From a virus (taxonomy: Duplodnaviria > Caudoviricetes), in IMG/VR virus record IMGVR_UViG_2687453321_000002, positions 1-64,000 of that record: DNA of 64,000 nt; one strand, written 5' to 3'. The notes beneath the pieces are model-generated. The model did no database searches. It saw only the letters and a list, made by a program, of their open reading frames with translations, and had not been told where the DNA came from. The translations under genes were made by a program, and so were the position numbers. Position 1 is the first letter of the stretch. Each line of letters opens with the position of its first letter. Positions 1-64,000 of this stretch are shown one piece after another.

Positions 1-1122
1 ATGGAACTGTTTGATTCAGAAATAACCTATCGAGGTGATAGGTTAAAGTTAGCGCGTTTAGCTAAGGGCTTATCTGGTGAAGACCTTGCATCTGTGCTAG
101 GCGTAACAAAGCAGTATATTAGCAAACTTGAACGTGGCTTTACTCCAAGCAGCGCTATGGTGGCTACTTTGGCTGATTACTTAAATGTCGATGAGGGATT
201 TTTCTTTACGGAAAGGAGAATGCCTCTTGATAGTGAGAACTGTCATTTTAGAAGTAAGAAATCGCGTACCCAGACTTTAACTAACTGCGTCCTTTCGCGT
301 GCAGAAATTCTTGATGTTTTAGTGGGGAATATTGAAGAGGAAATAGAGCTTCCAGCACTGAATATTCCGGATATTTCCCATATGCCTCTATCTAATGATA
401 CTGACATTGAGCGAGTTTCAGAAGAGTGTCGTCGTTATTGGGGGTTAGGTTTAGGCCCTATATCTTCAATGATTAATTTTGTTGAAAGTATAGGTGTTGT
501 CGTTGCGCATGTATCTGGAGTGGATGATAGAGTTGACGCTTTTACTGTGCATAATAAACGACCATTGATAATAAGAAATAGTGCTAAAAAAAGCGTATGC
601 CGTTTTCGGTCTGATCTTGGTCATGAGTTAGGTCACCTTGTATTACATGAGGGAATTATTACTGGCGATAAACTGACGGAACATCAAGCTGATCATTTTT
701 CAAGTGCATTTTTAGTTCCAAGGCTGTCATTTATTAAAGAGTTTCCTAAAATGAGAGGAAGCCATTTAGACTGGAATGCATTGGTTGAGTTTAAGGTTCG
801 ATGGAAAATCAGCCTCAGAATGTGTCTCTATCGCGCCTCTGTGCTTGGCATTATAAGTCCTGAGCAAATGAGACGAGGATTTATCCATCTTAATTCTAGA
901 GGTTTTGTTGGTATAGAAAAAGGCGATGATAGAATCCCTAAGGAAGAACCAAGCATAATAGCTAATGCTGTTGGCATGTTAGATGATTATACTTGGAGCT
1001 GTGTATTGGAAAAATCAGCCTTAAAATCATCGTTTGTGAAAGAAGTGTTCTCAATTGATAGACCGCTTTTTGGCGATGATGGGAAATTGGTTTCAATATT
1101 TAAGTATAAGAATTTTGGTTAA
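1..1122 (+). CDS. XRE HTH fused to ImmA/IrrE (DUF955) metallopeptidase
   Basis: N-terminal RLKLARLAKGLSGEDLA..ISKLE HTH; HExxH motif GHELGH; later EHQADHFSSAFL; AT-rich moron convergent with int. Confidence 0.9.
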   Translation: MELFDSEITYRGDRLKLARLAKGLSGEDLASVLGVTKQYISKLERGFTPSSAMVATLADYLNVDEGFFFTERRMPLDSENCHFRSKKSRTQTLTNCVLSRAEILDVLVGNIEEEIELPALNIPDISHMPLSNDTDIERVSEECRRYWGLGLGPISSMINFVESIGVVVAHVSGVDDRVDAFTVHNKRPLIIRNSAKKSVCRFRSDLGHELGHLVLHEGIITGDKLTEHQADHFSSAFLVPRLSFIKEFPKMRGSHLDWNALVEFKVRWKISLRMCLYRASVLGIISPEQMRRGFIHLNSRGFVGIEKGDDRIPKEEPSIIANAVGMLDDYTWSCVLEKSALKSSFVKEVFSIDRPLFGDDGKLVSIFKYKNFG

Positions 1123-1128
1123 GTTGAA

Positions 1129-1150
1129 GGACCTCTATGTATCGAGGTCC
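1129..1150. terminator. Hairpin between convergent ImmA gene and int
   Basis: GGACCTC-tatgtatc-GAGGTCC inverted repeat. Confidence 0.45.
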
Positions 1151-1160
1151 AATCTATTTG

Positions 1161-2288
1161 CTAAATGGCTACGACCTTCCATTCTTTACCTCGGGCATCA
1201 TTATAACGATCAGTTTGACGTTGGGATTTGTGCCCTAACAAATCCTTAGTATTGATTTTTTGTTCCCGGTATAAGCGCTCCGCCAGCGAACGGATCTCGT
1301 GAAAGCTGGGAGGGGTACCTTTACTCCAAGACAACCCCGATAGCTCACGGATTTTTTTAAAACTTGTGCTGATAGTGTTGGGCTTAACCATACCTCCCCG
1401 CCTGGCCATTGCCGTATTGTGCGTGTAGTGGACAAGGTAAGGGCTGACGATATGATCCCGGCACTGAGTGATTACCTGTTCCAGGGTCATGCCAATGGCA
1501 TCACAGCGAAGGGATAGCGGGATCGCGACCTTAGCCCCGGTTTTTATCTGTTCAACGTGTAGGTGGCCGTCCCACACGTCAGAAAACTGCATTTTGCTAA
1601 TGTCGCCCTGTCGCTGGGCTGTAACGAGGCCCAGCAACATCGCATTTTTCATGTACTCGAACGGTGGTGGCGTTACGCTAAGCATGGTATTGAATTCATC
1701 TAAGATCATACGTTCACGGCCTATGCGGTTATGTGGATTTTTTGTAGCCTCGGCCGGGTTGTACCCTGGAGGAACTTCGCCGGCGTGCTGGGCTTCTTTG
1801 AAAACATCGATCAGAGTTGTTCTGACGACTTGGGCCATTCTTGAGTGGCCCTGCTTTTTGTAATCATCCAGAATGTCAGCAATATCGCGGGTATCGACAT
1901 CACATATAGGTTTAGAGGCCAATGCGTTACGCATAGCTTTAACGGGTGCTATCTTTTGCTTCACAGTGTTCTCAGAAATTTCATTTGCGGCCTTGCGCTC
2001 CTCCTGGATAACCAGATAACGATCCAGCCATGTTGAAACGCTGATGCTCCCGCCGACCGCACGGCTCAGCTTGTCCCGTACCGCCAGTGTGTTACGCAGC
2101 TGCTGTTCCGATAATCGATTATTGGCTTCAATAGCTATTGCTTTCGCTTCTTCGGCATTTGTCCCTAAACCATGAACAGTTCCTGTGAGCGGATGTTTAT
2201 ATTTCCAATATATGCGCTGTGTTCTTTTATCTGTGCTGCAATACAGCCCTGGGATGTTTAACGCAAATTTACGAGGCCTGCCCATCAT
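1161..2288 (-). CDS. int: Tyrosine integrase (lambda/phage 21/e14 type)
   Basis: Arm-binding N-terminus; catalytic motifs AQRQGD, FHEIRS, LLGHK, DRY. Confidence 0.96.
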   Translation of the reverse strand: MMGRPRKFALNIPGLYCSTDKRTQRIYWKYKHPLTGTVHGLGTNAEEAKAIAIEANNRLSEQQLRNTLAVRDKLSRAVGGSISVSTWLDRYLVIQEERKAANEISENTVKQKIAPVKAMRNALASKPICDVDTRDIADILDDYKKQGHSRMAQVVRTTLIDVFKEAQHAGEVPPGYNPAEATKNPHNRIGRERMILDEFNTMLSVTPPPFEYMKNAMLLGLVTAQRQGDISKMQFSDVWDGHLHVEQIKTGAKVAIPLSLRCDAIGMTLEQVITQCRDHIVSPYLVHYTHNTAMARRGGMVKPNTISTSFKKIRELSGLSWSKGTPPSFHEIRSLAERLYREQKINTKDLLGHKSQRQTDRYNDARGKEWKVVAI

Positions 2289-2514
2289 TTAAAATCCTCA
2301 GCAAACGGGGATCGTCGTTTTTCTTTGTCACAGGTTTGCATGAAAGCCCTATATACCTAGCTCCTTTGTCAACACGCCAATAGCGACCGGCTTTCTTTGC
2401 CGGTGGGTCAATCATGTTGTTTTTTGCATAATGAAGAATGGTTGTGTAACTCGGGCAATCGTCTTCTCCGAACTCCTCTATCGCCCAGTCCATTAATAAC
2501 TGAGTACGTGCCAT
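2269..2514 (-). CDS. xis: Excisionase
   Basis: Small basic protein overlapping int start; PPAKKAGRYWRV and DDPRLLRIL motifs as in e14/21-type Xis. Confidence 0.88.
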   Translation of the reverse strand: MARTQLLMDWAIEEFGEDDCPSYTTILHYAKNNMIDPPAKKAGRYWRVDKGARYIGLSCKPVTKKNDDPRLLRILNDGQAS

Positions 2515-2590
2515 TGGTCATACCTCGAACGATATAACCGACCAGCAGGGTAACTTGCTGGCCGGTAAATTTTTGACTTTAAAAAATCAG

Positions 2591-3094
2591 TTATCGGACT
2601 TGCAAAGAGCGAGGGCCGGTTTCAAGGTGTGCGCCTTTAATCTCAGTGCCGGCCAAGATTGCTTTTTTAAGCTCATCTTTCTTTACCTTATTAACCACTT
2701 CAGTGAATGACTCTACGAACTCATCCGGTAGTAATTCCTCGTCATCGATAACCAGCGATTGCGAACCTTTACGAGCTGTAAAGGTGTTCAGATCGGTTTT
2801 AATCGTGTCAGAACCTGATGTTAGCAAGCATTCAAGTATATATTTTTTAAGCAGCCCCGCCTGGTTCTCCCAGCTCTTCTTGCGGGCTGCGAGACGCTTA
2901 GATTCAGCATCGCAAACATTGGCTTGGCCCTCAAAACCACGTACAACGGCTATGGTCGCATCCAGCTTGTCGCCGATCATGCCTTCCAACCCTTCGAGGG
3001 TGTCCTTTATCATCTCTGGGGTAAGCTCGCCATCTTCGGCCAATGCCTGAAGCTTTTTCATTTCGATTGCTAAATCGATAGTTCTGGTGCTCAT
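2591..3094 (-). CDS. Siphovirus Gp157 family protein
   Basis: Coiled-coil N-terminus; LVIDDEELLPDEF and IKGAHLE..SLQVR C-terminal motifs. Confidence 0.85.
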   Translation of the reverse strand: MSTRTIDLAIEMKKLQALAEDGELTPEMIKDTLEGLEGMIGDKLDATIAVVRGFEGQANVCDAESKRLAARKKSWENQAGLLKKYILECLLTSGSDTIKTDLNTFTARKGSQSLVIDDEELLPDEFVESFTEVVNKVKKDELKKAILAGTEIKGAHLETGPRSLQVR

Positions 3095-5205
3095 TATTTT
3101 TTCTCCTCTTCAAATTTAGCCAGACATTCAACCTTAATTTCCTCCAGCCGGGTCAGGCGGCTTTCGAGGTATTTAACATGTTCCGTATCTGCAACAGCCT
3201 TGGCGCTCTTAATATGAGAACCAATTACACGAGTAAGGGATGAGCAAATTTTTGTCACTTCATTGCTTGTAACCGCTTCTCGCATCGTTTTTGTATTGGC
3301 CTTAAAACGTTCGTCCAATTCTTTTCTTAATCGGACGGAGTCGTCAGCCTTGGCACTGGCATTTTTTATGTTGTGCTCATATTCGTTTTCTTGTGTGTAT
3401 TCGTTATCTTCGAACATACCCAAATAAACATCAGCGCTAAATCCAAGCGATGACAGGGCTTTTGTTGTGGCATCAGTGAGGCTTTTTTTGCTTGGTTCCT
3501 CTTCAACGCTCAGACCAAACTTACTTGCATACAGGTATTTGGTGTGGCCGTATGCGATGATCTCTCCGCGTGCACCAGCATGGATGTACCAGAGCATTAT
3601 CTTCATCGTGTGATTGAGAGACGTAAGGATTTTTCCATCCCCATCACGCATGACTTTCTTACCTGTTTCACGGCCGGCGCTATCAATAATGCCTTCCATT
3701 AAAGGGATGCCGGGATCGAAGCGTTCTTCCAGCACATCAACGCCCCAACCAATACCGAATGGGCCGAATATTTCCGTGGCGCGCATATATTGGTATGTCG
3801 GCCGAATGCTCGTTACTGTGCGAATAACTTTTCCGCTATTGTCGCGGGTGTCTTTCCGTTTAGTTCGAGCTGGGTCAGTCCGCTGAACGCGTTTCCAAAT
3901 ATCGAGGTTTTTCGCTGCATCGCCTTCTTTGGAGTCCAGCTCTTTTTCGAGTACAGATGCGCGAGTTTGGAAATCGTCTGTGGTAATTTCATCGTCAGCG
4001 GTTGGTGCTTTATTTTCAGATTGCACCGCTGCTTTAGCTGTCGTTACAGATTGGGAAGGGGTAACCAGAGCTTCATCGGCTGGTTCAATCGTTTTTTCCG
4101 AATTCCCCATCAATCCGTCAATGCTAAATTTGCCATCACCCAGGCTCTGTACTTTGAGCGATTCATCCTGGCCTGATGGCTCTTTTTGCTGGCTGTCAGC
4201 GGCCTTGCTTGCCGTATTTAAGGCTGGCTTTTCTTCTGCTTCAAAAGTCATCCCACAGCGTTCAGAGAGGCATTTGTGAATGAATTTCCGCCTCATGTCC
4301 GGGTTTGTGGAAAACTCGGGATATGAAAGCCCAGCGGTGATCATTTTGAAAATGATTTCGCGATCGATGTCGAGTATGCCGACAATAACCCGCAAGGACA
4401 TACTCCATGCCCGCCATGTTTGATCTCGCTGGTTGATCAACTCCTTTGCTGCCGTTACATCTGCCGCTTTGGCGTGTAATGGATTAACGCCTTTGATTGC
4501 TAATGCGATTTCATTGTCGAGCATGTCGTAAGTGCGAGTAACGGTCACATCTTTATTAGCGGCTGCTGGTGTCCTGTCGGCATTTGCGGTTTGTACCCAG
4601 GTATCTGCAAACTTTTTGACCTCTGGCCATGTTGTCATCGCCGGTGATTTCGCCTGGATAGCTTCAATCAACTTTTCCACCGAGGTAACCAGCATTGACT
4701 TAACTTGTGGTACGCGGGGCAGAGCATCAACAATCGCGCGCAGACGTTGTTCAGCCTCGTCATCGTTGATCAGGTCATATGCGTTAGAAAGGTGCTCCAT
4801 ATCGACAGCATCAGGCTCTGCGCCGTACATCAAGATATATGCGACCCGGACGTCGATAGGCAGTTCGAAAATCGTTTTTGACGATGTGAGTCCTGCCTCA
4901 CCATTTCCATCCTGCTCTGGAAGCTCGATTGCCTCGTATTCTTTAGTTTCTTCATTCCACTGATTTTTAGTCATCCAATCAGCGTCGAATTGATCAACGG
5001 GCGGCCGTGGTAGCCCTTCGCGATCAGCGCAAATTTTGGGTTTGAAAAAGTTACTGGTGGAATTGGGGAAAGCCTCTTCCAGTAGCATTGTCGCTTTCAT
5101 TTCTGCCAGCTTGGCGTTCTTGGCCTCAACGGCAATTGCTAATGCAACGGTGCCATTTGCCGCAGCTGATTTTTTAGGGGGGAACCCACACGTAAATAAA
5201 GGCAT
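3094..5205 (-). CDS. Recombination protein: RecE-like N-terminal region fused to Rad52/Sak-like annealase domain
   Basis: N-terminus resembles exonuclease VIII N-domain (AVEAKNAK..FFKP..FDADW); C-terminus has TDP..TK, ATEIFGPFGIGWG, KKSLTDA..KALS.LGFSADVYLG typical of Rad52/22-like SSAPs. Confidence 0.65.
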   Translation of the reverse strand: MPLFTCGFPPKKSAAANGTVALAIAVEAKNAKLAEMKATMLLEEAFPNSTSNFFKPKICADREGLPRPPVDQFDADWMTKNQWNEETKEYEAIELPEQDGNGEAGLTSSKTIFELPIDVRVAYILMYGAEPDAVDMEHLSNAYDLINDDEAEQRLRAIVDALPRVPQVKSMLVTSVEKLIEAIQAKSPAMTTWPEVKKFADTWVQTANADRTPAAANKDVTVTRTYDMLDNEIALAIKGVNPLHAKAADVTAAKELINQRDQTWRAWSMSLRVIVGILDIDREIIFKMITAGLSYPEFSTNPDMRRKFIHKCLSERCGMTFEAEEKPALNTASKAADSQQKEPSGQDESLKVQSLGDGKFSIDGLMGNSEKTIEPADEALVTPSQSVTTAKAAVQSENKAPTADDEITTDDFQTRASVLEKELDSKEGDAAKNLDIWKRVQRTDPARTKRKDTRDNSGKVIRTVTSIRPTYQYMRATEIFGPFGIGWGVDVLEERFDPGIPLMEGIIDSAGRETGKKVMRDGDGKILTSLNHTMKIMLWYIHAGARGEIIAYGHTKYLYASKFGLSVEEEPSKKSLTDATTKALSSLGFSADVYLGMFEDNEYTQENEYEHNIKNASAKADDSVRLRKELDERFKANTKTMREAVTSNEVTKICSSLTRVIGSHIKSAKAVADTEHVKYLESRLTRLEEIKVECLAKFEEEKK

Positions 5206-5219
5206 TGGTCATTCCTCGC

Positions 5220-5540
5220 TTACATTTCTTTGGAAATAGATTTATGAGCTGTGATTAACTCGTTGAGAACTGCGTTGGGTAAAACATGGCGTAATGAAAT
5301 TGCGTCACAGTTCTTTACTTGCTCGACAGCCAATGAAAGCAACTCTTCGACGGTAATGAAACCGACTTCCACCAGGTCTTTAACGGTTGAAATAACCGCA
5401 TTATTAGATGTGGTGATAATTGCCTGCATTGGGTGGTCGCTTTCTGAACTGATAATGTTCACCGAGCAGGCTAAAACGCTAAAGGTTGTCTTTCTCATCT
5501 GGATCTCGCTATACTTATGGCGTCCAGTGGTGGAAGCCAT
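5220..5540 (-). CDS. Hypothetical early protein
   Basis: 106-aa ORF starting at an exact barcode copy. Confidence 0.6.
   Translation of the reverse strand: MASTTGRHKYSEIQMRKTTFSVLACSVNIISSESDHPMQAIITTSNNAVISTVKDLVEVGFITVEELLSLAVEQVKNCDAISLRHVLPNAVLNELITAHKSISKEM
5486..5515 (+). promoter_or_regulatory. Candidate sigma70 promoter for an antisense RNA
   Basis: TTGTCT(5486-5491)-18 nt-TATACT(5510-5515), opposite to the leftward operon. Confidence 0.5.
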
Positions 5541-5634
5541 TGGTCATACCTCGCAGGAGTCGGTTTGGTCGCTGACTCCGCCGTCACCGGGACGTTAAGC
5601 CGGTAGACTGGCCCGCCTTGTGCGGGCCTTTTTT
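5522..5634 (+). ncRNA. Candidate ~113-nt antisense sRNA carrying the complement of the start-associated repeat
   Basis: Upstream promoter; hairpins 5524-5543 and 5556-5579 with G.U pairs only on + strand; single-stranded TCATACCTCG; + strand intrinsic terminator. Confidence 0.5.
5610..5634 (+). terminator. Rho-independent terminator oriented rightward inside the leftward operon
   Basis: GGCCCGC-cttgt-GCGGGCC-TTTTTT; no U-tail on the minus strand. Confidence 0.8.
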
Positions 5635-5639
5635 ACTTT

Positions 5640-6077
5640 CTAATCGCAATAACTACGGTTGCAGTGAGGGCAACCAGTAACCAGTTGAGAACCTGCGCGA
5701 CGTACTGAAATACCAGTGACCGAAATTCCATTATCCATGCGTGCGTAAATATCCTTTTTGCAGCGAAAGCAAATTCCATCTAACGGGGCAAAATGAGGAG
5801 CGCGGCTTTCTTCACAGTATTTTTTTTGAGCTAAGCACGATGACTCGGAGTCGAATGCATTTTCAACGTCCAAAAACTCAATGCCTGCTGGAGTTGCGAT
5901 AGCGCCGAAAAATGGAACTTGGTCGCTACCGTCACCCTCATACGCCATTGGTTTGCAAATGTTTATGTATTCTGGGTGAAGCTTCTGTATTTCACGTAGT
6001 TGCATGGCGATGTGGCGAGCATATATATCAGCTCCACCACGAATGCTATCTAATGCATCAATTAGTCGCTGTTCCAT
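5640..6077 (-). CDS. Hypothetical protein with C-terminal Cys-rich (Zn-finger-like) domain
   Basis: CFRC...GCPHCNRSYCD; SD AAGGAG upstream. Confidence 0.65.
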   Translation of the reverse strand: MEQRLIDALDSIRGGADIYARHIAMQLREIQKLHPEYINICKPMAYEGDGSDQVPFFGAIATPAGIEFLDVENAFDSESSCLAQKKYCEESRAPHFAPLDGICFRCKKDIYARMDNGISVTGISVRRAGSQLVTGCPHCNRSYCD

Positions 6078-6199
6078 ATTCTTCTCCTTTTGTTATTAAA
6101 ATGCGCCCTGCGAGTTGACGCCCCGGATGGGAAACGCTGGACGCATATCAATAACTTCAAAAAGCCCCGCCAGCGACGGCGGGGAAGACTACACAGCAA

Positions 6200-6493
6200 T
6201 TACTGGATGGATAACACGCTGATATTTAATGAGCGAATGCCGGCTTTGGGGGGGATTAGATCGATAGTTTCGCCAAGAGGTATACGCTCAAAACGACGGA
6301 TAACAGCTTCAATCGCACACATTTCGCAATGCTCGTAACCAATATCTTTGCCATTGTGGGTGATAGCGAAAGGATGCTGGTTTTGATGCTCATTTTCGGG
6401 CAGGGCGATGTAACCGGCGGTTTCGTCATTTGAAAACACTTTAGCTACGTTTTTGCTGACCAGCGCTAATTTGAAAATTATTTCCTTGCTCAT
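6200..6493 (-). CDS. Hypothetical early protein
   Basis: 97-aa ORF preceded by barcode variant CGGAGTACGACCAATG. Confidence 0.6.
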   Translation of the reverse strand: MSKEIIFKLALVSKNVAKVFSNDETAGYIALPENEHQNQHPFAITHNGKDIGYEHCEMCAIEAVIRRFERIPLGETIDLIPPKAGIRSLNISVLSIQ

Positions 6494-6639
6494 TGGTCGT
6501 ACTCCGATTTTAGGTAATGGTGATCCGTAGCTAAATTAATTAGCTAGAGAAAAATTAAATTAGGTGCCGGTTACGTTTCCGGCGTCGTATTACCTACCTC
6601 TACGGGCGGAATATACGACCGTTCCCTGGTGTTGCATTT

Positions 6640-6837
6640 TCAATGAGTGCCGGCAGGCTCGAAATAAGGTGGAACGCTGCGAGCCTCGAACGCTGACTTG
6701 ATTGCCCGAAGATTGCCGGTAGGTTCGAACCGATATACTTTGCAGTGAATATCGTAATGAGCCATCCATGCAGCGCCGGTGCGTTTATTACGGTATCTGG
6801 CTTGCTTGCCGCTATGTGGAATAGTTGTATTGATCAT
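6640..6837 (-). CDS. Hypothetical early protein
   Basis: 65-aa ORF starting at an exact barcode copy. Confidence 0.65.
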   Translation of the reverse strand: MINTTIPHSGKQARYRNKRTGAAWMAHYDIHCKVYRFEPTGNLRAIKSAFEARSVPPYFEPAGTH

Positions 6838-6880
6838 TGGTCATACCTCGGAGATTCTCCGCGCTTTATCGCGGTGGGTG

Positions 6881-7075
6881 TTATAACTTCGGCAGTTCGC
6901 GGAATTTACCGTAACTGGACTGATCAACAAAAATGCTGATTTCATCCCCTTGATCATCGATAACACGCACGCACTTTCCATCAGAGCAAGTGCTTTCGAT
7001 GTCATATTGCTTACCAGCGGTAAGGTAGCCGACAGCCTCTTCGCTTGGGGTGATACATAGGACTGTTGCTTTCAT
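6881..7075 (-). CDS. Hypothetical protein, first full gene of pL operon
   Basis: MKATVLC.. start coupled (ATGA) to an 11-codon leader ORF 7072-7107. Confidence 0.55.
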   Translation of the reverse strand: MKATVLCITPSEEAVGYLTAGKQYDIESTCSDGKCVRVIDDQGDEISIFVDQSSYGKFRELPKL

Positions 7076-7178
7076 CGTGTAACCCTCTGCCGTGTAGTGA
7101 AATCCATTGGTCATACCTCGCCGTCTTTCCGGCTGTCAGAACTTTGTACCTGAGCACTGCTGTGCTGTTGATGTGTTG

Positions 7179-7218
7179 ATTAAATATCATATTTATATAA
7201 GTGTCAATATTATATTTA
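7179..7218 (-). promoter_or_regulatory. pL promoter with operators
   Basis: TTGACA-17-TTTAAT on minus strand; palindromes TAAATA-N3-TATTTA at 7181-7195 and variant 7204-7218. Confidence 0.7.
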
Positions 7219-7284
7219 TAGTCTTTCTGGAGATGAAAAAAAACCGCCACAGGGGCGGTGAGTAACTTTCTGATTTTTAGAGAG

Positions 7285-7857
7285 TTATCCTCTCATTTTT
7301 TTTAGTTCCTCGAACATGCTGTCGTAAAAATCAGCCTGCTTTTTTACATTCTCTAGAAATTCTTGCTTGGCTTTGCTTGTAAGCTTATGAAAGTAAAATA
7401 AAAGTTCTTTATCTTCATCATTTAGCTTTGTTGGCGAAACAGAACTATTACCGGCATCTAAGTGATTGAAAGGTAATCCATAATCTTGCTCAATCCGCCT
7501 GGCAGTTTTATCAGTGAAGGCGGCTTTCCCATTAACTAGATCTTCAAAAAATCCAGCTTCTTCTTCGGGGAATCCAGGCTCGCTAAACCAATCAGCAAGG
7601 CGTTTGGCTCGATGCGCGTTCAACTCATGGAGTTCGGGGCCACCTTCCAATATCCAATCCACCGATACGCCAGTAGCCGCGGCAATCTTCTTAGCGGAGG
7701 CTTTTCCAACCTCACCCCGATTGAACCAGCCATTAACGGCCTGAGCACTGACTCCTGCCATACGCGCAAGATCAGCTTTTTTCAGGTCTTTCATATGCAT
7801 AAGAAGAGCCATGCGCTCTTCGAATGCTAACACTGGATTCGATATTTTTTCTTTCAT
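7285..7857 (-). CDS. cI: CI-like repressor (HTH, no S24 peptidase; DicA-like C-terminus)
   Basis: KKADLARMAGVSAQAVNGWF HTH, divergent from cro; no Ala-Gly/Ser/Lys peptidase domain. Confidence 0.85.
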   Translation of the reverse strand: MKEKISNPVLAFEERMALLMHMKDLKKADLARMAGVSAQAVNGWFNRGEVGKASAKKIAAATGVSVDWILEGGPELHELNAHRAKRLADWFSEPGFPEEEAGFFEDLVNGKAAFTDKTARRIEQDYGLPFNHLDAGNSSVSPTKLNDEDKELLFYFHKLTSKAKQEFLENVKKQADFYDSMFEELKKMRG

Positions 7858-7867
7858 TTCATGATTA

Positions 7868-7933
7868 TAAACATTAGGTTTAATGCATCAACTACATATT
7901 TTGTTGACATTCTTTATAAATAAATTATTTAAT
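7868..7933 (+). promoter_or_regulatory. pR/OR region
   Basis: TTGACA(7904-7909)-18-TTTAAT; operators TAAACA-tta-GGTTTA (7868-7882) and TAAATA-aat-TATTTA (7917-7931) matching OL. Confidence 0.7.
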
Positions 7934-7950
7934 GTCCGTGTCGTTAACCT

Positions 7951-8208
7951 ATGGAGTCCAAAATGACAGTGCTAGACGAAGTAATTAAAAACTTTAGGAG
8001 TGCTTCTGGTTTAGCTAAGGCGCTAGAAGTAACACCTATGACCGTAAGCCAATGGAGGCATCGAGATAAGGGGAAAGTGCCAGAACGACACTTGATGAAA
8101 ATTTACGAACTCACGGGGATTACCCCCCATGAACTTCGGCCGGATATTCATCCTAACCCTACGTCCGGATTGCCACTGAATATCAACAATAGCATCGCGG
8201 ACGATTAA
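7951..8208 (+). CDS. cro: Cro-like regulator (YdaS/Cro family)
   Basis: LAKALEVTPMTVSQW HTH and TPHELRPDIHPNP motif. Confidence 0.85.
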   Translation: MESKMTVLDEVIKNFRSASGLAKALEVTPMTVSQWRHRDKGKVPERHLMKIYELTGITPHELRPDIHPNPTSGLPLNINNSIADD

Positions 8209-8218
8209 GGACTGACTT

Positions 8219-8650
8219 ATGGAAATCAATTATGAAGCGATCTGCATTGAGCTACGCCGCTGGGCCAATGCGACAAAACGGGAAACGGTGGCTGCGGAGA
8301 TTACTCAGCACTATTTCGAGTTAGGTGGCGGTGATCTGCCTTTGTATCCGATCGAGGCTCCTGGGGCGACACATAACAACATGCAAAATATTTTCCGCTG
8401 GTTGGATAGTGGCAGCAGGAAAGCGAAAGTAAAAATCGAAGCCTTAAAGCCTGCAATTTTGAAGGCGTTGGAGCAGCGGCGTTACGGAACAATCCAGTAT
8501 CAGGTGGCAAGGGCACAAAAGGAATTTGCTGAGGCCGTCAGTGCCGCACTGCTGGAGTTGCCGGAAGCGGACGAGGAAATCAACGACGCAATAGAAGCGT
8601 TGCATGTGTTACGAAGCAGACCGCATAGCGGCATTTACTGCCGGGGATAA
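8219..8650 (+). CDS. CII-like / YdaT family protein
   Basis: Position after cro; ELRRWA..ETVAAEIT..QNIFRWLD resembles YdaT. Confidence 0.65.
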   Translation: MEINYEAICIELRRWANATKRETVAAEITQHYFELGGGDLPLYPIEAPGATHNNMQNIFRWLDSGSRKAKVKIEALKPAILKALEQRRYGTIQYQVARAQKEFAEAVSAALLELPEADEEINDAIEALHVLRSRPHSGIYCRG

Positions 8651-8663
8651 CGAGGTATGACCA

Positions 8664-8894
8664 ATGGCTAATTTTACGAAAGAACAGGTCGAGGTGCAGA
8701 TCCGCGATCAATTGGTGCGTGAAGGTATTTCAATCGATGTGGCTCGTTCGGCGGCAATGCGTGGTGCTAATCATTACGCGAGCCGGCCAAATGCAACTAT
8801 CGCAAGCAGTATAGCGATCGCCAAAACCTATGCGAAACCATTAAAGCGTGTGAAAGGGAAGCCAAATTGCAACGCCAATTCTCGCAAAAGGTAA
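8664..8894 (+). CDS. Hypothetical protein
   Basis: 76-aa ORF starting at an exact barcode copy. Confidence 0.6.
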   Translation: MANFTKEQVEVQIRDQLVREGISIDVARSAAMRGANHYASRPNATIASSIAIAKTYAKPLKRVKGKPNCNANSRKR

Positions 8895-9331
8895 CGCTGT
8901 CAGCGTTACAAAGTTAATACAGTCGAGGCGTATATGGCATCAAGTTGGATAAAAGTCGAAGTAATTACTCCAGATAAGCCGGAGGTATACCAGCTTGCTG
9001 AATTGTTGGAATTAGACCCTGATGCGGTACTCGGTAAGCTGATCCGCCTGTGGTCTTGGGCAGATCAACAAACAATTGACGGTAACGCAGATTGTAACGC
9101 TGTGAGCGTTACTAAAAGTGCGATAGATCGGATCACTTTTGTGAGAGGTTTCGCCGAAGCAATGCTGAAAGTTGGATGGTTGGCTCTGGATGGCGAAAAG
9201 TTGGTTTTTCCAAACTTCGAGCGGCATAACGGGAATTCCACTAAAAAACGGGCACTTACAAATAGGCGCGTTGCAAATTTACGCGATTCGCAACGCAGTG
9301 AAGCACCAAACAGTAACGCTCACAGCGTTAC
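8891..9331. repeat. Palindromic iterons GTAACGCT-N3-AGCGTTAC (probable origin)
   Basis: Copies at 8891-8909, 9094-9112, 9313-9331 plus half-site 9082-9088, in and before the replication gene. Confidence 0.7.
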
Positions 9332-9869
9332 AAAAAAGGCACAAAAGGGGTTACCAGATGAAGATGAAGAGGAAGAAGAAGATATAAAAGATCCCCCCTT
9401 ACCCCCCAAGGGGAACGGGGAGGGGCAATTTGATTTTAATTCGATTGAACTACCCGAATGGCTATCGCCTGAAATATGGCGTCAGTGGGGAGAGTTTTGC
9501 ATCGAACTGGGGAAACCGGTGAAAACAAAACGTGCGGCAATGGCGAACATTAAGCGGCTGGAGGAGTTTCGGCAGCAGGGGCATTCACCCGACTCGGTGA
9601 TTCTGCACTGTATCGCGAACGACTGGAAAACGTTATCACCACCGCTTGTTTCGCATCCGGTATCAAATTTTATTGATTTCGATGGGGCGTTTAACCGGCT
9701 AATTACTTCTCGCAAGAAGCCTCAGAACAGGGCGGAAGAAATTGCCAAGGAAAAATACTCGAAAGCTGGATTGCGGATGGCGAAAGAATTCGAGTGCCGT
9801 AACGCATGGCGGGGCTATTTAAGCCTGGCATACAAAGAAACCGGCGAGCAGCCGTACGTGGGAGGTTAG
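8934..9869 (+). CDS. Replication initiator (O-like replisome organiser)
   Basis: MASSWIKVEVITPDKPEV N-terminus; DEDEEEEE.DPPLPP linker; internal iterons. Confidence 0.8.
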   Translation: MASSWIKVEVITPDKPEVYQLAELLELDPDAVLGKLIRLWSWADQQTIDGNADCNAVSVTKSAIDRITFVRGFAEAMLKVGWLALDGEKLVFPNFERHNGNSTKKRALTNRRVANLRDSQRSEAPNSNAHSVTKKAQKGLPDEDEEEEEDIKDPPLPPKGNGEGQFDFNSIELPEWLSPEIWRQWGEFCIELGKPVKTKRAAMANIKRLEEFRQQGHSPDSVILHCIANDWKTLSPPLVSHPVSNFIDFDGAFNRLITSRKKPQNRAEEIAKEKYSKAGLRMAKEFECRNAWRGYLSLAYKETGEQPYVGG

Positions 9870-10268
9870 ATGGAAACAAATACTATTAATCGGCTAGTGA
9901 CGTGTGATTACTGCGGGAAGCCTGCCGCGCTGGTGAGGGGCTTTGTTATTTACCCGCACCGCAAGGATTTGGCGAATGGGTATTACTGGTCATGTGATCC
10001 ATGTGGAGCTTATGTCGGCTGCCATCGAGACAGTAACGCAATGCCACTTGGCCGATTGGCGAATGCCCAGCTACGCGCCGCCAAGCGGCTTGCACACGCT
10101 GCCTTCGATCCCTTGTGGATAGAGTTCGGGATGAAGCGGGCGGACGCGTACCAATGGCTGGCCGAACAACTCGGCATTCCTGGGGCTGAGTGCCACATCG
10201 GCATGTTCGATGTTGATATGTGCCGTCGTGTGCAACGCGTGGCGACGGAATACAAGAATTCCCTGTAA
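9870..10268 (+). CDS. DUF3268 zinc-finger protein
   Basis: CDYC..CDPCGAYVGCH..GRLAN..CHIGMFD. Confidence 0.8.
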   Translation: METNTINRLVTCDYCGKPAALVRGFVIYPHRKDLANGYYWSCDPCGAYVGCHRDSNAMPLGRLANAQLRAAKRLAHAAFDPLWIEFGMKRADAYQWLAEQLGIPGAECHIGMFDVDMCRRVQRVATEYKNSL

Positions 10269-10282
10269 GCGAGGTATGACCA

Positions 10283-10708
10283 ATGGCAGTAGAAATTAAC
10301 AAATTAATCAACGAGCGTCGTATTGGTGTCGATGATGGGTGTGATTACGGTGCGGTAATCATCGATAACCTGAATGCTGCGGCACGAGCAAGGACGAGAG
10401 CGTGCTATCAACCGCCGGTAAGGGCTCCGTTTGTCAGTCGGCCTCAAGGCGATGACAGCCCTGTGGTGAAGATTGGCAACCGCAATGTATACGGGCGCAA
10501 AGTCATCACCGGGATTTATCAGCTCCATCTTTCTGGCCGCACTCCGGTTCAAATCGCCCGACTGCTGAAGATGCCGTTACACCGGGTAGAGCATCTACTC
10601 CGACGGGGAACCAGCGTCCGCCGCGAAATTTTCCGGAATGTGTCAACCCAGCCGTTGCCGACAGAGGCTGAAATTATGCGCTGCCTGGCGGCAGAGTCGA
10701 AGGCGTGA
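10283..10708 (+). CDS. Hypothetical DNA-binding protein
   Basis: Starts at an exact barcode copy; HTH-like GRTPVQIARLLKMP. Confidence 0.6.
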   Translation: MAVEINKLINERRIGVDDGCDYGAVIIDNLNAAARARTRACYQPPVRAPFVSRPQGDDSPVVKIGNRNVYGRKVITGIYQLHLSGRTPVQIARLLKMPLHRVEHLLRRGTSVRREIFRNVSTQPLPTEAEIMRCLAAESKA

Positions 10709-10715
10709 GGTGAGC

Positions 10716-12338
10716 ATGAGCGAATTAATTTTAACTGAGGAGTTTTTTGCTCCAGCGGCCACCGATCTCGTTGATGGATTATTGGGGCAGTACAAGCATC
10801 TGCGCGCTGATATTGAGCAGATGGCGGGCGTGATAAGCACGCATCATGCATCGGTGCATCATTTCCTGGAGGGGAATCAGAACCAAGACCGACGCCATTA
10901 TATCGGGAGTGTCGACCAACTTTTTAAACTCGAAGGGGCCATTGCGAGCCTGAACTCTACGTTTTGGCAAAAAGCTCTAAATATGACCGACGTGTACGAG
11001 TACATGCCGAATAATCGCCGTACTGAGTGGAATGATCAGATCCGGGAAATGAAAACCCCAGATTTCGAAGAGGAAACAGTACGCCCCACAATTATGGAGT
11101 TGCTCAACTCGCGGCAGAAGTTTTTCTCTGAGCGCGTGGATGGCATTTTCCGTGCTCTTTCCGGCGATCATGTTACTAACAGACCGGAGGGTTTCGGTAA
11201 ACGCATGATCCTCGCGCGCGTGTTCAACGAGTACGGATGGACCAATCACGATGTGAGTGGTTTTATCCAGGATCTCCGGCAGGTCATTGCTAAATTTATG
11301 GGCCGTGATGAACCCCGTTGGCGTGTAACCGATGACGCGCTCCAGGAGGCCCGTATCCGTCACGGTGAATGGCTGACGATGGACGGTGGCGCATTGCGTG
11401 TCCGGGCCTATCTGAAAGGAACTGCGCACCTCGAAGTTCACCCCGAAATGGCCTGGCGGCTAAATTGCATTCTGGCGCACCTGTATCCGATGGCAATTCC
11501 GCCTCAGTTCCGCCAGAAACCGAAAAAGAAACTCAAAGATTTCATTTTGATGGACAAGCCGCTACCGTTCGCCGTTCTGGCGGTGCTTTCGGGTTTGAAA
11601 GCTGAGTATCACACCCCGATACGACGCAACAAATGGGATGATCCTACACCACCACTGACAACCAATCCGTTTAATCGCAGATTCGATTGGCGTGATGAAG
11701 ATAAGGCAATCCGCGGACAAGCAGGCAAGGTGTTGGAAATGATCGGCGGCATACTTATCAAAGCCGGCCCTCATAAAAATATCAACATCTGGGAGTTCGA
11801 TTACGACCCATCCCGAGTGCTGGGTGAGATCGTTGCATCTGGCTGTATTCCAGACTATCAGTCGCACCAGTTCTACCCAACCCCGGAATCACTGGCCGAA
11901 AGGGTTGTATGTGAGGCCGAAATACAACCTGGCGAAAAATGCCTGGAGCCGAGTGCTGGCACTGGAAACATTGCGATATTGATGCCGGCAGATCAAACCT
12001 GTTGCGTGGAAATATCGACCCTACATTGTCGGGTGCTGGAAGCCAAAGGATTAACCGTTGAACAGGCGGATTTTATCAAATGGGCGCAGAGCACCAACAA
12101 GCGCTTCGACAAGGTGGTTATGAATCCTCCCTTCAGCGAGGGGCGTGCCAAAGCACATGTGGAAAGTGCTGCCTCATTGGTAAATCGAGGAGGGCGTTTG
12201 GTGGCGATATTGCCCCTGGGTATGAAAGGCAAAGAAATATTACCCGGTTGGAAAGTGAGCTGGTCAGAAGAGATCAGCAACGAATTCGCGGGAACAAGCA
12301 TTTCAGTAGTTATTTTGACAGCAGAAAGAGAGGTATGA
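10716..12338 (+). CDS. DUF4942-domain DNA methyltransferase
   Basis: QFYPTP, LEPSAGTG (SAM motif I), VMNPPF (motif IV, amino-MTase). Confidence 0.85.
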   Translation: MSELILTEEFFAPAATDLVDGLLGQYKHLRADIEQMAGVISTHHASVHHFLEGNQNQDRRHYIGSVDQLFKLEGAIASLNSTFWQKALNMTDVYEYMPNNRRTEWNDQIREMKTPDFEEETVRPTIMELLNSRQKFFSERVDGIFRALSGDHVTNRPEGFGKRMILARVFNEYGWTNHDVSGFIQDLRQVIAKFMGRDEPRWRVTDDALQEARIRHGEWLTMDGGALRVRAYLKGTAHLEVHPEMAWRLNCILAHLYPMAIPPQFRQKPKKKLKDFILMDKPLPFAVLAVLSGLKAEYHTPIRRNKWDDPTPPLTTNPFNRRFDWRDEDKAIRGQAGKVLEMIGGILIKAGPHKNINIWEFDYDPSRVLGEIVASGCIPDYQSHQFYPTPESLAERVVCEAEIQPGEKCLEPSAGTGNIAILMPADQTCCVEISTLHCRVLEAKGLTVEQADFIKWAQSTNKRFDKVVMNPPFSEGRAKAHVESAASLVNRGGRLVAILPLGMKGKEILPGWKVSWSEEISNEFAGTSISVVILTAEREV

Positions 12339-12342
12339 CCAA

Positions 12343-13191
12343 ATGGCAAACTCATTTAACAAAATGATTGACGAGAAAGTAATTAAGCGTGGAAAAACAA
12401 GCCTGCTTATACGTCTTGATGATATTCATATCAAAGAGGGTTTTAATCGTCGTGTTGACAATGAGCGTTATCGTGAAGCTAATGAGAAGCTTTACCAATA
12501 TATGCTCATGGGTGGGAAAATCCCCAACCTTGAGGTTGTTCCTCGCGATGAAGGTGGTGTGTGGGTTGTTGAGGGGCACCGCAGGACATTAACTTGTCAT
12601 CGTCTTCGTGATGAAGCAGGTAAGCCTGTTGAATGGATAAAAATAGAGCCGTTCGAAGGTAACGATGTAGACCGTATCGCACGCATTAGAACCAGTAATG
12701 AGCAATTGCCGCTTACTGATTACGAAGAGGCACTATTGGTCAGGGATTTGCAAAATCTCAATTTGCACGCTGACAAAATCGCCGAGGTCTTACATATTCC
12801 CCGCTATAAAGTCGACAATGCCCTAGTGCTGCTCTCCGCCAATTATGACGTACACCAATTGGTAGAAGAAGGTGAAGTTGATATCCCACTGGCGGTACAG
12901 CGTATAAAAAAACATGGCGAAAAGGCTGGGCAAGTTTTGCAGAACGATGCCGAAAAAGCCAAGCAAAAGGGGAAACAAAAAGCCACCAAGTCAACAGCAA
13001 TCCCACAATTCAGCGCCACCCGCGCCCGCCGGCTCTGTGAGCTGCTCTACGATGCTGCCCCGATGGTTCGTGAAGAGGGGGATGTTCTGCTGCTCCTTCC
13101 AGGGACAAGAGAAGAAATTAACACCATCCTCAACGAGTACCGGCAGCAGCATCCGCAAGTATTCGATGAAGAAGAGCGCGGAGGTGCGTGA
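12343..13191 (+). CDS. ParB-like N-terminal domain DNA-binding protein
   Basis: GFNRR..VVEGHRR ParB/Srx motif followed by HTH. Confidence 0.7.
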   Translation: MANSFNKMIDEKVIKRGKTSLLIRLDDIHIKEGFNRRVDNERYREANEKLYQYMLMGGKIPNLEVVPRDEGGVWVVEGHRRTLTCHRLRDEAGKPVEWIKIEPFEGNDVDRIARIRTSNEQLPLTDYEEALLVRDLQNLNLHADKIAEVLHIPRYKVDNALVLLSANYDVHQLVEEGEVDIPLAVQRIKKHGEKAGQVLQNDAEKAKQKGKQKATKSTAIPQFSATRARRLCELLYDAAPMVREEGDVLLLLPGTREEINTILNEYRQQHPQVFDEEERGGA

Positions 13192-13757
13192 TGCCAGCAA
13201 ATGAACGGAATCTGTATCCCAACATAAAGCGAGTAGTTTGGAGTGATTGGGCCGAAGGGAAGGTTCGGCAGCAGCGCTGGCACCCGATGCGAGTGGCAAT
13301 GCTGTTTCGCCTCGGCCCTGTCATGCCAACGCCCACTATCGCAAAAATGTTCGGAGTTTCACCGCGGGTCGTTAGGAGTAAGGCTGAAAGCCTTGGGATC
13401 AGGCTGTACCGATGCTTTCGGAACTACGCCGATTGGGAAATAAAGTTCATGAAAGATAATCGGCAAAAGCTAACGCAGAATGAAATCGCACTGCATTTGG
13501 GCAGGACAGAAGAAGCTGTTTGCACAGCAATGCGCAAGCGCGGGTTTGGCCCAGGAAAGCCGCGCGGCGAACGCCACCCTCATCACAAACACAGCGACTA
13601 TGACGTTGAGCTATGCCGTAAGTTGTCAGACGAAGGTTTGAACGCGACTGAAATCGCCGAAAAGATGGATATTGATCTCAGCACCGTTTTTCGGTGGATT
13701 AACTTCCTCAGCCGCACCAACATAGAACTTGAAGACTACGGGAGAGCGAGAGCATGA
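13188..13757 (+). CDS. Multi-HTH DNA-binding protein
   Basis: Repeated HTH-like segments (IAKMFGVS, IALHLGRT, IAEKMDID). Confidence 0.6.
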   Translation: MMPANERNLYPNIKRVVWSDWAEGKVRQQRWHPMRVAMLFRLGPVMPTPTIAKMFGVSPRVVRSKAESLGIRLYRCFRNYADWEIKFMKDNRQKLTQNEIALHLGRTEEAVCTAMRKRGFGPGKPRGERHPHHKHSDYDVELCRKLSDEGLNATEIAEKMDIDLSTVFRWINFLSRTNIELEDYGRARA

Positions 13758-13930
13758 CTATAGCCAAAGCGCCGGGGTACGCCATGCCTCCACTTAACTT
13801 TTCACCTCGCCTGGTGCGGGGCGTCAATTTGACGACAGAGCGCGATATGTGGCAGAGCGAAAAGCATTATCGCTTTCGTTCGGGCAAATACTACGGCCGG
13901 GTCCGGTATGTGGAGTTGAATCATGGATAA
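13754..13930 (+). CDS. Small protein (58 aa), homolog of 49919-50065
   Basis: NFSPRLVRGVNLTTERDMWQSEKHYRFRSGKYYGRVRY nearly identical to the prophage 2 ORF; below the ORF-track cutoff. Confidence 0.75.
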   Translation: MTIAKAPGYAMPPLNFSPRLVRGVNLTTERDMWQSEKHYRFRSGKYYGRVRYVELNHG

Positions 13931-14399
13931 TCTGAGTAAGCCGGTGGCGTACATTGCAGATTGTGGAACGATTGTCAGCGAAAGCGATCCGTTCTTTGAT
14001 GATTACAAGAATCCGCAACCGCTATATACGGCCCCTCCTGAGCCAGCATACCCGGAAAGGTTGCCGTGCCCCGTGCATCTGCTGCCGGGGTTAAAGTTTG
14101 GCAAGGGGGTTCCAACGCGCAGCATGCTTGATGCTCTTGTTCGCCGGGCAGAGTATGAGTCCGAGCTTGAAGCTATGACACCAGAGCAAAGGGCTGAAAA
14201 CGATGCACGGTTAGAAAAGCTGAAAGCGTTGATTCCCCAGCCGTCACTGCCAGCAATGCCGGGGATTATTACAGCGTCAATGGCAGCAGAAAAAGCATTC
14301 CGGCTTGGTGCTGTTCTAAATAGCGCCGAAGCTGAGCAATTCGCTGAAGGCTGGAACGCCTGCCGCGCTGCAACGCTAGATGAACCACAGGGTATTTAA
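13923..14399 (+). CDS. Ea/Ead-like modular phage protein
   Basis: KPVAY, PLYTAP and GWNACRAA motifs. Confidence 0.65.
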   Translation: MDNLSKPVAYIADCGTIVSESDPFFDDYKNPQPLYTAPPEPAYPERLPCPVHLLPGLKFGKGVPTRSMLDALVRRAEYESELEAMTPEQRAENDARLEKLKALIPQPSLPAMPGIITASMAAEKAFRLGAVLNSAEAEQFAEGWNACRAATLDEPQGI

Positions 14400-14401
14400 T
14401 A

Positions 14402-14500
14402 ATGGACTGGTTTACGCTGGGTATTATTTGTGTGTTGGCGTTGTTCTGTGGTGGGGTGTTGCTGTTCGCCTGGTTGATGCTGAAGGTGATTTCTGACTGA
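14402..14500 (+). CDS. Small single-TM protein (32 aa)
   Basis: MDWFTLGIICVLALFCGGVLLFAWLMLKVISD. Confidence 0.45.
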   Translation: MDWFTLGIICVLALFCGGVLLFAWLMLKVISD

Positions 14501-14759
14501 TGAGCTGAGCTTTTCATCCTCCCCATGAATAGTTATGTCCCAAACCCGCAAATATGCGGGTTTTTTGTTATAAATCAGACGAGTATAACAATAAACCATA
14601 GTTACTATGTGCTGTCGATCGGTTTGAACGATCGAAGTGCCAGTATTGATCTATGTGGCCTATTAGACAAAGCCGGCCCAGCGGCTTTACTGAAACATGT
14701 GAGTCCGTATATCCATGGTGTTTCGCCTCGACATTGATTCTAACTTATTGAGGTGAAAT

Positions 14760-14969
14760 ATGATTTCTGAATGCCCGTTGTTTGATGTGCTTCGTGGTAG
14801 TTGCAGATTTTGTGTTGAGGCTGTTGTGGCCGAGGGCGTTATCATCAGGGAGATTGATACGGGGAGATGCTTCACGTTAAGTCCTGATGTGTCGCTGCTC
14901 TCGCGAGCTGACCTCTGCGAGATTGCTGCGCAGGCGGGGTTAAATCTGGGTCTACATCAGGTCAAATGA
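14760..14969 (+). CDS. Hypothetical protein
   Basis: SD GAGGT; 69-aa ORF. Confidence 0.45.
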   Translation: MISECPLFDVLRGSCRFCVEAVVAEGVIIREIDTGRCFTLSPDVSLLSRADLCEIAAQAGLNLGLHQVK

Positions 14970-15034
14970 TGTTATAATTAATCATCCAGTCTGAACAACT
15001 GGAACCTGAGCACTGCGCTATACCGGAGACGATA

Positions 15035-15634
15035 ATGGCGCAGTTAATACAGTTAGTTAAGTCCGCACCGACTATCCTGACCCCGGCGACGATCGAGGCC
15101 AGTGATTTTGTACAGCGTGTGAAACTCGGTGAATGGATACAGGCTGAGTTTCGCCGTGTCCGTAACTACCAATACCACAAGCGTTTTTTCAAACTTCTGC
15201 AATTTGGTTTCGACTACTGGACACCAACCGGTGGCGCGTTGACGCTCCCTGAGCGCGAGCTTATCGATGGCTTCGTTGGGTATCTCGTTGAGATGTCAGG
15301 CCAGCAGCATGGCGAGGTTATGACTGCCGTTGCCGATGAATACTTGCTTAAGGTCGGCCAGCTTCGCACCCAAGAAATCGCGCTACTCAAATCATTTGAG
15401 CCATATCGGGCCTGGGCAACCGTCGAGGCAGGTTACTACTATGAGGTAGTGCTCCCCAATGGGCTACGCCAGCGCATTCCCCAATCAATATCATTTTCAA
15501 AAATGGATGAGGATACATTCCAGAGCCTTTATAAAGCGGTGTTCAATGTGCTGTGGAATTTCATTTTATTCAGGAAATTTAATTCACAGCGAGAAGCAGA
15601 AAACGTCGCAATGCAGTTACTGGAGTTCGCATGA
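15035..15634 (+). CDS. DUF1367 family protein
   Basis: RVRNYQYHKRFFKLLQFGFDYWTPTGG; SISFSKMDE. Confidence 0.85.
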   Translation: MAQLIQLVKSAPTILTPATIEASDFVQRVKLGEWIQAEFRRVRNYQYHKRFFKLLQFGFDYWTPTGGALTLPERELIDGFVGYLVEMSGQQHGEVMTAVADEYLLKVGQLRTQEIALLKSFEPYRAWATVEAGYYYEVVLPNGLRQRIPQSISFSKMDEDTFQSLYKAVFNVLWNFILFRKFNSQREAENVAMQLLEFA

Positions 15635-15927
15635 GAAAGGAAGATCGCGAACATCTCCAGCGTGTAGCAGAACTCGGCTGTGTCGTTTGCCGTAATCTCG
15701 GATATGGCAGTTCGCCGGCAGAAATACATCATTTGAGAAAAGGGTGCGGGATCGGGCAGCGCTCTTCACACAAGCGAGCCATTCCGTTATGCCCTCCGCA
15801 CCATCGTACCGGTGGCTATGGTGTCGCTATTCATGCTGGGCAAAAAAAATGGGAAGACATTTATGGCACAGAAGAGAGCTTATTAGCGCAAATTGAATCC
15901 GAATTACGCGGGGAGTTTTTTGCATGA
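15631..15927 (+). CDS. Ref-like HNH nuclease
   Basis: LGCVVC..AEIHH..IPLCPPHHR. Confidence 0.75.
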   Translation: MRKEDREHLQRVAELGCVVCRNLGYGSSPAEIHHLRKGCGIGQRSSHKRAIPLCPPHHRTGGYGVAIHAGQKKWEDIYGTEESLLAQIESELRGEFFA

Positions 15928-16613
15928 ATGCACAGCAGCTGGAATTTATACGCTTAGAGTTAACCCGTGCCTTATTGGATGATTCAGGGGGTACTAAAGG
16001 ACAACTAGAGGCATTTAGCGAGCATCCTCCTGCTGATAACAAAAGTTACCCTCGACAACACATCCATAAAGTTGAGCTGGAGGGCGAGCGTTGGGTTAAT
16101 ACCGATAACTCCGCCGTATATGTGTTGGAAACACGTAGCCGGCGACGTCCTATGCCGCCGATGAAAGAGCATACATTTGCAACCTGCTCCTGGCGGCGAG
16201 CGGTTATGATGCTGGATGAATACCAGCAGGCGTGGGTCAGGTATTGTTACGGGTATGACCTGAGTTTCAGATACCAAATTGCGATATGTGAATATATTTG
16301 GAAGGGTTATGAAGCTGAGCTTGCAGATAAGAATATCCAGCGCCGAGTGAAAAATAAACTGGTGTCATTGGTTTGGCTTGCTGTCCAGGATGTAACCGCA
16401 AAAAACAGCAACGAGTCATATCGGGAATATGCCGGTTCGGCATTGGCTAACCTTATGAGCATCACTCGACAGACATGGGGTGAGTGTTACGCCAGGCATT
16501 GGCATGAATTAAAGGAGAGGGCAATGGCGTTAGATCTTACAGCGCTGCAAGCGACTCTAATCCGCCATGAGCAGGTTAATACACAGCGGATATTGCAAAA
16601 CCTGACAGAATAG
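15924..16613 (+). CDS. Q: Late antiterminator Q (phage 82-like)
   Basis: SGGTKGQLEAF, ETRSRRRP, SWRRAV motifs; precedes pR'. Confidence 0.85.
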   Translation: MNAQQLEFIRLELTRALLDDSGGTKGQLEAFSEHPPADNKSYPRQHIHKVELEGERWVNTDNSAVYVLETRSRRRPMPPMKEHTFATCSWRRAVMMLDEYQQAWVRYCYGYDLSFRYQIAICEYIWKGYEAELADKNIQRRVKNKLVSLVWLAVQDVTAKNSNESYREYAGSALANLMSITRQTWGECYARHWHELKERAMALDLTALQATLIRHEQVNTQRILQNLTE

Positions 16614-16679
16614 GCTAAATTTAAGTTCAATTTGATATTTTGCCGAAATTATAAAAACCCGCCACTAGAGCGGGTTTTT
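16593..16679 (+). promoter_or_regulatory. Late promoter pR' and terminator tR'
   Basis: TTGCAA-17-TAAATT; AAAAACCCGC-cactaga-GCGGGTTTTT. Confidence 0.65.
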
Positions 16680-16698
16680 GCATGTATGGTGCCTAAAA

Positions 16699-16974
16699 AT
16701 GTCGAAACGTATTACTGAGAGTCTCGTCTTCAGGCCGGCGAGTGAACTACCGACCGCCGACCTCGATGGTAGGAGTGTGCTGGTGCTCAATCCCTGTGAT
16801 GGGTGGCACGAGGGGCATATACGGGTATTCGAAGAAGACGGCGAGGTTTACCACATTGGGATTCACACCTGGCTGATGGAAGAAATGACCCCGCATGACT
16901 TCTACGTCGCCTGGGCTCTGTTGCCTGACGGTATCACGTTAAGCGCGAAGTTCGAGTCAGAGAAGCACCGTTGA
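16699..16974 (+). CDS. Hypothetical protein
   Basis: 91-aa ORF after tR'. Confidence 0.55.
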   Translation: MSKRITESLVFRPASELPTADLDGRSVLVLNPCDGWHEGHIRVFEEDGEVYHIGIHTWLMEEMTPHDFYVAWALLPDGITLSAKFESEKHR

Positions 16975-17036
16975 TATGTAAAGAAATATCAATGGGTCTT
17001 GTGTGGTTATGTTGACTGCATTAGTATTCGCGCCTC

Positions 17037-17113
17037 GGCCCTTTAGCTCAGTTGGTTAGAGCGCGCGACTCATAATCGCTCGGTCGCTGGTTCAAGCCCA
17101 GCAAGGGCCACCA
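17037..17113 (+). tRNA. tRNA-Ile2 (CAT anticodon, ileX-like)
   Basis: GGCCCTT..CT CAT AA..GGTTCAAG..AAGGGCC A CCA cloverleaf. Confidence 0.93.
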
Positions 17114-17115
17114 AA

Positions 17116-17190
17116 CCGCCATTAGCTCAGCAGGAAGAGCAACGACCATTAAGTTGTAGGTACGGGGTTCGAGGCCTCGATGGCGGACCA
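17116..17190 (+). tRNA. Atypical or pseudo-tRNA (6-nt anticodon loop CATTAA)
   Basis: Acceptor CCGCCAT/ATGGCGG, D and T arms and CCA intact; anticodon loop non-canonical. Confidence 0.6.
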
Positions 17191-17192
17191 AT

Positions 17193-17267
<75 letters not shown>

Positions 17268-17562
17268 AACAAAGCTTTTCAGCCTGCGATGAAGGGATAC
17301 CCGGAGTGGCTGGAAAGCGCCTCAGAAGTATGAGAAAAGCCCCCTTGATTTCCCATCAACATACCTGCCGGTTTGTTCATAGGGGGCCTCTCTGATACAT
17401 GCAGCTGCAAGAGCCCTGGCTAACCGCCGGGGCTTTTGCATTCTTGTGGATCAGATTTCAGCCGTTGGTGGTGATCCTCGGGCGACAATTGCCCTTCATA
17501 CATGTTGCTGCAGCCAGCGTTGAGGTAAAATCCTTTCACTGCAATGCCAGGGGAACATAGCC

Positions 17563-18132
17563 ATGAAAAACTTGCCTGATGATTATTTTCTGGATGCCGA
17601 CGATGAGCTGGTTGATTTTCTGGAGGCACAGGGTGAGGCGTGCATCAAGGATATTTACCAGTCGAACACGGTGAATAAAGAAAACGGGTACAAGCTGCTC
17701 AGTATTCTGATCGTTGGTATTGGTTCGTCTTTTTTGCTGCTTACGCAAAGACCGAATTTAGACTTTCTCAGCACTGGGCTTGCGGTATTTATCGTGTACT
17801 GGTCACTGTGCGCGATCTATCTGGTAACGCAGGTTCTAACTGTCCACATGCGTGGGTTGGTTTATGCGTCGCCAGATCAGCTTTACACCCAAAATTACAA
17901 GTCTATTAATCAAGAGCATTTTGATTATTTCAAAAGCACTGGATTTAGAGGTGAGTGTAATCGCCTATCGGTGATGAGGCGGTATAGGCTGCATTCTCTA
18001 TGCCTAACCGCCAATGAGTTAGCAAGCGACAACAAGAAAATAAGAAAAAGACTAACCTGGGCAAGGATGGCGACCATCATTACCCCGGTCTGCGCTCTCT
18101 TTATTTCTGCGCTTACTTACCTTTTTTCCTGA
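17563..18132 (+). CDS. Three-TM membrane protein (moron)
   Basis: Hydrophobic segments; lies between late leader and holin. Confidence 0.7.
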   Translation: MKNLPDDYFLDADDELVDFLEAQGEACIKDIYQSNTVNKENGYKLLSILIVGIGSSFLLLTQRPNLDFLSTGLAVFIVYWSLCAIYLVTQVLTVHMRGLVYASPDQLYTQNYKSINQEHFDYFKSTGFRGECNRLSVMRRYRLHSLCLTANELASDNKKIRKRLTWARMATIITPVCALFISALTYLFS

Positions 18133-18259
18133 GGCCTTCAGCGGAATCACCAATGATCATGCGCTCAACCGTGAAGTCACCTGGCTTAACCGGAGCAGGC
18201 TTCGGTTGTTCTGCCGGCTGCGGTTTACTCTCGCCGGCAGGTTTATTTGTCTGACTCAT
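18113..18259 (-). CDS. Small Pro-rich protein (48 aa) convergent with the membrane moron
   Basis: MSQTNKPAGESKPQPAEQPKPAPVKPG..; SD GGAG. Confidence 0.5.
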   Translation of the reverse strand: MSQTNKPAGESKPQPAEQPKPAPVKPGDFTVERMIIGDSAEGLRKKGK

Positions 18260-18400
18260 AAAACTCTCCATTTCTGTAAGGTTGTTTGTCGCGATTCAAC
18301 AATATCAGATGTGGAAAAACACCGCCAGGCTAGGTCTGGCACCTCCTTGAGGCTGCGCTAATGCGTGGCCTTTTTCCTTTCTGAAACCCGGAGCCGGGCA

Positions 18401-18757
18401 ATGAATAATCAACACCTGCCGCCGGGTTTCCTGGAGGCTACTTTGCTGTGGATGAAAACTAATGCACCTGTGCTTTATGGTTCGTTCGCTGCGTTCGGCA
18501 TGGCTACCTTGCTGACCTTGCGTGATGGCAAATCGTGGCTGGACGCGCTCTACGCTGGAGCCATTTGCTTGCTGATCTCTCTGGGCGTTATCAACTCCCT
18601 TGAGCTATTCGGAATGAGCCAAGACAACGCGCTGCTGATTGGCGTCGTGATTGGTGGCATCGGTGTGGAACGTTGCCTGGCAATTCTCCGCACTTTTTCC
18701 AGCATGAAAACCAACACACCAATGGATGAGAAGGAAAATCGTAAAAATGACCGTTAA
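18401..18757 (+). CDS. Holin (lambda family)
   Basis: Three TM segments, charged C-terminus, precedes endolysin. Confidence 0.8.
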   Translation: MNNQHLPPGFLEATLLWMKTNAPVLYGSFAAFGMATLLTLRDGKSWLDALYAGAICLLISLGVINSLELFGMSQDNALLIGVVIGGIGVERCLAILRTFSSMKTNTPMDEKENRKNDR

Positions 18758-19139
18758 TTTTTGCTTTAGCCCACGCAGTGAAAAAAATCTGCAAGGTGTC
18801 AATCCTGCTCTGATTGCAGTCGTCCGCCGAGCTCTTGAATTATCACCCGTAGATTTCGGCATTACTGAGGGGCTTCGAACTCTTGAACGCCAGCGCGAAA
18901 TGGTACAGACCGGAAAAAGCCAAACGCTGAAAAGTCGCCACTTGACCGGGCACGCTGTGGATGTGGTTGCATATTTGGGCACCAACATCAGTTGGGAATG
19001 GCGGTATTACGAACAGATCGCCACAGCGTTTAAGCAGGCCGGCAAAGAGCTGGGGACGGTGATCGAGTGGGGCGGCGACTGGAAAACCTTGAAAGACGGC
19101 CCGCACTTCCAGCTATCAGTGAGGGATTACCCAGCATGA
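18747..19139 (+). CDS. Endolysin, M15 L-Ala-D-Glu peptidase
   Basis: EGLRT, SRHLTGHAVD, WGGDW, DGPHFQL. Confidence 0.9.
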   Translation: MTVNFCFSPRSEKNLQGVNPALIAVVRRALELSPVDFGITEGLRTLERQREMVQTGKSQTLKSRHLTGHAVDVVAYLGTNISWEWRYYEQIATAFKQAGKELGTVIEWGGDWKTLKDGPHFQLSVRDYPA

Positions 19140-19522
19140 CCGGTTGGTTGCAAAAACTGATGCAGGGCGGGTTGGTGCTGTTGCTGCTGGTGGCTATCTG
19201 TCTTGGTGGTTACAGCTCGCTGTTGTCGCACCGGTTGGCGCTGGCACGCCAGCAGGTTGCAGATCAGGAAAAGACGCTGGCGCAGCAGGCTGGGCTGATC
19301 ACTACATTGCGCGCGGATGACGCCCGTAATCGCGCAATGATGGTCGAACAGCAACGGAGAGAGTATCAACTGCGCCAGCGGGGTGAAATCTATCAAAGGA
19401 AGTACCAGGATGCTATCAAAAACGATGAGTGCGCCCGTGGCCGCGCTCCTGACGCTGTGCTTGGCCTCCTGCTCGGCACGGATGCCACCGCCACCGAAAC
19501 CCATCGTCTTGCTGCCCCCTGA
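19136..19522 (+). CDS. i-spanin (Rz-like)
   Basis: N-terminal TM + coiled coil + C-terminal Cys. Confidence 0.8.
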   Translation: MTGWLQKLMQGGLVLLLLVAICLGGYSSLLSHRLALARQQVADQEKTLAQQAGLITTLRADDARNRAMMVEQQRREYQLRQRGEIYQRKYQDAIKNDECARGRAPDAVLGLLLGTDATATETHRLAAP

Positions 19523-19673
19523 GTCTGTATTCAGGTTATGCGAGCGCCCGACGTTGCAGGGTAATACCTGGGGGGACATCGGGAGCTACGCGCTGGCACT
19601 GCAAACTGCTTTATCAATATGCGCCGGCCAAGTGGTCACGCTGAACCAATGGCGGGAAGCCGCCGGGAGATAA
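19410..19673 (+). CDS. o-spanin (Rz1-like lipoprotein)
   Basis: Overlaps Rz; lipobox LASC; Pro-rich; TWGD. Confidence 0.8.
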   Translation: MLSKTMSAPVAALLTLCLASCSARMPPPPKPIVLLPPESVFRLCERPTLQGNTWGDIGSYALALQTALSICAGQVVTLNQWREAAGR

Positions 19674-19674
19674 A

Positions 19675-19917
19675 ATGGAAAATCAACACCGTAAAATTGC
19701 TGGATATCGTGAACTGACCCAGGACGAAATCGACTGCATGAACAAGGTTAAGGCATTAGGCGAAGAATTGGGTAAGCTTTATGACTATTTGTTAATCAGC
19801 AATCATGATACCGGCGGACATCAGATAGATATGCGTTGGTTGAATGAAGGGCGGACTGATCTTCAGAAGGGAATTATGTGTTGGGTGCGTGCCGTGGCGC
19901 AGCCTACGACATTTTAA
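19675..19917 (+). CDS. acb2: Acb2-like anti-CBASS cyclic-nucleotide sponge
   Basis: MENQHRKIAGYRELTQDEIDCMNKVKALG..RW..GRTDLQKGIM..RAVAQP matches the Acb2/Vs.4 signature. Confidence 0.85.
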   Translation: MENQHRKIAGYRELTQDEIDCMNKVKALGEELGKLYDYLLISNHDTGGHQIDMRWLNEGRTDLQKGIMCWVRAVAQPTTF

Positions 19918-20001
19918 AGATTGAGTTATATTTTGTTGTTTACGGTTTGGCAGGGTATCCTACTTTCGGCCATATGAGGCTATGACAAAAAGGATATTTT
20001 C

Positions 20002-20430
20002 ATGAGTAATTATCTTGCCAAATCAGCAAATGGGCATGATCAGTCTACAGCAAAAGCAATACAACTAGGGTTACAAACTGCTATGAACAAAGGATGCAGC
20101 TTACTGCTGTTATCTCCTGGTATTCAGAACGCAAAAAACTCTGACGTACTTGAGTCTGCGCTAGGAAGTGCGGCTTATAAGCAGATTGTGAACCAAAGAG
20201 GACATGTTCAGATCCCTAATACTAACAATACGATTTCACTTGAAACAATAAGCACGATGAAACATGGTTTATCGGCTTTTGATGGTGTTATCGTTGGGTT
20301 GTGGACCTCATCTAAGGATGCAGACACTATATCTGCAACCGCAAAGCAAGCAAAAGATGTGATTCTTGTTGAGTGGGCTGATTCAGAGTTGGATCCTTGG
20401 AGTGGAAAGCACAATGCGACTATTATTTAA
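20002..20430 (+). CDS. Hypothetical moron protein
   Basis: AT-rich, followed by terminator 20464-20487. Confidence 0.65.
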   Translation: MSNYLAKSANGHDQSTAKAIQLGLQTAMNKGCSLLLLSPGIQNAKNSDVLESALGSAAYKQIVNQRGHVQIPNTNNTISLETISTMKHGLSAFDGVIVGLWTSSKDADTISATAKQAKDVILVEWADSELDPWSGKHNATII

Positions 20431-20831
20431 AAAATAATATTGCGTTGTTATTATTGTTTATCTAAACCCGTTACGGCGGGTTTTTTGTATTACAGAGCGG
20501 CTTTCCGAGGCTGCTGCGTAATGCGCAAGCAAAATCACCGGCAGATCCTGCCTGGTCACCCTGACCGTTATCTGCTGGTGGTTTTTATTTTGTTCTGAGT
20601 TTTTGCGTTGGCCACAAAGAAAATCAGCATAAACGATCTGTATTCGTAGATGGTGGTTAGCGGTTTTCCCGAGCGGGTATTCCAGAGGTCAGCAGAAAAT
20701 TCTAAAGGAGGGTGGGCGACCATCGGCAGCTGTAACTGCCGATGGTCATTCATACCCACGTCACAGGTCATGAGTATGAACCAAGGCCCACTTGCTCTCG
20801 AGAGCAGGGCCATAGTATTGGATCCTCAGAA

Positions 20832-22259
20832 ATGACCAAAGGAAAAAATCAATCAACGCTCTCAATTGTTTACAAAACACGCGAGTCGTTGATGGCTTAT
20901 GCACGAAATGCCCGAACCCACTCCGATGAGCAGGTTCGACAGATTGTTGCCAGCATCAGTGAGTACGGGTGGACGAATCCGGTACTGATTGATGAAAACG
21001 AAGAAGTGATCGCCGGTCACGGTCGGTTGCTGGCGGCTGAACAGCTTTTTGTCGATGAAGTGCCGACTATCACGCTGTCGGGCCTGAGTGAGCAGCAGAA
21101 AAAAGCCTACCGCCTGGCGGACAACAAACTGCCGTTAAATGCTGGGTGGGACGATGAATTATTGAAGCTGGAGTTGAGCGACTTGCTGGACAGCGGCTTT
21201 GATATCGATCTGACTGGCTTTAGCCAGGCTGAGATTGATGAAATTTTCACTGTCGATGAGGTGTTGCCCGGTGAATCGAAGGCGGGAAACCTGACAGAAA
21301 AATTCTTAGTGCCGCCTTTTTCTGTGCTTAATGCCCGAGAAGGCTGGTGGCAAGATCGCAAGAAAAATTGGATCGCCCTTGGCATCCAATCAGAGTCGGG
21401 CCGCGAAGACGAATTGTTGTTCAGCAAATCGACGCAAAGCGGTGCGGTCTACGGCAAGAAAAACGCGTATGAGGCTAAAATAGGCAGGGTGGTCAGCTGG
21501 GATGAATTTTTCCAGGCGCACCCTGACCTACAGACTTTGCCGACCACGAGCATTTTCGACCCGGTAATGTGTGAATTGGCTTATCGCTGGTTTTCACCTG
21601 AGGGTGGGACGGTTATTGACCCTTTTGCTGGTGGATCAGTTAGGGGCGTTGTCGCGGCTAAATTGGGGCGTCAATACCTTGGCTGTGATTTGAGAAGCGA
21701 ACAGGTAGAGGCAAACCGCCAGCAATGGGTGCAGATTGATACCGATGGTGGCGCTGCCCCTCATTGGCACTGTGGCGATAGTCGTGACATTCATCAGCAC
21801 TTCAAAGGGGCGCAGGCAGATTTTTTATTCAGTTGCCCGCCTTATGCTGATCTTGAGGTTTATTCTGACGATCCCGCTGATATTTCGACGCTGAACTACC
21901 CGGAGTTTGTCATCGCCTACCGGCAGATCATCAAAAATGCGCTGTCACTGCTTAAAGAAGACCGATTCGCGTGTTTTGTCGTAGGGGAGGTGCGGGACGC
22001 GAAAGGCATCTACCGTAATTTCGTCAGTGATACCGTGTTGGCGTTTTGTGATGCCGGCGCAGCGTATTACAACGAGGCGATCCTTGTTACTCAGGCGGGA
22101 AGTTTACCCGTTCGGGCTGGGAAAATGTTTTCCGCCAGCCGAAAGCTCGGTAAGACGCACCAAAATGTACTGGTGTTCGTGAAAGGCGATCCCCGTAAAG
22201 CGGTTGAGGCCTGTGGTGTCGTAGACGTCACTGATATTTTCCCCGACGAGCCAGACTAA
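20832..22259 (+). CDS. ParB-N domain fused to amino-DNA methyltransferase
   Basis: NARTH..IAGHGR ParB-N; DPFAGGSVRG and SCPPY motifs. Confidence 0.85.
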   Translation: MTKGKNQSTLSIVYKTRESLMAYARNARTHSDEQVRQIVASISEYGWTNPVLIDENEEVIAGHGRLLAAEQLFVDEVPTITLSGLSEQQKKAYRLADNKLPLNAGWDDELLKLELSDLLDSGFDIDLTGFSQAEIDEIFTVDEVLPGESKAGNLTEKFLVPPFSVLNAREGWWQDRKKNWIALGIQSESGREDELLFSKSTQSGAVYGKKNAYEAKIGRVVSWDEFFQAHPDLQTLPTTSIFDPVMCELAYRWFSPEGGTVIDPFAGGSVRGVVAAKLGRQYLGCDLRSEQVEANRQQWVQIDTDGGAAPHWHCGDSRDIHQHFKGAQADFLFSCPPYADLEVYSDDPADISTLNYPEFVIAYRQIIKNALSLLKEDRFACFVVGEVRDAKGIYRNFVSDTVLAFCDAGAAYYNEAILVTQAGSLPVRAGKMFSASRKLGKTHQNVLVFVKGDPRKAVEACGVVDVTDIFPDEPD

Positions 22260-22480
22260 AGACGATATTTCGCCTTCAGGGCGTCAATACCGGCGGCAAT
22301 CAGTAAAGCCGGCTCTCTTCCCATCTGTATTTGAAACTCTGGTCGCAGCACGGCTTCTTTAGCCCGTGTGATTACCCGCGCTTCATTACCCAGGCGAGGA
22401 AAGCTGCCGGCAAGTTTGATAGCCGCTTCCCAATCGTTATCACTGGCAAGTTCCCTGAGAACGTCGATTTTCTTTTTCAT
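22256..22480 (-). CDS. Small hypothetical protein
   Basis: SD GGAGG before MKKKIDVL. Confidence 0.6.
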   Translation of the reverse strand: MKKKIDVLRELASDNDWEAAIKLAGSFPRLGNEARVITRAKEAVLRPEFQIQMGREPALLIAAGIDALKAKYRL

Positions 22481-22549
22481 GGCGTTTTCCTCCGTGCTTT
22501 GGACGATAGCGGAGTCACCGCCCCCGTTCGAGGGGGACGCGGGGGAAAT

Positions 22550-22813
22550 ATGCAAACTTTACCCATAGCGAACATCGAAGCGTTGGCCGCCCGTCGTTTG
22601 AGCGAGCAGCAGATAGCTGACGTGTTGGATATTTCTCTGGATGAGCTGAAAAAGGACAGAGAGCAGCTATCGCTATTTCGAGTCGCTATACGGAAAGGGC
22701 GGGCAAAAGGAGAGGCTGAGTTGAGGGGCGCGCTGTATAGGCGGGCCAAGAACGGGGACATACAGGCATACAGCGAATTGCTGAGGCGCGAGAAACAACA
22801 GGACAGTGACTGA
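22550..22813 (+). CDS. Small HTH protein
   Basis: LSEQQIADVLDIS; coupled to terminase small subunit. Confidence 0.65.
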   Translation: MQTLPIANIEALAARRLSEQQIADVLDISLDELKKDREQLSLFRVAIRKGRAKGEAELRGALYRRAKNGDIQAYSELLRREKQQDSD

Positions 22814-23841
22814 TGAGCAAGCCTGATGAGAAAGCAATCGAGCGTGATTTCTGTGCTGGTGAGCTTTCCCTACAGGACGTTGCGGATAAGCACGGGATCA
22901 CGATAAAAGCCCTGCGATACATGGCGGGCAAACGCGGTTGGAAACGCAACAAAGGGGCAAGGGCAAAAGCGGGGCAAAAAAACGGGGCAAAAAATAATTC
23001 TGCCCCAAAAAAAACGCCCCAAAAAAAGCAGCAAGATCCTGATGGCTTCCAACAGCCGCGCCGGAAAATTTCCAATGAAGAAAATTCCTCAGAGGAAGAT
23101 TTTGATCTGGCATTTGATCCTGATGAATTCGGACTTTCTGACCAGCACGCTCTTTTTGTTTATTGGTATGTAAAAACAAAAAACAGAGTCGAGGCGTATA
23201 GAAAAGCGGGCTACAAGTGCGAAGGCAACGCTGCTTATGCTGCTGCCAGCCGGCTGTATAGGAATGTTAAGGTTTCGAAGGCTATCCGGGCGCTGTTAAA
23301 TCGCTTCCGGGAACGCTACACCGCAGACCTTGATGAAATTGTCGATCAGTTGGTGGCGATAACGCGGGCCGACCCTAACGCGCTGACGCAATACCGCCGT
23401 GTGAATTGCCGCCACTGCTGGGGCGAAAATAATTTATACCAATGGCAAGATATTCAGGAGTACGACCGCGCCGCTGCAAAAGCGATGAAGGATGGCCGGT
23501 CAGAGCCTGAATACGGCGGCCTTGGCTTTGTCACTAACTCCGACCCTAACCCAGATTGTCCGCGCTGCAATGGCGAGGGCGAAGGGGAATTGTTGATGGG
23601 GGATACCCGCGACCTTGATGCTAATGAGCACGCTTATTTCCTCGGGGTGAAGCAAACCAAAAATGGGATTGAGGCTGTTACTGAGAGTAAGCAGGCGGCT
23701 CGAGCCATGTTGGTAAAAATCATCCAGGGGGAAAATGCTGCTAGTCGCGGTGGTGATAAACCGCCGGTCAATCAATATAGCCCTGATGATTACCGCGCTG
23801 CTGCTTCATCACTCGACGATGAATTTGGGGATCTGGACTAA
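22813..23841 (+). CDS. terS: Terminase small subunit
   Basis: HTH, AYRKAGY..AASRL, CRHC..CPRC zinc ribbon. Confidence 0.85.
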   Translation: MSKPDEKAIERDFCAGELSLQDVADKHGITIKALRYMAGKRGWKRNKGARAKAGQKNGAKNNSAPKKTPQKKQQDPDGFQQPRRKISNEENSSEEDFDLAFDPDEFGLSDQHALFVYWYVKTKNRVEAYRKAGYKCEGNAAYAAASRLYRNVKVSKAIRALLNRFRERYTADLDEIVDQLVAITRADPNALTQYRRVNCRHCWGENNLYQWQDIQEYDRAAAKAMKDGRSEPEYGGLGFVTNSDPNPDCPRCNGEGEGELLMGDTRDLDANEHAYFLGVKQTKNGIEAVTESKQAARAMLVKIIQGENAASRGGDKPPVNQYSPDDYRAAASSLDDEFGDLD

Positions 23842-25481
23842 TGAGAATACTCGAATGGGAGGATCTCGATTTTCCGGCGCGGGTAGCCTTGAAAGCCAAG
23901 TCTGAAAAAAGCTTCCTCAATTTTACCCGGTTGCAGTTCGAGCTTCAGAGCGGTCAGCGGATGATGGTCAACTGGCATCATCGCCTTATGGCCTCGAAAA
24001 TCGATGACCTGATAAAAGGCGAACTACGGCCGCGCAACCTGATCGTCAACATTCCACCAGGCGGCACAAAAACGGAGTTCTTTTCGATACATCTGCCTGC
24101 TTACGTGAACATGTTGGTGCAGACCGAGAAGTTACGCCGATTCCGCAACCTGAATATTTCTTTTGCCGATACGCTGGTAAAGCGAAATTCTCGTCGTACC
24201 CGCGACCTGATCTTGAGTCGGGAATATCAGGAATTTTGGCCGTGCAGCTTTGGCGTCAATCAGGCGGAAGAATGGGAAATTGTCGATACGAAGGGCCGCT
24301 CTATCGGGCAAACCGTATCACGTTCAAGTGGTGGTCAGATCACCGGCGGACGCGGTGGTTACGCCGGACCTGATTTTTCCGGCTTCGTCTGTTTGGATGA
24401 TTACAACAAACCCGACGATATGTTTTCTGCATCTCGCCGGGAAGCCGCCAACCGCTTGCTGGTGAATACCATCCGCTCACGTCGTGGTGATAAGTCAAAA
24501 GATCATCCGACCCCGTTCGTCAGCATCCAGCAACGTCTGCACATGAAAGACGCTACCGGTTTTATGCTGGCCGGCGGCATGGGCGTAGATTTCCACCACG
24601 TCGCGATCCCGGCGTTGGTCAGTGAAGAATTTATCGATTCACTGGCTGAGCCATGGCGTTCGATGTGCTGGAGCCAGGTAAAAAACACCGAAAGTGTGGT
24701 GGTGAACGGTGTCCGGTATTGGTCCTACTGGCCGGAAAACGAGTACATCGGTGACCTGCTGAAACTGTGGGAAAGCGACGAATACACGTTTTGGAGCCAG
24801 TACATGCAGCGCCCGCGGGCACTGACTGGTGGTCTGATTGATACGGTCTGGTTCCCGCGTTATGAAACGTTGCCGATTCTGACGCACCGCGCCGTTTATG
24901 TGGATACAAACAGCGGGAAAGTTGAGGACTATAACGATTACACGGTCTTCACGCTGGTGGGTGTCGACCGGGCTAAAAATCTGTACATCATCGACAGTGT
25001 GCGTGGTCGTTGGGACCCGGAAGACTTGCTGAAAAAGGCGGTTGAGCTGTGGGAAAAATGGAAGCCGCATAACCCTCGCCAGCCGGCACCACTTCGTCAT
25101 ATGGCGATAGAGGATAAACAGGCGGGCCAGGGGCTGATCACCACGCTGAAAAAACGTAAAAGCATTCCGATTCTGGAAATTCCTCGCGGTGCCGGGCAGA
25201 ACAAGTTAATCCGTTGCCTGAACGTCATCCCTCAAATCAAAACCGGCACAGTCTATGTACCCGCCATCATGGCCGACGATGGCCGCAAAATCGCGTATGT
25301 GAAGTATCACGACGGCAGGATCGCAGCGGCAACCGATTGGGTGCTGCCCGGTTTGGCCGAATGCGCTGATTTTTCTGCCGACGATAGCCACGCAAATGAT
25401 GACATGTTGGATACCTGGATGGATGCGATCGATATCGAACTGATTTCCTCCTTGGGGATCTCTGAAAAAGACTGGGTATAA
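23841..25481 (+). CDS. terL: Terminase large subunit
   Basis: Walker A PPGGTKT, GQITGGRG, Walker B LDD, RNase H nuclease residues. Confidence 0.93.
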   Translation: MRILEWEDLDFPARVALKAKSEKSFLNFTRLQFELQSGQRMMVNWHHRLMASKIDDLIKGELRPRNLIVNIPPGGTKTEFFSIHLPAYVNMLVQTEKLRRFRNLNISFADTLVKRNSRRTRDLILSREYQEFWPCSFGVNQAEEWEIVDTKGRSIGQTVSRSSGGQITGGRGGYAGPDFSGFVCLDDYNKPDDMFSASRREAANRLLVNTIRSRRGDKSKDHPTPFVSIQQRLHMKDATGFMLAGGMGVDFHHVAIPALVSEEFIDSLAEPWRSMCWSQVKNTESVVVNGVRYWSYWPENEYIGDLLKLWESDEYTFWSQYMQRPRALTGGLIDTVWFPRYETLPILTHRAVYVDTNSGKVEDYNDYTVFTLVGVDRAKNLYIIDSVRGRWDPEDLLKKAVELWEKWKPHNPRQPAPLRHMAIEDKQAGQGLITTLKKRKSIPILEIPRGAGQNKLIRCLNVIPQIKTGTVYVPAIMADDGRKIAYVKYHDGRIAAATDWVLPGLAECADFSADDSHANDDMLDTWMDAIDIELISSLGISEKDWV

Positions 25482-25483
25482 AA

Positions 25484-26884
25484 ATGAAAAAACGGTCACT
25501 CCCTGACGTTGGCGGGAAGCCGCGTATACGGCTGACGGCTGATGGGCTTGAAAACGTAATGACCGGGATGGGAACCGAACGAGACCGTCGGACCCATAAC
25601 CGATTCATGCTCGGCACCATGCAGGACTTTGCCGAAATGGAGTCCGCATATATCGAAAACTGGGTAGCGCGTGCCATTGTTGATTTTCCGGTTGAGGATG
25701 CAACGCGGGAATGGCGCACGTTCTCAACTGACGACGCAAAGGTGCTACAGGATGCAGAAAAGCAATTCGGTATCCAGAGCATTACTCAAGATGCGTTTCG
25801 TTGGGCAGGTGTATATGGCGGTGCCGGGGTATTGATGCTTACAGATCAAGACCTCGCAAAACCGTTAAACCTGAAAAAAATTAAAAAGGGTTCGCTGAAG
25901 CAGCTAAAGGTGCTCGACCGCATGCTGATCAACGGGTTCGATTATAACGTCACCAATATTCTGGCAGATAACTACATGCGCCCGGAGGTGTACCGGGTAA
26001 ACGGTGGGCTGCAAAATATTCACCACAGCCATTTTGTTGTTGCTCCAGGTGCGGCACTGCCAATGAGGCTACGGCTTATTAATGGTGGGTGGGATGATAG
26101 CCAGTTGCGGCGCTGTTTGGACGACATCAAGGATTCAGTGGCGGCAAAAGGTGGCATAGCGTCTCTGATTCTGGAGGCCAACGTCGACACCATAACCCGC
26201 ACCAACTTGAGTAATGATCTGTCCACTGGCGATATGGATGAAGCGATAGCAAAGCGTTACCGCTTGTTCGGTATGATGAAATCCCTTTTTCGCTTGGCAC
26301 TGCTGGATTCGAATGAAGCCTTCGATCGCAAGCCGATCTCATTTGGTGGATTAGGCGAAATCCTCGCGGTGTTGATGGAGTGGACATCGGGGGCCGCTGG
26401 TATTCCCATGACGCGCCTATTTGGCGTGCAGGCGAAAGGGCTCGGTGATTCTGGTCAGGGGGATATGAACAACTACAACAACAATATTCGCGGGCAGCAG
26501 ACGACAAAATACAGGCCGTTCCTCAGCAATCTTGATGCTGTTTGGATCCGCTCAACTTTGGGTGCGATCCCCGATGGCTACGATTTCGAGTTTTCACCGT
26601 TGGCGCAGCCTAGCGATAGCGAACTTCATGATCAGCGTCTGGCTGACGCACAGGCTGATGATATTCGCCTGCAACAGAGGGTCGTCAAGCCGTCGCAAGT
26701 TGCACGTAAATTGATGGATCAGGGGCTTTATGGCATCGACGAATCTGATATTACCCGCATCGAAGACGATGAAAGCGCCGACCGGGACGGTGATTATCAA
26801 TTCCGGCTGGGACAAACTGAAGGCCCGAATGGCAACAGTGTCCCAGACCCGAAGGAAGCCGATCCGACCGGTAACGCTGAATGA
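25484..26884 (+). CDS. Portal protein (DUF1073)
   Basis: Follows terL; IVD.PVEDATREW, IPMTRLFG. Confidence 0.88.
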   Translation: MKKRSLPDVGGKPRIRLTADGLENVMTGMGTERDRRTHNRFMLGTMQDFAEMESAYIENWVARAIVDFPVEDATREWRTFSTDDAKVLQDAEKQFGIQSITQDAFRWAGVYGGAGVLMLTDQDLAKPLNLKKIKKGSLKQLKVLDRMLINGFDYNVTNILADNYMRPEVYRVNGGLQNIHHSHFVVAPGAALPMRLRLINGGWDDSQLRRCLDDIKDSVAAKGGIASLILEANVDTITRTNLSNDLSTGDMDEAIAKRYRLFGMMKSLFRLALLDSNEAFDRKPISFGGLGEILAVLMEWTSGAAGIPMTRLFGVQAKGLGDSGQGDMNNYNNNIRGQQTTKYRPFLSNLDAVWIRSTLGAIPDGYDFEFSPLAQPSDSELHDQRLADAQADDIRLQQRVVKPSQVARKLMDQGLYGIDESDITRIEDDESADRDGDYQFRLGQTEGPNGNSVPDPKEADPTGNAE

Positions 26885-27686
26885 CGATACCGAGAAATTC
26901 TACAACGGCCAGTTACGGGCGTTAATCCGCTTAATGGCCAGCTCGGTCGAATCGGTGCTCATTCCGGTGCTACGTCGCAACTATACCGCCGATAGCTTTC
27001 TTACTGATCTGATTAAAGAGGCCATCCGCCAGGCATCAGAGCAGTTTTACTCGGCAACACTGCAAGCACAGTTTCACCGGTTGGCTCAAACCGTGGTCAG
27101 TCGGGCTGAGTCTGATTCATCCAGTGCGTTTGTTGAGCAGATTAACCGGTCAATAGGCATTGATATGTCTGCGCTGGTAACGCGGGAAAGCCTGGGTGGT
27201 TTTTTTGATGCCTCGGTGGAAAGTAACGTCGCGCTGATCAAATCACTATCGTCCGATTACTTTGATGACATTCAGCGTGAAGTGATGGATAGCATCATGC
27301 GTGGTGACAGCGTTACTACGTTGACACGCAACTTGCAGCAGGTGACCGGGGCTGCTTACAAACGCGCCCACCTTATCGCCCGTGACCAGACGGCGAAGAT
27401 CCGCAGCGATACGACCAGCCGACGGCAACAATCGGCAGGCATTACGCGATTCCGCTGGTCTACATCTCAGGATCGCCGTGTAAGTGGAAATCCGGCGGGG
27501 AAATACCCCAATGCCAAAATTAAATGTTTTGTTCTTGCCCGCAACGACGTGGGCTACGGACCGGGCGTTTATCTCTGGTCACGCGGTGCTCAATTTAACG
27601 GCGAAACCGGTCTGTTCCCTGGGCGGGCCCATATCGGTTGCCGCTGCCACGCCATCCCTCAAATTCAGGGACTTGATTACCAATAG
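26829..27686 (+). CDS. Minor head protein (SPP1 gp7/Mu F)
   Basis: LIARDQT, WSTSQDRRV, PG..IGCRC. Confidence 0.88.
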   Translation: MATVSQTRRKPIRPVTLNDDTEKFYNGQLRALIRLMASSVESVLIPVLRRNYTADSFLTDLIKEAIRQASEQFYSATLQAQFHRLAQTVVSRAESDSSSAFVEQINRSIGIDMSALVTRESLGGFFDASVESNVALIKSLSSDYFDDIQREVMDSIMRGDSVTTLTRNLQQVTGAAYKRAHLIARDQTAKIRSDTTSRRQQSAGITRFRWSTSQDRRVSGNPAGKYPNAKIKCFVLARNDVGYGPGVYLWSRGAQFNGETGLFPGRAHIGCRCHAIPQIQGLDYQ

Positions 27687-27694
27687 GACAATAA

Positions 27695-28879
27695 ATGCGG
27701 ATCACTCTCCACGATCGGCAGTCCTTTCCTATTAACACCCAACGCATTATTGCCGAGAACGGTTATTTGCGCGTTCCGGGGCGGGTTGCTCGCACCGGCG
27801 TGCAGCAATACCTTGCGTCTGAACTGGGGTTAACGGACAGGCCGCCAAACAGCATTGTTAACGTATATCGACCGCCGGAAGAGGTGTTCTCACCGGCCAG
27901 TCTTGCCAGCTATGACAACACCGATGTCACCGTTGAGCATCCCGACGATCTTGTTGATTCGACCACGTTTAAAGAGGTGTCGGTAGGACACGCCACGTCA
28001 CCGGGGCGTCCTGATGAAGACGATGAGAATTATGTTGTCGTTGACTACCTGATTAAAGATCAGGATGCCATCGACAGCATTAACAGGGGCAAGGCTGAGC
28101 TTTCTGCCGGTTATACCTCTGAATACGTTGAGCGTGCCGGTGTTGCGCCGGACGGCACCCCTTATGAGTTCGTGCAAACGGATATCACCATCAACCATAC
28201 CGCGCTTTGTGACCAGGCTCGCGCCGGTCGCCGCGCACGATTGTTTGACAATAAACCCACGGAGAAACAATCCATGCCAAAAGTAACTTTGGACAATGGC
28301 GTCAAAGTAGAAGTTGCCGACGAGGCGACGCAAACACTTATCCAAACCACGCTCGACAGTCTGAAAAAACGTGTGAAGGATGCCGAAGAGGCCGCAGAAA
28401 AGGCCGATGAAGAAAAAGAAGCAGCTGAGGCGAAGGCAGATGCCAAAGACGACGAGATTGAAGAACTGAAGGAAAAAGCTTCAGAAGATGCGATCTCCAG
28501 CCGTCTGGCCGATGTTATTTCCGCTATGGACTCAGCCGTAAAAATTGCTGGTAAGGAATTTACCAGTGACTCCGTCAATCCACTGACTATCAAACGCCAA
28601 GCGCTCGATGCGGCAGGTATCAAGTGCAAAAAATACGCCTCTTGGGATAAGGCGCCAGAGGCGTATGTAAATGCCTATTTCGATGCGGAGGAAGAACGCA
28701 AAGAAATCGAAGACGAGGAAGAGGAGGAAGAACGCAAGGAAGCGAAAGACTCCGTGCGCCGCCTGGGTGGTGAGTTGGGTAAAAAAGTGAAACTCGGCGA
28801 TGCCGAAGCACAACGTCTAGCCACTCGTCAGGCGTTCCTGGATAAGCGTTATGGCCGTAACCAAGAGGACAAAAAATAA
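27695..28879 (+). CDS. DUF2213 prohead protease/scaffold
   Basis: ARTGVQQY, ELSAGY, NHTALC..ARAG; acidic coiled-coil C-terminus. Confidence 0.88.
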   Translation: MRITLHDRQSFPINTQRIIAENGYLRVPGRVARTGVQQYLASELGLTDRPPNSIVNVYRPPEEVFSPASLASYDNTDVTVEHPDDLVDSTTFKEVSVGHATSPGRPDEDDENYVVVDYLIKDQDAIDSINRGKAELSAGYTSEYVERAGVAPDGTPYEFVQTDITINHTALCDQARAGRRARLFDNKPTEKQSMPKVTLDNGVKVEVADEATQTLIQTTLDSLKKRVKDAEEAAEKADEEKEAAEAKADAKDDEIEELKEKASEDAISSRLADVISAMDSAVKIAGKEFTSDSVNPLTIKRQALDAAGIKCKKYASWDKAPEAYVNAYFDAEEERKEIEDEEEEEERKEAKDSVRRLGGELGKKVKLGDAEAQRLATRQAFLDKRYGRNQEDKK

Positions 28880-29490
28880 TGGCAATTGCACAGAATGATT
28901 TCACGGTATTCCGTGGTCGCGGCTATGAAGGCCAAATCTCCACCATCGATGTTGCTGACGTTATCAGCCGCATGGTGGAAGACGCGTTTATTCCTTACGG
29001 GCGTGCTGCTGTGCGTGGTGTGGGCAAGCGTACCTGCGCACCAGTAACAGCCGCCAGCAAAGCCGCTGACATTATCGGTTTCACGGTGCGTTCAATGGCC
29101 GAAGCCAGCCCAACGCCGCCTACTGAAAATGGCGAGTATGCGATTGGTTATCCCGTTGATCATGTGGCGTCGCTGCTGCGCAGAGGGTCGATGTATATCT
29201 TGTGCGTTGATGGCGCTATGGCAGGTGACCCGGTGAGCGTTATCACTGAGGAAGGTGAAAACCTCGGGCGTCTTACAACCGGTGGTGATGGCCTGGTACT
29301 CGATTTTGTGAAGTGGGTGGATACCGTGGCCGCAGGCGAAATCGGTGAAATTCAGGTAGACGGCATCATGGCCGGTGCTGGTGGCGGTGGTGGTGGAACT
29401 CCAGGGCCAAAAGGCGACAAGGGCGATACGGGGCCGGCGGGTCCAGAAGGTCCACAGGGACCAAAAGGTGACAAAGGCGATCCGGCGTAA
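28879..29490 (+). CDS. Capsid decoration/cement protein with C-terminal collagen-like tail
   Basis: Position before MCP; poly-Gly then G-X-Y repeats. Confidence 0.75.
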   Translation: MAIAQNDFTVFRGRGYEGQISTIDVADVISRMVEDAFIPYGRAAVRGVGKRTCAPVTAASKAADIIGFTVRSMAEASPTPPTENGEYAIGYPVDHVASLLRRGSMYILCVDGAMAGDPVSVITEEGENLGRLTTGGDGLVLDFVKWVDTVAAGEIGEIQVDGIMAGAGGGGGGTPGPKGDKGDTGPAGPEGPQGPKGDKGDPA

Positions 29491-29554
29491 GGCCGGATTT
29501 TTTATATCCGCCCCGTCAAATATTGAATTATTGAAAGATTGAGGATGAAAATAG

Positions 29555-30493
29555 ATGGCTAGAAACGTTTTTGACATGTCGCCGACCGCTGCGCTGTCCT
29601 TTTTGGTGCAGCAGGCAGCTTACATCGAGAGCGAAATTTATCGCCTTGAATACCCGCAATACAAGTACAGCTCGCTGGTTCCGCTGGATGACTCAGCCCC
29701 CGACTGGACGAAACAGGTTGTCTTCCGTTCGGTTGATGCACGCGGTGAGTTGAAACTCTTTGGTCCAAACTCTACCGACGTGCCGACTGTGGACATCGCG
29801 ATGAATCAGGGCTTCCACGAAATCAAAACAGCGGCGCTGGGGTATACCTATACGCTGGAAGAGATTGGGTTCGCGCAGCTCAACAACGTCAATCTGGACG
29901 TTGAAAAAGGCCAGGCCGTTCGTGATGTGACAGAGCAGGGGATGAATAAAATCTATCTGCTGGGCCACGATGAAATTGGCGAAGGTTTGTTCACCAGCGG
30001 AAATGTGTCCAAAGAAACCGCACCAGCCACGTTGAAGCAACTGGTGGCCGATATTCCGACCAAAGGCACGCAGCCTATCGTTGATTTGTTCGCTGCTGGT
30101 TACAACCAGGTTTACCTGACCAATACCAAGACGGTCCGTCGCCCTACTGATTTTGTTCTGCCACCGGAACAAATGCAGTTGCTGATGCGCACCATGCTCA
30201 ACTCTGCCAACGCCTCGAACTACACCTTGTTGCAGTTCTTGCGTGAAAACTTCAAGGATATGGAGTTCACCGACGATCTGCTGCTGACGAAAGCCGATGG
30301 TGGCCACGCAGCGGATCGCATGATGGTGTATCAGAAAGACATGCGTGTGGTGAAAGGGCACGACGTAATGCCGTTGCAATTCCTGGCACCGGCTACCGCC
30401 GACAATATCAACTTTAAGGTGCCGGCTCTCTGCCGCACCGGTGGCACGGAATGGCGTATTCCGAAAGCGGCTCACTACGTGGATGGGGTGTAA
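29555..30493 (+). CDS. Major capsid protein (DUF2184)
   Basis: Size and position; C-terminal RTGGTEWRIP..YVDGV. Confidence 0.9.
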   Translation: MARNVFDMSPTAALSFLVQQAAYIESEIYRLEYPQYKYSSLVPLDDSAPDWTKQVVFRSVDARGELKLFGPNSTDVPTVDIAMNQGFHEIKTAALGYTYTLEEIGFAQLNNVNLDVEKGQAVRDVTEQGMNKIYLLGHDEIGEGLFTSGNVSKETAPATLKQLVADIPTKGTQPIVDLFAAGYNQVYLTNTKTVRRPTDFVLPPEQMQLLMRTMLNSANASNYTLLQFLRENFKDMEFTDDLLLTKADGGHAADRMMVYQKDMRVVKGHDVMPLQFLAPATADNINFKVPALCRTGGTEWRIPKAAHYVDGV

Positions 30494-30495
30494 GC

Positions 30496-30807
30496 ATGGC
30501 TGAGTTGATGAACTGGAGCAATGCGCCGATCGTGGTCACAGACGAAAATGGCGAACGTCACACCATTCCTGCACAGGGCGCGGCAAAAGTGGCGGGGGAT
30601 TTTTCCTCACATCCTTACGTTGTCAGCGGCGAATTGTCAGTGGACGGCGAGCTGGTTGCCAAAACACAAGAGGGTGAACAAACGGATATGCAGAAATTGC
30701 GCACCCGATATAAGGCCATCTTTGGAAAATCAGCGCCGCCAGCAGCCAAAGCCGAGACGCTGATCAAGAAAATTGAGGAATGGCAGGAACAGCAGGACGA
30801 AGATTAA
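30496..30807 (+). CDS. Small head-associated protein
   Basis: Follows MCP; HeH/LEM-like C-terminus. Confidence 0.6.
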   Translation: MAELMNWSNAPIVVTDENGERHTIPAQGAAKVAGDFSSHPYVVSGELSVDGELVAKTQEGEQTDMQKLRTRYKAIFGKSAPPAAKAETLIKKIEEWQEQQDED

Positions 30808-30869
30808 TCCGCCGTGTTATTTACCATCGAACCCGCCGACTATGGCGGGTTTTTCTTGTGGGGTTTCGG

Positions 30870-31292
30870 ATGGATATTACAGCCAAAATTGTGACTGATT
30901 TCCGGACTTATTACCCGGAGTTTAAGGACACCGCCCGGTGGCCTGATGACGAAGTGATCCTCGCGCTGGAGGAAGGTGATTCAGAAACGGGTAAGCGGTG
31001 GTTGGGGTATTACGATCGTCCCGCGTCAATAAAAAAACGCGGAATGTTCGCGTTTGCGGCACACCGCCTGATTATGCGCCGCCGTGCAATGGGTGAAGAC
31101 GGTGAAGGTGGCGATGCGGGGGCGGCCTACGCGATTTCAGGTAAATCGGTCGGGGATGAGTCCACGTCGTTTGCTGTGCCATCGACATCGATGGAAGAGC
31201 AGACGATTAATGGCGATCTGCCGCTGACATCGTACGGCATTGAGTTTTTGCGATTACGTCGCAGAGCCGGAACCGGAGCGCTGATGGTATGA
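30870..31292 (+). CDS. Head-tail adaptor (DUF4054)
   Basis: FRTYYPEF, AAHRL, SVGDES, TSYGIEF. Confidence 0.85.
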   Translation: MDITAKIVTDFRTYYPEFKDTARWPDDEVILALEEGDSETGKRWLGYYDRPASIKKRGMFAFAAHRLIMRRRAMGEDGEGGDAGAAYAISGKSVGDESTSFAVPSTSMEEQTINGDLPLTSYGIEFLRLRRRAGTGALMV

Positions 31293-31756
31293 AATTTAAT
31301 ACGGAGGTGCGCGGCGGAGAAAAGCTCGCCAAAAAGCTGAAGCAAATTCAGGACCGAGTCACCAGTAAAAAAAGAGTGCTGGTTGGTTTACCTGCCGGCA
31401 GTGGGAATTATGAAGATGGTGCGCCGATCGTGGTGATTGGGGCGGTGCAGGAATTTGGCTCTGCTGATGGTCGAGTACCTGAGCGCTCATTCCTCCGCGT
31501 ACCACTGCGCCAAAATCAGGACAACATCAAGAAGGGCTTTGCAGCGCTTTCCCGCCAGGTGGTTAAAGGGGAGATCTCTGCCTTTCAAATGCTGGATCAG
31601 ATGGGCGCACGTGCAGTGGGGTACTGCCTGGAGGCTATCGAAACCGGTATAGCACCCGCCAACGCCCCATCGACGATTAAGCAGAAAGGCAGCTCAACGC
31701 CGCTGATCAATCAAGGCATTTTGAAGGGCGCCATCACTCATGTCGTGGAGGACTGA
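31289..31756 (+). CDS. Neck/tail completion protein
   Basis: EFG..PERSFLR, NAPSTIKQKGSSTPLI. Confidence 0.8.
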   Translation: MKFNTEVRGGEKLAKKLKQIQDRVTSKKRVLVGLPAGSGNYEDGAPIVVIGAVQEFGSADGRVPERSFLRVPLRQNQDNIKKGFAALSRQVVKGEISAFQMLDQMGARAVGYCLEAIETGIAPANAPSTIKQKGSSTPLINQGILKGAITHVVED

Positions 31757-31758
31757 CC

Positions 31759-32178
31759 ATGTTTGGTAATGGGCTGGATATGCGCGGCCACGTTGATTCG
31801 ACATTTAATTCGAAAATTGCCGGGGGGATTTGGCTGATCCGTATGAGCGGTGATTACTCCGGCCCTGGCGGCGTGTGGCAGGAGTCGGAGTCTGCCCGCC
31901 AGGCGCTTACTCACGTCAACGTTCAGCCCGCTCGTTGGCGAGAGATTACGCTACTGGTTGGGCAAGGTGGTGTGGCCATGCTTGGTGACTTCAGAACGGT
32001 GCACATCAACGATGGGAAAACCTATCTGATGCCTGATGAGAGTGGCGAATACCGTGATCTGCTGGAATTTAGCGACGGTGTGACAATGCGTCGTTGGCGG
32101 GTGATGACGGCAGATAATCGCCCGTGGCGTAATTTTTGCCGCGCTGTTGTTGAAGTGGTCAGGGAGCCTGTGAAATGA
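31759..32178 (+). CDS. Head closure protein
   Basis: Synteny in neck module. Confidence 0.6.
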   Translation: MFGNGLDMRGHVDSTFNSKIAGGIWLIRMSGDYSGPGGVWQESESARQALTHVNVQPARWREITLLVGQGGVAMLGDFRTVHINDGKTYLMPDESGEYRDLLEFSDGVTMRRWRVMTADNRPWRNFCRAVVEVVREPVK

Positions 32179-32711
32179 AAGAAATCAGTGAACTGCATGC
32201 GTTGTTGCAGGGGCTGGTTTCAGTTTGTTCTGGTTTGGACAGCGCCCGCATTGTTCTTGCCGATCAGGGAAGAGCACCGCCAGGAGGCGGTACGCTCTAT
32301 GCGACCTACAATCCTATCCCCGTCCGGGCGTATGGACAGCCCGGTCAGCGACTGGAGTTTATCGCGCCGGTGGAGGAGTTCGACGAGTCTCTGGGGGAGG
32401 ATTGGCAGGATTTGGAGGAAATTACGGCCAGCTCGATGGAATTGATGCTGTCGGTGAATTTCTTCAATGAAGGCGCGTCGCAGGCCGCGATGATGCTGCA
32501 TAACGCCAATTTTCGAACCCCGGTTAGCGATTTTCTGTTTGTTAACCAGATAGGCTTTCGTTACGTCAGCAATCCCCGCAATCTCAGCTCGCATTTTCAA
32601 TCCGGTATTCAGCCGCGCTGGCAGGCTGACATTCATTTATTTGTTAACCATGAAGTTAGCAGCAAAGTATTACGTGCTGCGGGTTTCTCTATTCATTTAA
32701 CAGAGGAGTAA
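32175..32711 (+). CDS. Tail terminator protein
   Basis: Synteny, precedes sheath. Confidence 0.6.
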   Translation: MKEISELHALLQGLVSVCSGLDSARIVLADQGRAPPGGGTLYATYNPIPVRAYGQPGQRLEFIAPVEEFDESLGEDWQDLEEITASSMELMLSVNFFNEGASQAAMMLHNANFRTPVSDFLFVNQIGFRYVSNPRNLSSHFQSGIQPRWQADIHLFVNHEVSSKVLRAAGFSIHLTEE

Positions 32712-32717
32712 AGCCTG

Positions 32718-33974
32718 ATGGCGTACTCAGTAGACAATATTATCCCGGTCAACGTGATTATCGGTGCGGCCGGACTGGGGTATGCAGATTTTGCAACCGC
32801 CTTTGTTTTTGCCGATCCGTCTGATTTAGAGGCCGCGGAACCGGATAGCGCTCTGCTCACTGAAAACGGCAACAAAATTGAGACGGAAGATGGCCAGGCT
32901 ATTATCGTGAATGAACCTCCGATCACGTTGCGCGGCGTTGAATTCCCCGTTGATACCTACCGCGATTATTCTGGCGTGACAGAGTTGGGGGCGGATTTCC
33001 CGACCGCCAGTGAAATTTACCGTATTGCCACGCGCTATTTCGCACAGATCCCACGTCCGTCGACGCTCACGGTGTGGATGAAAAATCCTGAAGATGAGGG
33101 ATTGATAGCGACAGTCAATAAAGCAGCCGAAGCCGCCTGGCGTTACAACTACTTCTTTAAAACCGAAGACTACAGCGACGAAAATCTGCTGTTGCTCAGC
33201 GACTGGAGCGACGCTGCCGGCCATCCTGTTTGGTACACCAATACACAGGATGAGGTGATCGATCAGAATGTGAAGGACGACATCGTTTCACTGCTGGCGA
33301 AAAAGGGTAATCGCCATATGTTTGCGGGGTGGCGAGCACAAGAAGCGGTGGATATTGATCCCTCGCAGGCGCATTCGATGGTACAGGTCGCAGCGACGTT
33401 CGCCAAATTCCGCCCCAATGGGCTCAACACGGCAATCACTGCCGAGTATCAGGTGTTGCCCGGAATTGATGGCGATGAGTTGCAGACGAGCCACTACAAG
33501 GCGCTGAAAGCCAAAAAGGCGGTCTTTTTCACACCGATCGAGCTGGCTGGGCAGACGGATACCAGCCGGGTGATTAACAGCGTGTCGATGTCGTCCTATG
33601 GCGAATTTATTGATGACGTGATCAACATCGATGTGCTGAAGAACCATCTGCAGGTGGATGGCTACAACTACATCGCCAACGTTGGCACCAAACGGCCGTT
33701 AACGCCGAAGGGCTACGGTGGCTTGCTGAACGTGCTGACCGGCACCCTGAAGCGTTTCTATAACAACGGCGTGCTGGGCGAAGGGACATTCACGGATGAA
33801 GAAACCGGTGAAGAGAAAACGTCTGCGTTTGGTTTCGTCATCCTCTCCAGAGAAGAAGATGTCCTGAAACTGACCAAGGAGCAGCGCAAGAAGCGCGAAT
33901 TCCCGCCGACAAAAATCCTCGTCATTCTGGCGCGTGCCGGCCATGTCGCCGAACTGAACGTAACTGTGGAGTAA
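32718..33974 (+). CDS. Tail sheath (DUF3383-like)
   Basis: 418 aa; GEFIDDV; C-terminal LARAGHVAELNV. Confidence 0.82.
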   Translation: MAYSVDNIIPVNVIIGAAGLGYADFATAFVFADPSDLEAAEPDSALLTENGNKIETEDGQAIIVNEPPITLRGVEFPVDTYRDYSGVTELGADFPTASEIYRIATRYFAQIPRPSTLTVWMKNPEDEGLIATVNKAAEAAWRYNYFFKTEDYSDENLLLLSDWSDAAGHPVWYTNTQDEVIDQNVKDDIVSLLAKKGNRHMFAGWRAQEAVDIDPSQAHSMVQVAATFAKFRPNGLNTAITAEYQVLPGIDGDELQTSHYKALKAKKAVFFTPIELAGQTDTSRVINSVSMSSYGEFIDDVINIDVLKNHLQVDGYNYIANVGTKRPLTPKGYGGLLNVLTGTLKRFYNNGVLGEGTFTDEETGEEKTSAFGFVILSREEDVLKLTKEQRKKREFPPTKILVILARAGHVAELNVTVE

Positions 33975-33981
33975 ATAGACG

Positions 33982-34386
33982 ATGGCAATGAAGAACTACG
34001 GCGCCAGCCATGCTGATCTGACGATAAACGGCCTGCCGATCGACGAATTCGGTGACAGCGATCCGCCGATCACAATTGAAGATATTGATGCACGCGCCAC
34101 CCTGAAGCGGGGGATCGGCAAAACCTCCGTTCGCCTGGATGGGCCGACCCGACCGAAGCGCCTGACCGTCAACCTGATGCCGGGATGTGACCAAGTGCGC
34201 CAGTTGCTGGCGATTGAAAAATCCGGTGTGGATTTCTTCTTCACCTTTCGTCAGCGGGGAACGGATGAGTATGTGGCGGCGTTCGACGGTGTTATGACCC
34301 AACGTGGTAGCCTGACCCGCGGGGGCAAGACCAGCGCCAGTGACGAGCAATTTACATTCGAGTTCGCTGACTCGGAGGAAACCTGA
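33982..34386 (+). CDS. Tail tube protein
   Basis: 134 aa after sheath. Confidence 0.75.
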   Translation: MAMKNYGASHADLTINGLPIDEFGDSDPPITIEDIDARATLKRGIGKTSVRLDGPTRPKRLTVNLMPGCDQVRQLLAIEKSGVDFFFTFRQRGTDEYVAAFDGVMTQRGSLTRGGKTSASDEQFTFEFADSEET

Positions 34387-34649
34387 TGGCAAATAAACAA
34401 CCGCTACGCGTAGCCATTGATTGCTCCAGCCTGAAAACGAAGGTTGATTACCTTTCCTTACTGCTTAACTGCGCTGATTATTCGCCGGAAAAAATCGAAA
34501 GCCTTGCGGCGGGGTTATCCCGTAGCCTGATTTTAGGCGAATGTCATTCTACTATTGCGGCAGACGGCGTGTTGGAACTGCGGCAGGTGGTGGATTTTGG
34601 CGGGCAGTACGATGAATTAGTGGCGAACCTTATCGATACGAAAAGATAA
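34386..34649 (+). CDS. Hypothetical protein
   Basis: Coupled ORF between tube and chaperone. Confidence 0.5.
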   Translation: MANKQPLRVAIDCSSLKTKVDYLSLLLNCADYSPEKIESLAAGLSRSLILGECHSTIAADGVLELRQVVDFGGQYDELVANLIDTKR

Positions 34650-34661
34650 AAAGGAACGGAA

Positions 34662-35051
34662 ATGGCACGAAATATTGAAGTGAGAATTAATGAGATTCCA
34701 TACGTTGGTTCAACGGCGTCAGCCAAAGACCAGGTGGAAATGCTGCAAATTGCATCACGGTGTGGTCTGCTGCCTGCTATCTCTGACAACGTGACCCCGA
34801 TGGGAGTAGTGGCCAGTTTAGCGGCAGTGGACGCGGCCAACCTTAACCGTCTGAAGGTGTTATGCCTGACTAACGGTAATATTGTTCGTCAGAGTGATAA
34901 TGTGCCGGTGGCCGAAAATATGTTCCAGGATGAAGTACATAATTTTCTGGGATTGATCGGGGGGGTATTGAAAGAAAATATCGGCCCTTTCTGGCAACTC
35001 AGCGGCAGCGAAAAAACCAGCCCCAACGCAGCGGCAGAGACTCAAGAGTAA
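34662..35051 (+). CDS. Tail assembly chaperone (probable -1 frameshift extension to 35215)
   Basis: Slippery C CCT TTC at 34985-34991; -1 frame open to TAG at 35213-35215. Confidence 0.75.
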   Translation: MARNIEVRINEIPYVGSTASAKDQVEMLQIASRCGLLPAISDNVTPMGVVASLAAVDAANLNRLKVLCLTNGNIVRQSDNVPVAENMFQDEVHNFLGLIGGVLKENIGPFWQLSGSEKTSPNAAAETQE

Positions 35052-35305
35052 ACTGGTTTCTGTGGCGGCCTTGTGCCGGTGTCGGGCAACTATGCCCGCC
35101 ACTGGCTGCATGGTCTGACATGATTGATGGAACTTATTGTCTCGAGGATGTGCAGGCTATGCATGATGTTCTGGATGAGGTGATTGACGCGGCTGAAAGA
35201 GCAAGAAATAAGTAGCCCGCTTCGGCGGGTTTTGTTTTGGTTTGGGGTGACGCTGAGGGCAAGGGGTGGTAGGATTTCTGCTCAAAATATAGGGAGATTC
35301 ATTAT

Positions 35306-35788
35306 ATGTATAAAGGAATGTTGATTCTGTTGTTGTTGGTGGTGTTACCTTGCCGGGCGGATAACCTTTGCTCCCATCGCGATGGGAGCTGGGAACATCG
35401 CGTTGTAGAGAATGGCAGTCTTGATATAGCCACAAAGATGCTTGATAGCAGAGTGAGGATATATATCGGTGGTGTACCAGGAAAGCTGCAATTAATAAGA
35501 CTGGATGGGGTGGGGCGTGTAAAAACAGATGCACTAAAATCAGGCGAGCCTAACCCTCTCAGAGCAGCTTTTGTGACAATCGGTAGTGACGTATATAAAA
35601 AAGATAAAATCGCAAGCCTTTACTCTCAAGCTAACGGCGGTTCGATAACCATTCCAATGAGAGAACTTCTACAGTACATATTGAGAAGTCGTATTTTGCA
35701 TATTTCAATCGAAGGTGAGAATAATAAGATGATTGAGTATGATATTGATGTTCGGGATATTCCTCTAGGCAGTGGTCATGATTGTTAA
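35306..35788 (+). CDS. Secreted/periplasmic moron protein
   Basis: Signal peptide MYKGMLILLLLVVLPCRA; flanked by terminators. Confidence 0.7.
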   Translation: MYKGMLILLLLVVLPCRADNLCSHRDGSWEHRVVENGSLDIATKMLDSRVRIYIGGVPGKLQLIRLDGVGRVKTDALKSGEPNPLRAAFVTIGSDVYKKDKIASLYSQANGGSITIPMRELLQYILRSRILHISIEGENNKMIEYDIDVRDIPLGSGHDC

Positions 35789-35854
35789 TTTTTGCCTTCC
35801 ATTTCCTTGCCCACTTTTAGTGGGCTTTTTTACATCTAAAATCTGAGGTCTAAT

Positions 35855-37480
35855 ATGTCAGAGGTCATAGACTCCCTGTTGGTTTCACTCGGCCTCGAAA
35901 CCGATAAGAAAAGTTTTGATAAAGCCAATGCTGCGATTAATAGCGTTAAAACTGGCTTTGTCCAATTGGCAGCGGCAGCGGGTGTTGGATTCGGGTTTAA
36001 GGCGCTTACTTCAGACCTTGCCAAATCTACAACGGAGATGGACCGCTTAAGCAAGATTACAGGATTTGCCGTCAAACAAATCGGAGGCTTGCGTTTTGCT
36101 TTACGCGCTTTAGGGCAAGACCCAGAAGCAGCAAATGGCATTGTTCAGAAAATCCCAGCTTTGCAGCAAATGGCAAAGCAAGGTGAGTTGGGTTCGAAAG
36201 CATATTGGAGCGGAACATTCAATCCTACTGAGTTTGCAAATAAGCCTGGAATGGATGCGTTTAAGTATCTTGTAGAGTCCTATGGGCGCATGGATCACGA
36301 GCAGCAGCGGAATTTACGAAGCGGTATCGGGGCTGGTGATAACGATCCTCTCACCCGTCTGATGGAACTGGGCTCGCAAGGGCTTGATGATGTACTTAAG
36401 GTTTACGAACCACTCTACCAAGCCCTTGATCCAAAACTCATTGAGTCTTCAATAAAATTCAACGAGGAACTAGCTAAATTATCTACAAGCTTTGAAAATC
36501 TACAAGCGCAAATCGGTGGGCCATTATTAGATGAGGTGAGTAAATTTTTAAATCTGACAAGTCGTGCAATATCAGGTGATGCTTATGGTGAGTCATTAAA
36601 GTATACTGAGAAAAAGGGGAAGGAGTTCCGGAATTGGCTCCGCGATAGTTATGTGGTGAAAAATGATGATTTTTTAAAATGGTTGTTTGGCGAAAAGGAG
36701 GTTGTCTCTGACGATGAACTGCCTGCTGAAAGACTCGTCAACCAGACTGCAATTCGTGTGGTAAATCATATTGCTGAAAATGATCGCTTATTAGGCAAGG
36801 TAATCCCTGTACAAAAGGAACTTCCATTCTTTCTTACGAATAGTCAGCAAGCCTCGAATCAACTCTCTAACGAAAATTTGCAAAAGTATTTGAATGTCAT
36901 TGCACTGTCGGAAGGTACTGCCGGTTACATGAATAATGGTTACAACACAATGTTTGGTGGTGACCAATTTTCCGATATGAGTGATCACCCGCGTATATTG
37001 AAAGAGTTCACTGATAAAAATGGCAAGAGAAATAAAACCTCAGCTGCGGGGCGGTATCAGTTTACGCAGGCATCGTGGGACGAAGCCGCCAAGGCTCTCA
37101 ACTTAAAGGACTTCTCACCACAAAGTCAGGATATGGCTGCCTTATACCTAATCCAGCGTGCGGGCCAGTTGGATAACGTGCTGAATGGTAATTTTGCCGA
37201 GGCCACGGCCGGTCTTGGTGGTGTGTGGGCATCCTTACCGTCTTCCACTTATGCTCAGCCGAAGCATAGCTACGAGGCCATGGAGAATTTTTATGCCATG
37301 AATAATACGCCACCATCCTTTGGTGGTGCCGCTGGCGGCTCACGCGCTGTTACTGTCAATAACCAATTCTCAATCAATGCCTCAGGGGCTAATGCTGATG
37401 AGGTTGCCGATATTGTGTTTGGGCGAGCTACAGATAGTGTTAACCAAGCAGTGGGGCAACTACCTGGGGACAAATTCTAA
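35855..37480 (+). CDS. Tape measure protein with lambda-R-like muramidase domain
   Basis: IDSLLVSLG N-terminus; IALSEGT..YN.MFGG..DHP..TSAAGRYQF..WASLP. Confidence 0.88.
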   Translation: MSEVIDSLLVSLGLETDKKSFDKANAAINSVKTGFVQLAAAAGVGFGFKALTSDLAKSTTEMDRLSKITGFAVKQIGGLRFALRALGQDPEAANGIVQKIPALQQMAKQGELGSKAYWSGTFNPTEFANKPGMDAFKYLVESYGRMDHEQQRNLRSGIGAGDNDPLTRLMELGSQGLDDVLKVYEPLYQALDPKLIESSIKFNEELAKLSTSFENLQAQIGGPLLDEVSKFLNLTSRAISGDAYGESLKYTEKKGKEFRNWLRDSYVVKNDDFLKWLFGEKEVVSDDELPAERLVNQTAIRVVNHIAENDRLLGKVIPVQKELPFFLTNSQQASNQLSNENLQKYLNVIALSEGTAGYMNNGYNTMFGGDQFSDMSDHPRILKEFTDKNGKRNKTSAAGRYQFTQASWDEAAKALNLKDFSPQSQDMAALYLIQRAGQLDNVLNGNFAEATAGLGGVWASLPSSTYAQPKHSYEAMENFYAMNNTPPSFGGAAGGSRAVTVNNQFSINASGANADEVADIVFGRATDSVNQAVGQLPGDKF

Positions 37481-38196
37481 TGGCTATTACCGGGCTGTTT
37501 ACCAAAAACAGGCCGAAGATCGGCAGTCTTTATTTCGACGCGCTTTTAAAGGAGAGCACCGAACTTCGGACCGATGTCAGTGAATACCCCCTCGAAACCG
37601 CGGCTACCGCACACGATAACGCCGTCACGCGCTCGTTAGCAATAACGATGGAGATCGGCGTATCAGATAACTGGTATCGCGGGCTTATCGCGCAGCAAGA
37701 AGAGATGGCGCAGCCCTTTGTTGATATTGGTGGTGGGCTGACAGTGGGTGTGGCGTCTTCTTTGCTATCAGGACGAACGGCAGCCTTGGCAGGGGTAGCA
37801 GCAAGTGTGGGGCTGGCGGTTTATCAGGGAAACCAGCAGACGACGCGCTCTCAGGGACTTCTTGAACAGTTGCGAACCATCCAGCGCAATCACGAGACAT
37901 TCGATCTTGTTGCCAGCAAGGGGGCGTCTTACAAAAATTGTATTATCACCAACACCCGAACTGAGACAGAGATGAATACTGAGGGCGGATTGATTATCGC
38001 GGTCGATATCCTTCAGCTCACGATCATTCACGACACAGTGGCTGAGACGAACGCAAATTTACCCTATGGTGATTCATCGGCAACGCAGGGACAGCGTGAA
38101 TTGTCAGGTGGCGAGGTTGTTGTTTCGGAGGTTAAAAGTGAATCTATCCCTCTCCCAGAACGGCCAGGGAACATTTCTGTCAATTCCGCTCAGTAG
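37480..38196 (+). CDS. Baseplate/tail initiator protein
   Basis: FDALLKES..VSEYPLE; synteny. Confidence 0.7.
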   Translation: MAITGLFTKNRPKIGSLYFDALLKESTELRTDVSEYPLETAATAHDNAVTRSLAITMEIGVSDNWYRGLIAQQEEMAQPFVDIGGGLTVGVASSLLSGRTAALAGVAASVGLAVYQGNQQTTRSQGLLEQLRTIQRNHETFDLVASKGASYKNCIITNTRTETEMNTEGGLIIAVDILQLTIIHDTVAETNANLPYGDSSATQGQRELSGGEVVVSEVKSESIPLPERPGNISVNSAQ

Positions 38197-38461
38197 TGGC
38201 TATGCCTTCCAACGGTTTCGCGTTCAGTTGGGGTCGCATTACTTGGTTTTTCGCCTGCGGTGGCTAACCCGATTTCATTATTTTTGCGTTGATATTTATG
38301 AGAATGGGGAGCCTGTGGTTCTTGGGCGGGCATTACATCCTGATGTGAATCTCTTGGCTGGATTGAACACGGATATTGGAAAATTATATCTGCGTGGTGA
38401 AAGCCCAACAGTTGGCAATCTTGGTGTAACCAATAAATTGGAATGGGTGGCAAATGAGTAA
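38138..38461 (+). CDS. Baseplate plug protein
   Basis: GTG start with GGAGG SD; synteny. Confidence 0.6.
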   Translation: MNLSLSQNGQGTFLSIPLSSGYAFQRFRVQLGSHYLVFRLRWLTRFHYFCVDIYENGEPVVLGRALHPDVNLLAGLNTDIGKLYLRGESPTVGNLGVTNKLEWVANE

Positions 38462-39350
38462 ATATTTTGACCGCCGTTACCATCTGGAAATTATTACAAC
38501 CAGTGGTGAAGTGCTGACGTATGAGCCCCCCATAGAAATTCGCTTTCTGGTTGATAATTTCCCTCAGCATACTAATGCAACGGCTGGTATAACGATTTAT
38601 GGCATTTCTTCACGTACCCGTGAATTAATCCAGTTGCGCGATGATGCTAATAATCACTATGGAAGGGTCGTGTTAAAAGCCGGGTATGGTGAAAATGTCG
38701 GGGTGATATTTACAGGGAGAATAAACAGCGTCCAAGTGGCAAAAGACGGTGTTAGCACCTGCATTAAGTTGTTCTGCTCAGCAACGGCAACAGAATGGGA
38801 TGCTGTGTCATATCGAGCCTGGGGGGATAATACGCCTTATCAGGATGTGATCCGTGATATTGCCGAAGGGTTGGGGGCACCGGTCGAGTTCGTGGGGGAT
38901 TTTTCAGACCTGCCAATGCTTACCCGTGGAAGAAATGCCGGTGGGAAATTATGCCGCGCTTTATTAGATGACTTGAAGTCTTTCTTTGGTTTCTGGTGGC
39001 TACATACGCCGACACGAACAATCATCATCCGTGACGGCGCGTCACGAGACTGGGTTGAACATGATGTTTCTGCATTGAATGGGATGGAGGGCGTGCCCCG
39101 CTGGTATACAAACTCATTGGAAGTTGATGTGAAACTGAATTTCCAGCTCCAGCCAGGCGATGTAATGAATGTTACATCTCGTTTTTGGACAATTAATTTC
39201 AGTGGTGCTTACTTCACTGATTTGCAGAATTTAGCCGACAAACAGAGAAAAACAGGGAAATTCACTATCCTCAGGACGGCTCATGAAGGGGCTTTGTGGG
39301 GGAATGTTTGGAAAACAACGGCAGTCTGTCTTTGGCGGGGGGATGTATGA
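38454..39350 (+). CDS. Baseplate hub protein
   Basis: LKAGY..IFTG; synteny. Confidence 0.75.
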   Translation: MSKYFDRRYHLEIITTSGEVLTYEPPIEIRFLVDNFPQHTNATAGITIYGISSRTRELIQLRDDANNHYGRVVLKAGYGENVGVIFTGRINSVQVAKDGVSTCIKLFCSATATEWDAVSYRAWGDNTPYQDVIRDIAEGLGAPVEFVGDFSDLPMLTRGRNAGGKLCRALLDDLKSFFGFWWLHTPTRTIIIRDGASRDWVEHDVSALNGMEGVPRWYTNSLEVDVKLNFQLQPGDVMNVTSRFWTINFSGAYFTDLQNLADKQRKTGKFTILRTAHEGALWGNVWKTTAVCLWRGDV

Positions 39351-39949
39351 AGGATTCAAACCCATTTTTGACAATGTTAAAGGGATTGCGGCCCCGTCTG
39401 CTTTGGGACTTGATGATCTGTTTGCCGGGAAAAGTGATTGATTACGATCCCGACCTTCAGCGTGCTGTGGTGGAGTGCGGTATTCAGCGGCACGAAGGAA
39501 GCGGTGAATTTAAAACACTGCCAGAGATCCGCCATGTACCCGTTCAATTCTCCGGCTCTGCCGTCTGGTCCGTCTTTCATGAGTTACCGGAAGGAACGGA
39601 AGGTTTAATTCATTTTTCTCAACGATCGGTTGACTACTGGCTGGAGCAGGGCGGGCCTGTGCGGCCACTGGATGCGCGGATGTTTGACGCAACAGACGCT
39701 TTTTTTGCACCCGGTTATCGCTCGCGAGCCACATGTATATCGGGGTTGCCTACCGAAGGTATAGGAATGAGCAACGCCAGCGGGACGGTACGGCTTCACC
39801 TTACCGATGAGGGCGTTGAGCTGATGGCCGAGGGGCAAAAGCTATCTCTGTCCCCTGAGGGGCTCCGGCACAATGGTGTGAACATTGGTGCGACGCATAC
39901 ACATAGTGGGGTTGAGAACGGTGGTGGGAAGACTGACGAACCGGAATAA
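39347..39949 (+). CDS. Baseplate spike (Gp138 family)
   Basis: C-terminal HTHSGV metal-binding tip. Confidence 0.85.
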   Translation: MKDSNPFLTMLKGLRPRLLWDLMICLPGKVIDYDPDLQRAVVECGIQRHEGSGEFKTLPEIRHVPVQFSGSAVWSVFHELPEGTEGLIHFSQRSVDYWLEQGGPVRPLDARMFDATDAFFAPGYRSRATCISGLPTEGIGMSNASGTVRLHLTDEGVELMAEGQKLSLSPEGLRHNGVNIGATHTHSGVENGGGKTDEPE

Positions 39950-39964
39950 CAAAGGGGGAACAGA

Positions 39965-40312
39965 GTGATCCGCAATTTTACTGATGGCGACATCGTGACG
40001 AGTGGTGATCACTTCGTTACCGGTAAGACCGAAACACAACAGGCCTGCATTTGCAGGCTTCGTCTTTTTCTGGGGGAGTATTTTTTGGATGCGACCGATG
40101 GCACGCCGTGGTTCCAGAGCATCCTGGGCAAGAGCGCGCGGGATATTGCCGAGGCCAATATCAAGCAGCGTATTCTCTCCACGCGTGGCGTGATGGCGCT
40201 AAATACCTTCGAGATGGACAGCGACACGAAAAAACGCAAATTCACGGTATCGGCCACGCTGACCGATATCAACAACGAACAGTTTGAGTTCCTGTTTGAG
40301 AAGGAGCTGTAA
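39965..40312 (+). CDS. Baseplate wedge protein
   Basis: RLRLFLGEYFLD..GTPW. Confidence 0.75.
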   Translation: MIRNFTDGDIVTSGDHFVTGKTETQQACICRLRLFLGEYFLDATDGTPWFQSILGKSARDIAEANIKQRILSTRGVMALNTFEMDSDTKKRKFTVSATLTDINNEQFEFLFEKEL

Positions 40313-41517
40313 TGGCTGAAATCACAAAGTACGGGGTCACGGGTAAAACCCTGCAAGAGTACAAGGATGAAGTGAGTGAAAAGTACCTTGCCATAGACAG
40401 TGCCTGGAACATCGACCCGGAATCCCCGGACGGTATGGCAATTGCTGCCTGGTCCGAACTGCTGGCCAATCTTGATGAAGAGGTGGTGAACAGCTACCAC
40501 TCTGTGGATCCGAACTCGGCTATCGGACAGCAGCTTGACCGCATCGCTGCGTTTGCCGGCATTCAACGCCAGCCGGAAAGCTTCTCGACCGATGTGGTGG
40601 AGTTTGAAGGGGATGGCCTGATAGAAGTACCGGCGGGGACAAAGGTGCGGCATCGTGTTACAGGCACCGTGTGGGCGACGGATGCCAATGTTATCACCGA
40701 TACCAGCGGCAGGGCATCGGTCAGCGTCACCTGCACATCAGCGGGGGCACAGGGGGCGAACCCCGGCACGTTGACCATTATCGCGACGCCCGTTGCACGG
40801 ATACGCGCTGTGACGAATACGCAGGGCGCCAGCCTGGGTAAGGCGGAAGAAAGCAACAATGCGTTTCGTGTGCGTCGCACTTACTCCGTCGCTTTGCCTG
40901 GCAATAACCAAATCGACAACATCAAGGCGGCGCTGGACAACGTGACGGGCGTTAAACAGTCACTGGTGCATGAGAACGTCGAGAGCGAAACGGATGAGCA
41001 TGGCGTTTACGGCCACAGCATGGCGATATTTATCGATGGTGGTGAGACGAGCGACATTGTGTTGGCGATGGCCACACACAAGAATCCAGGCTGTGGTTTG
41101 AATCGCTACAACACCTTCCCTAACAAAATCAGCGTGGATACGTTTACCCCGAAGGGGCAACCGGTAAACATCACGTTTTACCGCCCGGAATATGTGGCGA
41201 TTTATGTACAGGTAGATATTAAAACCAGTACGCTGGGCGAAGATGAAAAAGCGCTGATTAAAGCCGCCATTGTCGATTACACGTTGGTGGGATTTGATGA
41301 AACAACGGGGTTTGCCAAGCAAGGGTTTCGTATTGGTGAGGCATTGGCAGCGGGGCGGCTTTATACGCCGACGAACTACTTTGTCGGTGGCGATGACTAT
41401 GTGAGTAACATCGCAATCGGCACCAGTGAAAGTGACATCACTAAGAGCGTCATTCCTGTCACGTTTAATCAACTGGGTGTGTTCAGCGTGGAAAATATTA
41501 AGATAAATTATGTCTGA
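40312..41517 (+). CDS. Baseplate J-like protein
   Basis: AIGQQLD, EESNNAFR. Confidence 0.88.
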   Translation: MAEITKYGVTGKTLQEYKDEVSEKYLAIDSAWNIDPESPDGMAIAAWSELLANLDEEVVNSYHSVDPNSAIGQQLDRIAAFAGIQRQPESFSTDVVEFEGDGLIEVPAGTKVRHRVTGTVWATDANVITDTSGRASVSVTCTSAGAQGANPGTLTIIATPVARIRAVTNTQGASLGKAEESNNAFRVRRTYSVALPGNNQIDNIKAALDNVTGVKQSLVHENVESETDEHGVYGHSMAIFIDGGETSDIVLAMATHKNPGCGLNRYNTFPNKISVDTFTPKGQPVNITFYRPEYVAIYVQVDIKTSTLGEDEKALIKAAIVDYTLVGFDETTGFAKQGFRIGEALAAGRLYTPTNYFVGGDDYVSNIAIGTSESDITKSVIPVTFNQLGVFSVENIKINYV

Positions 41518-42370
41518 ATTTAAAAGCAAGGCATTAAGTCGCATTTATTGGCAATATAAAAATGCGCCTAAATTAATTCAGTGGATCCTAACGCTGCCCG
41601 ATATTGTGCAAAGTAATATCGTTGAGCAGGTCGAGAAAATCCGCAATATTCTTGACATTGATAAAGCAGAAGGGGAACAGCTCAATATTTGCGGCCGCAT
41701 TGCCGGCTACCGCAAACGACCTGTGGGGCGATTTTATCCTGGGTGCGTCGTGGCTGAGGTAGACGACGTGCTTTATCGGAAAATGATTAAAGCGAAAATC
41801 TGCAAAAATAACGGGATTGCCACGATTGACGATGTTAAAGCAGCGGCGGATTACATTCTCGACGTGGATGTTACGGTCCTCGACGCACAGGACATGACGA
41901 TGCGGCTTGTCTGGCAGGATGATAGCGTCAGTATCGCTGTGCAGCAGCTGGTGGCCGATTATGACCTTATTCCCCGTCCTCAGGGGGTTGGGATGCGTAA
42001 GCACCGCGTCGTCAAATACAAGCCGTTTGGCTTCGGTATCCACAATGCCAATTTTAACCGTGCGCCGTTCTGGTACGGTGATGGCACGCCTCCCGTCAAT
42101 TATGATGCCACCATTACATTAGCGTGGGCGGATGGGGTACTCACCGGCCAGCTGAAAGCAAACGTGCTTGATGTCTCCGAGCAGGACGTGACGGTCATTA
42201 TTACAGGGGATGATGGCGCACCCTATGTCCGGTATGCGGTAACCGATGTATCGGGTCATTTCACCGTAGAAAATATCACTCCGCCGGCGACGATCATTGC
42301 CCGCGCTTTGCTCATCGCTCTGGATTGCCAGGCGATCGAACTTGAGTCTGAACCGCTGAAAATTAACTGA
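41510..42370 (+). CDS. DUF2612 baseplate wedge protein
   Basis: QYKNAPKL, AEGEQL..GRI, PRPQGV. Confidence 0.82.
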   Translation: MSEFKSKALSRIYWQYKNAPKLIQWILTLPDIVQSNIVEQVEKIRNILDIDKAEGEQLNICGRIAGYRKRPVGRFYPGCVVAEVDDVLYRKMIKAKICKNNGIATIDDVKAAADYILDVDVTVLDAQDMTMRLVWQDDSVSIAVQQLVADYDLIPRPQGVGMRKHRVVKYKPFGFGIHNANFNRAPFWYGDGTPPVNYDATITLAWADGVLTGQLKANVLDVSEQDVTVIITGDDGAPYVRYAVTDVSGHFTVENITPPATIIARALLIALDCQAIELESEPLKIN

Positions 42371-42382
42371 TCTGGAGTAAAT

Positions 42383-43345
42383 ATGGCGAATAAAAAACTC
42401 CCCTCTGGCCGCAAGTCCGGGGGGCGCTCTGCTGCGTCGAAAATGAACCGTGTGGCGATTAAATCAGATGCAACCGGTGTCATGATTTCTGACCTTCCTA
42501 TTGCAGATGCGTTGACCGGTGCAGAGCTATTCCCCGTTGTTCAGGCAGGGGAAACCCGGAAAGCAGATATTGAACAAATTACTGCCCTCATTCCTTCGGG
42601 CGCGGATGGTAAAGATGGCTCTCCAGGAGAGGTCGGCCCTCAGGGGGAAAAAGGTGAAACCGGTGACGTTGGGCCTCAGGGACCACAAGGTGAGAAAGGT
42701 GACAAGGGAGATATCGGTCCAGTCGGTCCGGCAGGTAAAGATGGCGCTGACGGTTCTCCGGGAGAGAAAGGCGAAAAAGGTGATGCTGGACCACAAGGTG
42801 AGGTTGGGCCGAAGGGCGATAAGGGCGATCCTGGACCGGAAGAACTTACGTTATCTCCTGGCTCTGGACAACGCAATCTACTTGAGCGTCAGGGAGACGG
42901 ATATAAAGTTGATGCCATGCGGGCTATCATTCCTAAATTCGGTCCAGAGTACAAAACTCTTCCTCTGTCGAAGTTGGTAAAAACATTTCCGAATGGTTCG
43001 GTTCTTTATCGCATGGAGAACAAAGTAATAAATCAGCTTCGATATAAATCGCTTGCTGGCTTACCTATCCCTGTCTCCGTGGACACCCGATTGCAACAAT
43101 ATTTCCTGGACAAAGAGGGGAACGTTATTACGGTTCAGGCCATGTCGACATATGATGTGCTGGATAAGGATTTTATTTCAGTAGTCACGTCGGTATTTAT
43201 GAGTGCGGCACCCGATAAGGCATTCAACTTAAAAGATGATACACCATACCCAGATACCGGTCAGTTAGAAAAATTTAGCGTATATCTCTATGTGCTCATC
43301 GGTAGCACGCTTGCGCAAAACGGTATTGATATTCAGATCCCGTGA
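42383..43345 (+). CDS. Collagen-like fibre protein
   Basis: [18 protein letters not shown]-domain followed by a long G-X-Y run. Confidence 0.8.
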
Positions 43346-43515
43346 GTTAGAGAAATTTAGTGTGTATTTTTATGTGCTTGCCGGAGGTGCACTTAAAAAT
43401 TGATTTTGAATAATTTTACCTGTCGCTGACACAACAGTGATGAATTTCCATTTCATTTGCATGGTTATATCGTGGGTTTCGCCAATTACGGCGAAATTTC
43501 AATATGGAGATTATT

Positions 43516-44052
43516 ATGTTTGCAAAGAAATTAATGACAGTTTCACTTATCTCTCTGGGAATGGTCAGTTCTGTTTGTGTTGCAGCTGACCAGGGGCATG
43601 GTAAGGCAACGATGGTTGGGAGTATTGTAAGCACACAGGCTTCTTGCTCCATCTCGCCAGAAAGTGTCGATCAAACGATCGACCTGGGTCAAATTGCCGA
43701 TACAGTTTTGCTGGAAGCAAATGGTTCAGGCAAGTCTACACCTCGTAGCTTTGCAATTAACCTTGAGAATTGCGAAGTCGGCGCGGGAAGTAGTGTAAGT
43801 GTCACCTTCTCTGGAATGGAAGGAAAGGATGGGCGGCTGGGTATTTCGGGGACGGCCAGTGGTGCCAGTATTGCGTTTACTGATGGCACTGGAGAGGTGA
43901 TTAAGCTGGGGCAGCCAAGCAAAAGCTTCTCTCTCCAGAATGGAAACAACATCCTACCTTTTGCCGTTTATCTCCAGGGGGATGGTGTGCCGGGAAACAT
44001 TAAACCGGGTGATTATCATGCCGTGGCCGATTTTACGCTCAGCTATCAATAA
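43516..44052 (+). CDS. Orphan chaperone-usher fimbrial major subunit (SmfA/PapA-like)
   Basis: Signal peptide; ADQGHGK, CSISPES.DQT..LGQI, F.I.LENC, C-terminal ADFTLSYQ with penultimate Tyr. Confidence 0.9.
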   Translation: MFAKKLMTVSLISLGMVSSVCVAADQGHGKATMVGSIVSTQASCSISPESVDQTIDLGQIADTVLLEANGSGKSTPRSFAINLENCEVGAGSSVSVTFSGMEGKDGRLGISGTASGASIAFTDGTGEVIKLGQPSKSFSLQNGNNILPFAVYLQGDGVPGNIKPGDYHAVADFTLSYQ

Positions 44053-44077
44053 CACCATTATTTAACCATTAAGTGCC

Positions 44078-44107
44078 AAGGCAACTGTATATGCAGTTGC
44101 CTTTTTT
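44078..44107 (+). terminator. Terminator of fimbrial moron
   Basis: AAGGCAACTG..CAGTTGCCTT-TTTT. Confidence 0.7.
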
Positions 44108-44121
44108 ATTTGGAGAATGCG

Positions 44122-46104
44122 ATGGACCAGAAGTTTTTCCGTATCCCCTTCGCCAGTGCAGGTGATAAGCAACAAATTCCCGACGATAAAAATGCAGAAG
44201 GTTATGTCAGCTTTGTCGAGGGATGGGGCGAGGATTACCAAAAAGACCTGATGAGCGATGCGAATGCCAAGGAGGTAGAGCGTGACGTGATGAACGGTAT
44301 TCTGAATGCCATCACTGTTGCGCTGAGGCAGTATCAAACAGACAGCTTCCCCGAATGGATCACGCCGGCGAATAACGGCGGTACAGCGTACCCCTATGGC
44401 GTGGGCGTTGTTGTTCGTCATCGCCAGGGCAACGGGGCATTCATCTCGTATGTTTCTCTGACGGATAACAACACGACTGAGCCAGGTACAAAAGATGCTA
44501 AATGGCAGGCATTTATTTATCGCCGCGCCACGCAAGATGAAGCAGATGCGGGTAAAGATGGTTCATTGATTATTACGCCCCCAACGCTTCAACAGTCGAT
44601 CAAAAATGCTCTTGGCGACATAACCACTGAGCTGGCGCCATTCCTGCTGCCGGTTGGCATCATTGCCGCGTGGGGTAGCCCTGTGCCCCCAGATGGATGG
44701 ATTGAGGCAAACGGTCAGGCTTTTGACGTAGTGAAGAACCCTAAACTTCATGCAGTATACCCCTCTGGACAAGTCCCTGACTTACGCGGTCGATTCATTC
44801 GTGGATGGGCGCACGGTTCGGGTGAAGACCCAGATCCAGGCCGCGGGGTTACGAGCTATCAAGATCAGAGCGACCTTACGCACTATCACCATGTTGGCCG
44901 ATTCGGCAACAACTGGGGGCCAGATTCGGACGATGGCTATTTTCCGCAGCGTAAAGAGGAAAATGCGTGGGAGGGAGAATCATACCGGGGCCGCGCGATT
45001 TGCGGGGATAAGCAGTCGATTTTAGAAGCACAAATCCCTCAAGGGCTGACTGGTCCAGCATCGCGAACTTTCTCAACGAGTAATCAGCGATACCTTGCAA
45101 CCGGGGAAGTATCGACTCAGCCCGACGTCCATCCGAAAAATATAGCGCTGATGTATATCGTTAAGACCGATCAGGCTGACAACATCGCACCTGAACCGAC
45201 ACCGACAAACATCGTTGTTACGCCATCGATGCTTAGTATTGGCGTTGGGGAGACTCAAAAATTTACGGCGCAGGTGTTCCCGACAGATATTGCTGAAAAA
45301 TTCCCAGTATCGTGGCTTAGTACAAACACCGCCGTGGCCACTATCGACAGCAAAGGACTTCTAAAAGCTGTTGGGCCAGGGAGTGCAGACATAATTGCCA
45401 GCGTTAGCTCGGGACTTAGCGTGCGCGTATCCGTTCAAGTTAACATCTTGCTGACGAATATCACGATGGGAGCGATCCCTGATATGGTCGCCGGTGATAC
45501 TTACCGGCTTGTGATCGCAAAAACACCATCGAACGCAACCGAACCGTTGATCTATTCATCTACCGATGCAGCAGTAGCCAGCGCAAGCGGAGATGGTCAG
45601 TTGACAGCTGCCGGGGAAGGTACTGCTACGATAACCGTCGAAGGGGCTCTGTCTGGTAAAAGTGCAAGCCGAGTTGTTAAAGTCACGGCAGCCCCAGTGG
45701 TTTCTGAGTTTTTGGCTATCAAAAACAACCTCTCAGAAATCGCTGACGCAGGAAAAAAAGCACAGGAAGCATCGCAGAAAAATCTTGGGTTGGGGAAATT
45801 GGCGACCAAAGATGCGATCACTGCGAAGGATGCCGGTGCAGTTCCTGTGGCCGATAAAACTATGCCAGCAGGCACGAATTTAAACGCTATAACTGAACCT
45901 GGCGAATACTTCCAGAACGTGACCAGCAACGCCACGCTGGCCCTAAACTACCCAGAGGCTGTGGCTGGCGCATTAAAGGTGTATCGAACCGGGGTTGATG
46001 CTGGTGCGTGCCGCCAAGTGTATATGCCGTACAACTCAACGGTTGAGCACCGGCGCTATGCATTCGGCGATCCGCTGGTGTTCTCTGCATGGAAGGCGTA
46101 TTGA
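44122..46104 (+). CDS. Tail fibre with tail-collar and Ig-like (Big_2) domains
   Basis: PVGIIAAW..PDLRGRFIRG collar; WLSTNTAVATID and YSSTDAAVASAS Ig repeats. Confidence 0.88.
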   Translation: MDQKFFRIPFASAGDKQQIPDDKNAEGYVSFVEGWGEDYQKDLMSDANAKEVERDVMNGILNAITVALRQYQTDSFPEWITPANNGGTAYPYGVGVVVRHRQGNGAFISYVSLTDNNTTEPGTKDAKWQAFIYRRATQDEADAGKDGSLIITPPTLQQSIKNALGDITTELAPFLLPVGIIAAWGSPVPPDGWIEANGQAFDVVKNPKLHAVYPSGQVPDLRGRFIRGWAHGSGEDPDPGRGVTSYQDQSDLTHYHHVGRFGNNWGPDSDDGYFPQRKEENAWEGESYRGRAICGDKQSILEAQIPQGLTGPASRTFSTSNQRYLATGEVSTQPDVHPKNIALMYIVKTDQADNIAPEPTPTNIVVTPSMLSIGVGETQKFTAQVFPTDIAEKFPVSWLSTNTAVATIDSKGLLKAVGPGSADIIASVSSGLSVRVSVQVNILLTNITMGAIPDMVAGDTYRLVIAKTPSNATEPLIYSSTDAAVASASGDGQLTAAGEGTATITVEGALSGKSASRVVKVTAAPVVSEFLAIKNNLSEIADAGKKAQEASQKNLGLGKLATKDAITAKDAGAVPVADKTMPAGTNLNAITEPGEYFQNVTSNATLALNYPEAVAGALKVYRTGVDAGACRQVYMPYNSTVEHRRYAFGDPLVFSAWKAY

Positions 46105-46137
46105 TGAAGATGGCCGGCATTTGTCGGCCTGGTACCA

Positions 46138-46353
46138 TCAATAACCTCGTAGCTTTTTGATGAGTGTGTCGCCGAGCCAGCAAATGAGACAAAATATTGC
46201 TATTGTCGATAAAATGGCGATGACACGTTGAGTTATCGTGTCGAAGCTAAAGAAGAAATAGATACACAATAAGAATCCAGCCCCCCCTATTAACTGATAG
46301 AAAAACTCAAAGAAAAAAGAAAGTATGCGAATATGGATGCTATCTTTTCTCAT
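46138..46353 (-). CDS. Small two-TM protein
   Basis: Two hydrophobic helices; coupled to 46350-46997. Confidence 0.65.
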   Translation of the reverse strand: MRKDSIHIRILSFFFEFFYQLIGGAGFLLCIYFFFSFDTITQRVIAILSTIAIFCLICWLGDTLIKKLRGY

Positions 46354-46997
46354 TTCATTTTTTCCTCAATGTTTTGCAGCAATCTACTAAACGCTGCATC
46401 ACCTTGGTTTTTACGTACAGCCAAAGCATCGATGAACGGATCAACATAGGGTTGCACTAAAAAGTAGATGAAATCCAAGTTTCCTGCACTTCTAAGCTTG
46501 TAGTAAACAGCGCTATGCGTACGTTCGAGACCGATTGATTTGTATATGCTTCGTTCTATCATACCGCCAGCCATCAGCGTGAAGCTCGTAGCAACGCCTG
46601 CACCTCGAGTAATCATGGCTGCACCGCCTGCAGATATTATGCTGTTCACTATTCTTGATGAAATCAGGGAGGTGGTAAGCATTCGGCCAGCGGAAGAGGA
46701 GCCCACGCTTCTAAATATTTTGTCTTGCGTATTTTTTGGAACGTAAGCGGCGAATGCATCAATGATGATTTTTGTCGTTCTGATGACGTGATGATAGTTC
46801 AATAAACCGGACTTCATTGCCCTCATCATGCGAATGCGTTCGTCTTCCATCTTCCTACGATTGCTTGTGTCAAAAATGCCTAGGGCTAGATAGCCAAGAT
46901 CAACAGGTACTGACATTGCACCATCAAGCAACCCCACAACTGTTTCTGGGGAGACAATCACTTTTACTATCCGTTCCACTATCTCTGTGTTGTTCAC
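46350..46997 (-). CDS. Hypothetical membrane-associated protein
   Basis: Gly/Ala-rich hydrophobic hairpin. Confidence 0.65.
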   Translation of the reverse strand: MNNTEIVERIVKVIVSPETVVGLLDGAMSVPVDLGYLALGIFDTSNRRKMEDERIRMMRAMKSGLLNYHHVIRTTKIIIDAFAAYVPKNTQDKIFRSVGSSSAGRMLTTSLISSRIVNSIISAGGAAMITRGAGVATSFTLMAGGMIERSIYKSIGLERTHSAVYYKLRSAGNLDFIYFLVQPYVDPFIDALAVRKNQGDAAFSRLLQNIEEKMK

Positions 46998-47106
46998 TTT
47001 CGTCCCTCGAAATTTTTATGGTTGTAACATAACGGACGTGGGGACATGTTTCAATGTTTGGTCAGTGTGGTAGTCTGTTCGAAAATTATGCTATGGAGGT
47101 CTGGAC

Positions 47107-47301
47107 ATGGAAATCAACGAAGAACGAGCAGTGTTTATAGCCAACGAGATCGGTGCCGCGGTTATCGACCTAATCGCAAATGGTATGGATGTGAACCGCC
47201 CTAACATTGCTGACTCTCTTGAGATGAAGCGTAAGATTGTCGGCAACACGCTATACAAGGGCGTATTGCGGGATGCAGCTGCATTAGTCCGTGAAAAATA
47301 A
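47107..47301 (+). CDS. Small hypothetical protein at prophage end
   Basis: SD GGAGG; 64 aa. Confidence 0.6.
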   Translation: MEINEERAVFIANEIGAAVIDLIANGMDVNRPNIADSLEMKRKIVGNTLYKGVLRDAAALVREK

Positions 47302-47481
47302 CAATGACCGGTCACCATTTTTTGCCGGTTGCCTACTTTGACGCTGGGGCGGTTCGTTCTGCAAAACTCAACTGAAACCACCATGAATAAAGGTCCATTA
47401 AACACGATTCGCTTGAAATGCCACAATCTGGAGTTGTGATATTTATATATATAATTCAGTTGGTTAATTTTGACATCGTAT

Positions 47482-47649
47482 GTGCTGCTGCGCCACATGG
47501 GCTGGTTCGAAGCGGCTAACCTGATCGTTAAGGGCATGGAAGGTGCTATCGCTGCCAAGACCGTGACCTATGACTTCGAACGCCTGATGGAAGGCGCTAA
47601 GCTGTTGAAATGTTCATGGTTTGGCGACGCTATCGTAGAGCATATGTGA
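47482..47649 (+). pseudogene. icd: Duplicated 3' end of isocitrate dehydrogenase (icdC-like), att junction
   Basis: Translates [54 protein letters not shown]; contains the e14/phage 21-type core TGCTGCGCCA. Confidence 0.93.
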
Positions 47650-47718
47650 TATAGTAACGAGTGAAATTAATAACGGGAGCTAAATGCTTCCGTTGCTTTA
47701 TTATTCAACTTGGATTTT

Positions 47719-47752
47719 TTATCAAAACATTATCAAAACGTTTTATCAAAAC
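47719..47752 (+). repeat. Integrase arm-type sites (3x TTATCAAAAC)
   Basis: Direct repeats at 47719, 47730 and 47743 between att core and int. Confidence 0.7.
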
Positions 47753-47770
47753 CCCCTCCAAATTCTCTCT

Positions 47771-48898
47771 TCAAACCGCGACAGTGATCCAATCTTTGCC
47801 TCGATCATCGTGATACCGGTCGGTCTGTTTCTGCGATTTGTGGCCCAACAATAACTGGGTATTGAGGCCTTGTTCGCTATAAAGCCTTTCGGCCAGAGAA
47901 CGCTGTTCGTGAAACGTTGCCGGCGTACCGGAACCCCAATCGATGTTTGCTTTATCGCGTGCTTTGCTGAAATTTACCGTGAGGGTATTGCCGCTTACCT
48001 GGGCGCCGCGTTGCGCCATCGATGTTGATCGGAAGTAATGGATCAGATACGGGCTGACGGCGTAATCTCGGCATCGTGCGACAACTTCACGCAGGGACAT
48101 GTTGATCGCTTCACAACGGAGTGAAAGGGGAATGGCAAGCTTAGCACCAGTCTTCTCTTGCACGATGTGCAAACAGTCATCCCAGATATCATTAAACCTC
48201 ATGGCAGAAATGTCCCCGAGGCGTTGGCCGGTGACCAAGGCTAACAGCATTGCATTTCCCATATACCGGTGATTCTTGTCCGCTATATCGAAAATCTGCT
48301 GCCACTCCTGCAGGCTGAGGCGTTGCCTGGTAATTTTCCTGCGTGGCTGTTTGGTGGCCAACGCAGGGTTATATCCCGGTGGGACCTCACCAACATGCTG
48401 CGCCTCTTTGAATACGTCGATCAGGACGGAACGAACAACCTGGGCCATACGTGGCTGCCCAGCTGCCGTATACTCATCCAGTAGCGCCGCAATATCGCGG
48501 GCATCCACGGCAGGTAAAGCCTTCATCGCGTAGTTTTGGCGCATGAGTTCAACGGGCTTTCGTTTCTGCTTGAAAGTATTGGGTTTAATATCGCCGGCAG
48601 AAAGGCGTTCTTCCTGTATTTTCCAGTATCGATCAAGCCAAGTGTTGACGGTAATTTCTTTCCCGCGGATCTGGGCAATTCTGTCGCTTAGAGCCAGCAT
48701 CTGGCGGCTTCTCTGCTCCGCTAGGCGATTATTTGCTTCAATCGCGATCTCTTTCGCTTCTTGCTCATTATCACCCAGGGCGTGGTATTTGCCGGTAATA
48801 GGGTGACGGTAACGCCAATAAATTTTATTGGCGGTCCGGCTAAAAAGTGGGTAAAGGTTAGGTATTGTTACGTTATTTTTCCGTGGTCTGGCAGCCAT
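47771..48898 (-). CDS. int: Tyrosine integrase (e14 IntE/phage 21 type)
   Basis: GQRLGD, FHEQRS, LLGHK, DRY; paralog of 1161-2288. Confidence 0.96.
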   Translation of the reverse strand: MAARPRKNNVTIPNLYPLFSRTANKIYWRYRHPITGKYHALGDNEQEAKEIAIEANNRLAEQRSRQMLALSDRIAQIRGKEITVNTWLDRYWKIQEERLSAGDIKPNTFKQKRKPVELMRQNYAMKALPAVDARDIAALLDEYTAAGQPRMAQVVRSVLIDVFKEAQHVGEVPPGYNPALATKQPRRKITRQRLSLQEWQQIFDIADKNHRYMGNAMLLALVTGQRLGDISAMRFNDIWDDCLHIVQEKTGAKLAIPLSLRCEAINMSLREVVARCRDYAVSPYLIHYFRSTSMAQRGAQVSGNTLTVNFSKARDKANIDWGSGTPATFHEQRSLAERLYSEQGLNTQLLLGHKSQKQTDRYHDDRGKDWITVAV

Positions 48899-49124
48899 CG
48901 TTCAAAATCCTCAGCAACCTTGGGTTGTCGTTCTTTCTCTTTTCCGGTTCTGCCAGCGATCCAACGAGTTCAGCATCCTCTCTCACACGCCACCATCGAC
49001 CTTCTTTTTGAGCTGGTGGGTTGAAGTGGCCGGCTTTGGCTCGTTGCCTCAATGTGCTCACTGAGGGTGGGTCGCTGCGGTATTTTTCAGCTGCCCATTC
49101 TTCAAGTTTTAGCATCTGTAGCAT
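48873..49124 (-). CDS. xis: Excisionase
   Basis: LEEWAAEKY..PPAQKEGRWWRV. Confidence 0.9.
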   Translation of the reverse strand: MLQMLKLEEWAAEKYRSDPPSVSTLRQRAKAGHFNPPAQKEGRWWRVREDAELVGSLAEPEKRKNDNPRLLRILNDGCQTTEK

Positions 49125-49169
49125 GAGTTATCTCCACACATAGGCCCGCTGCAACGGGCCGTTAAATAT

Positions 49170-49748
49170 TTACAGGTCGTTCGGATGCTGGTGGGGTGAT
49201 AGCAATCGCTGGTGGATTGCTGAAACATACTGTGCCTGGTGTACAGCGTCTGCCAGTGCATTGTGGCGTTCGCCGTCGAAAGGCAGATCGCGTTTCGGGT
49301 CGAATCCTACACGCCGGCCGAGGTTCACCATGGTGCGCACGTCCAAATCGTTAAACCAGTTCCAGCATGGCGCCTTACTGCAGCGCTCGTAGGCTTCACG
49401 CAGAATGACGTTGTCGAAGGCGGCACCGTTGCCCCAAACCTTCAGATACTTAGGCTGCTCGCAGCTGCGGGTGACAAAATTGGTCAACGCATCGAGGGCT
49501 TCAGCGATGGGCTTTGCCTCGTCACTGGTGATCGCCGCTCGGGCCTCGCTGCTTTGTTTCAGCCACCAGTTGATGGTATCGCCATCGGGAACGGCGCCGG
49601 CGGCCAATTCGCTCGCCAGATTTACCGCGGTATAAAACTGCGGGCCAAGATCACCCGTCATAGGGTTAAAGAACACGGCGCCGATCGCCACGATTGGTGC
49701 ATTTGGCTTGTTGCCTATGGTTTCCAGGTCAATCATCAGATCATTCAT
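49170..49748 (-). CDS. 3'-5' exonuclease (DEDDh, DUF5051-like)
   Basis: MIDLET, WGNGAAFD, HNALADA. Confidence 0.88.
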   Translation of the reverse strand: MNDLMIDLETIGNKPNAPIVAIGAVFFNPMTGDLGPQFYTAVNLASELAAGAVPDGDTINWWLKQSSEARAAITSDEAKPIAEALDALTNFVTRSCEQPKYLKVWGNGAAFDNVILREAYERCSKAPCWNWFNDLDVRTMVNLGRRVGFDPKRDLPFDGERHNALADAVHQAQYVSAIHQRLLSPHQHPNDL

Positions 49749-49926
49749 TGTTTTTACCTTGTGTTGGGGCCGCTGCCAGCCATTGAAATAGTTTTTCCGC
49801 ATCAGCTGCGTCGATAACGCGCTGGCCGTTGTCGAGGACGTGAACTTTTACCCGCATCCCGGCGACTTCCATCGTTTCCTCTGCAACCGAGACTGGCAAA
49901 TCAGACAGATCGCTCAGCTTATCCAT
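49741..49926 (-). CDS. Hypothetical protein
   Basis: MDKLSD start coupled to upstream small gene. Confidence 0.55.
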   Translation of the reverse strand: MDKLSDLSDLPVSVAEETMEVAGMRVKVHVLDNGQRVIDAADAEKLFQWLAAAPTQGKNNE

Positions 49927-50065
49927 GCTGGGCTTCCGCATATCTGATCCGTCCGTAATACTTGCCAGAGCGAAAGCGATAATGCTTTTTGCATTGCCAC
50001 ATGTCCTGTTCTGTCGTCAAATTGATGCCACGCACCAGGCGTGGTGAAAAGTTATGTTTAGGCAT
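49919..50065 (-). CDS. Small protein (48 aa), homolog of 13754-13930
   Basis: MPKHNFSPRLVRGINLTTEQDMWQCKKHYRFRSGKYYGRIRYAEAQHG. Confidence 0.75.
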   Translation of the reverse strand: MPKHNFSPRLVRGINLTTEQDMWQCKKHYRFRSGKYYGRIRYAEAQHG

Positions 50066-50393
50066 GGGTGATCACCCCACGGTGGTTGATGCGGTACACA
50101 CGTTTAGGCATGCCGGAATTTTGGCGATTGCCGTTGACAAACTGCGCCCACATTTTCAGTTCAAGTAAAAAGCCGCACATACCTTTCCCTGTCTTTCTGA
50201 CGCCAATCTTGTTGCTGTTTCCTATGCTCCGGCGAGCCTTTCGCATTACATTGCGGTTGTGGGCGTTGCACACCTCAAGCCAGCGGTCATTACCTCTATG
50301 CCTGTATGGCGAGAACGTCCGATAGCGCCGCGCCTGCAGCTCCTGTAGGTGCGAATGTTGCAAATCTTCGATGTAGGTTTGCTTGCTCATCAA
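50058..50393 (-). CDS. Hypothetical basic protein
   Basis: Coupled ORF in leftward operon. Confidence 0.55.
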   Translation of the reverse strand: MMSKQTYIEDLQHSHLQELQARRYRTFSPYRHRGNDRWLEVCNAHNRNVMRKARRSIGNSNKIGVRKTGKGMCGFLLELKMWAQFVNGNRQNSGMPKRVYRINHRGVITHA

Positions 50394-50704
50394 TCGTCAT
50401 CCTCATTGACCATAACCAGCTGCGTATCGTCCGGTACTTCCATGGTCAGCTGGACGCTGTAACCTCGCTCATGCATGGAGTATGAGACAGGCCAAGCTGG
50501 TACCGGCACGTCTTCGCCAACCTGGCAAAGCCCAATAGCCCAGCAACCTTCATCGGTGTAGGTTGCGACAACCAGCACTTCGCCCTCAGCAGATTTCAAG
50601 TGATAGATCCCCAGCTCGTTAAAGCAGCCGATCTCTTCACGTATCGCACCCTCAACCTCAAACAGATCATCGCTGGCGCCATAAAACTTCAGTATTTTGC
50701 TCAT
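50390..50704 (-). CDS. Hypothetical protein
   Basis: FYGASDDLFE motif. Confidence 0.65.
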   Translation of the reverse strand: MSKILKFYGASDDLFEVEGAIREEIGCFNELGIYHLKSAEGEVLVVATYTDEGCWAIGLCQVGEDVPVPAWPVSYSMHERGYSVQLTMEVPDDTQLVMVNEDDD

Positions 50705-50722
50705 GCTGTTTCCTTCAGGGCT

Positions 50723-50983
50723 TTAGCCCGATTGTTTTGGCTGATAGAACGCATCCATCAGGAAGCGTTTGCCGAGTTTGGTTAATTTCCCGTGCAGCTT
50801 CTTCGTGAAGCCGATTTCCACCATGATGGTAGAGAGGGTGTGGCCAGACCATGAGTCACACGCAGCTTTAAGGCACCCTTGCTCTAACATTTTCCGTTTG
50901 TTAACGGGGCCAAAGTTGGTGCCGTCGAACGCTTGCTCAATATACTCATCCGTGATGTGGTCGCAGTTAACCGGTTTAGCCAT
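50723..50983 (-). CDS. Hypothetical protein
   Basis: Coupled ORF. Confidence 0.55.
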   Translation of the reverse strand: MAKPVNCDHITDEYIEQAFDGTNFGPVNKRKMLEQGCLKAACDSWSGHTLSTIMVEIGFTKKLHGKLTKLGKRFLMDAFYQPKQSG

Positions 50984-51464
50984 TGCCATCCCCCTTCACG
51001 AAGATGATCCAGTGCGTTTTGTCGTTCTTTCCGGTGCGCTGCCAGATCGCCGGTTTTTCGTCTGTGAGGGCGATGATCTGGCTAACCGGTATCTGGGTTT
51101 CGTTCCATTTGAAGATCAGCACGCCGTGTGGCCGCAGCACGCGGAAAGCCTCGGCGAACCCGGCTCGCAGTTCATCGCGCCATGTTTCACGGTCGAGCTT
51201 CCCGTACTTCTTGCCCTGCCAGCCATTGGGGCCTACGCGCTCCAGGTGCGGCGGGTCGAACACGACAACAGAGAAACTGCCGTCTGCAAACGGCAGCGCT
51301 GTGAAGTCGGCGATCAGGTCCGGGGAGATAACCAGCTTTCTACCGTCGCAAAGGGTGTGGCTCTCGCAGCGCTTGTCGCTGAATACAGCGCGCTCGTCCT
51401 CTTTGTCGAACCAGAACATGCGCGGACCGCAGCACATATCGAGGATTGTTTTATCAGTCAGCAT
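50976..51464 (-). CDS. SAM-dependent (probably DNA amino) methyltransferase
   Basis: ILDMCCG and FDPPH motifs. Confidence 0.85.
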   Translation of the reverse strand: MLTDKTILDMCCGPRMFWFDKEDERAVFSDKRCESHTLCDGRKLVISPDLIADFTALPFADGSFSVVVFDPPHLERVGPNGWQGKKYGKLDRETWRDELRAGFAEAFRVLRPHGVLIFKWNETQIPVSQIIALTDEKPAIWQRTGKNDKTHWIIFVKGDGNG

Positions 51465-51648
51465 CTTCGGCCTCCTGGCGTTGCGCCGGGATCACTCCAT
51501 CAACCGGCAGACACTCGTATTGCGAGGGTAATTTCTGCTGGTGGATATCCGCCAGGCAGTTACTTTTGTCTGGATATACCCAGCCTTGCGGCACAAATTC
51601 GCAGGGCTGATAGGTGTAGCAGACGAGCAGGAACAGGCCGAACATCAC
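51454..51648 (-). CDS. DUF1482/YebW-like protein
   Basis: MFGLFLLVC..C..C..ECLPVD Cys pattern. Confidence 0.6.
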   Translation of the reverse strand: MMFGLFLLVCYTYQPCEFVPQGWVYPDKSNCLADIHQQKLPSQYECLPVDGVIPAQRQEAEDAD

Positions 51649-52178
51649 GCAGCCCTCTCGTTGGCCAGCTGGTTATAACGCTGCATGAACATCGCCCTGG
51701 CCTGTACTGGATTGACTGGTGAAACGAAAATGTCTTCCGAAGGGCGGATCCCGTTGAGCATTGGCCAAGGTGTCCCATCGTCAATGTCGAGATCGCGGCG
51801 TTCGGTGGCCAGCATCACCAGATCGGCATGCTTGACGATCGGGCTGGTGGTGGCTGGAAGGCCGAATTTATAACGAATAACAAAATCAATATTATTTTCG
51901 ATGCCGCGATAGTCGGGAATTAACTTTTTAAGCGGTGATGGAATATCTTTGCAATATGCTTCGTGCGCGTCATGCAGTAATGCTTCAAAAGCAAAACTAG
52001 GCGGGACGATTTTACTGGCAATGACACAATGCTGTGCCACGCTATAGAATTCAGGAATATGACCATTGAAGCGACATTCATGAGATAAGGCTTGTGCTAT
52101 ATCTTCAATGCAAATAGCGTCAACGGTTGGCGCTTCGTAATCAAAGCGTTTACCCGTAAAAGTTAAAATCCAAGACAT
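51645..52178 (-). CDS. HD-domain 5'-deoxynucleotidase-like protein (YfdR family)
   Basis: CRFNGH..YSVAQH..LLHDAHEAY. Confidence 0.85.
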   Translation of the reverse strand: MSWILTFTGKRFDYEAPTVDAICIEDIAQALSHECRFNGHIPEFYSVAQHCVIASKIVPPSFAFEALLHDAHEAYCKDIPSPLKKLIPDYRGIENNIDFVIRYKFGLPATTSPIVKHADLVMLATERRDLDIDDGTPWPMLNGIRPSEDIFVSPVNPVQARAMFMQRYNQLANERAA

Positions 52179-52263
52179 AATTATTCTCCACACAGTTTTT
52201 GGCAACACTTCACCAAATACCCCATTGCTGGGGTATTTGAGGCTGTATTACTTATTTAAAAAA

Positions 52264-53091
52264 TCAGGCTTTGAAATTACCGATGAAGGTTTCGACTGAA
52301 CCGCCATCGAATTTATCGATCAGCAGATCGCGAAACTCGTTGGCAATTGCTTCTTCCTGCGCTTCAAGTTGAACAATGCGCAGGACGAAAAGCGGTTCGT
52401 CACTTTTCAGAAGGCTATTGCGGAGGCTGAACTTGCGTTCCCCGAGGCCTTCATACGGCGTGCAGGTGAATTCGAATGCAACCGGCATCACGTCTTTGCT
52501 GCTGGCTTCAATGCTTTGCATGAGTGATTTTTTACCGCTGAAATCACCGTCTTCATGATCTGCTTCTGACATTTGCTTAATGCTTACGCGGCGAACGGCA
52601 CCGGCAGCCTGCGAGATAGACATTGCTTTACCCTCGGCATCAAATGCTTCCAGATAGTCGCTCCAGTCTTCCAGCCATTCGGCAATATTTTTCTGGCGCA
52701 GGCGTTCGCCATCTATTGCCAGCAATGCACGATATGGTGCTGTTTTCTTGAGTTTGATCGAAGCGACGTTATCGGCATGGCCTGGATTCTCAAGGGAACC
52801 GATATTGAACACTGACCGTGCACTCATGTTGTCGGCGTCAATGAAGCAGCGTGCTGGTTCATCCTGTTTGGCATAGCCGGTGGAGTAGCGAACAAAATCG
52901 GCAATGCTGGTTGTTTCCATGATGCCGCGGAAGCGGAAGCGTTCCAGGCCGAATCGTTCAAGACTTTCGACGCCAACACCTTCAGGTAAAATTGCTGTCG
53001 GGCAGGCCAGTCCTTCGATATCACGAAGGTGATAACCAGAAATCACCAGGTCTTTAATTTGTTGAATTGCTCCGCCATCTAATTGAGACAT
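52264..53091 (-). CDS. YfdQ/DUF2303 family protein
   Basis: RFRFRG..T.SI.DF, PGHAD, CTPYEGL. Confidence 0.85.
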   Translation of the reverse strand: MSQLDGGAIQQIKDLVISGYHLRDIEGLACPTAILPEGVGVESLERFGLERFRFRGIMETTSIADFVRYSTGYAKQDEPARCFIDADNMSARSVFNIGSLENPGHADNVASIKLKKTAPYRALLAIDGERLRQKNIAEWLEDWSDYLEAFDAEGKAMSISQAAGAVRRVSIKQMSEADHEDGDFSGKKSLMQSIEASSKDVMPVAFEFTCTPYEGLGERKFSLRNSLLKSDEPLFVLRIVQLEAQEEAIANEFRDLLIDKFDGGSVETFIGNFKA

Positions 53092-53145
53092 AAAATAATC
53101 CTTTGGGTTTAATTGAATAGAGCGTTTATGAATAAGGGCGCGTTA

Positions 53146-53517
53146 TTACTTTGCGACCCGTAATTTACCGTCAGTGCCACCATCTACTGTAAATAGCTGA
53201 CCTTGGTCTTCTTGCAGAATTGTTAACTTACCGCCTTTGCCAACGTACATTGGCGTTTCGGTGGTATCTTCTTCTGAAACTTTCCCACGTGGTGTTGGGG
53301 TTACAAATTTCAGTTGATGTTTAATGCTGACGCGCTTTTCTTCAACCGAATTGCTTAAACGATCAATGTCGAGGGTAATAACGACTTTACCTTTACCGCC
53401 ATTATTAAGAACGCCCAGCGCAGTAGCGTTTAATGCTGCTGAAAATTTATTTTCAAACACGCCGGCATCCAGTTCACCCAGAAAGTCCGGCACATTGGTT
53501 TTGCGGTCTTCACTCAT
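53146..53517 (-). CDS. YfdP-like protein
   Basis: TNVPDFLGELDAGVF, EEDTTETPMYV. Confidence 0.8.
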   Translation of the reverse strand: MSEDRKTNVPDFLGELDAGVFENKFSAALNATALGVLNNGGKGKVVITLDIDRLSNSVEEKRVSIKHQLKFVTPTPRGKVSEEDTTETPMYVGKGGKLTILQEDQGQLFTVDGGTDGKLRVAK

Positions 53518-53561
53518 AAAATAGTCCTCACACGAAGCGGCGATCGCCGCGGTTTTCTCCA

Positions 53562-53640
53562 CACACCTGGTGGCGCACCGTGCCGGGCTATACTGTGGAG
53601 AAATTAATAAGGAAACCGGCACAGTACGCCACCTGATGTG
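53562..53640 (-). ncRNA. Candidate structured RNA: 25-bp stem with loop containing TTTCTCCACAG (anti-barcode)
   Basis: Stem has 3 G.U pairs and 1 mismatch on minus strand; 29-nt loop complementary to TGTGGAGAA. Confidence 0.45.
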
Positions 53641-53937
53641 TAAAAAGGGCGGCCAGCCTATGAACATTATCTTCATCCTCCTGGTGTTGGTGGGTTGAAG
53701 TTCGGCGTGGCCGCCAAAGACTACACAAAGCAATTCATCGGTTGTGGTGGCCGGCGGACAACGCCCCTGAAGTCCACCAGCCAGATCCACAACGGTATGC
53801 TCACTCATGAGTTAGGATCTTCCACCGCTCCCAGAACTGAGGGAAAGGGCGAGTGAGCATGCCGTTGTGTGCCGGGATTTTTAACCACGCCCGGCGCGTG
53901 GTATCTTGGAGTTCTCACACAACCAAGAAGGATTGAG

Positions 53938-54123
53938 ATGAAAAATATTGATGCTGTAACTCAATTTGCGTTTGAATATATCCGCAATCAAAATGAAACT
54001 TATTCGTCACCTGCTGAATTTCTGATGGCTGTGAATAAAATTAAGTGCCAGTTTGCTGATCTTCTTGAATGTTCCCCTTCGGAGCTCCATAAGGCTGTTG
54101 TTGATGCTCGGGAGACGAATTAA
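53938..54123 (+). CDS. Small hypothetical protein opposing the pL operon
   Basis: SD AAGGA; 61 aa. Confidence 0.5.
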   Translation: MKNIDAVTQFAFEYIRNQNETYSSPAEFLMAVNKIKCQFADLLECSPSELHKAVVDARETN

Positions 54124-54358
54124 CGCAATTCAGAACCGCTCTCATACCAACAACCATTGCTTCTGCAGTGGTTGTTACTGCGCTGAGCACATCAGCCTTG
54201 GGTTTTCCACGTAGCACGTAGTCTTCAGCGACGCGTGATATAGTTGGCCCAAATAATTCAACCAAATAATTAGCAAAATGTTTGTTTACTTCTTCGCCGA
54301 AGAAATCATTCATACATTCTTCGTGGGACTTCTGTTTTTCGATAACCTTTCCCATCAC
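54041..54358 (-). CDS. Hypothetical protein, first gene of pL operon
   Basis: 105-aa ORF after structured leader. Confidence 0.5.
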   Translation of the reverse strand: MMGKVIEKQKSHEECMNDFFGEEVNKHFANYLVELFGPTISRVAEDYVLRGKPKADVLSAVTTTAEAMVVGMRAVLNCVNSSPEHQQQPYGAPKGNIQEDQQTGT

Positions 54359-54462
54359 CTAAACCCCTTACTGAAAGTCACCTGAGCGAATCATCCCGAT
54401 CTTCATGCGCCTCGGGCGGCTACTTCGTGGGCGTCCTGCCTGTTCGCTGTTGATGAATTAAA

Positions 54463-54512
54463 GTTTACATAACAAAACAAATGCGTCAAGCGAAAAGTTT
54501 GTATATCAAAAC
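54463..54512 (-). promoter_or_regulatory. OL operators of prophage 2
   Basis: GTTT-N8-AAAC at 54463-54478 and 54497-54512; TTGACG -35 on minus strand. Confidence 0.65.
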
Positions 54513-54589
54513 TTGAGCGAGGCAGGAGTACAAGAAAACCCAGTTATACTGGGTTGGTTAATGTGATGTTCTCAAATTGTATGCTGCGG

Positions 54590-55240
54590 TTAGGGTAGTC
54601 TTGATAGAACCTGTAAACAGACACCAATTACTTGGCCCAGGCTGGCAATTTGGATCGCTTTGTAATTGCTGTTAAGTGGAACAAGGTAGATGTTTGGTCC
54701 ATCGACGGATAACTTCTTAATTGTGACAGTCTTGTGGTCATCGAGCAATGCAATAACAATACGACCAGCCGTTGGCTCTTGGGTTGGATCAACTATCACC
54801 GTGGCGCCAAGTGGAATTGTGACATCTCCGACCGCGCTTACCATAGAGTCATTGTCCATCTGTACTGCAAATGAGAAGGGGGATACGTCATCCGAGACTG
54901 TTATCCAATTTTGGAAGTGAGTTAAATCCTGATTCATTAGATCGCTCCATTCCCCCGCCTGCTGTAATGATAATAGAGGAATTTTTTGGAGTTCTCTGGT
55001 ATTCGCGACCGGCGATTTTTGCCTTTGAGCGCCGCCTAACAACAACCACTGTTCACTGACTCTCAGTACTTTAGCCAGTGGAGCTATATATTGTGCAGAT
55101 GGTTCGTTTCCTCCGTTCACCCATTGGCTCACGGTGCCCTTTGACGCCTTGGTGGCCTCAATCAGATCTTTGCTTTTCAGGTTGAGTTTCTGCATCTGCA
55201 TCTTGATGCGTTCACTCATCGTCATGTCTTGAATTTTCAT
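54590..55240 (-). CDS. cI: CI repressor with S24 peptidase (RecA-cleavable)
   Basis: HTH; QAG cleavage site, DSM Ser, TIKKL Lys. Confidence 0.9.
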   Translation of the reverse strand: MKIQDMTMSERIKMQMQKLNLKSKDLIEATKASKGTVSQWVNGGNEPSAQYIAPLAKVLRVSEQWLLLGGAQRQKSPVANTRELQKIPLLSLQQAGEWSDLMNQDLTHFQNWITVSDDVSPFSFAVQMDNDSMVSAVGDVTIPLGATVIVDPTQEPTAGRIVIALLDDHKTVTIKKLSVDGPNIYLVPLNSNYKAIQIASLGQVIGVCLQVLSRLP

Positions 55241-55302
55241 GTTTGTATTTTTAAACACATATGGTTTTGATGCTTGACCTTGTTGGGTTTTGATAGTTAA
55301 AC
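55241..55302. promoter_or_regulatory. OR operators of prophage 2
   Basis: GTTT-N8-AAAC at 55241-55256 and 55287-55302; degenerate 55264-55279. Confidence 0.65.
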
Positions 55303-55320
55303 TCAATAATAAACTAGGAG

Positions 55321-55542
55321 ATGAGCATGAAAAAATCAGAAGTCTTGGCCCATTTCGGTGGAACAAACGCCACAGGAAAGGCTTTGGGAGTATCAAAGAG
55401 CACCGTCAGCCTGTGGGGGGAGCTAATTCCATGGCAATACGCGTTGTTGATATCTGAAGTTACTGATAACGCGATCAGATTCAACCGCGAGGATTATCCA
55501 GAGAGATTCAGCAACGTGAGCAATGGCAGTAGTGATATTTGA
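55321..55542 (+). CDS. cro: Cro
   Basis: KKSEVLAHFGG..GKALGVSKSTVSLWGELIP. Confidence 0.88.
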   Translation: MSMKKSEVLAHFGGTNATGKALGVSKSTVSLWGELIPWQYALLISEVTDNAIRFNREDYPERFSNVSNGSSDI

Positions 55543-55611
55543 CTCTCATCGAACTGATACAGAAGTCTACTGCCTCGGCAAGATAACAGTAACTACCAAA
55601 GGAAAATCAAC

Positions 55612-56085
55612 ATGGTAGAACCAAATTTGAAAGACGTAGTGAAGGGCATGTGCAAGGCAGTGGCTGGTGGTCGATCGGCGATGGCCGGCGCATTGGGCAT
55701 GTCGGAGACGGCGTTCAACAACAACCTCTACGAGAAGAACGGTTGCCGCTTCTTCGAGATCGGTGAACTGGAAGCGATGGAGGATATCTCGGGCACCAAC
55801 CTGCTGACCGAATATTTCGCCCGGCGCCGGGGTTTGCTGGTGGTGGAGATCCCCGCTCTGGACGAATTGGACCAGGTGGAATTGTTCAGCAAAAGCATCC
55901 GCACCGCCGCACACCGTGGGCATGTGGATCAAATCATTCAGGAGTCGCTTGCAGATGGCGTCATTGATGAGAAAGAAGCTGCCGAGATCATGCGTTATCA
56001 CCGCAAGCACCTGCAGGCGCGTGATGCAGAGGTTAGGGCGGTGCTGGCGCTGTTTGGCAAAAAGGCCAAGTGCCAGAAAGGGTAA
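55612..56085 (+). CDS. YmfL family regulatory protein
   Basis: MAGALGMS..FNNNLYEKNGCRFF. Confidence 0.85.
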   Translation: MVEPNLKDVVKGMCKAVAGGRSAMAGALGMSETAFNNNLYEKNGCRFFEIGELEAMEDISGTNLLTEYFARRRGLLVVEIPALDELDQVELFSKSIRTAAHRGHVDQIIQESLADGVIDEKEAAEIMRYHRKHLQARDAEVRAVLALFGKKAKCQKG

Positions 56086-56148
56086 CGCCCAGAGGTTGCA
56101 GCCCCTGGGCGTCAGTGCGAGTAAATCAGTGTGTGGAGAAATAATCGC

Positions 56149-56343
56149 ATGAGCAATTTAACCAGAAATTCTATGGTGCCGCAAATCCGCTGCCGTGCAA
56201 TGACTGGCGGTAATTCTGCGTCGCCGTTCCGGTATGAGGTCAATGTACTGGGTCGGTGGATTGCCAGCAACTACCAGTTTGCCAGATGGGTGGTAGATGG
56301 CGGCGCCTGGTTGTCACGACACAGCGAGGTGAAGCATGACTAA
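56149..56343 (+). CDS. Small hypothetical protein upstream of Rha gene
   Basis: Starts after GTGTGGAGA SD. Confidence 0.6.
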   Translation: MSNLTRNSMVPQIRCRAMTGGNSASPFRYEVNVLGRWIASNYQFARWVVDGGAWLSRHSEVKHD

Positions 56344-57157
56344 TCTACCAGCGACCGGGATCACTATGACCAGCCTGGAGCTGGTGGACTACATCAACGC
56401 TGAGCGTGAGTCGAAAGCGATCGCCGCCGGCGCCTCGTTCCCGAGCAAGGGCCATACCCGTTTGCGCCACGCCGATTTTATGGCGAAGGCGCCGCGGGTA
56501 TTGGGTGAAAACCACTCAACGAAATTTTTCGCTCAGTACACCGACCCGACCGGGCGCGAGCTTCCATGTCTGCACTTACCCAAGCGCGAAGCCTGCCTGA
56601 TGGCAATGAGCTACAGCTACGAGATACAGGCGAAGGTGTTCGATCGCATGACGGCGCTGGAGCAGGCCAACGTACCGGCGCCACAACTGCCGGCGACCAA
56701 GACAGACCAGATCCAGGCCGGGTTGTTGATCGTGGAATCTGCTACCAAGCTGCTGAATCTCTCTCAGTCGTCACGCTTGGGGGCATTGCAGAAGCTGCAA
56801 GAGCTGGCTGGCCTGCCGGCGCTGATGCCGGTATACGCCATTGATGCGCCATCGGATGCCGTTGACGGCTCCAGCCGGCCGACAGCGGCGATCACCACTC
56901 TGTTGAAGCTGAACAGCAGCACGATGAGCACGCCGGTGGCCTATCGCATTCTGGAACGGCTTCGGATAGTCGAGCGTAAAAGCCGCCCAAGCCGGCGCCA
57001 CGGTGAAAAGCACTTCTGGTCGATCACCGCCACTGGTCTGCGGTTCGGGAAAAACATCACCTCACCGAATAACCCGCGGGAAACCCAGCCCCATTTCTAT
57101 GAATCGCGCTTCCCAGAGTTGCTGCAGCGCATCTACGACGAGTGGAGGCGCGGTTAA
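56336..57157 (+). CDS. Rha-family/antirepressor-like protein
   Basis: MTSLELV..LRHADF..LPKREACLMAMSYS; FGKNITSP.NPRETQPH C-terminus. Confidence 0.8.
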   Translation: MTNLPATGITMTSLELVDYINAERESKAIAAGASFPSKGHTRLRHADFMAKAPRVLGENHSTKFFAQYTDPTGRELPCLHLPKREACLMAMSYSYEIQAKVFDRMTALEQANVPAPQLPATKTDQIQAGLLIVESATKLLNLSQSSRLGALQKLQELAGLPALMPVYAIDAPSDAVDGSSRPTAAITTLLKLNSSTMSTPVAYRILERLRIVERKSRPSRRHGEKHFWSITATGLRFGKNITSPNNPRETQPHFYESRFPELLQRIYDEWRRG

Positions 57158-57336
57158 TGGCGGCTAATTACCCAGATATCGGCAGTCGCTGGCGTGATCA
57201 GCATGGTCACGTAGTCATCATTGCCGCGCACGACATTGAAAATCAGAAAGTTGTTTACCAGCGCCCAGGCTACGAGTGGCATTGTGCTTGCCCTCTGATC
57301 ATCTTCTGGGCCCGTTTTACCAGGACTATTTTATGA
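57157..57336 (+). CDS. DUF4222 protein
   Basis: WRDQHG..V..RPGYEW.C.CP. Confidence 0.75.
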   Translation: MAANYPDIGSRWRDQHGHVVIIAAHDIENQKVVYQRPGYEWHCACPLIIFWARFTRTIL

Positions 57337-58346
57337 GTACGAAATTGACCGCATACGTGTGGGACGGTTGCGCGGCGGCGGGCATGAAACTGTCCATGGT
57401 AGCCATAATGGCGCGCCTGGCTGACTTTTCCTCGGATGAAGGCCTGTGCTGGCCGTCAGTGAAGACGATCGCCCGTCAGATTGGCGCCAGTGAAAGCACG
57501 GTGAGCGCGTCGCTGGCCAAACTGGAAAAAGACGGCTGGATCACCCGCCAACAGCGCCGGAAGGGCAACCGCAATACCTCAAGCATGACGCAGCTGAACG
57601 TTGAGATGCTTCGCGCTGCTGCAAATTCTCACCCTCCAGAATCTGAGGCATCAAAATCTGATGCATCAAAATTTGATACCTCAAAATCTGACCCGTCAAA
57701 ATCCAGCAATACAGGGCGTTTTGACCCTCCAGAATCTGGATACGATCCGTCAGTAAATTCAAAACATGATCCATCAGATAAAAACACTTTTGGTCAACCG
57801 CCGGCGGCGGCCGACCAGGGGGATGTTGTTTCTGAAGAAATTCACATCACTGATCAGGCCATTCTGGTGCTGAAACACCTGAACCAACTGACGGGCGCCA
57901 AATACACCACTGCCAAATCCACCCTGCAGAACATCCGGGCCCGACTTGTGGACGGACACACGCTAGAGGAACTCAAGCTGGTGGTGGAATTCCTCGTCCA
58001 GCGTTGGCTGGGGACTGAATACGCCAAGTACCTGAACCCGGAAGCGATGTTTAAGCCGGTCAAGTTCCCGGGCAACCTGCTGGCGGCTACAGCCTGGCAT
58101 GACGGCGGGCGGAAGCCTGAGCAAGCCCGTTCGGTGCCGGTGGCCTGTGCAGAGCGTGACGCGGCCTATCGTCGTTTCATCGGTAACAGTCTGCCGCTTC
58201 AAAACCCGGGCGAGCTGGAGACGTTGGCGAGAACTGAGGCCAGCAAAGCCGGCGTGCGCACCATGCAGCCGAGTTACGCAGTGCCGGCATGGAACCGCAT
58301 TTGGGCTGATTGTGCCCAGCGCCTGAACGGAGGGAAGGCCGCATGA
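57333..58346 (+). CDS. Replication initiator (HTH + conserved phage C-terminal domain)
   Basis: ARLADFSSDEGLCWPS; internal 15-bp repeats. Confidence 0.85.
   Translation: MSTKLTAYVWDGCAAAGMKLSMVAIMARLADFSSDEGLCWPSVKTIARQIGASESTVSASLAKLEKDGWITRQQRRKGNRNTSSMTQLNVEMLRAAANSHPPESEASKSDASKFDTSKSDPSKSSNTGRFDPPESGYDPSVNSKHDPSDKNTFGQPPAAADQGDVVSEEIHITDQAILVLKHLNQLTGAKYTTAKSTLQNIRARLVDGHTLEELKLVVEFLVQRWLGTEYAKYLNPEAMFKPVKFPGNLLAATAWHDGGRKPEQARSVPVACAERDAAYRRFIGNSLPLQNPGELETLARTEASKAGVRTMQPSYAVPAWNRIWADCAQRLNGGKAA
57631..57738 (+). repeat. Iteron array (TCAAAATCTG-based 15-bp period), probable origin
   Basis: Tandem tcaaaatctgatgca/tcaaaatttgatacc/tcaaaatctgacccg flanked by two accctccagaatctg. Confidence 0.75.
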
Positions 58347-58585
58347 AACCAGTAACCAAACAAATTTGTGGCGTTACCGTCTTCCCGCTGGTGGCTGTAC
58401 TGCAGCAGCTCCGCCGGTGGTGGTCTATCCGAGGGCTGCGAATCCATTGGGCTGATGATCAGGATCTGCGGCGTATAGCCCGGGAACGCAACTGGGTGCG
58501 CGTACTGACCCAATTCAACATCGAGGCGCGTTATCGCTTTATCAAGCTGCTGGTCACTGCTGAACAGCAAAGGGGGATCCTGTGA
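58343..58585 (+). CDS. Hypothetical protein
   Basis: Coupled between rep and dam. Confidence 0.55.
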   Translation: MKPVTKQICGVTVFPLVAVLQQLRRWWSIRGLRIHWADDQDLRRIARERNWVRVLTQFNIEARYRFIKLLVTAEQQRGIL

Positions 58586-59121
58586 CCGTATATTCAAGCA
58601 ATACGCCAGCAGAGCACAAAGACCGCTGGCAAACCCCGATCGAGATATTCAGCGCGCTTGATGTTGAGTTTGGTTTCTACCTGGACGCTGCAGCAGACCA
58701 CGGCAACGCGCTGTGTGCTCGTTACCTAACAGAGCAGGATAACGCGCTGGCGGTGGATTGGGAGAGCTACGGCGCCATCTGGTGCAACCCGCCATACAGC
58801 GCCATAACGCCTTGGGTGGAAAAGGCCGCGGAACAATGCCGCGCGCAGAATCAGCCGATCGTGATGTTGCTGCCGGCAGACACCTCAACAGGTTGGTTTT
58901 CGTTGGCGCTGCAGTCCGTCGATGAAGTTCGCTTTATTACCGATGGGCGCCTGGCGTTTATTAATTCCGCCACAGGCAAGCCGGGGAAGAACGGCAACAG
59001 CAAAGGCAGTCTGTTGTTCATCTGGCGGCCATTTATCAAGCCGCGGTGCCAGTTCACCACGGTATCCCGCGACGAGTTGATCGGGATCGGCGCCGGTGCT
59101 CTCCGCGAAGTGGCGGCATAG
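58582..59121 (+). CDS. dam: Phage N6-adenine methyltransferase (Dam-like)
   Basis: DRWQTP, LDAAA, WCNPPYS, LLPADTSTGWF. Confidence 0.9.
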   Translation: MTVYSSNTPAEHKDRWQTPIEIFSALDVEFGFYLDAAADHGNALCARYLTEQDNALAVDWESYGAIWCNPPYSAITPWVEKAAEQCRAQNQPIVMLLPADTSTGWFSLALQSVDEVRFITDGRLAFINSATGKPGKNGNSKGSLLFIWRPFIKPRCQFTTVSRDELIGIGAGALREVAA

Positions 59122-59264
59122 GCAGGGGTGACATCATGAAAAATAAGCAATATAGTGATCCACGCGTATCCACTCTTGCAGGGGTAAGAGATGCGCAGGT
59201 TGGTCCCGTCTATTTGCAGATAGCGGGGCGGGACCTGATAAAAATCAGTGTGGAGAATAAGAAC

Positions 59265-60002
59265 ATGAATCAGTTTGATCTGATTGGTGGCGCTTGCGCA
59301 TACCAACCTACCGTTAGCCCATTCGAATTAGCCATGACCAGCCTGGAGATCGCCGAGCTGGTTGGTAGTCGTCACGACAAAGTCAAACAATCCATTGAGC
59401 GATTGGCAGAGCGTGGCGTGATAGCTTTACCCCCAATGGGGGAAAAGGTCACTGCAGGTCGCCCGGCGGCATACTACGTCTTTGAGGGAGAGCAAGGTAA
59501 GCGAGACAGCATCATTGCTGTTGCCCAGCTTTCGCCTGAGTTCACCGCCCGCCTGGTAGACCGCTGGCAAGAACTGGAGCGCAGCCGGCAGAGTCAGCCA
59601 CTCACACAGCTTGAAATCCTTGCCCGCATGGCGACAGAGGCCGCAATCAACGAACGTAAGATGATGGCCCTGCAGCAGCAAGTGAACGGCGTAGAGCAGA
59701 AAATCGAGGAAATATCCTCTGGATCTATCCCCGCTGGCTGGGAAACCGTCCGCAACCTTTCGGCAAAATCTGGCATCTCGAACCAAAAGATCAGGGACCT
59801 GGTCGCCGCCTTTGCCGTACCCAATAAAAAAGTCCCTTTCATGGCGCCTAATGGCATTTTGACGAACGTCACAGTTATCGAAGAATGTGAGTTTGACGGC
59901 GCCATGCGCACCCTGCTTGACGAATCGACTCCGCCGAAGAAGGGGAAATATTGGCAGCACCCGGCGATAGGGCGCTTCGAAATCCGACGAGGCGCAGAGT
60001 GA
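59265..60002 (+). CDS. Rha/Roi-like regulatory protein
   Basis: MTSLEIAELVGSRHDKVK..AQLSPEFTARLVDRWQELE. Confidence 0.85.
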   Translation: MNQFDLIGGACAYQPTVSPFELAMTSLEIAELVGSRHDKVKQSIERLAERGVIALPPMGEKVTAGRPAAYYVFEGEQGKRDSIIAVAQLSPEFTARLVDRWQELERSRQSQPLTQLEILARMATEAAINERKMMALQQQVNGVEQKIEEISSGSIPAGWETVRNLSAKSGISNQKIRDLVAAFAVPNKKVPFMAPNGILTNVTVIEECEFDGAMRTLLDESTPPKKGKYWQHPAIGRFEIRRGAE

Positions 60003-61036
60003 GGCTGCTACTAACACCCTACCTGCAGCGTGATCTGGGCGTAGTGATACTGCGCCCCGGTCGTGAGCTGCTGCATTATTTCAGCAGCCAGCGCCGGTTG
60101 TTGATTGCCAACGAACCAGAAGAGCTAAAACCACTCCCATCGGGTTTGCTGCCGGCCGCCGATCAGGGGCTGGCCAATGATCCGCGTCTGTTGCCATTTT
60201 TCATGCATGAGCGAGTTATTGGTGCCGCTGGTGGTGTTGCTGCGCTGCGTGAGTGGCTGAGCCGCGGCACCGAGTGCCAGTGGCCACATGGCGACGGTTA
60301 TCACAATCACAACATGGATATTCTGGATTATGACGGCTTGCCAGTCCGTTTGTGCTGGCACCATGAACACCTGCTTCGGGAGCAAATCCACCCTACGCTG
60401 GACGCTTTGGCAAAGCAGAATGTTGCGGATTGGCTGGTGTACCGGGCCCGCACGCACTTTCGGTTCAAAGAAGATCACCAGCTGAGCCTGCCGGAATTGT
60501 GCTGGTGGGCCGTGCTAAATGGTGTTTCCGATCTGTTGCCTGATTCGGTGGCGCGCTCGGCATTGCGCCTTCCACCAGCACCAGACGAAACAGGTACGCG
60601 TAAAGAGTCGGATATCGTCTGGGAAAAGGAGCCGAAGGCGATAATCAACGAGCGCGTGGAGAAGGTTAAGCCGGCGTTACTCGTTGATGTGGACCCGGCT
60701 CCGCCGGCGGGCTTTATGCTGCGGCCAAAATTGACGCGCTGGGAATGCGAAAAGTACACCCAGTGGGTGAAGTCGCAGCCTTGCTGCTGTGGTTGTGGAC
60801 TGCCGGCAGACGACCCGCATCACATCATCGATCAGGGCCTGGGCGGCACTGGCACCAAGCCTCACGACATTTTCACCATTCCTCTGACCCGCAAATGCCA
60901 TAACGAACTGCATGATGATGTAGCGGCATGGGAGGCCAAACACGGCAGCCAGCTGTTCCACCTGGTGCGCACGCTGAATAAGGCATTCGGGATTGGGGCG
61001 ATCACCACGGCAAACAAACGCGGGGTAAAGGCATGA
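59999..61036 (+). CDS. DUF968 (YdfU-like) HNH protein
   Basis: VRLCWHH, PELCWWA, ADDPHH, IPLTRKCHNELH. Confidence 0.88.
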   Translation: MRLLLTPYLQRDLGVVILRPGRELLHYFSSQRRLLIANEPEELKPLPSGLLPAADQGLANDPRLLPFFMHERVIGAAGGVAALREWLSRGTECQWPHGDGYHNHNMDILDYDGLPVRLCWHHEHLLREQIHPTLDALAKQNVADWLVYRARTHFRFKEDHQLSLPELCWWAVLNGVSDLLPDSVARSALRLPPAPDETGTRKESDIVWEKEPKAIINERVEKVKPALLVDVDPAPPAGFMLRPKLTRWECEKYTQWVKSQPCCCGCGLPADDPHHIIDQGLGGTGTKPHDIFTIPLTRKCHNELHDDVAAWEAKHGSQLFHLVRTLNKAFGIGAITTANKRGVKA

Positions 61037-61854
61037 ATATTGAAACGGCATTGAAACACTTTAGCCCGAAAAGTTTGCATATCTCTGACACCTCCCGAGC
61101 TACTGCAAGTGAAGATTTAACGGGCACTGACATTATGGCTGCGCTTGGAATGGTAGAGGCGAAAGCTGCATTTGGGATGGCGCTGTGCTTTGGTAAATAT
61201 GGCGTCAGCAAAGAAGACCGGGATCGCTCGGTCGATATGCTAACGCAATTTGCCAGCCAAAATGCGCCCAGGGCGATAAAGCGAGCCGCCGGCGCCAAAT
61301 TAGGCCGTTGTCTGCGCATCATGGCTGCCATGGCCTACGGTGAATTTTGCCGGTCTGCGTTATCAGCAGAATCCTGCTCATGTTGCCAGGGCCGGGGACT
61401 GGTTCGCAAAACTGAGATAAATCGAAACGAGCTGGCGATCCTGTGGGAAGAAAATAAATTCAGAATTAAGAATGGGTTGTGGATGTTGAAGGAAAGCAGC
61501 CAACCACCAGCAAAGACGATATGGGAAGATGTCACTATGGTGGTCTGTCCAGTATGTAGCGGTAAAGGCAAGGTTAGCGCTCGTTGCCGTTGCCAGGGGA
61601 CCGGTACCGTTCTGGATAAAAAGGCGAGTGAACTTAAAGGTGTTCCGGTCATGAAGGAATGCCCAAAATGTAAGGGTAGGGGATTTAAACGGGTTCAACC
61701 GTCAGTCATACACCATGCGGTTAAAAAGCTTATCCCTGAACTGCCTGAGCGTACATGGCGTTATAGCTGGAAACCGTTTTACGAATCGCTGCTTACCAAA
61801 TGCTACCAGGAAGAGAGCGAATTGGAGCGTATTTTCAGTAAGGTCACCCGGTGA
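61033..61854 (+). CDS. Q: Late antiterminator Q (lambda/Qin-type, Zn-finger)
   Basis: LKHFSPKS..LTGTDIMAALG; repeated CxxCxGxG. Confidence 0.88.
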   Translation: MNIETALKHFSPKSLHISDTSRATASEDLTGTDIMAALGMVEAKAAFGMALCFGKYGVSKEDRDRSVDMLTQFASQNAPRAIKRAAGAKLGRCLRIMAAMAYGEFCRSALSAESCSCCQGRGLVRKTEINRNELAILWEENKFRIKNGLWMLKESSQPPAKTIWEDVTMVVCPVCSGKGKVSARCRCQGTGTVLDKKASELKGVPVMKECPKCKGRGFKRVQPSVIHHAVKKLIPELPERTWRYSWKPFYESLLTKCYQEESELERIFSKVTR

Positions 61855-61866
61855 AAAACTGGCCGC

Positions 61867-61959
61867 TTGCAAAAGTTGCCGTTTTTTCCTAATATCAGAC
61901 CTAACGATGGGGTTTGTACGCCCGTTAAAGAAAAGTCCGCCACCGAGCGGGCTTTTTTT
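61867..61959 (+). promoter_or_regulatory. pR' and tR' of prophage 2
   Basis: TTGCAA-17-TAATAT; AAAGTCCGC-caccga-GCGGGCTTTTTTT. Confidence 0.6.
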
Positions 61960-62029
61960 GTGCGCGAATGTAAAGATAACCATATGGTATTGTGTGGTTA
62001 ATGGGGAATGTTTTAGAATTCGCCACCTT

Positions 62030-62106
62030 GGCCCTTTAGCTCAGTTGGTTAGAGCGCACGACTCATAATCGTTCGGTCGCTGGTTCAAGTCCAGCAAGGG
62101 CCACCA
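62030..62106 (+). tRNA. tRNA-Ile2 (CAT anticodon)
   Basis: Near identical to 17037-17113. Confidence 0.93.
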
Positions 62107-62108
62107 AA

Positions 62109-62135
62109 CCGCCATTAGCTCAGCAGGAAGAGCAA
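62109..62135 (+). pseudogene. 5' fragment of the second tRNA
   Basis: Identical to 17116-17142, then similarity ends. Confidence 0.8.
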
Positions 62136-62227
62136 TGACACCATTTCAAATCGACCCGCCTAGTGCGGGTTTTGTCATTTCTGGAGCCTCGACTTTTGTC
62201 GGGGCTTTTCTGTTTCTGGAGTTTGCT

Positions 62228-62713
62228 ATGGCTGAAGAGGTCTGGAAAGATGCTTATGGATATGAAGAGTTTTTCTCTGTTAGCTCCAATGGGCGGATAA
62301 TGAGCAAGCGAACGGGGAAATTACTTCGGCAGTCTACAGGGCACAACGGATATAAATTACTTAGTACCAGGCTGGAAGGACGTGCCGGTAAGTCAATCTG
62401 TATACGCGTTCATCGGCTTGTGGCATCAACTTTTCTGCCTAACGTAAATGGTGCTCCTTGCGTAAACCATTTGGATGGCAATAAACAAAACAATCACGTC
62501 AATAACCTAGAATGGTGTGACCATTCTCGAAATACGAAGCATGCATTCGAGCTTGGCTTGGTAAATCGTAGACCAACAACGCTGACCCTAAAACAACAGA
62601 AATTAGCAATTGAAATGAAACAGAGTCATGGGTGCTCCAACCGACATATTGCTGGGATCATAGGTGTTGGGCCTGGCGTCATTCATCGGTTTGTGCGACG
62701 CGCTCAACTTTGA
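62228..62713 (+). CDS. NUMOD4-HNH homing endonuclease
   Basis: EVWKD..GY..VSSNGRI; VHRLVA..F; VNHLDGNKQNN..NLEW..N..HA. Confidence 0.9.
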   Translation: MAEEVWKDAYGYEEFFSVSSNGRIMSKRTGKLLRQSTGHNGYKLLSTRLEGRAGKSICIRVHRLVASTFLPNVNGAPCVNHLDGNKQNNHVNNLEWCDHSRNTKHAFELGLVNRRPTTLTLKQQKLAIEMKQSHGCSNRHIAGIIGVGPGVIHRFVRRAQL

Positions 62714-63213
62714 CTTGTTGCTGATATGATATTTCGGTAATCTCCAGAAAATGCTTTTCAGCCTGCGATGAAGGGATCCCCGGAGTGGCTTGGAAGCGCC
62801 TCAGAAAGGCGCATTCAGTTTGATATGCACTATCGATCCCTACTTACCCTGGGTGTTCTGAGTGCGCCCCTCTGATGTGAAGTCTCCGCCGAGAAAGACT
62901 GCACCTATTTTTAATCTTGGCTAACCGCGATTTTATGAGGCTTGACTTTACTTGTCTGCCCATCTGAAAGTATTTTTGTTGCAGTGAATCCCACTAAGCG
63001 TCGGGGTGAAACAGCGGAATTTCTAACCAGGAATTTGCTTGAAAGACCACGAGTCACGGTGGCTGACCAACGACTCACTGGGAGGCACCCAGCACTGCAA
63101 CACTGATTTAGGCCCTGGCTAATAGCCGGGGCTTTTGCGTTTTAGTAGAGCAGGTTTCAGCCGTTGGTAAGTAGGGCTGCACTCTTGCTTTGCTTGCTGT
63201 TTCATATTGAGTT

Positions 63214-63233
63214 ATTCTGTACATGTACAGAAT
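63214..63233. promoter_or_regulatory. Probable Phd operator
   Basis: Perfect 20-bp palindrome ATTCTGTACATGTACAGAAT just upstream of phd. Confidence 0.7.
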
Positions 63234-63242
63234 GAGGTGAAT

Positions 63243-63629
63243 ATGAAGACAGTAACTTATACCCAGATGCGTTCTGAATTATCGGATATTCTTGAGCTTT
63301 TGCGGGAAGGAAAAAGCATAACGGTTACTCAAAGAGGTAAACCCGATATTGTGGTCCGCGGTTCATGCGAAGTGAACGAAGCTAACCCCACACTTGGCGC
63401 TATGTCGAAAATTCCGGAATTCAGGGTTTCCCCAGAAATTTCTGAGGGGGTAAAAGAAATGAGCAAACAGCTAAACAACGTTTTGAACTCACCTGGTACC
63501 CGGGAGGCTATAGCCATGGCGGCTAAGATGGCATCAAGGCTTAATTCCCTTCCAGAGGAGTTTGCAAAGGCGCTCTCGCACACACAGAGCAAGCACGCTG
63601 AAATCATCAAGAAACTGGAAGATAAATAA
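63243..63629 (+). CDS. phd: Phd/YefM-family antitoxin (long form)
   Basis: MKTVTYTQMRSELSDIL..ITVTQRGKP; C-terminal helix KHAEIIKKLEDK. Confidence 0.85.
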   Translation: MKTVTYTQMRSELSDILELLREGKSITVTQRGKPDIVVRGSCEVNEANPTLGAMSKIPEFRVSPEISEGVKEMSKQLNNVLNSPGTREAIAMAAKMASRLNSLPEEFAKALSHTQSKHAEIIKKLEDK

Positions 63630-64000
63630 TGGATGAAATCAGGTTTTTATCTGTTGATGAGGTGATCGCAATACAAAATTCGACACTTTCTAATAGCGGC
63701 AAGCCTGACAGTGGCAAGCTGGAGGGGGCCTTGTTCAGGATACAAACACTGAGAGATTACGAAGGATGCCAAGACATTTTTACTTTTGCAGCTATGTATA
63801 TGGTCGCCATAGCAAAATCCCATGCTTTCAATGATGCAAATAAAAGAACGGCATTTCAGGCCGCTAGCGTATTTTTGTTGTTAAACGGCCATGAGCTGAA
63901 TACCTCATTGGAGTTGGTCAAGCTCACTATATTTGCTGCAACCGGAGAGGCTGAACTTGGCGATGTTTCTTTCACATTAAAGATACTTTCTGATTATCGA
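63629..64000 (+). CDS. doc: Doc (Fic-family) toxin, truncated by window end
   Basis: Translates MDEIRFLSVDEVIAIQ..SHAFNDANKRTAF (Doc motif HxFxDANKR). Confidence 0.9.
   Translation, partial: MDEIRFLSVDEVIAIQNSTLSNSGKPDSGKLEGALFRIQTLRDYEGCQDIFTFAAMYMVAIAKSHAFNDANKRTAFQAASVFLLLNGHELNTSLELVKLTIFAATGEAELGDVSFTLKILSDYR

What the first reader, a model, noticed from the sequence alone, without database searches (positions are those of the whole stretch)
2512..12345. A 16-bp translation-start 'barcode' shared by nine early genes of prophage 1
Seen: CGAGGTATGACCAATG (SD GAGGT + spacer + ATG) occurs exactly 6 times and as 3 near-variants. Every copy ends on a start codon, and copies occur in both the leftward and rightward early operons: xis, the RecE-N/annealase gene, a pL leader peptide, the gene before the replication initiator, the ParB-like gene and several unknowns. 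I found no copy in late genes or in prophage 2. Identity extends through the normally free SD-ATG spacer, so ribosome binding alone does not explain it. Inference: a shared address for a translational regulator (RNA or protein), and/or a microhomology hub for swapping gene cassettes, comparable to the start-associated sequences of cluster K mycobacteriophages.
Basis: partly seen in the sequence, partly recalled or inferred. Interest (0 to 1): 0.88.

Follow-up and report, generated by a model that had tools for sequence, protein, structure and literature searches.

The report
Shared start-site barcode of phage early genes
A family of temperate phages related to Pectobacterium phage ZF40 puts the same 16-letter ribosome-binding-site-to-start-codon sequence in front of the first gene of each early gene block, and each phage lineage has its own version of it, which suggests that something besides the ribosome reads it.

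Summary
CGAGGTATGACCAATG occurs 6 times exactly and 3 times as variants (0 exact expected by chance). Every copy ends on a start codon, all lie at 2.5-12.4 kb, and the rest of the 90-kb record has none.

It is a lineage-wide feature. The same 16-mer precedes the same gene families in prophages of Yersinia, Serratia, Erwinia, Izhakiella, Rahnella and Mixta. It is kept where the proteins are only 43-50% identical. Neighbouring plain genes never carry it (0 of 214 hits).

New here: prophage 1 is a ZF40-like myovirus. ZF40 and other relatives carry versions that differ at motif positions 6-8 (TAT/AAT, CAA, AAA, CAT) between invariant CGAGG and GACCAATG. All copies in one genome share the version.

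The motif leads the first cistron of most translationally coupled early blocks, and two copies start short leader ORFs.

The recombination-hub idea has one clean cassette example but no excess of mosaic joints. Extended 16S pairing, a phage antisense copy and the cI repressor are not supported.

Best reading (about 45%): a start-associated translational operator read by an unidentified lineage-specific factor. I found no description in print.

The parts
2512..2527 (-). Exact motif copy; its ATG (2514-2512) starts xis (2269-2514), followed by the overlapping integrase gene (1161-2288)
   Evidence: phrog_629 excisionase, E 2e-23
5203..5218 (-). Variant copy CGAGGAATGACCAATG (T6A) in front of the 703-aa exonuclease gene (3094-5205). 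The next gene, Gp157/Gam-like (2591-3094), overlaps the exonuclease stop by 1 nt
   Evidence: Most exonuclease homologues in TAT-version loci carry this same variant (35 of 42; within 2 mismatches of the window motif in 38 of 44 hits)
5538..5553 (-). Exact copy starting the ORF 5220-5540. Its first 14 codons correspond to a separate 12-14-codon leader ORF in several relatives
5554..5640 (-). Conserved structured leader directly upstream of the 5538 copy: three hairpins. The first hairpin reads as an intrinsic terminator on the + strand (5610-5628)
   Evidence: 87-99% identity in relatives; paired changes seen by eye in all three stems; z = -3.05. No Rfam match
6491..6506 (-). Degenerate copy CGGAGTACGACCAATG in front of the 97-aa ORF 6200-6493
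6835..6850 (-). Exact copy in front of the 65-aa ORF 6640-6837 (phrog_3722)
7072..7120 (-). Exact copy (7105-7120) plus an 11-codon leader ORF (7107-7072). The leader's stop overlaps the ATG of the 64-aa gene 6881-7075. This is the first translated unit downstream of the putative pL/oL region
8651..8666 (+). Exact copy directly after the stop of the YdaT/CII-like gene (8219-8650). It starts the 76-aa ORF 8664-8894, which is followed by the replication gene 8934-9869 and the DUF3268 gene 9870-10268
10270..10285 (+). Exact copy 1 nt after the stop of the DUF3268 gene. It starts the 141-aa ORF 10283-10708, which is followed by the DUF4942/methyltransferase gene
12329..12345 (+). Variant AGAGGTATGACCAAATG (one extra A). 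The TGA inside it (12336-12338) is the stop of the methyltransferase gene. It starts the ParB-like gene 12343-13191
   Evidence: phrog_1033, E 1e-58

Best explanation
The 16-mer is a start-associated translational operator. It is a fixed Shine-Dalgarno (GAGG) + 8-nt spacer + AUG module that serves as the ribosome entry site for the first cistron of most translationally coupled early blocks. In the window these blocks are the pL leader + p64, p65, p97, the leader/p106, exonuclease + Gp157, xis + int, p76 + replication genes, p141 + methylase, and the ParB-like gene onward. Downstream cistrons of a block are joined by overlaps or near-zero gaps and so depend on the motif-led cistron.

Shown: the module is under purifying selection at every position, copy by copy. 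It also exists in genome-wide versions that differ between phage lineages at motif positions 6-8.

Inferred: besides the ribosome, a trans-acting reader recognises the module on the mRNA and sets the translation of all early blocks together. It has not been identified. Its specificity differs between lineages. Such control could act as shut-off or activation at a life-cycle transition, in the manner of T4 RegA or RegB.

Use of the repeats as occasional recombination joints is a by-product.
For: Chance and position: 6 exact copies against 0 expected, and all 9 copies end on start codons in both early operons. None occurs elsewhere in the 90-kb record.

Gene-family specificity and conservation (tblastn of window proteins against the motif loci):
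- xis: 10 of 10 hits with the motif (8 exact), at protein identity 49-100%.
- p106: 27 of 29 exact, at 43-94%.
- p76: 36 of 44 exact plus 5 with 1-2 mismatches.
- Exonuclease: 38 of 44 within 2 mismatches.
- Nine plain neighbouring genes: 0 of 214.
Positions -13 to -1 have mean pairwise identity 0.84-0.97 for motif genes. Third codon positions of the same genes score 0.35-0.51 in four of the five families (0.82 for p106), and positions -13 to -1 of plain genes score 0.39-0.75.

The T6A variant stays with the exonuclease gene in 35 of 42 TAT-version loci. Copies are therefore inherited and kept one by one, not homogenised.

Versions: ZF40 has CGAGGCAAGACCAATG or near-variants at 6 early gene starts (a further one-off copy lies inside gp08) and none at 20-48 kb. 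AAA and CAT versions exist in other viral contigs. In 74 dereplicated multi-copy loci, 74.8% of 606 within-locus pairs share the triplet (94.6% if AAT is counted as TAT), 0 of 2000 shuffles reach this (maximum 35.6%), and no locus mixes major versions. Orthologous genes carry the version of their genome: exonuclease AAA 20 of 25, CAA 10 of 12, AAT 35 of 42; xis family CAT 3 of 3, AAA 3 of 3, TAT 26 of 26.

Block logic: in 29 of the 36 representative junctions that have an upstream ORF, that ORF stops within 5 nt before the motif or at the TGA inside it. The window ORF map and the ZF40 annotation show motif-led cistrons followed by overlapped or abutting cistrons.

Ribosome-only reading weakened: motif-16S duplex energy is -12.5 kcal/mol, and 25% of all 16,384 spacers do as well.
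Against: - No reader was identified. The small motif-led proteins p76 and p106 gave no informative family or Atlas match.
- No protein family separates cleanly by version, because the version groups are deeply diverged in all early genes. No between-group pair reaches 80% identity except integrases, with 6 pairs. The versions could therefore be old lineage markers.
- No antisense copy of the motif exists in the record beyond chance.
- There are no RNA data.
- TAT and AAT coexist in one genome, and one genome (G511) has a CAT and a TAT copy 2.6 kb apart. Position 6 is therefore not strictly uniform.
- All loci were fetched through a match to the motif, so conservation figures include the copy that caused the locus to be fetched.
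- Cluster K SAS, the closest analogue, still has no demonstrated function (PMC12699233, passages read).
Confidence: 0.45

Rival explanations
1. Recombination linker: the 16-mer is kept as a short conserved boundary sequence at which homologous recombination swaps early modules between phages (the Susskind-Botstein / Clark idea). Its role in translation is only that of an ordinary start site.
For: - The copies bracket functional modules: recombination, integration, immunity and replication.
- There is one clean indel. In L118 and L040 a 62-aa ORF plus a second copy, 202 bp in all, is inserted exactly between the window's stop-motif and p76.
- 85 of 421 internal BLAST endpoints lie within 8 nt of the nine copies, which make up 1.8% of the sequence.
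- In L118, identity jumps from 73.6% to 95.5% at the 8651 copy.
- The same upstream flank is joined to different downstream genes, and the reverse: 43 upstream clusters, 37 downstream clusters, 58 combinations.
- The phage encodes an exonuclease/Gp157 recombination module.
Against: - Per junction there is no excess over plain gene starts. Recent (97% or more) endpoints occur at 12 of 277 motif junctions against 16 of 538 control starts. Gene-level identity jumps occur at 8 of 29 motif junctions against 6 of 26 plain ones. A cruder pair count gives 17% against 26% one-sided pairs.
- A linker only needs to match its own junction in other phages. The model does not explain why all junction types share one sequence, or why all copies of a genome share one version.
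- It gives no first-order selection that would keep 13 non-ATG bases while proteins fall to 43-50% identity.
Confidence: 0.17
2. Plain strong start site: the module is simply a good ribosome entry and restart site read by the ribosome alone. Its uniformity reflects common descent and hitch-hiking, with no extra reader.
For: - It contains a canonical GAGG at normal spacing from the AUG.
- It usually lies directly after the upstream stop, which suits re-initiation.
- No reader was found.
- The version groups are deep lineages.
Against: - The spacer and the first C are kept more strictly than first and second codon positions in four of five families.
- Plain genes in the same operons use varied SD sequences.
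- Distant exonuclease homologues in 2 other Enterobacterales genomes have ordinary starts without the motif.
- Under ribosome-only constraint, positions 6-8 should drift independently in each copy. Instead they are uniform within genomes and differ between lineages.
- 16S pairing of the spacer is unremarkable.
Confidence: 0.15
3. DNA-level site: an asymmetric binding site for a DNA-binding protein that blocks or modulates transcription through the early operons, like cluster A stoperators, or that is the target of a site-specific recombinase.
For: - The site is asymmetric and always co-oriented with transcription in both operons.
- Lineage-specific versions are what stoperators show with their repressors (PMC6550527, passages read).
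Against: - The fixed register includes the SD and the AUG themselves.
- The sites are confined to early gene starts rather than spread over the genome.
- The putative cI operators at oL and oR are AT-rich repeats unlike the motif.
- Gene order is conserved, unlike integron-type cassette arrays.
Confidence: 0.1
4. RNA processing site: the module is cleaved by a sequence-specific endoribonuclease, of phage or host origin, that inactivates or matures early mRNAs at their start sites, as T4 RegB does at GGAG.
For: - The location in start regions of early genes only.
- Strict conservation of the bases flanking the SD.
- The precedent of RegB (PMC3014915, passages read).
Against: - No RNA 5'-end data could be obtained.
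- No RegB-like or other RNase family was found among the 20 early ORFs scanned with Pfam.
Confidence: 0.08

Closest known systems
Start-associated sequences (SAS) of cluster K mycobacteriophages (Pope et al. 2011, PMC3203893; passages read)
   Same: Both are short asymmetric repeats in many copies. Both are confined to the non-structural part of the genome, sit in the ribosome-binding position just before start codons (mostly ATG) and contain an SD core plus conserved bases that cannot pair with 16S rRNA. Both have one orientation, precede genes of different families, and sometimes contain the upstream gene's stop. The function of both is unknown.
   Different: The sequence is unrelated (GGGATAGGAGCCC against CGAGGTATGACCAATG), and the hosts belong to another phylum. 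Here the start codon is part of the repeat at a fixed distance, whereas SAS lie 3-7 bp upstream. No upstream inverted-repeat extension (ESAS) is shared by the copies. Here the core repeat itself exists in genome-wide lineage versions, and two copies start short leader ORFs.
Stoperators of cluster A mycobacteriophages (PMC6550527, passages read; PMC9283540, search listing only)
   Same: Both are asymmetric sites dispersed in many copies and oriented with transcription. Their consensus differs between phage lineages.
   Different: Stoperators are DNA sites of the immunity repressor. They are spread over the whole genome and have no fixed register to start codons. Here the putative cI operators are unlike the motif, and cI varies within one version.
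T4 RegA translational operators and RegB cleavage sites (review PMC3014915, passages read)
   Same: In T4, one phage protein acts on the translation initiation regions of many early mRNAs. The sites overlap or abut the AUG (RegA) or the SD (RegB) and shut down early protein synthesis.
   Different: RegA sites are A+U-rich and poorly conserved, and RegB needs only GGAG. No RegA or RegB homologue was seen among the 20 early ORFs scanned. T4 is a virulent phage.
Short conserved boundary ('linker') sequences of lambdoid phage modules (Susskind & Botstein 1978; Clark et al. 2001; known to me only through the citing text of PMC3029335)
   Same: Both are short identical sequences at module boundaries that could serve homologous recombination. 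One cassette indel flanked by two copies was found.
   Different: [quoted passage not shown] Here a single sequence is used at all boundaries, and it shows no excess of joints over plain gene starts.

Membership tests
Cluster K start-associated sequences (SAS) | Short asymmetric repeat in about 10-20 copies per genome, restricted to non-structural genes | tested here: met
   The window has 9 copies (6 exact), all at 2.5-12.4 kb, and none in the late genes or in prophage 2. ZF40 has 6 copies at early gene starts plus one inside gp08, and none at 20-48 kb.
Cluster K start-associated sequences (SAS) | Located in the RBS position a few bases before start codons, in one orientation relative to the gene, before genes of different families | tested here: met
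   All 9 copies end on an ATG. Of 175 exact copies in relatives, 158 precede an ORF of 40 or more codons. About 37 downstream start clusters were found.
Cluster K start-associated sequences (SAS) | Consensus 5'-GGGATAGGAGCCC (up to 2 deviations), as used by Pope 2011 and PMC12699233 | tested here: not met
   The sequence here is CGAGGTATGACCAATG. This is an analogue, not a member of the same sequence family.
Cluster K start-associated sequences (SAS) | About half of the sites carry an extended 17-bp imperfect inverted repeat upstream (ESAS) | tested here: not met
   There is no shared information upstream of position -15 in 58 representative junctions. Only the 5538 copy has its own structured leader.
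Cluster A stoperators | Sites match the operator of the immunity repressor and follow its specificity | tested here: not met
   The repeats at oL and oR (7183-7220, 7915-7933) are AT-rich and unlike the motif. cI homologues in loci with the same motif version are 30-100% identical.
Cluster A stoperators | Asymmetric sites oriented with transcription and distributed across the whole genome | tested here: inconclusive
   The orientation rule is met. The distribution is early-region only.
T4 RegA/RegB-type control of early start regions | Presence of a RegA or RegB homologue | tested here: not met
   No such Pfam family appeared among the 20 early-region ORFs scanned. The rest of the prophage was not scanned for it.
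T4 RegA/RegB-type control of early start regions | A trans-acting protein binds or cuts the start regions of many early mRNAs | not testable with these tools
   This needs RNA-binding or 5'-end data. No usable RNA run was found.
Module boundary (linker) sequences for homologous exchange | Short conserved sequence at boundaries of exchangeable modules | tested here: met
   The copies bracket the integration, recombination, immunity and replication blocks. A cassette indel is flanked by two copies.
Module boundary (linker) sequences for homologous exchange | Mosaic joints fall preferentially in the sequence | tested here: inconclusive
   There is enrichment per base (85 of 421 endpoints in 1.8% of the sequence). 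There is no enrichment per junction (12 of 277 vs 16 of 538; 8 of 29 vs 6 of 26). The loci are redundant and statistical power is low.

The most novel reading that the evidence does not exclude
ZF40-like temperate phages of Enterobacterales use a sequence-specific 'address code' on their early mRNAs. A dedicated reader, still unidentified and probably phage-encoded (a protein or a small RNA), recognises CGAGG-NNN-GACCAAUG at the entry cistron of every early block and switches early translation as a set. Reader and address have diverged together into at least four versions. This would be a translational counterpart of the repressor/stoperator systems of cluster A mycobacteriophages. It would also offer the first experimentally tractable model for start-associated sequences, whose function has been open since 2011.
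Probability: 0.35. Interest if true: 0.85.

Novelty: new variant of a known kind. Interest (0 to 1): 0.7.

Why it matters
Start-associated sequences have been known in cluster K mycobacteriophages since 2011. A 2025 survey of 188 genomes still says their role needs experimental verification (PMC12699233).

This finding shows an independent, unrelated example in phages of Gram-negative bacteria. One of them, Pectobacterium phage ZF40, is cultured and already used as a laboratory model (search listing).

The genome-wide versions of the spacer make the question directly testable. Swapping three bases between versions, with and without the cognate phage, distinguishes a specific reader from plain ribosome binding.

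If a reader exists, it would be a new kind of global post-transcriptional switch in temperate phages. It could also serve as a compact, orthogonal translational control part. If no reader exists, the strict conservation of a spacer sequence would itself need an explanation.

For annotation, the motif gives exact start codons for many small early genes. It also reveals short leader ORFs that gene callers miss.

Tried and rejected
Extended anti-SD pairing. The 16S 3' end was taken from a Yersinia aleksiciae genome. The motif-16S duplex is -12.5 kcal/mol, but 25% of all 16,384 possible spacers reach this. Rejected as the reason for spacer conservation.

Internal ATG or ATGA in the spacer as an alternative start or a built-in stop. 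The other versions (CAA, AAA) lack it. Rejected as a general feature. The TGA is used as the upstream stop in 7 of the 36 representative junctions that have an upstream ORF.

A phage-encoded antisense RNA. Words of 9, 8 and 7 nt of the motif on either strand outside the nine copies number 2, 21 and 108, against about 5.5, 24.8 and 110 expected from my own arithmetic. Nothing found. A host RNA is not excluded.

The cI repressor as reader. The putative operators are unlike the motif, and cI varies within a version. Rejected.

A promoter reading of the spacer was considered by eye only. The scan of 5400-8300 listed no promoter-like site at a motif copy.

Rfam found no family over 1-16000, apart from a sub-threshold Trp_leader match elsewhere.

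- Pfam and PHROGs on the early ORFs gave nothing informative for the small motif-led proteins.
- The protein Atlas for p76 and p106 gave best scores of 0.84 and 0.78, all to unnamed clusters. These are leads only.
- I clustered 6,266 ORFs from 125 loci to look for a family that follows the version. None is separable, because the version groups differ in everything.
- p76 + rep311 go with the versions that have T at position 8. The gp13 + gp14 type goes with those that have A there. This is a clade marker, not proof of a reader.

Mosaic tests:
- The ungapped flank comparison is confounded by indels at plain junctions.
- HSP endpoints and gene-level identity jumps are reported in full above.
- In one search, pairs were counted as distinct identity pairs, and only those with one gene at 85% or more were used.

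One search gave between-version exonuclease identities of up to 62-63%. Those were best-HSP values without a coverage filter. With 60% or more coverage the maximum is 46%, so I do not use the higher figures.

The search for related loci with the exonuclease found only 5 close relatives, all already known. A search of 401 genomes with the exonuclease found 6 with a match. Two are distant homologues (48-51% identity over the C-terminal half) with ordinary start sites.

RNA evidence. No RNA holder is listed. Four raw-read RNA runs with the same species label laid 0 reads, so this was no test.

Literature. The motif and its versions as text gave 0 relevant papers. The ZF40 genome paper has 0 occurrences of Shine, ribosome, motif, intergenic or RBS. 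One broader keyword search gave nothing relevant. Supplements were not opened. Subscription journals are not in the library, and the Clark 2001 HK620 paper was not seen.

The hosts of the AAA and CAT versions were not established. An AAA locus is 86% identical over 77% of its length to two records named Stenotrophomonas phages.

Full report
**1. The observation**

The 16-mer CGAGGTATGACCAATG occurs six times exactly in the window. None is expected in 100 dinucleotide-preserving shuffles. With up to three mismatches there are nine copies, against a shuffle mean of 0.42 and a maximum of 3.

The copies lie on the minus strand between 2512 and 7120 and on the plus strand between 8651 and 12345. 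Each is therefore co-oriented with the leftward or rightward early operon of a prophage. That prophage's integrase, excisionase, exonuclease, Gp157-like gene, cI-, cro- and YdaT/CII-like genes, replication gene and ParB-like gene were confirmed with Pfam and PHROGs.

Every copy ends on an ATG that opens an ORF. Sequence outside the 16 nt is not shared between copies.

The window is the first 64 kb of a 90,419-bp provirus record. No further copy at up to one mismatch exists in that record, and partial words of the motif are at chance level elsewhere. The late genes of prophage 1 (terminase, portal, protease, sheath, tail fibre) and a second prophage starting with an integrase at 47771-48898 are present and carry no copy.

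**2. Two copies start leader ORFs**

The copy at 7105-7120 lies just downstream of the putative pL/oL region. Its ATG opens an 11-codon ORF whose stop overlaps, as ATGA, the ATG of a 64-aa gene.

The copy at 5538-5553 sits inside a block of about 160 nt that is 87-99% identical in relatives whose flanking genes are about 65-70% identical at the DNA level. Upstream of this copy are three hairpins. Paired changes in relatives were seen by eye in all three stems, and the fold has a z-score of -3.05. The first hairpin is an intrinsic terminator for the opposite strand.

In Erwinia-, Rahnella- and Izhakiella-type loci the ORF from this copy is only 12-14 codons long and is followed by an SD and the real gene. 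In the window and in the Yersinia loci the leader is fused in frame to that gene.

**3. A lineage-wide feature**

The exact 16-mer was found in 58 stretches of viral contigs, many with 3-6 copies.

Among one genome per species, multi-copy clusters occur only in Yersinia aleksiciae, Y. frederiksenii, Serratia fonticola, Serratia sp. PL17, Erwinia sp. and Izhakiella. Single copies occur in related loci of Rahnella, Mixta and Y. thracica. Single hits in unrelated phyla are at the level a 16-mer gives by chance in that much sequence, by my own arithmetic.

In 47 multi-copy loci plus the record, 158 of 175 exact copies precede an ORF of at least 40 codons. The rest are leader ORFs or lie at locus ends.

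**4. Stable and gene-family specific**

I searched the window's proteins against these loci and read the sequence before each homologue's start.
- xis: motif in 10 of 10 hits (8 exact), at protein identity 49-100%.
- p106: 27 of 29 exact, at 43-94%.
- p76: 36 of 44 exact, plus 5 with 1-2 mismatches.
- Exonuclease: 38 of 44 within two mismatches.
- Nine neighbouring genes (int, Gp157, p145, cI, cro, YdaT, rep311, DUF3268, methylase): 0 of 214.

Mean pairwise identity at positions -13 to -1 is 0.84-0.97 for motif genes. For the third codon positions of the same genes it is 0.35-0.51 in four of the five families (0.82 for p106, whose start lies in the conserved leader). For the same positions of plain genes it is 0.39-0.75.

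The exonuclease gene carries the T6A variant in 35 of 42 loci of the window's group. Each copy is therefore inherited with its gene and kept by selection. The copies are not homogenised with one another.

Caveat: all loci were fetched through a match to the motif. The copy that caused a locus to be fetched is included in these counts, although most loci have several further copies.

**5. The motif leads translational blocks**

Of 58 representative junctions, 36 have an upstream ORF. In 16 of these the ORF ends 0-1 nt before the motif, in 6 it ends 2-5 nt before, and in 7 it ends at the TGA inside the motif. The motif is then the whole intergenic spacer.

In the window, several plain genes are overlapped or abutted second or third cistrons of a motif-led gene. 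These are int after xis, Gp157 after the exonuclease, DUF3268 after rep311 (itself 39 nt after p76), and the GTG-started gene after the ParB-like gene. Other plain genes (cI, cro, YdaT, p145) have start sites of their own. The ZF40 annotation shows the same coupling pattern.

**6. Versions of the motif**

The closest cultured phage by the exonuclease (36.6% identity over 99% of the query) is Pectobacterium phage ZF40. It has the same early and late gene order.

ZF40 does not have the window's 16-mer. It has CGAGGCAAGACCAATG or near-variants at the starts of xis (gp03), gp05, the exonuclease (gp07), gp13 (directly after the CII-like gene), gp16 (the p141 family) and gp18. A further one-off copy lies inside gp08. 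There is none in its late half.

Scans of viral contigs found the following.
- The CAA version occurs in 31 stretches.
- With two positions left open, an AAA version occurs in many loci with 3-6 copies, and a CAT version in three loci.
- CGAGG and GACCAATG are constant.

Within a locus the copies agree.
- Among 74 dereplicated multi-copy loci, 74.8% of 606 within-locus pairs share the triplet (94.6% if AAT is counted with TAT).
- 0 of 2000 shuffles reach this; the maximum is 35.6%.
- No locus mixes major versions.

Orthologous genes carry the version of their genome.
- Exonuclease: AAA 20 of 25, CAA 10 of 12, AAT 35 of 42.
- p141 family: TAT 36 plus AAT 3 of 42, AAA 15 of 21, CAA 3 of 3.
- One xis family: CAT 3 of 3, AAA 3 of 3, TAT 26 of 26.

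In a sample of 401 genomes of the GTDB family, 15 have a match. One of them (G511) has a CAT and a TAT copy 2.6 kb apart, so position 6 is not strictly uniform.

**7. What the versions mean**

If only GAGG, the spacing and the AUG mattered, positions 6-8 would drift independently in each copy. Instead they are held to a lineage-specific value at all junctions.

Homogenisation between copies is not seen, since the T6A variant is stable at one gene. It is also mechanistically unlikely with 5- and 8-nt arms; that second point is inference.

The simplest account is a common reader whose preference differs between lineages. This is the logic shown for cluster A stoperators and their repressors (PMC6550527).

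The operator-like repeats at oL and oR are AT-rich and unlike the motif, and cI homologues are 30-100% identical among loci sharing one version.

It is not extended pairing with 16S rRNA, and it is not an antisense copy in the record.

The version groups are deeply diverged in all early genes. No between-group pair reaches 80% identity except integrases, so no protein family stands out. The versions could partly be old lineage markers, and a host factor is not excluded.

**8. The recombination reading**

There is real support.
- A 202-bp unit (a 62-aa zinc-ribbon-like ORF plus a second copy of the motif) is present in L118 and L040 exactly between the window's stop-motif and p76.
- Identity to L118 jumps from 73.6% to 95.5% at the 8651 copy.
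- 85 of 421 internal BLAST endpoints lie within 8 nt of the nine copies.

When counted per junction, however, motif joints are not more often mosaic joints than plain gene starts.
- Recent (97% or more) endpoints: 12 of 277 motif junctions against 16 of 538 control starts.
- Gene-level identity jumps: 8 of 29 against 6 of 26.
- A cruder pair count points the same way.

These tests have low power and the loci are redundant. I read the repeats as occasional joints, not as the reason for their conservation.

**9. Comparison with what is known**

The nearest described thing is the start-associated sequence of cluster K mycobacteriophages. It is a 13-bp asymmetric repeat in 11-19 copies, found in non-structural genes only, 3-7 bp before start codons. 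It contains an SD core plus conserved bases that cannot pair with rRNA, and its function is unknown (PMC3203893). It was still untested in 2025 (PMC12699233).

The present motif behaves like a SAS but is not a member of that sequence family. It lacks the extended inverted repeats, includes the start codon itself, and comes in genome-wide versions.

T4 RegA and RegB show that one phage protein can act on many early start regions (PMC3014915). No homologue was seen among the 20 early ORFs scanned.

Text searches for the motif and its versions found nothing relevant. The ZF40 genome paper does not mention such a feature. Supplements, and journals outside the library, were not seen.

**10. Verdict**

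- The best-supported reading, at about 45%, is a start-associated translational operator with a lineage-specific reader that is still unknown.
- The linker, plain-start-site, DNA-site and RNA-processing readings remain possible.
- The feature is a new variant of a known but unexplained kind. It occurs in a phage group with a cultured model, and it can be tested with three-base swaps.

Noticed in passing
window 5479-5640 (minus strand): A conserved block of about 160 nt lies around the 5538 motif copy. It holds three hairpins with paired changes in relatives, then the motif, then a conserved hairpin that pairs the start codon (AUGGC...GCCAU). It is 87-99% identical in relatives whose flanking genes are about 65-70% identical. 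It has no Rfam match. It looks like an undescribed cis-regulatory leader with a 12-14-codon leader ORF.
   Followed up: partly
window 6165-6184 (minus) and 5610-5628 (plus): There are terminator-like hairpins inside the leftward early operon. One faces the operon's own direction, between the 97-aa and 145-aa ORFs, which suggests the operon needs antitermination. The other faces the opposite direction.
   Followed up: no
window 7183-7220 and 7915-7933: AT-rich repeats (AATATCATATTTATA type) occur on both sides of the cI gene. They are likely the oL and oR operators. A terminator-like hairpin follows cI at 7243-7259.
   Followed up: partly
L118:4700-4917 and L040:7694-7910; also L048:7963-8180 and L012:6024-6240: A 62-aa cysteine-rich ORF (MANYCEDCGTKKY...) is present in some relatives as a cassette between two motif copies. 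It is absent from the window.
   Followed up: partly
window 1-47000 versus ZF40 (L185, L217): Prophage 1 has the gene order of Pectobacterium phage ZF40: int, xis, Gam/Gp157, exonuclease, cI, cro, CII-like, replication, then terminase, portal, protease, head, sheath, baseplate and fibres. It is followed in tandem by a second prophage whose integrase has the same length (375 aa).
   Followed up: partly
window 1-1122 (plus): Next to the integrase lies a 373-aa ORF with an HTH_3 domain and an IrrE/ImmA-type M78 peptidase domain. It runs to the start of the record, and I did not work out which element it belongs to.
   Followed up: no
window 14469-14569 (plus): There is a sub-threshold Rfam match to the Trp operon leader (27 bits against a gathering score of 41, E 0.068). 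It is probably chance.
   Followed up: no
G511:C1:1979654-1982266: One genome of the GTDB-family sample has a CAT-version copy and a TAT-version copy 2.6 kb apart on opposite strands. This is the only mixed case seen at position 6 besides TAT/AAT.
   Followed up: no
L227 (AAA version) versus OM816834/OM816835: A locus with six AAA-version copies is 86% identical over 77% of its length to two records named Stenotrophomonas phages BUCT708 and BUCT709. A second cultured phage group may therefore carry the feature.
   Followed up: no
window start codons after the motif: The first codons after the motif resemble each other in several unrelated ORFs (MANFT, MDFTT, MASTT, MINTT, MPLFT). The information content there is low across 58 junctions, so this may be chance or a remnant of duplication.
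   Followed up: partly

What the first reader, a model, noticed from the sequence alone, without database searches (positions are those of the whole stretch)
5486..5634. Candidate sRNA antisense to the barcode: one RNA could silence nine genes
Seen: inside the leftward operon lies a rightward unit with promoter TTGTCT-18-TATACT and a + strand-only intrinsic terminator (5610-5634). It gives a ~113-nt RNA containing CATTGGTCATACCTCG, the full complement of the barcode. Its anti-SD part TCATACCTCG sits single-stranded between two hairpins (5524-5543, 5556-5579) whose G.U pairs work only on the + strand. The second loop, TTTGGTCG, can also pair with the (C/T)GACCAA core, including the variants at 6491 and 12330. 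Established: phage antisense RNAs (P22 sar, P1 c4, P4 CI, lambda OOP) act on one or a few targets. Inference: a trans-acting RNA that blocks a standardised RBS across both early operons would be an RNA-level immunity or lysogeny lock, and I do not recognise it as described.
Basis: partly seen in the sequence, partly recalled or inferred. Interest (0 to 1): 0.92.

Follow-up and report, generated by a model that had tools for sequence, protein, structure and literature searches.

The report
Prophage small RNA mirroring shared start-sites
A conserved small RNA gene, read backwards inside the early operon of a Serratia/Yersinia-type prophage, carries the exact mirror image of a private ribosome-binding/start-codon tag shared by most early genes. 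Relatives with a different tag carry a correspondingly different RNA, so one RNA probably holds many early genes down, though no transcript or repression has been measured.

Summary
Window 5522-5634 (+) has the parts of an independent ~113-nt RNA gene: a sigma-70-like promoter, four helices and a + strand-only terminator.

Evidence that the RNA gene is real:
- 66 loci (43 distinct sequences) carry it, plus 4 more found with a covariance model.
- Helix 2 has compensatory changes at 7 of 11 pairs.
- Helix 2 has 86 G.U cells that work only on +, against 1 A.C.
- A -10 hexamer is kept in 39 of 39 upstream contexts.

The exposed linker and the 3' arm of helix 1 are the complement of the 16-nt start-site "barcode". 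Five other early genes hold 16-19 nt of exact complementarity. Three more hold 8-13 nt.

Relatives fall into allele classes A, C/C+ and D. In each class the RNA's anti-barcode matches the barcodes on that phage's other genes. Orthologous genes carry different barcodes in different classes, and two classes can sit on one Serratia contig.

The closest known RNA is IsrB of Gifsy-1/-2. It holds the same place beside recE, but the match is below Rfam's threshold and Gifsy-2 has no barcode.

Expression and repression are untested. A cis-only role remains the main rival. The scan found the same family before on other DNA (e1-6213843).

The parts
5486..5515 (+). sRNA promoter: -35 TTGTCT (5486-5491), 18-nt spacer, -10 TATACT (5510-5515). 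It lies inside the first codons of the leftward ORF.
   Evidence: 9 of 12 consensus bases; in 39 of 39 distinct upstream contexts of relatives a -10 hexamer (TATAAT 11, TATACT 7, TACAAT 9, TAGAAT 12) sits at a fixed distance from the anti-barcode: 22 nt in A-type, 28-33 nt in C/D-type.
5522..5634 (+). Predicted ~113-nt antisense sRNA. The start is inferred as 7 nt after the -10; the end is the last U of the terminator tail.
   Evidence: fold; + more stable than - in 23 of 23 sequences; structure counts; model R1: 138.2 bits, E 3.7e-39 on its own training sequence.
5524..5543 (+). Helix 1. Its 3' arm GCCAUUGG is the anti-start-codon part of the anti-barcode.
   Evidence: P unpaired 0.00 for 5536-5543; every class has an equivalent helix, and the 5' arm changes so as to keep pairing with the fixed 3' arm (CCAGUGG / CCAAUGG; GAUCAGUGAUC and variants).
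5544..5553 (+). Exposed linker UCAUACCUCG, the anti-Shine-Dalgarno 'seed'.
   Evidence: P unpaired 0.99-1.00 for 5546-5552. Invariant in all A-type sequences except L050, which has one U.
5553..5581 (+). Helix 2 with loop UUGGUC (5565-5570), a second copy of the anti-barcode core.
   Evidence: 11 pairs, 7 with changes on both sides, 99.7% of cells paired; 366 Watson-Crick, 86 G.U (+ only), 1 A.C. The loop reads UUGGUC in classes A and D (barcode GACCAA) and GUGGUU in class C (barcode AACCAA).
5583..5608 (+). Helix 3 with the nearly invariant loop GACGUUAAG.
   Evidence: 90.8% of cells paired, no double changes; sequence nearly invariant.
5610..5634 (+). Intrinsic terminator: 7 G-C pairs, 5-nt loop, U6. 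It works on the + strand only.
   Evidence: 2 of 7 pairs have compensatory changes (G-C to A-U in 7 and 4 rows).
5538..5553 (-). Barcode copy overlapped by the sRNA (the cis target). It is the translation start of ORF 5220-5540.
   Evidence: in classes B, C and C+ the same start opens only a 12-14-codon ORF with a variable peptide. In class D one of its two ATGs opens a 17-codon ORF and the other usually runs on, apparently in frame, into recE.
5220..5540 (-). Leftward ORF of 106 aa, with no Pfam family, whose start region the sRNA covers. A second in-frame ATG lies at 5498.
2512..2527 (-). Barcode at the excisionase-like gene (2269-2514). 18 nt exactly complementary to sRNA 5536-5553.
5203..5218 (-). 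Barcode variant CGAGGAATGACCAATG at the 703-aa gene. 10 nt exact, plus 5 more beyond one mismatch.
6491..6506 (-). Weak variant CGGAGTACGACCAATG at the 97-aa gene. 8 nt exact.
6835..6850 (-). Barcode at the 65-aa gene. 16 nt exact.
7105..7120 (-). Barcode at the first leftward gene after the repressor. 18 nt exact.
8651..8666 (+). Barcode at the 76-aa rightward gene (family F1). 19 nt exact.
10270..10285 (+). Barcode at the 141-aa rightward gene. 19 nt exact.
12329..12344 (+). Variant AGAGGTATGACCAAAT at the 282-aa gene (weak ParB-HTH match). 13 nt exact.

Best explanation
Window 5522-5634 (+) is a real, independently transcribed antisense small RNA of about 113 nt. It lies in the leftward early operon of a lambdoid prophage of Serratia/Yersinia type.

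Inferred mechanism:
1. The RNA is made from its own sigma-70 promoter whenever leftward early transcription is off or low, for example in the lysogen.
2. It folds into four helices. These leave the anti-Shine-Dalgarno stretch UCAUACCUC and the loop UUGGUC exposed.
3. Through these it pairs with the standardised start-site CGAGGUAUGACCAAUG and blocks ribosome entry.
4. In cis this covers the start of the ORF it overlaps. In most relatives that start belongs to a short leader ORF placed just ahead of recE or another gene.
5. The same 16-19 nt stand at five further early genes on both early operons: the excisionase-like gene, two leftward genes and two rightward genes. Weaker matches stand at three more. 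The RNA therefore also acts on these in trans and damps leaky early expression.
6. Because barcode and RNA differ together between phage classes, the RNA probably defines an RNA-level specificity group.

Shown: the anatomy, its conservation, the strand-specific structure, the complementarity and the class-wise covariation.
Inferred: transcription, abundance, repression and the biological role.
For: (1) It is an RNA gene.
- 66 loci (43 distinct sequences) carry the unit, plus 4 more found with model R1.
- The given structure is paired in 96.1% of cells against 84.7% in shuffles (0 of 500 shuffles reach it). Slid controls give 27-50%.
- Helix 2 has double changes at 7 of 11 pairs. The terminator has them at 2 of 7.
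- Helix 2 holds 86 G.U cells and 1 A.C cell, so it folds on + and not on -.
- The + strand is the more stable in 23 of 23 sequences.
- Window + strand: z = -4.59. Window - strand: z = -2.22.
- A -10 hexamer is kept in 39 of 39 upstream contexts, although the coding sequence under it differs.

(2) The seed is exposed.

(3) Complementarity in the window.
- 16-19 nt exact at 2512, 6835, 7105, 8651 and 10270.
- 13 nt at 12329, 10 nt at 5203 and 8 nt at 6491.

(4) The barcode copy belongs to the RNA module.
- In classes B, C and C+ it heads only a 12-14-codon ORF whose peptide varies while the RNA helices are kept. In class D only one of its two ATGs opens a short (17-codon) ORF.

(5) Covariation with the other genes' barcodes.
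- Loci with a C or C+ sRNA carry 54 C/C+ barcodes on other genes, 3 A and 0 D.
- Loci with a D sRNA carry 19 D, 0 A and 0 C.
- Loci with an A sRNA carry 120 A, 0 C and 0 D.
- Three gene families each carry allele A, C/C+ or D according to the resident sRNA, with one exception among 123 sites. Two further families show A and C.

(6) The classes are not host adaptation.
- A and C+ lie on one Serratia fonticola contig.
- C and D lie on one S. montpellierensis contig.

(7) Co-occurrence.
- Every fetched locus with 4 or more barcodes has the sRNA.

(8) A positional analogue is expressed.
- IsrB of Gifsy-2/-1 was shown by northern blot and primer extension (PMC2330248, passages read).
- Its longer 5' end falls 6 nt after a TAGAAT hexamer placed like the -10 of classes C and D. 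This is my reading together with the paper's stated lengths.
Against: - Promoter use, RNA level and repression are inferred.
- The promoter match alone is at chance level.
- The covariation is not independent proof. The anti-barcode is the complement of one barcode copy, so any force that keeps a phage's barcodes alike would carry it along.
- There are only about three allele classes, and the phages are related, so independent events are few.
- A-class loci were mostly fetched through the barcode itself, which inflates their count.
- Six of the 16 anti-barcode bases are paired in helix 1.
- In class C, 27 of 48 matching barcodes on other genes carry an extra A relative to the sRNA, which would give a 1-nt bulge.
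- The L018/L035 sRNA has one mismatch to its own phage's barcodes. L050 has a seed variant.
- Gifsy-2, home of the closest known relative IsrB, has no barcode and no extra IsrB target sites. The ancestral role of this RNA type therefore looks cis-only.
- After induction the mRNAs should far outnumber one small RNA.
Confidence: 0.55

Rival explanations
1. The RNA is a cis-only antisense RNA. It is real but controls only the start-site it overlaps, and through the short leader ORF the downstream recombination genes. This would resemble CopA/tap/repA of plasmid R1 (recalled). The barcode is a standard strong start-site or junction cassette kept for another reason, and the matches elsewhere have no regulatory consequence.
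For: - The leader ORF ends 5-6 nt before the recE Shine-Dalgarno in class C.
- IsrB holds the same place in Gifsy-2, which has no barcode.
- Five of nine barcodes follow directly on the stop codon of the gene before them, like coupling cassettes.
- The sRNA module is joined to several different left and right neighbours.
Against: - A junction cassette does not explain why orthologous genes change barcode allele together with the sRNA class.
- It does not explain why the helix 2 loop repeats the barcode core and changes with it.
- An exposed seed with 16-19 nt of perfect complementarity would be expected to pair if the RNA is present.
Confidence: 0.28
2. The barcodes are recognised by a class-specific protein, either a translational repressor or activator. 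T4 RegA (recalled) is the model of one protein acting on many early start-sites. The sRNA's anti-barcode co-varies only because it overlaps one barcode. The sRNA might be a local regulator or a decoy.
For: - A protein reader would explain the concerted allele switches at unlinked genes equally well.
- The authors of the mycobacteriophage SAS motif left open 'either RNA or protein' (PMC3203893, passages read).
Against: - No candidate protein was identified here.
- The + strand-specific G.U pattern shows selection on the antisense RNA's own fold.
- The exposure of exactly the anti-SD stretch points the same way.
Confidence: 0.1
3. There is no functional RNA. The conserved block is a DNA site or a structure of the leftward mRNA, such as a processing or stability element, and the promoter and terminator look-alikes are incidental.
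For: - The promoter score alone is at chance level.
- The - strand also folds somewhat better than shuffles (z = -2.22).
Against: - 86 G.U against 1 A.C in helix 2.
- + more stable than - in 23 of 23 sequences.
- A U-tract on + only.
- A -10 hexamer kept in 39 of 39 contexts.
- Compensatory changes in the terminator stem.
Confidence: 0.05

Closest known systems
IsrB-1 / IsrB-2 sRNAs of Salmonella prophages Gifsy-2 / Gifsy-1 (Rfam RF01386)
   Same: - An 88/94-nt RNA between the start of recE (sbcA, exodeoxyribonuclease VIII) and the gene upstream, antisense to both. It overlaps the flanking genes, has its own promoter close to the recE start, and has an intrinsic terminator (PMC2330248 Table 1 and passages).
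- The RecE next to the class C sRNA is homologous to Gifsy-2 ExoVIII over its whole length.
- The helix 2 loop motif CUUUGGUCG is shared.
- There are reciprocal weak model hits at exactly the right place: 16.4 bits and 12 bits.
   Different: - The match is below Rfam's gathering score (16.4 against 35).
- The 5' half is unrelated.
- IsrB has no anti-Shine-Dalgarno/ATG stretch, and Gifsy-2 has no repeated start-site.
- IsrB has no established function. [quoted passage not shown]
c4 antisense RNAs of phages P1 and P7
   Same: - A small RNA that blocks a ribosome-binding region.
- Matched sequence differences between RNA and target give P1/P7 heteroimmunity (PMC12197685, passage read).
   Different: - c4 is cut out of a same-strand operon transcript and acts on the ant region downstream in that transcript (recalled, not checked here).
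- It has one or two target sites, not a tag shared by many genes.
- Here the RNA lies on the opposite strand and has its own promoter and terminator.
Start-Associated Sequences (SAS) of Cluster K mycobacteriophages
   Same: - An asymmetric 13-bp motif containing the SD core, 3-7 bp before the start codons of 11-19 non-structural genes, in one orientation, on genes of different families.
- It is rare in the host.
   Different: - The sequence and the host are unrelated.
- No cognate antisense RNA was reported for SAS in the passages read.
- Here the motif includes the spacer and the ATG, and it comes in class-specific alleles.
STnc6030 asRNA of Salmonella prophage BTP1
   Same: A prophage-expressed antisense RNA whose base-pairing excludes superinfecting self or near-self phage. 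Escape mutants map to the paired region (bioRxiv 10.1101/787010, passages read).
   Different: It is over 700 nt long, lies antisense to late genes, has one cis-encoded target region and has no standardised RBS.
P22 sar, lambda OOP, and R1 CopA/tap/repA (all recalled, not checked here beyond review passages)
   Same: - Short cis-antisense RNAs that occlude a start-site or lead to cleavage of one mRNA.
- CopA acts through a leader peptide that is translationally coupled to the downstream gene, like the short leader ORF ahead of recE in classes C and D.
   Different: Each has one target and no family of identical targets elsewhere in the genome.

Membership tests
Rfam RF01386 isrB | Covariance-model score at or above the gathering score (35 bits) | tested here: not met
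   - Window 5533-5632 (+): 16.4 bits, E 0.5-1.1.
- No isrB hit at gathering level in L001, L120, L103, L009, L171 or L165.
- Positive control: Gifsy-2 scores 99.3 bits.
Rfam RF01386 isrB | Position: between the recE/sbcA start and the upstream gene, antisense to both | tested here: met
   - Met in class C/D relatives compared with Gifsy-2.
- In the window itself the left neighbour is a 106-aa ORF followed by a 703-aa gene, not a full-length recE.
Rfam RF01386 isrB | Association with Hfq or ProQ | not testable with these tools
   Literature only: 2-fold Hfq enrichment from 2 against 4 reads (PMC2515195 table passage); listed as ProQ-associated (PMC5391140 passage).
Cis-encoded antisense sRNA gene | Own promoter and terminator on the strand opposite to a gene, overlapping its start region | tested here: met
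   -10 kept in 39 of 39 contexts; terminator covariation; overlap with the start at 5540.
Cis-encoded antisense sRNA gene | A transcript exists | not testable with these tools
   No run on record as RNA holds the stretch. All runs laid were contigs.
Cis-encoded antisense sRNA gene | Conserved secondary structure specific to that strand | tested here: met
Trans-acting (multi-target) base-pairing sRNA | An exposed seed complementary to several unlinked mRNAs | tested here: met
Trans-acting (multi-target) base-pairing sRNA | Seed and targets co-vary across relatives | tested here: met
   Caveat: the seed is also the complement of one target copy, and there are only about three allele classes.
Trans-acting (multi-target) base-pairing sRNA | Repression of the targets | not testable with these tools
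   Needs reporter assays.
P1/P7 c4-type immunity RNA | Processed from a same-strand operon leader; targets lie downstream in that transcript | tested here: not met
   Here the RNA is on the opposite strand and has its own promoter and terminator. The defining feature itself is recalled.
Cluster K SAS | The 13-bp consensus given in PMC3203893, in Cluster K mycobacteriophages | tested here: not met
   The barcode sequence is different (against the paper's consensus in the passages read). This is an analogy only.

The most novel reading that the evidence does not exclude
These prophages run an RNA-based specificity code. Each class writes a private 16-nt start-site on its early genes, including excision and replication-region genes, and keeps one small RNA that reads it. 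The RNA locks leaky early expression in the lysogen. It also shuts down the early genes of any incoming phage of the same barcode class, which would be an immunity layer independent of the CI repressor. The resulting arms race drives the barcode/RNA alleles apart (A, C/C+, D) and lets prophages of different classes share one cell. IsrB of Gifsy phages would be the barcode-less relative of this system.
Probability: 0.35. Interest if true: 0.9.

Novelty: new variant of a known kind. Interest (0 to 1): 0.78.

Why it matters
- Phage antisense RNAs known so far act on one or two sites. A single RNA matched to a standardised ribosome-binding/start tag on most early genes would be a regulon built by writing the target into the genes, not by evolving the RNA.
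- It would add an RNA layer to lysogeny maintenance and superinfection immunity in common Enterobacterales prophages.
- It would give a testable function to the long-orphan IsrB type of prophage sRNA.
- It would offer an answer to what repeated start-associated motifs in phage genomes are for. That question has stayed open since the Cluster K mycobacteriophage SAS.
- The natural allele classes (A, C/C+, D) are ready-made orthogonal pairs for testing, and possibly for synthetic translational control.

Tried and rejected
- RNA evidence: the look-up of sequencing runs listed no RNA holder. The four runs laid (X9, X14, X1, X8) are contigs and mostly look like DNA. X14 gave short pieces covering 5275-5677, 5961-6155 and 6200-6500. 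None of this bears on expression.
- Rfam: no family reaches its gathering score at the locus. The low-scoring hits (RyhB, Trp leader, SorX, asX2 and others) rest on the terminator hairpin alone.
- E. coli genomes: no match.
- Phage collection: only Aeromonas phage pAEv1818 matches, over 92 nt.
- RNA.duplexfold over whole start regions gave structures with huge interior loops and ranked unrelated sites among the targets. I dropped it in favour of exact-complement lengths.
- The first version of the allele table had an off-by-one in site length and put every site under 'other'. It was corrected.
- Host adaptation of the barcode (ribosome-specific) was rejected, because different classes sit on the same Serratia contigs.
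- A coding role for the leader peptide was rejected as the main constraint. The peptides vary (for example MTNRSRSLIGWHCT, MTNRGGPLIGLHST, MTTIAVNDRLHST) while the helices hold.
- A peptide encoded on the + strand was rejected. The only ATG lies at or before the inferred start and is absent in relatives.
- The weak R1 hit at 35732-35832 (19.5 bits) is driven by the terminator and was not followed.
- The genome contigs pattern also hit many GC-rich genomes by chance. Only the 14 Enterobacterales loci were read.
- Literature: five searches and a 2025 review of phage sRNAs (PMC12197685, passages only; 0 mentions of IsrB) gave no one-to-many anti-RBS phage RNA.
- Supplementary files of PMC2330248, PMC3203893 and 10.1101/787010 were not seen. 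They may hold IsrB or SAS details.
Full report
**What is at the coordinates**

The window's first 16 kb is the early region of a lambdoid prophage. The genes are:
- integrase, 1161-2288 (-);
- an excisionase-like gene, 2269-2514 (-);
- a Gp157-family gene, 2591-3094 (-);
- a 703-aa gene and a 106-aa gene without Pfam families;
- four small leftward genes;
- a CI-like repressor, 7285-7857 (-);
- a Cro/YdaS-like gene, 7951-8208 (+), a YdaT-like gene, and further rightward genes.

The finding lies in the 99-nt gap between the stop of the 145-aa leftward gene (5640) and the start of the 106-aa leftward ORF (5540).
- TTGTCT-18-TATACT at 5486-5515 on +.
- The string CATTGGTCATACCTCG at 5538-5553 on +.
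- Two hairpins.
- A terminator of 7 G-C pairs followed by T6 at 5610-5634 that works on + only.

The barcode is far above chance. There are 9 matches with up to 3 mismatches against 0.42 expected, and 0 of 100 shuffles reach 9. All nine end on a start codon. All 7 matches with up to 1 mismatch in the whole 90,419-base provirus record lie between 2.5 and 10.3 kb.

**Is it an RNA gene?**

The promoter match alone is at chance level: 17 sites found against 23.6 expected. The case therefore rests on comparison with relatives.

I fetched loci through exact-pattern scans of IMG/VR and of one genome per species. They yielded 66 loci with the unit, giving 43 distinct 139-nt sequences. A covariance model found 4 more. 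The named hosts are Serratia (several species), Yersinia aleksiciae, Y. frederiksenii, Erwinia, Mixta and Izhakiella, plus Aeromonas phage pAEv1818.

All variants share one architecture:
- helix 1, whose 3' arm is the anti-start-codon part of the anti-barcode;
- a short single-stranded anti-Shine-Dalgarno linker;
- helix 2, with a variable stem and a conserved UGGU-containing loop;
- helix 3, which is nearly invariant;
- a terminator.

On the 43-row alignment (37 distinct rows), helices 2-4 are paired in 96.1% of cells. Column shuffles give 84.7% (0 of 500 reach the observed value), and slid partners give 27-50%. Helix 2 has changes on both sides at 7 of 11 pairs and is 99.7% paired. The terminator stem has two compensated pairs.

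The strand is settled by wobble pairs. Helix 2 holds 366 Watson-Crick cells, 86 G.U cells and 1 A.C cell. On the - strand those 86 cells would be mismatches. The + strand is the more stable in 23 of 23 sequences tested. For the window the values are -55.8 kcal/mol (z = -4.59, MFE frequency 0.67) against -42.9 kcal/mol (z = -2.22).

A -10 hexamer stands at a fixed distance from the anti-barcode in 39 of 39 distinct upstream contexts (TATAAT 11, TATACT 7, TACAAT 9, TAGAAT 12). This holds although the leftward coding sequence beneath it belongs to at least four unrelated contexts. I take this as strong evidence for a + strand transcript starting near 5522 and ending at 5634.

**What it overlaps**

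On the - strand the barcode at 5538-5553 opens ORF 5220-5540. In the window and its closest relatives this reading frame runs in frame into the 106-aa ORF, past a second ATG at 5498.

In classes B, C and C+ the same start opens only a 12-14-codon ORF. It stops a few bases before the Shine-Dalgarno of the next gene, which in class C is a full-length recE. In class D one of the two ATGs opens a 17-codon ORF. The other usually runs on into recE, apparently in frame. The peptides vary freely while the RNA helices are maintained.

In most of the family, therefore, this barcode copy is kept as part of the RNA module and not as the start of a real gene.

**The one-to-many question**

In the window the RNA has exact complementarity to other start-sites as follows:

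| Site | Gene | Exact complement |
|---|---|---|
| 2512 | excisionase-like | 18 nt |
| 6835 | 65-aa gene | 16 nt |
| 7105 | first leftward gene after the repressor | 18 nt |
| 8651 | 76-aa rightward gene | 19 nt |
| 10270 | 141-aa rightward gene | 19 nt |
| 12329 | 282-aa gene | 13 nt |
| 5203 | 703-aa gene | 10 nt |
| 6491 | 97-aa gene | 8 nt |

The bases 5546-5552 (AUACCUC) and the helix 2 loop 5565-5570 (UUGGUC) are unpaired with probability 0.99-1.00. The CAUUGG part is locked in helix 1.

The anti-barcode comes in these alleles:
- A, the complement of GAGGTATGACCAATG;
- D, the complement of GAGGCATGACCAATG;
- C, the complement of GGAGCATAACCAATG;
- C+, which is C with one more A.

With the overlapped copy excluded, the barcodes on other genes follow the resident RNA:

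| sRNA class | Loci | Barcodes on other genes (within 1 mismatch of an allele) |
|---|---|---|
| A | 29 | 120 A, 0 C, 0 D |
| C | 24 | 21 C, 27 C+, 2 A, 0 D |
| D | 11 | 19 D, 0 A, 0 C |
| C+ | 2 | 6 C+, 1 A |

Sites ending in ACCAATG but more than one mismatch from any allele numbered 39, 17, 18 and 2 in the four classes. These are mostly chance.

I also grouped the proteins downstream of the barcodes. Three families carry A, C/C+ or D strictly according to the sRNA class, with one exception among 123 sites. They are an 83-aa family that includes the window's gene at 8664, a 132-aa family and the excisionase-like family. Two more families show A and C. Orthologues about 80% identical in protein thus have different barcodes.

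The helix 2 loop changes in step as well: UUGGUC where the barcode core is GACCAA, and GUGGUU where it is AACCAA.

The classes are not host adaptations. A and C+ lie on one Serratia fonticola contig, and C and D lie on one S. montpellierensis contig, at distinct loci.

Of 87 fetched loci with at least two barcodes, 74 have the sRNA by anchor and 4 more by model. The other 9 are partial loci of 1.4-11.2 kb.

**Limits of that argument**

- The anti-barcode is the reverse complement of one barcode copy. A protein reader, or any homogenising process, would give the same table.
- There are only about three alleles among related phages.
- A-class loci were largely fetched through the barcode itself. 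C and D loci were fetched through the terminator and are unbiased in this respect.
- In class C most barcodes on other genes have one A more than the RNA.
- L018 and L035 carry an sRNA with one mismatch to their own barcodes in the helix 1 arm, although the seed and the loop are intact.
- The A and D alleles differ at one seed position (window 5548). A D-type RNA could still pair with A targets through G.U, so that pair may be only half orthogonal. This is my inference.

**Comparison with what is known**

A note from an earlier follow-up in this scan (e1-6213843) named IsrB as the closest known RNA for the same family in a Yersinia-type prophage. I tested this.

In Gifsy-2, Rfam's isrB model hits 5993-6080 (+) with 99.3 bits. 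That position is between ExoVIII/recE (3070-5955, -) and STM1010 (6082-6318, -). This is the same place and orientation as the class C/D RNA beside a recE that is homologous over its whole length.

IsrB-1/-2 were verified by northern blot and primer extension as 88- and 94-nt species that overlap both flanking genes (PMC2330248, Table 1 and passages). By my reading, the 94-nt start falls 6 nt after a TAGAAT hexamer placed like the -10 of classes C and D.

The helix 2 loop motif CUUUGGUCG is shared. The models only touch, however. isrB scores 16.4 bits on the window against a gathering score of 35. My model scores 12 bits (E 0.13) on IsrB, although at exactly the right coordinates.

Gifsy-2 has no repeated start-site, and IsrB has no extra complementary sites beyond chance 8-mers. 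This RNA is therefore a positional analogue and probably a distant relative of IsrB. It is not a member of the Rfam family, and the barcode regulon is a feature IsrB lacks.

For the barcode itself the nearest described thing is the Start-Associated Sequence of Cluster K mycobacteriophages. Its reader was left open as 'either RNA or protein' (PMC3203893, section 15 passages).

For function, the nearest are these:
- c4 of P1/P7, where RNA-target matching gives heteroimmunity (PMC12197685, passage).
- STnc6030 of BTP1, an antisense RNA that excludes self-like phage (10.1101/787010, passages).

I found no paper describing one phage RNA matched to a standardised start-site on many genes. Supplements were not seen.

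**Verdict**

| Claim | My probability |
|---|---|
| It is a real sRNA gene | about 0.9 |
| It acts on the overlapped start-site | about 0.8 |
| It also represses at least the five fully matched early genes in trans | about 0.5 |
| The alleles form RNA immunity/specificity groups | about 0.35 |

The full best explanation (sRNA gene, cis action and trans action together) I put at 0.55.

The finding is a new variant of a known kind, the prophage antisense sRNA, with a regulatory logic that would be new if confirmed. The same family was flagged earlier in this scan on other DNA.

Noticed in passing
window 6165-6184 (-): A strong leftward intrinsic terminator (8 pairs, 7 of them G-C, followed by CTTTTT) stands between the 97-aa and 145-aa leftward genes. 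Leftward transcription into the sRNA region and the recombination/excision genes probably needs antitermination.
   Followed up: no
window 7105-7120 (-) and downstream to about 7060: At this barcode the two ATGs open different frames. The first is in frame with the 77-aa ORF 6881-7114. The second opens an 11-codon ORF that ends in an ATGA overlap with another ATG. This is a leader-plus-coupled-start layout like the one at the sRNA locus (my reading).
   Followed up: partly
window 5629-5634; all other loci: The window has T6 after the terminator. All four laid runs and 41 of the 42 other aligned sequences have one T fewer (T5 followed by A); L104 differs differently, with four T and an insertion. 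This is a length polymorphism of the U-tail (table 4).
   Followed up: no
L174 and L177 (one Serratia fonticola contig); L185 and L197 (one S. montpellierensis contig); run X9: Prophages of different sRNA/barcode classes co-reside: C+ with A, and D with C. In run X9 a second, deeper contig joins the shared 3' block to a class C helix 2.
   Followed up: partly
L120 437-584: A class D prophage locus ends next to the host SdsR(RyeB)/SraC(RyeA) sRNA pair (147 and 102 bits). This is probably the attachment region.
   Followed up: no
L160 (contig labelled Sphingomonas sp.): A 42-kb contig filed under Sphingomonas carries a class C sRNA locus identical over 200 nt to Serratia-type loci. It may be a mislabelled or contaminant contig.
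   Followed up: no
window 35732-35832 (+): Weak hit of the sRNA model (19.5 bits, E about 8e-4), carried mainly by a terminator GCCCAC...GTGGGC followed by T6. Probably unrelated.
   Followed up: no
window 49-59 kb (prophage 2): Other first-reader notes describe a different private start-site motif and an anti-motif hairpin in the second prophage of this record. If that is real, two unrelated prophages in one genome each have such a code. I did not examine it.
   Followed up: no
window 17037-17264 and 62030-62103; 62951-63138: Three phage-borne tRNA genes and an STnc100-family sRNA match (60.8 bits) in the record.
   Followed up: no

Follow-up and report, generated by a model that had tools for sequence, protein, structure and literature searches.

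In a 64,000-nucleotide stretch of phage DNA (the window), the starts of several early genes are marked by a two-part signal, a stem-loop followed by a box that serves as the Shine–Dalgarno (SD) sequence. On balance, this signal probably acts in cis as an intercistronic RNA module and serves as punctuation in the early operons of one lambdoid prophage lineage, the ST64B/phiNP type carrying yfdP–yfdQ–yfdR. The signal, which was first proposed in a first-pass annotation of the same DNA, is real, and every coordinate given for it was correct. Repressors, terminators and antiterminators are the textbook means by which lambdoid early operons are controlled, and conserved RNA signals between their cistrons have been little studied so far. 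The position, strand and spacing of the element, the covariation of its stems and the conservation of its loop are direct observations.

Most genes of the early operon overlap or abut, so that ribosomes would pass straight to the next gene. Where an untranslated gap of at least 45 nt intervenes, it is filled by a stable GC-rich stem-loop, mostly with a U/G-UGCA-G loop, and a few bases past the stem-loop a strong SD sequence, UGGAGA(A), stands 7–10 nt before the AUG. Effects on stability, processing and translation are what we infer: the folded gap would leave Rho or RNase E little free RNA, the stem-loop may mark a protected end upon cutting of the transcript and may keep the initiation box clear of upstream sequence, and ribosomes would then initiate anew, irrespective of the upstream gene. 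Such a portable hairpin-plus-SD cassette would explain the expression of genes of any origin that are inserted into mosaic operons.

Copies of the box at gene starts

The motif TGTGGAGA occurs in six exact copies in the window, all inside 49131–59256, against a chance expectation of 1.76; the largest number in a shuffle was five, and none of 100 shuffles contained six or more. Five of the six copies read GTGTGGAGA. As proposed, four copies are SD sequences, with 7–10 nt between the end of the box and the ATG: those of xis (49131–49139, minus strand; ATG at 49124), of the yfdR-like gene (52185–52193, minus strand; ATG at 52178), of a 64-codon ORF that overlaps the start of Rha1 (56131–56139, plus strand; ATG at 56149) and of Rha2 (59248–59256, plus strand; ATG at 59265). 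The copy attributed to the region upstream of the yfdP-like gene is present at 53556–53564 (minus strand), but it lies 40 nt before the ATG and is not the SD sequence of yfdP. An inverted copy at 53594–53601 (plus strand) is absent from the first-pass annotation. The version of the box in this lineage is GUGUGGAGA, and its ST64B counterpart at the same places is AUGGAGAA. A further copy at 65272, past the end of the window, lies within coding sequence.

Between int and Q, 8 of 26 genes are preceded by a gap of at least 45 nt. The box is the SD sequence of four of these eight and stands 40 nt ahead of a fifth, yfdP; the 16 tightly packed genes all lack it. The gaps before yfdQ, cII and the first leftward ORF are devoid of a box and the hairpin before the yfdR-like gene (52202–52251, minus strand; −26 kcal/mol, z −3.47) has a GNRA-type loop, A[GCAA]U, instead of UUGCAG; the module is therefore not obligatory. 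Certain relatives carry a GUGCAG-loop hairpin at this yfdR-upstream position. The L105-type module found there has no near match in E. coli complete genomes, and the loci concerned are therefore not to be called E. coli-like.

Hairpins with a common loop

An apical UUGCAG is found in three hairpins, at 49143–49160 (minus strand), 56085–56113 (plus strand) and 59196–59237 (plus strand); the folded stretches have energies of −15.6 to −24 kcal/mol. RNAfold draws the apex as UGCA closed by a U·G pair, and folding leaves the gaps almost wholly structured. The loops previously located at 49149–49154 (minus strand), 56096–56101 and 59214–59219 are thus apical, whereas the TTGCAG at 59176–59181 is part of another hairpin's stem. 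The first of the three (GGCCCG / UUGCAG / CGGGCC) lies past the exonuclease stop codon and before the xis SD sequence, the second is directly 3′ of the cII stop codon, and the third (−22.1 kcal/mol, z −3.77) occupies the 143-nt gap before Rha2. An intrinsic terminator scan listed neither the xis-upstream and Rha2-upstream hairpins nor the one after cII; on the sense strand these three have no U-tract. The only hairpin that the scan listed is an 8-bp UUGCAG-loop hairpin inside the methyltransferase gene (51276–51297, minus strand), which is followed by a U-rich tail and whose stem is retained in L092 via a change on both sides. Measured from the preceding stop codon, in whichever frame, the hairpins lie at mixed distances of −35 to 107 nt.

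The TTGCAG hexamer is not itself enriched in the window (62 copies compared with 48 expected; at least 62 in 4 of 100 shuffles), and the excess over chance concerns copies that sit in the loop of a hairpin preceding a start site. On the sense strand, an SD sequence and the start of an ORF of at least 40 codons lie within 45 nt downstream of 30 of 41 distinct perfect-stem hairpins with a [T/G]TGCAG hexaloop, compared with only 2 of 44 when read on the antisense strand; eight control hexaloops gave four hairpins in total. Loops ending in TGCAG or TGCGG are found in 18 of 209 pre-start hairpins and in 11 of 2237 other hairpins, and the commonest two pre-start loops are TTGCAG and GTGCAG. These counts across loci contain related sequences and are not independent events.

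Homologs show covarying stems with a fixed loop and a fixed UGGAG. The hairpin after cII forms in all 32 distinct sequences, and its apical UGCA is present in 28 of them; the orthologous hairpin upstream of xis retains a TGC(A/G)-type loop on differing stems in 14 of 14 distinct sequences. The proposal of one loop over differing stems is therefore upheld, and loss of the loop in homologs, named beforehand as the observation that would count against it, was not seen. In the helix of the after-cII hairpin (P1), 95.7% of cells are paired, four pairs are retained through two-sided changes, and a single unpaired stem base is kept a few pairs below the loop; UGGAG is invariant across the 32 sequences. 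A possible second helix, P2 (56115–56120 with 56145–56150, plus strand), appears in the minimum free-energy fold and would enclose the box and reach the AUG; 75.4% of cells paired and one covarying pair lend it weak support. In some relatives the cII frame runs through the hairpin, which ribosomes must therefore at times melt.

The element upstream of the yfdP-like gene is larger. Its hairpin (53556–53646, minus strand; about 20 bp; −61.6 kcal/mol, z −6.41) has at its 3′ base the GUGUG of the box (53556–53564), paired with CACAC, and in 19 sequences 12 of the 28 predicted pairs are retained via two-sided changes.

The module is present in ST64B, and the after-cII element was also found in phages AH07, yong2, Kp4866-6 and phiNP, while the module was not found in the early regions of lambda and HK022. 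The hairpin upstream of Rha2 is retained in L001, its sole close homolog, and among 80 Rha2-homolog loci the signal is kept only in the one that is 91% identical. The signal had been described as spread over excision and antirepressor-like genes; it is not specific to these, and relatives also carry it before yfdR-, yfdP- and other genes. Hairpins of this kind also occur in 61%-GC loci that belong to another phage type. A description of the motif was not found in text searches, the coverage of which excludes subscription-journal papers. The HK022 put RNA was considered for the conserved PL leader (54382–54461) and rejected: the HK022 early region is dissimilar and the structure is unremarkable (z +1.43).

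Alternative readings of the loop and box

A purely structural role does not account for a loop that is nearly constant across four or more non-orthologous hairpins. A possible though distinctly less probable reading is that the U·G-closed (N)UGCA loop is the operator of a sequence-specific RNA-binding factor, from the phage (an early protein) or from the host, that acts beside the UGGAGA box, represses or activates translation or cuts RNA as an endoribonuclease, and controls all of the hairpin-marked genes jointly. Sites that are not orthologous (those of xis and Rha2, the one following cII and, in relatives, those of yfdR or yfdP) have a constant loop on unrelated stems, the hairpin directly adjoins the SD sequence, and the unpaired base below the loop of the after-cII hairpin has a parallel in the operator hairpins of RNA phages. 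However, the loop varies (UUGCAG, GUGCAG, UAUGCAG and UGCGG), no candidate protein was found, Pfam/PHROGs scans of 30 ORFs gave no RNA-binding family except an Rv2179c-like exonuclease domain, and a phage-encoded factor would need a wide spread since the hairpins also occur in the other phage type. If the operator reading were true, the intercistronic gaps of ST64B/phiNP-type lambdoid phages would hold a post-transcriptional regulon in which xis, antirepressor-like and other early genes are switched together in translation or processing. The constant loop is a concrete and cheap experimental handle toward a new RNA-binding factor or processing step, and the question is directly testable because members of the group (ST64B, phiNP, AH07 and yong2) are in culture. 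Pairing of the loop with h45 of 16S rRNA was rejected, as the polarity is wrong relative to the SD sequence.

The first-pass annotation had likened the layout to P1/P7 c4 (Rfam C4, RF01695; isrK), which the sites resemble in lying in a phage early operon near an antirepressor-type gene with a short box at the ribosome-binding site. However, c4 has two single-stranded target boxes, whereas here hairpin-plus-SD pairs lie across unrelated genes and neither a C4 gene nor a conserved complementary RNA is found. Antisense control now appears improbable, whether in trans, by the loop of the yfdP-upstream hairpin (53556–53646, minus strand) acting on the boxes, or in cis, by short sar- or OOP-like RNAs from the opposite strand that terminate at the hairpins and overlap the ribosome-binding sites. 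The apical loop of the yfdP-upstream hairpin carries UCUCCACA (53594–53601), is complementary in the window to 8–11 nt of the boxes, and belongs to a hairpin that is c4-like in layout and contains the best C4 match of the 90-kb contig. This match (53566–53636, minus strand) is sub-threshold at 15.3 bits (E 0.18) compared with a cut-off of 45, and comparable sub-threshold matches occur in 5 of 14 control genomes. The positive control, ST64B, gives a true C4 at 79.7 bits, and its C4/isrK pair occupies the same place in the right operon, just past the homologue of the small post-cII ORF and before a Rha-type gene. Rfam all-family scans showed no C4 or related match in 47000–64000 (E ≤ 10), nor in the whole window at the gathering score or in 64001–90419 (E ≤ 1).

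Of the partner RNA that had been predicted, a box-complementary loop does exist, but this loop is unconserved in relatives. In the nearest relatives it reads UCUACACA or UUGCACA with the target boxes unaltered; loop and box accordingly do not covary. The predicted CUGCAA loop was not found: besides the antisense strands of the hairpins themselves, only scattered coding sites carry CUGCAA. Nor were two loops found that are complementary to paired a/b boxes and retained in relatives, but only the single complementary stretch. For a cis-acting RNA, the A-rich 5′ flanks of the hairpins would yield U-rich tails on the antisense strand; however, these tails were not scored as terminators, and the scan shows no antisense promoter-like site at these starts. 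P22 sar and lambda OOP are cis-antisense RNAs that the sites resemble in one respect: a hairpin separates the upstream gene from the ribosome-binding site of an antirepressor or cII-adjacent gene. The sites differ in that neither an antisense promoter nor a convincing antisense terminator was found here by scanning. DicF (RF00039) was also rejected (23.6 bits, E 0.23, 53647–53729, minus strand; cut-off 48), and 16 related loci have no match at the gathering score. Pairing of the yfdP apical loop with the hexaloops, judged by eye, fits in the L105 type and does not in L099, L109 and the window type, and was set aside as a coincidence.

It is also doubtful that the elements are mainly DNA-level recombination linkers at gene borders with no essential role in expression. 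Homology starts precisely at 49131 in all three aligned contig sets, in one of which pieces also begin at 53554 and 56076; the identical AAAUCAGUGUGUGGAG is found after a hairpin in some loci and after a tRNA gene in others; and the PeSL cassettes of T4-type phages provide a precedent (PMC2839356). Against this, 9 to 20 bp is short for homologous exchange, and covarying stems, together with an orientation strictly biased towards the strand of the downstream gene, point to transcript-level selection. The short sequences shared at some mosaic junctions may, as a side effect of the intercistronic module, also aid gene exchange between phages. Of 24 sequencing runs listed as expression data, four were aligned; three contain long contigs that are evidence neither for nor against transcripts, and the raw-read run gave 0 reads. 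In a BLAST comparison of the window with all loci, breakpoints cluster at the edges of those genes by which the loci had been retrieved and are confounded by this choice.

Nut-like antitermination sites, with a boxB-like hairpin and a boxC-like GU-rich element loading host Nus factors, are very improbable: the box shares UGUGUGG with rrn boxC (UCUGUGUGGG), this GU-rich heptamer follows a hairpin as in the rrn leader and at the yfdP-upstream element is a strand of a long helix as for boxC (PMC10250234, PMC2724277), but no boxA consensus was seen by eye, no N-like protein was found among 30 ORFs (Pfam/PHROGs), the element doubles as an SD sequence, and each genome has at least four to five sites, every one abutting a start codon, rather than one per operon.

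Precedents for intercistronic cassettes

The PeSL cassettes of T4-type phages, which consist of a sigma-70 promoter with effective terminator stem-loops, resemble the modules as short repeated intergenic stem-loop cassettes that precede many early genes and lie at mosaic junctions (PMC2839356). The modules differ in that they have no promoter and no U-tract, their second part is an SD box and their loop sequence is conserved. No promoter-like site lies within the modules; the one nearby, at 59128–59156, is upstream of the hairpins in the Rha2 gap.

T7 early mRNA has RNase III hairpins as its intercistronic processing signals, and mitochondrial transcripts are punctuated by tRNAs; both are likewise structured elements between the cistrons of a long transcript. 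A conserved loop, as found here, is not a feature of either system, and the hairpins of 5–7 bp here are too short for RNase III, which cleaves helices of about two turns; the predicted yfdP-upstream helix would be long enough. A tRNA can also replace the hairpin: in all six loci examined, the yfdP-upstream hairpin gives way to a tRNA gene with the same AAAUCAGUGUGUGGAG after it, a swap that fits a processing signal preceding a fixed 5′ leader.

The box and its hairpins in the early region

The window covers bases 1-64000 of a provirus contig 90,419 bases long, and a lambdoid prophage has its early region at 47.7-62 kb. The minus strand carries int, xis, an Rv2179c-like exonuclease gene, small ORFs, a methyltransferase gene, yfdR-, yfdQ- and yfdP-like genes and a cI-type repressor gene, while the plus strand carries cro, a CP76-type cII, a 64-codon ORF, the first Rha gene (Rha1), a DUF4222 gene, an O-like replication gene, Dam, the second Rha gene (Rha2), a DUF968 gene and Q. 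The gene order of the early left operon is that of Salmonella phage ST64B, the operon type of which is placed together with phiNP and phage LLS in excerpts of a 2025 paper (PMC12315714).

A GU-rich box, TGTGGAGA, occurs six times in the window, with all copies lying within 49131-59256, against an expectation of 1.76; six copies were reached by none of 100 shuffles, which upholds the proposal of the first-pass annotation that the box is repeated. Five of the copies have the form GTGTGGAGA; beyond the window, at 65272, there is one more TGTGGAGA, located within a coding sequence. Four copies end 7-10 nt upstream of an ATG, namely those of xis, the yfdR-like gene, the 64-codon ORF and Rha2, and the remaining two form an inverted repeat within a long hairpin that precedes the yfdP-like gene. 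Our own ORF calls give a list of 26 genes that starts with int and ends with Q, and an untranslated gap of at least 45 nt precedes eight of them. The box is the Shine-Dalgarno (SD) sequence of four of these eight and lies 40 nt upstream of yfdP, and it is absent from all 16 overlapping or abutting genes. The gaps are folded nearly throughout, up to the box.

Hairpins with a TTGCAG loop had also been proposed. Folding places UUGCAG at the tip of three of them, the first lying before xis (49143-49160), the second after cII (56085-56113) and the third ahead of Rha2 (59196-59237). The fourth TTGCAG, at 59176, sits in a stem instead. An additional UUGCAG-loop hairpin is found within the methyltransferase gene (51276-51297), and the TTGCAG hexamer alone is not enriched in the window (62 observed versus 48 expected). 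A promoter-like site with 10/12 matches is located just past Dam, at 59128-59156 (+); it would produce a separate Rha2 transcript with a leader of ∼100 nt carrying both hairpins.

Conservation among relatives

Relatives were collected via homologues of Rha2 (80 loci kept of 580), YfdP (80 of 598), cII (80 of 579) and Xis (18 loci); choosing loci via these four proteins biases the placement of the search, and the counts include related loci. Pooling distinct sequences, which are not independent events, gave 41 perfect-stem hairpins with a [T/G]TGCAG hexaloop; for 30 of them, an SD and the beginning of an ORF with at least 40 codons follow on the same strand within 45 nt. When hexaloop hairpins of this kind were read antisense this was the case for 2/44, and eight control hexaloops yielded four hairpins altogether. 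Among stems of at least 6 bp, loops ending in TGCAG or TGCGG account for 18/209 hairpins preceding a start versus 11/2237 others.

Some of the hairpins are followed by an SD other than GUGUGGAG: in ST64B it is AUGGAGAA both before xis and after the cII-side ORF, and other lineages carry AGUGGAGAA, AGCGGAGAA or AAAGGAGAU. Since the SD varies in this way among lineages, the general signal, judged from sequence comparison, is the hairpin with a UGGAGA-type SD, GUGU being a local flavour. Neither GTGTGGAG nor such a hairpin was found in the early region of lambda, and no such module was found in that of HK022. Furthermore, among the 80 Rha2-homologue loci the box precedes an Rha homologue only in one (L001; 91% identity); the box is linked to positions in this phage lineage, not to Rha genes.

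The site after cII was aligned using the window and 31 of 41 distinct sequences, ten near-identical rows having been removed by eye. UGGAG and the loop bases GC.G are invariant in these 32 sequences, and the hairpin folds in all of them, with energies between -11.6 and -21.7 kcal/mol. Twelve sequences have U[UGCA]G as their apex, 11 have U[GUGCA]G, five have U[AUGCA]G and two have AUGCG, while the other two have different apices. In the outer helix 95.7% of cells are paired and four pairs survive changes on both sides, giving a covariation score that was matched by 0/500 shuffles. A second, weaker helix (75.4% of cells paired) may enclose the box and extend into the AUG. The element is also present in phages AH07, yong2, Kp4866-6 and phiNP. 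In many relatives (loci L189-L215) the reading frame of the cII homologue extends through the hairpin and ends either in a UAA that immediately follows GGAG or in an AUGA at which it overlaps the following gene.

Upstream of xis, a hairpin with a TGC(A/G) loop is found in 14/14 distinct sequences, a set that leaves out three near-identical rows and one locus (L258) whose match does not begin at the gene start. The loops read TTGCAG in six, GTGCAG in two, GTGCG in two and differently in four others, and the stems vary, the second pair from the loop being C-G in four, G-C in nine and U.G in one.

For the long hairpin upstream of yfdP, 12 of 28 predicted pairs are retained through changes on both sides in 19 sequences. 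At this site UGUGUGGAG does not vary, and the helix has the GUGUG of this sequence as its 3' base. In all six loci examined from one group of relatives (L094-L104), a tRNA gene takes the place of the hairpin, and the same AAAUCAGUGUGUGGAG comes after it; the tRNA, at about 2862-2943 (+), is Gly-ccc in five loci and Asn-gtt in one. A frame upstream of yfdP, and in frame with it, is open across the long hairpin (53518-53808, minus strand), but it is probably noncoding because a 1-nt length difference in relatives breaks it.

Interpretation of the module

These comparisons establish the position, strand, spacing, covariation and conservation of the module. We lean slightly towards the view that it is a cis-acting RNA element for genes that restart initiation after a gap, in which a stable structure fills the gap and a strong SD follows. 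Such a structure would keep Rho or RNase E away from the gap, would mark a processing or stability boundary and would insulate the initiation box. A role in processing is suggested by the replacement of the hairpin by a tRNA gene and by the helix upstream of yfdP, which is of a size suited to RNase III.

A cis-acting module does not account for the constant loop; recognition of this loop by a specific RNA-binding factor would do so, but we regard it as unlikely. More doubtful still is the view that the modules are mainly recombination linkers: they do lie at some mosaic junctions, and the homology of 3/3 contig sets starts at 49131. In this placement they resemble the PeSL cassettes of T4-type phages, which, as described in the abstract of PMC2839356, differ from the modules in containing promoters and terminators. 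A nut-like site is highly improbable, as the seven bases that the box shares with rrn boxC (excerpts of PMC10250234 and PMC2724277) are set against sites too numerous for nut, each adjoining a start codon, and boxA was not seen at them by eye.

The first-pass annotation had likened the elements to targets of a P1/P7-type c4 RNA, a mechanism that the searches speak against. All-family Rfam scans of the window and the rest of the contig found no C4 or related RNA, and the best score in the contig with the C4 model alone was 15.3 bits (cut-off 45 bits), at the yfdP-upstream hairpin; comparable sub-threshold hits occur in 5/14 control genomes. A search for a partner RNA bearing CUGCAA found none. 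The loop UCUCCACA that had been predicted is indeed present in the yfdP-upstream hairpin, but reads UCUACACA or UUGCACA in the closest relatives while the boxes are unchanged. ST64B does contain a genuine C4 (79.7 bits) and isrK (64.3 bits), at 12005-12193 (+), shortly after the homologous small ORF and ahead of an Rha-type gene. The association with C4 thus has a basis in this neighbourhood, but the C4/isrK module is absent from the prophage studied here. In ST64B both RNAs sit inside a CDS annotated as sb41, and the sequence suggests that this 'transcriptional regulator' ORF spans the small ORF, the two sRNA genes and the Rha-type gene.

Other features of the contig

The Chi octamer GCTGGTGG is present in the whole contig in 26 copies on the plus strand versus three on the minus strand, in keeping with excerpts of PMC12315714, which describe Chi-rich lambdoid phages that lack a Rec module. 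Within the O-like gene (57626-57738, plus strand), two 20-nt copies lie 93 nt apart with four TCAAAAT-type repeats, identified by eye, between them; these repeats resemble origin iterons. Downstream of Q, a tRNA and an STnc100 match (60.8 bits) are located at 62030-62103 and 62951-63138 (+).

A stretch of ∼80 nt without annotation (54382-54461, minus strand) begins at the predicted PL start and is 84-96% identical in many phages, including YeP1-3, phiNP, AH07, ZF40, SfII, ST64B, SfV and mEp460. No similarity to the HK022 early region was found for it, and its structure is not unusual (z +1.43). In addition, a noncoding piece with a CCACGCGCCGGGCGTGG hairpin (53864-53932), which precedes a small YdiH-like gene of the plus strand, matches SopEPhi and 63/5426 E. 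coli genomes with 81-89% identity.
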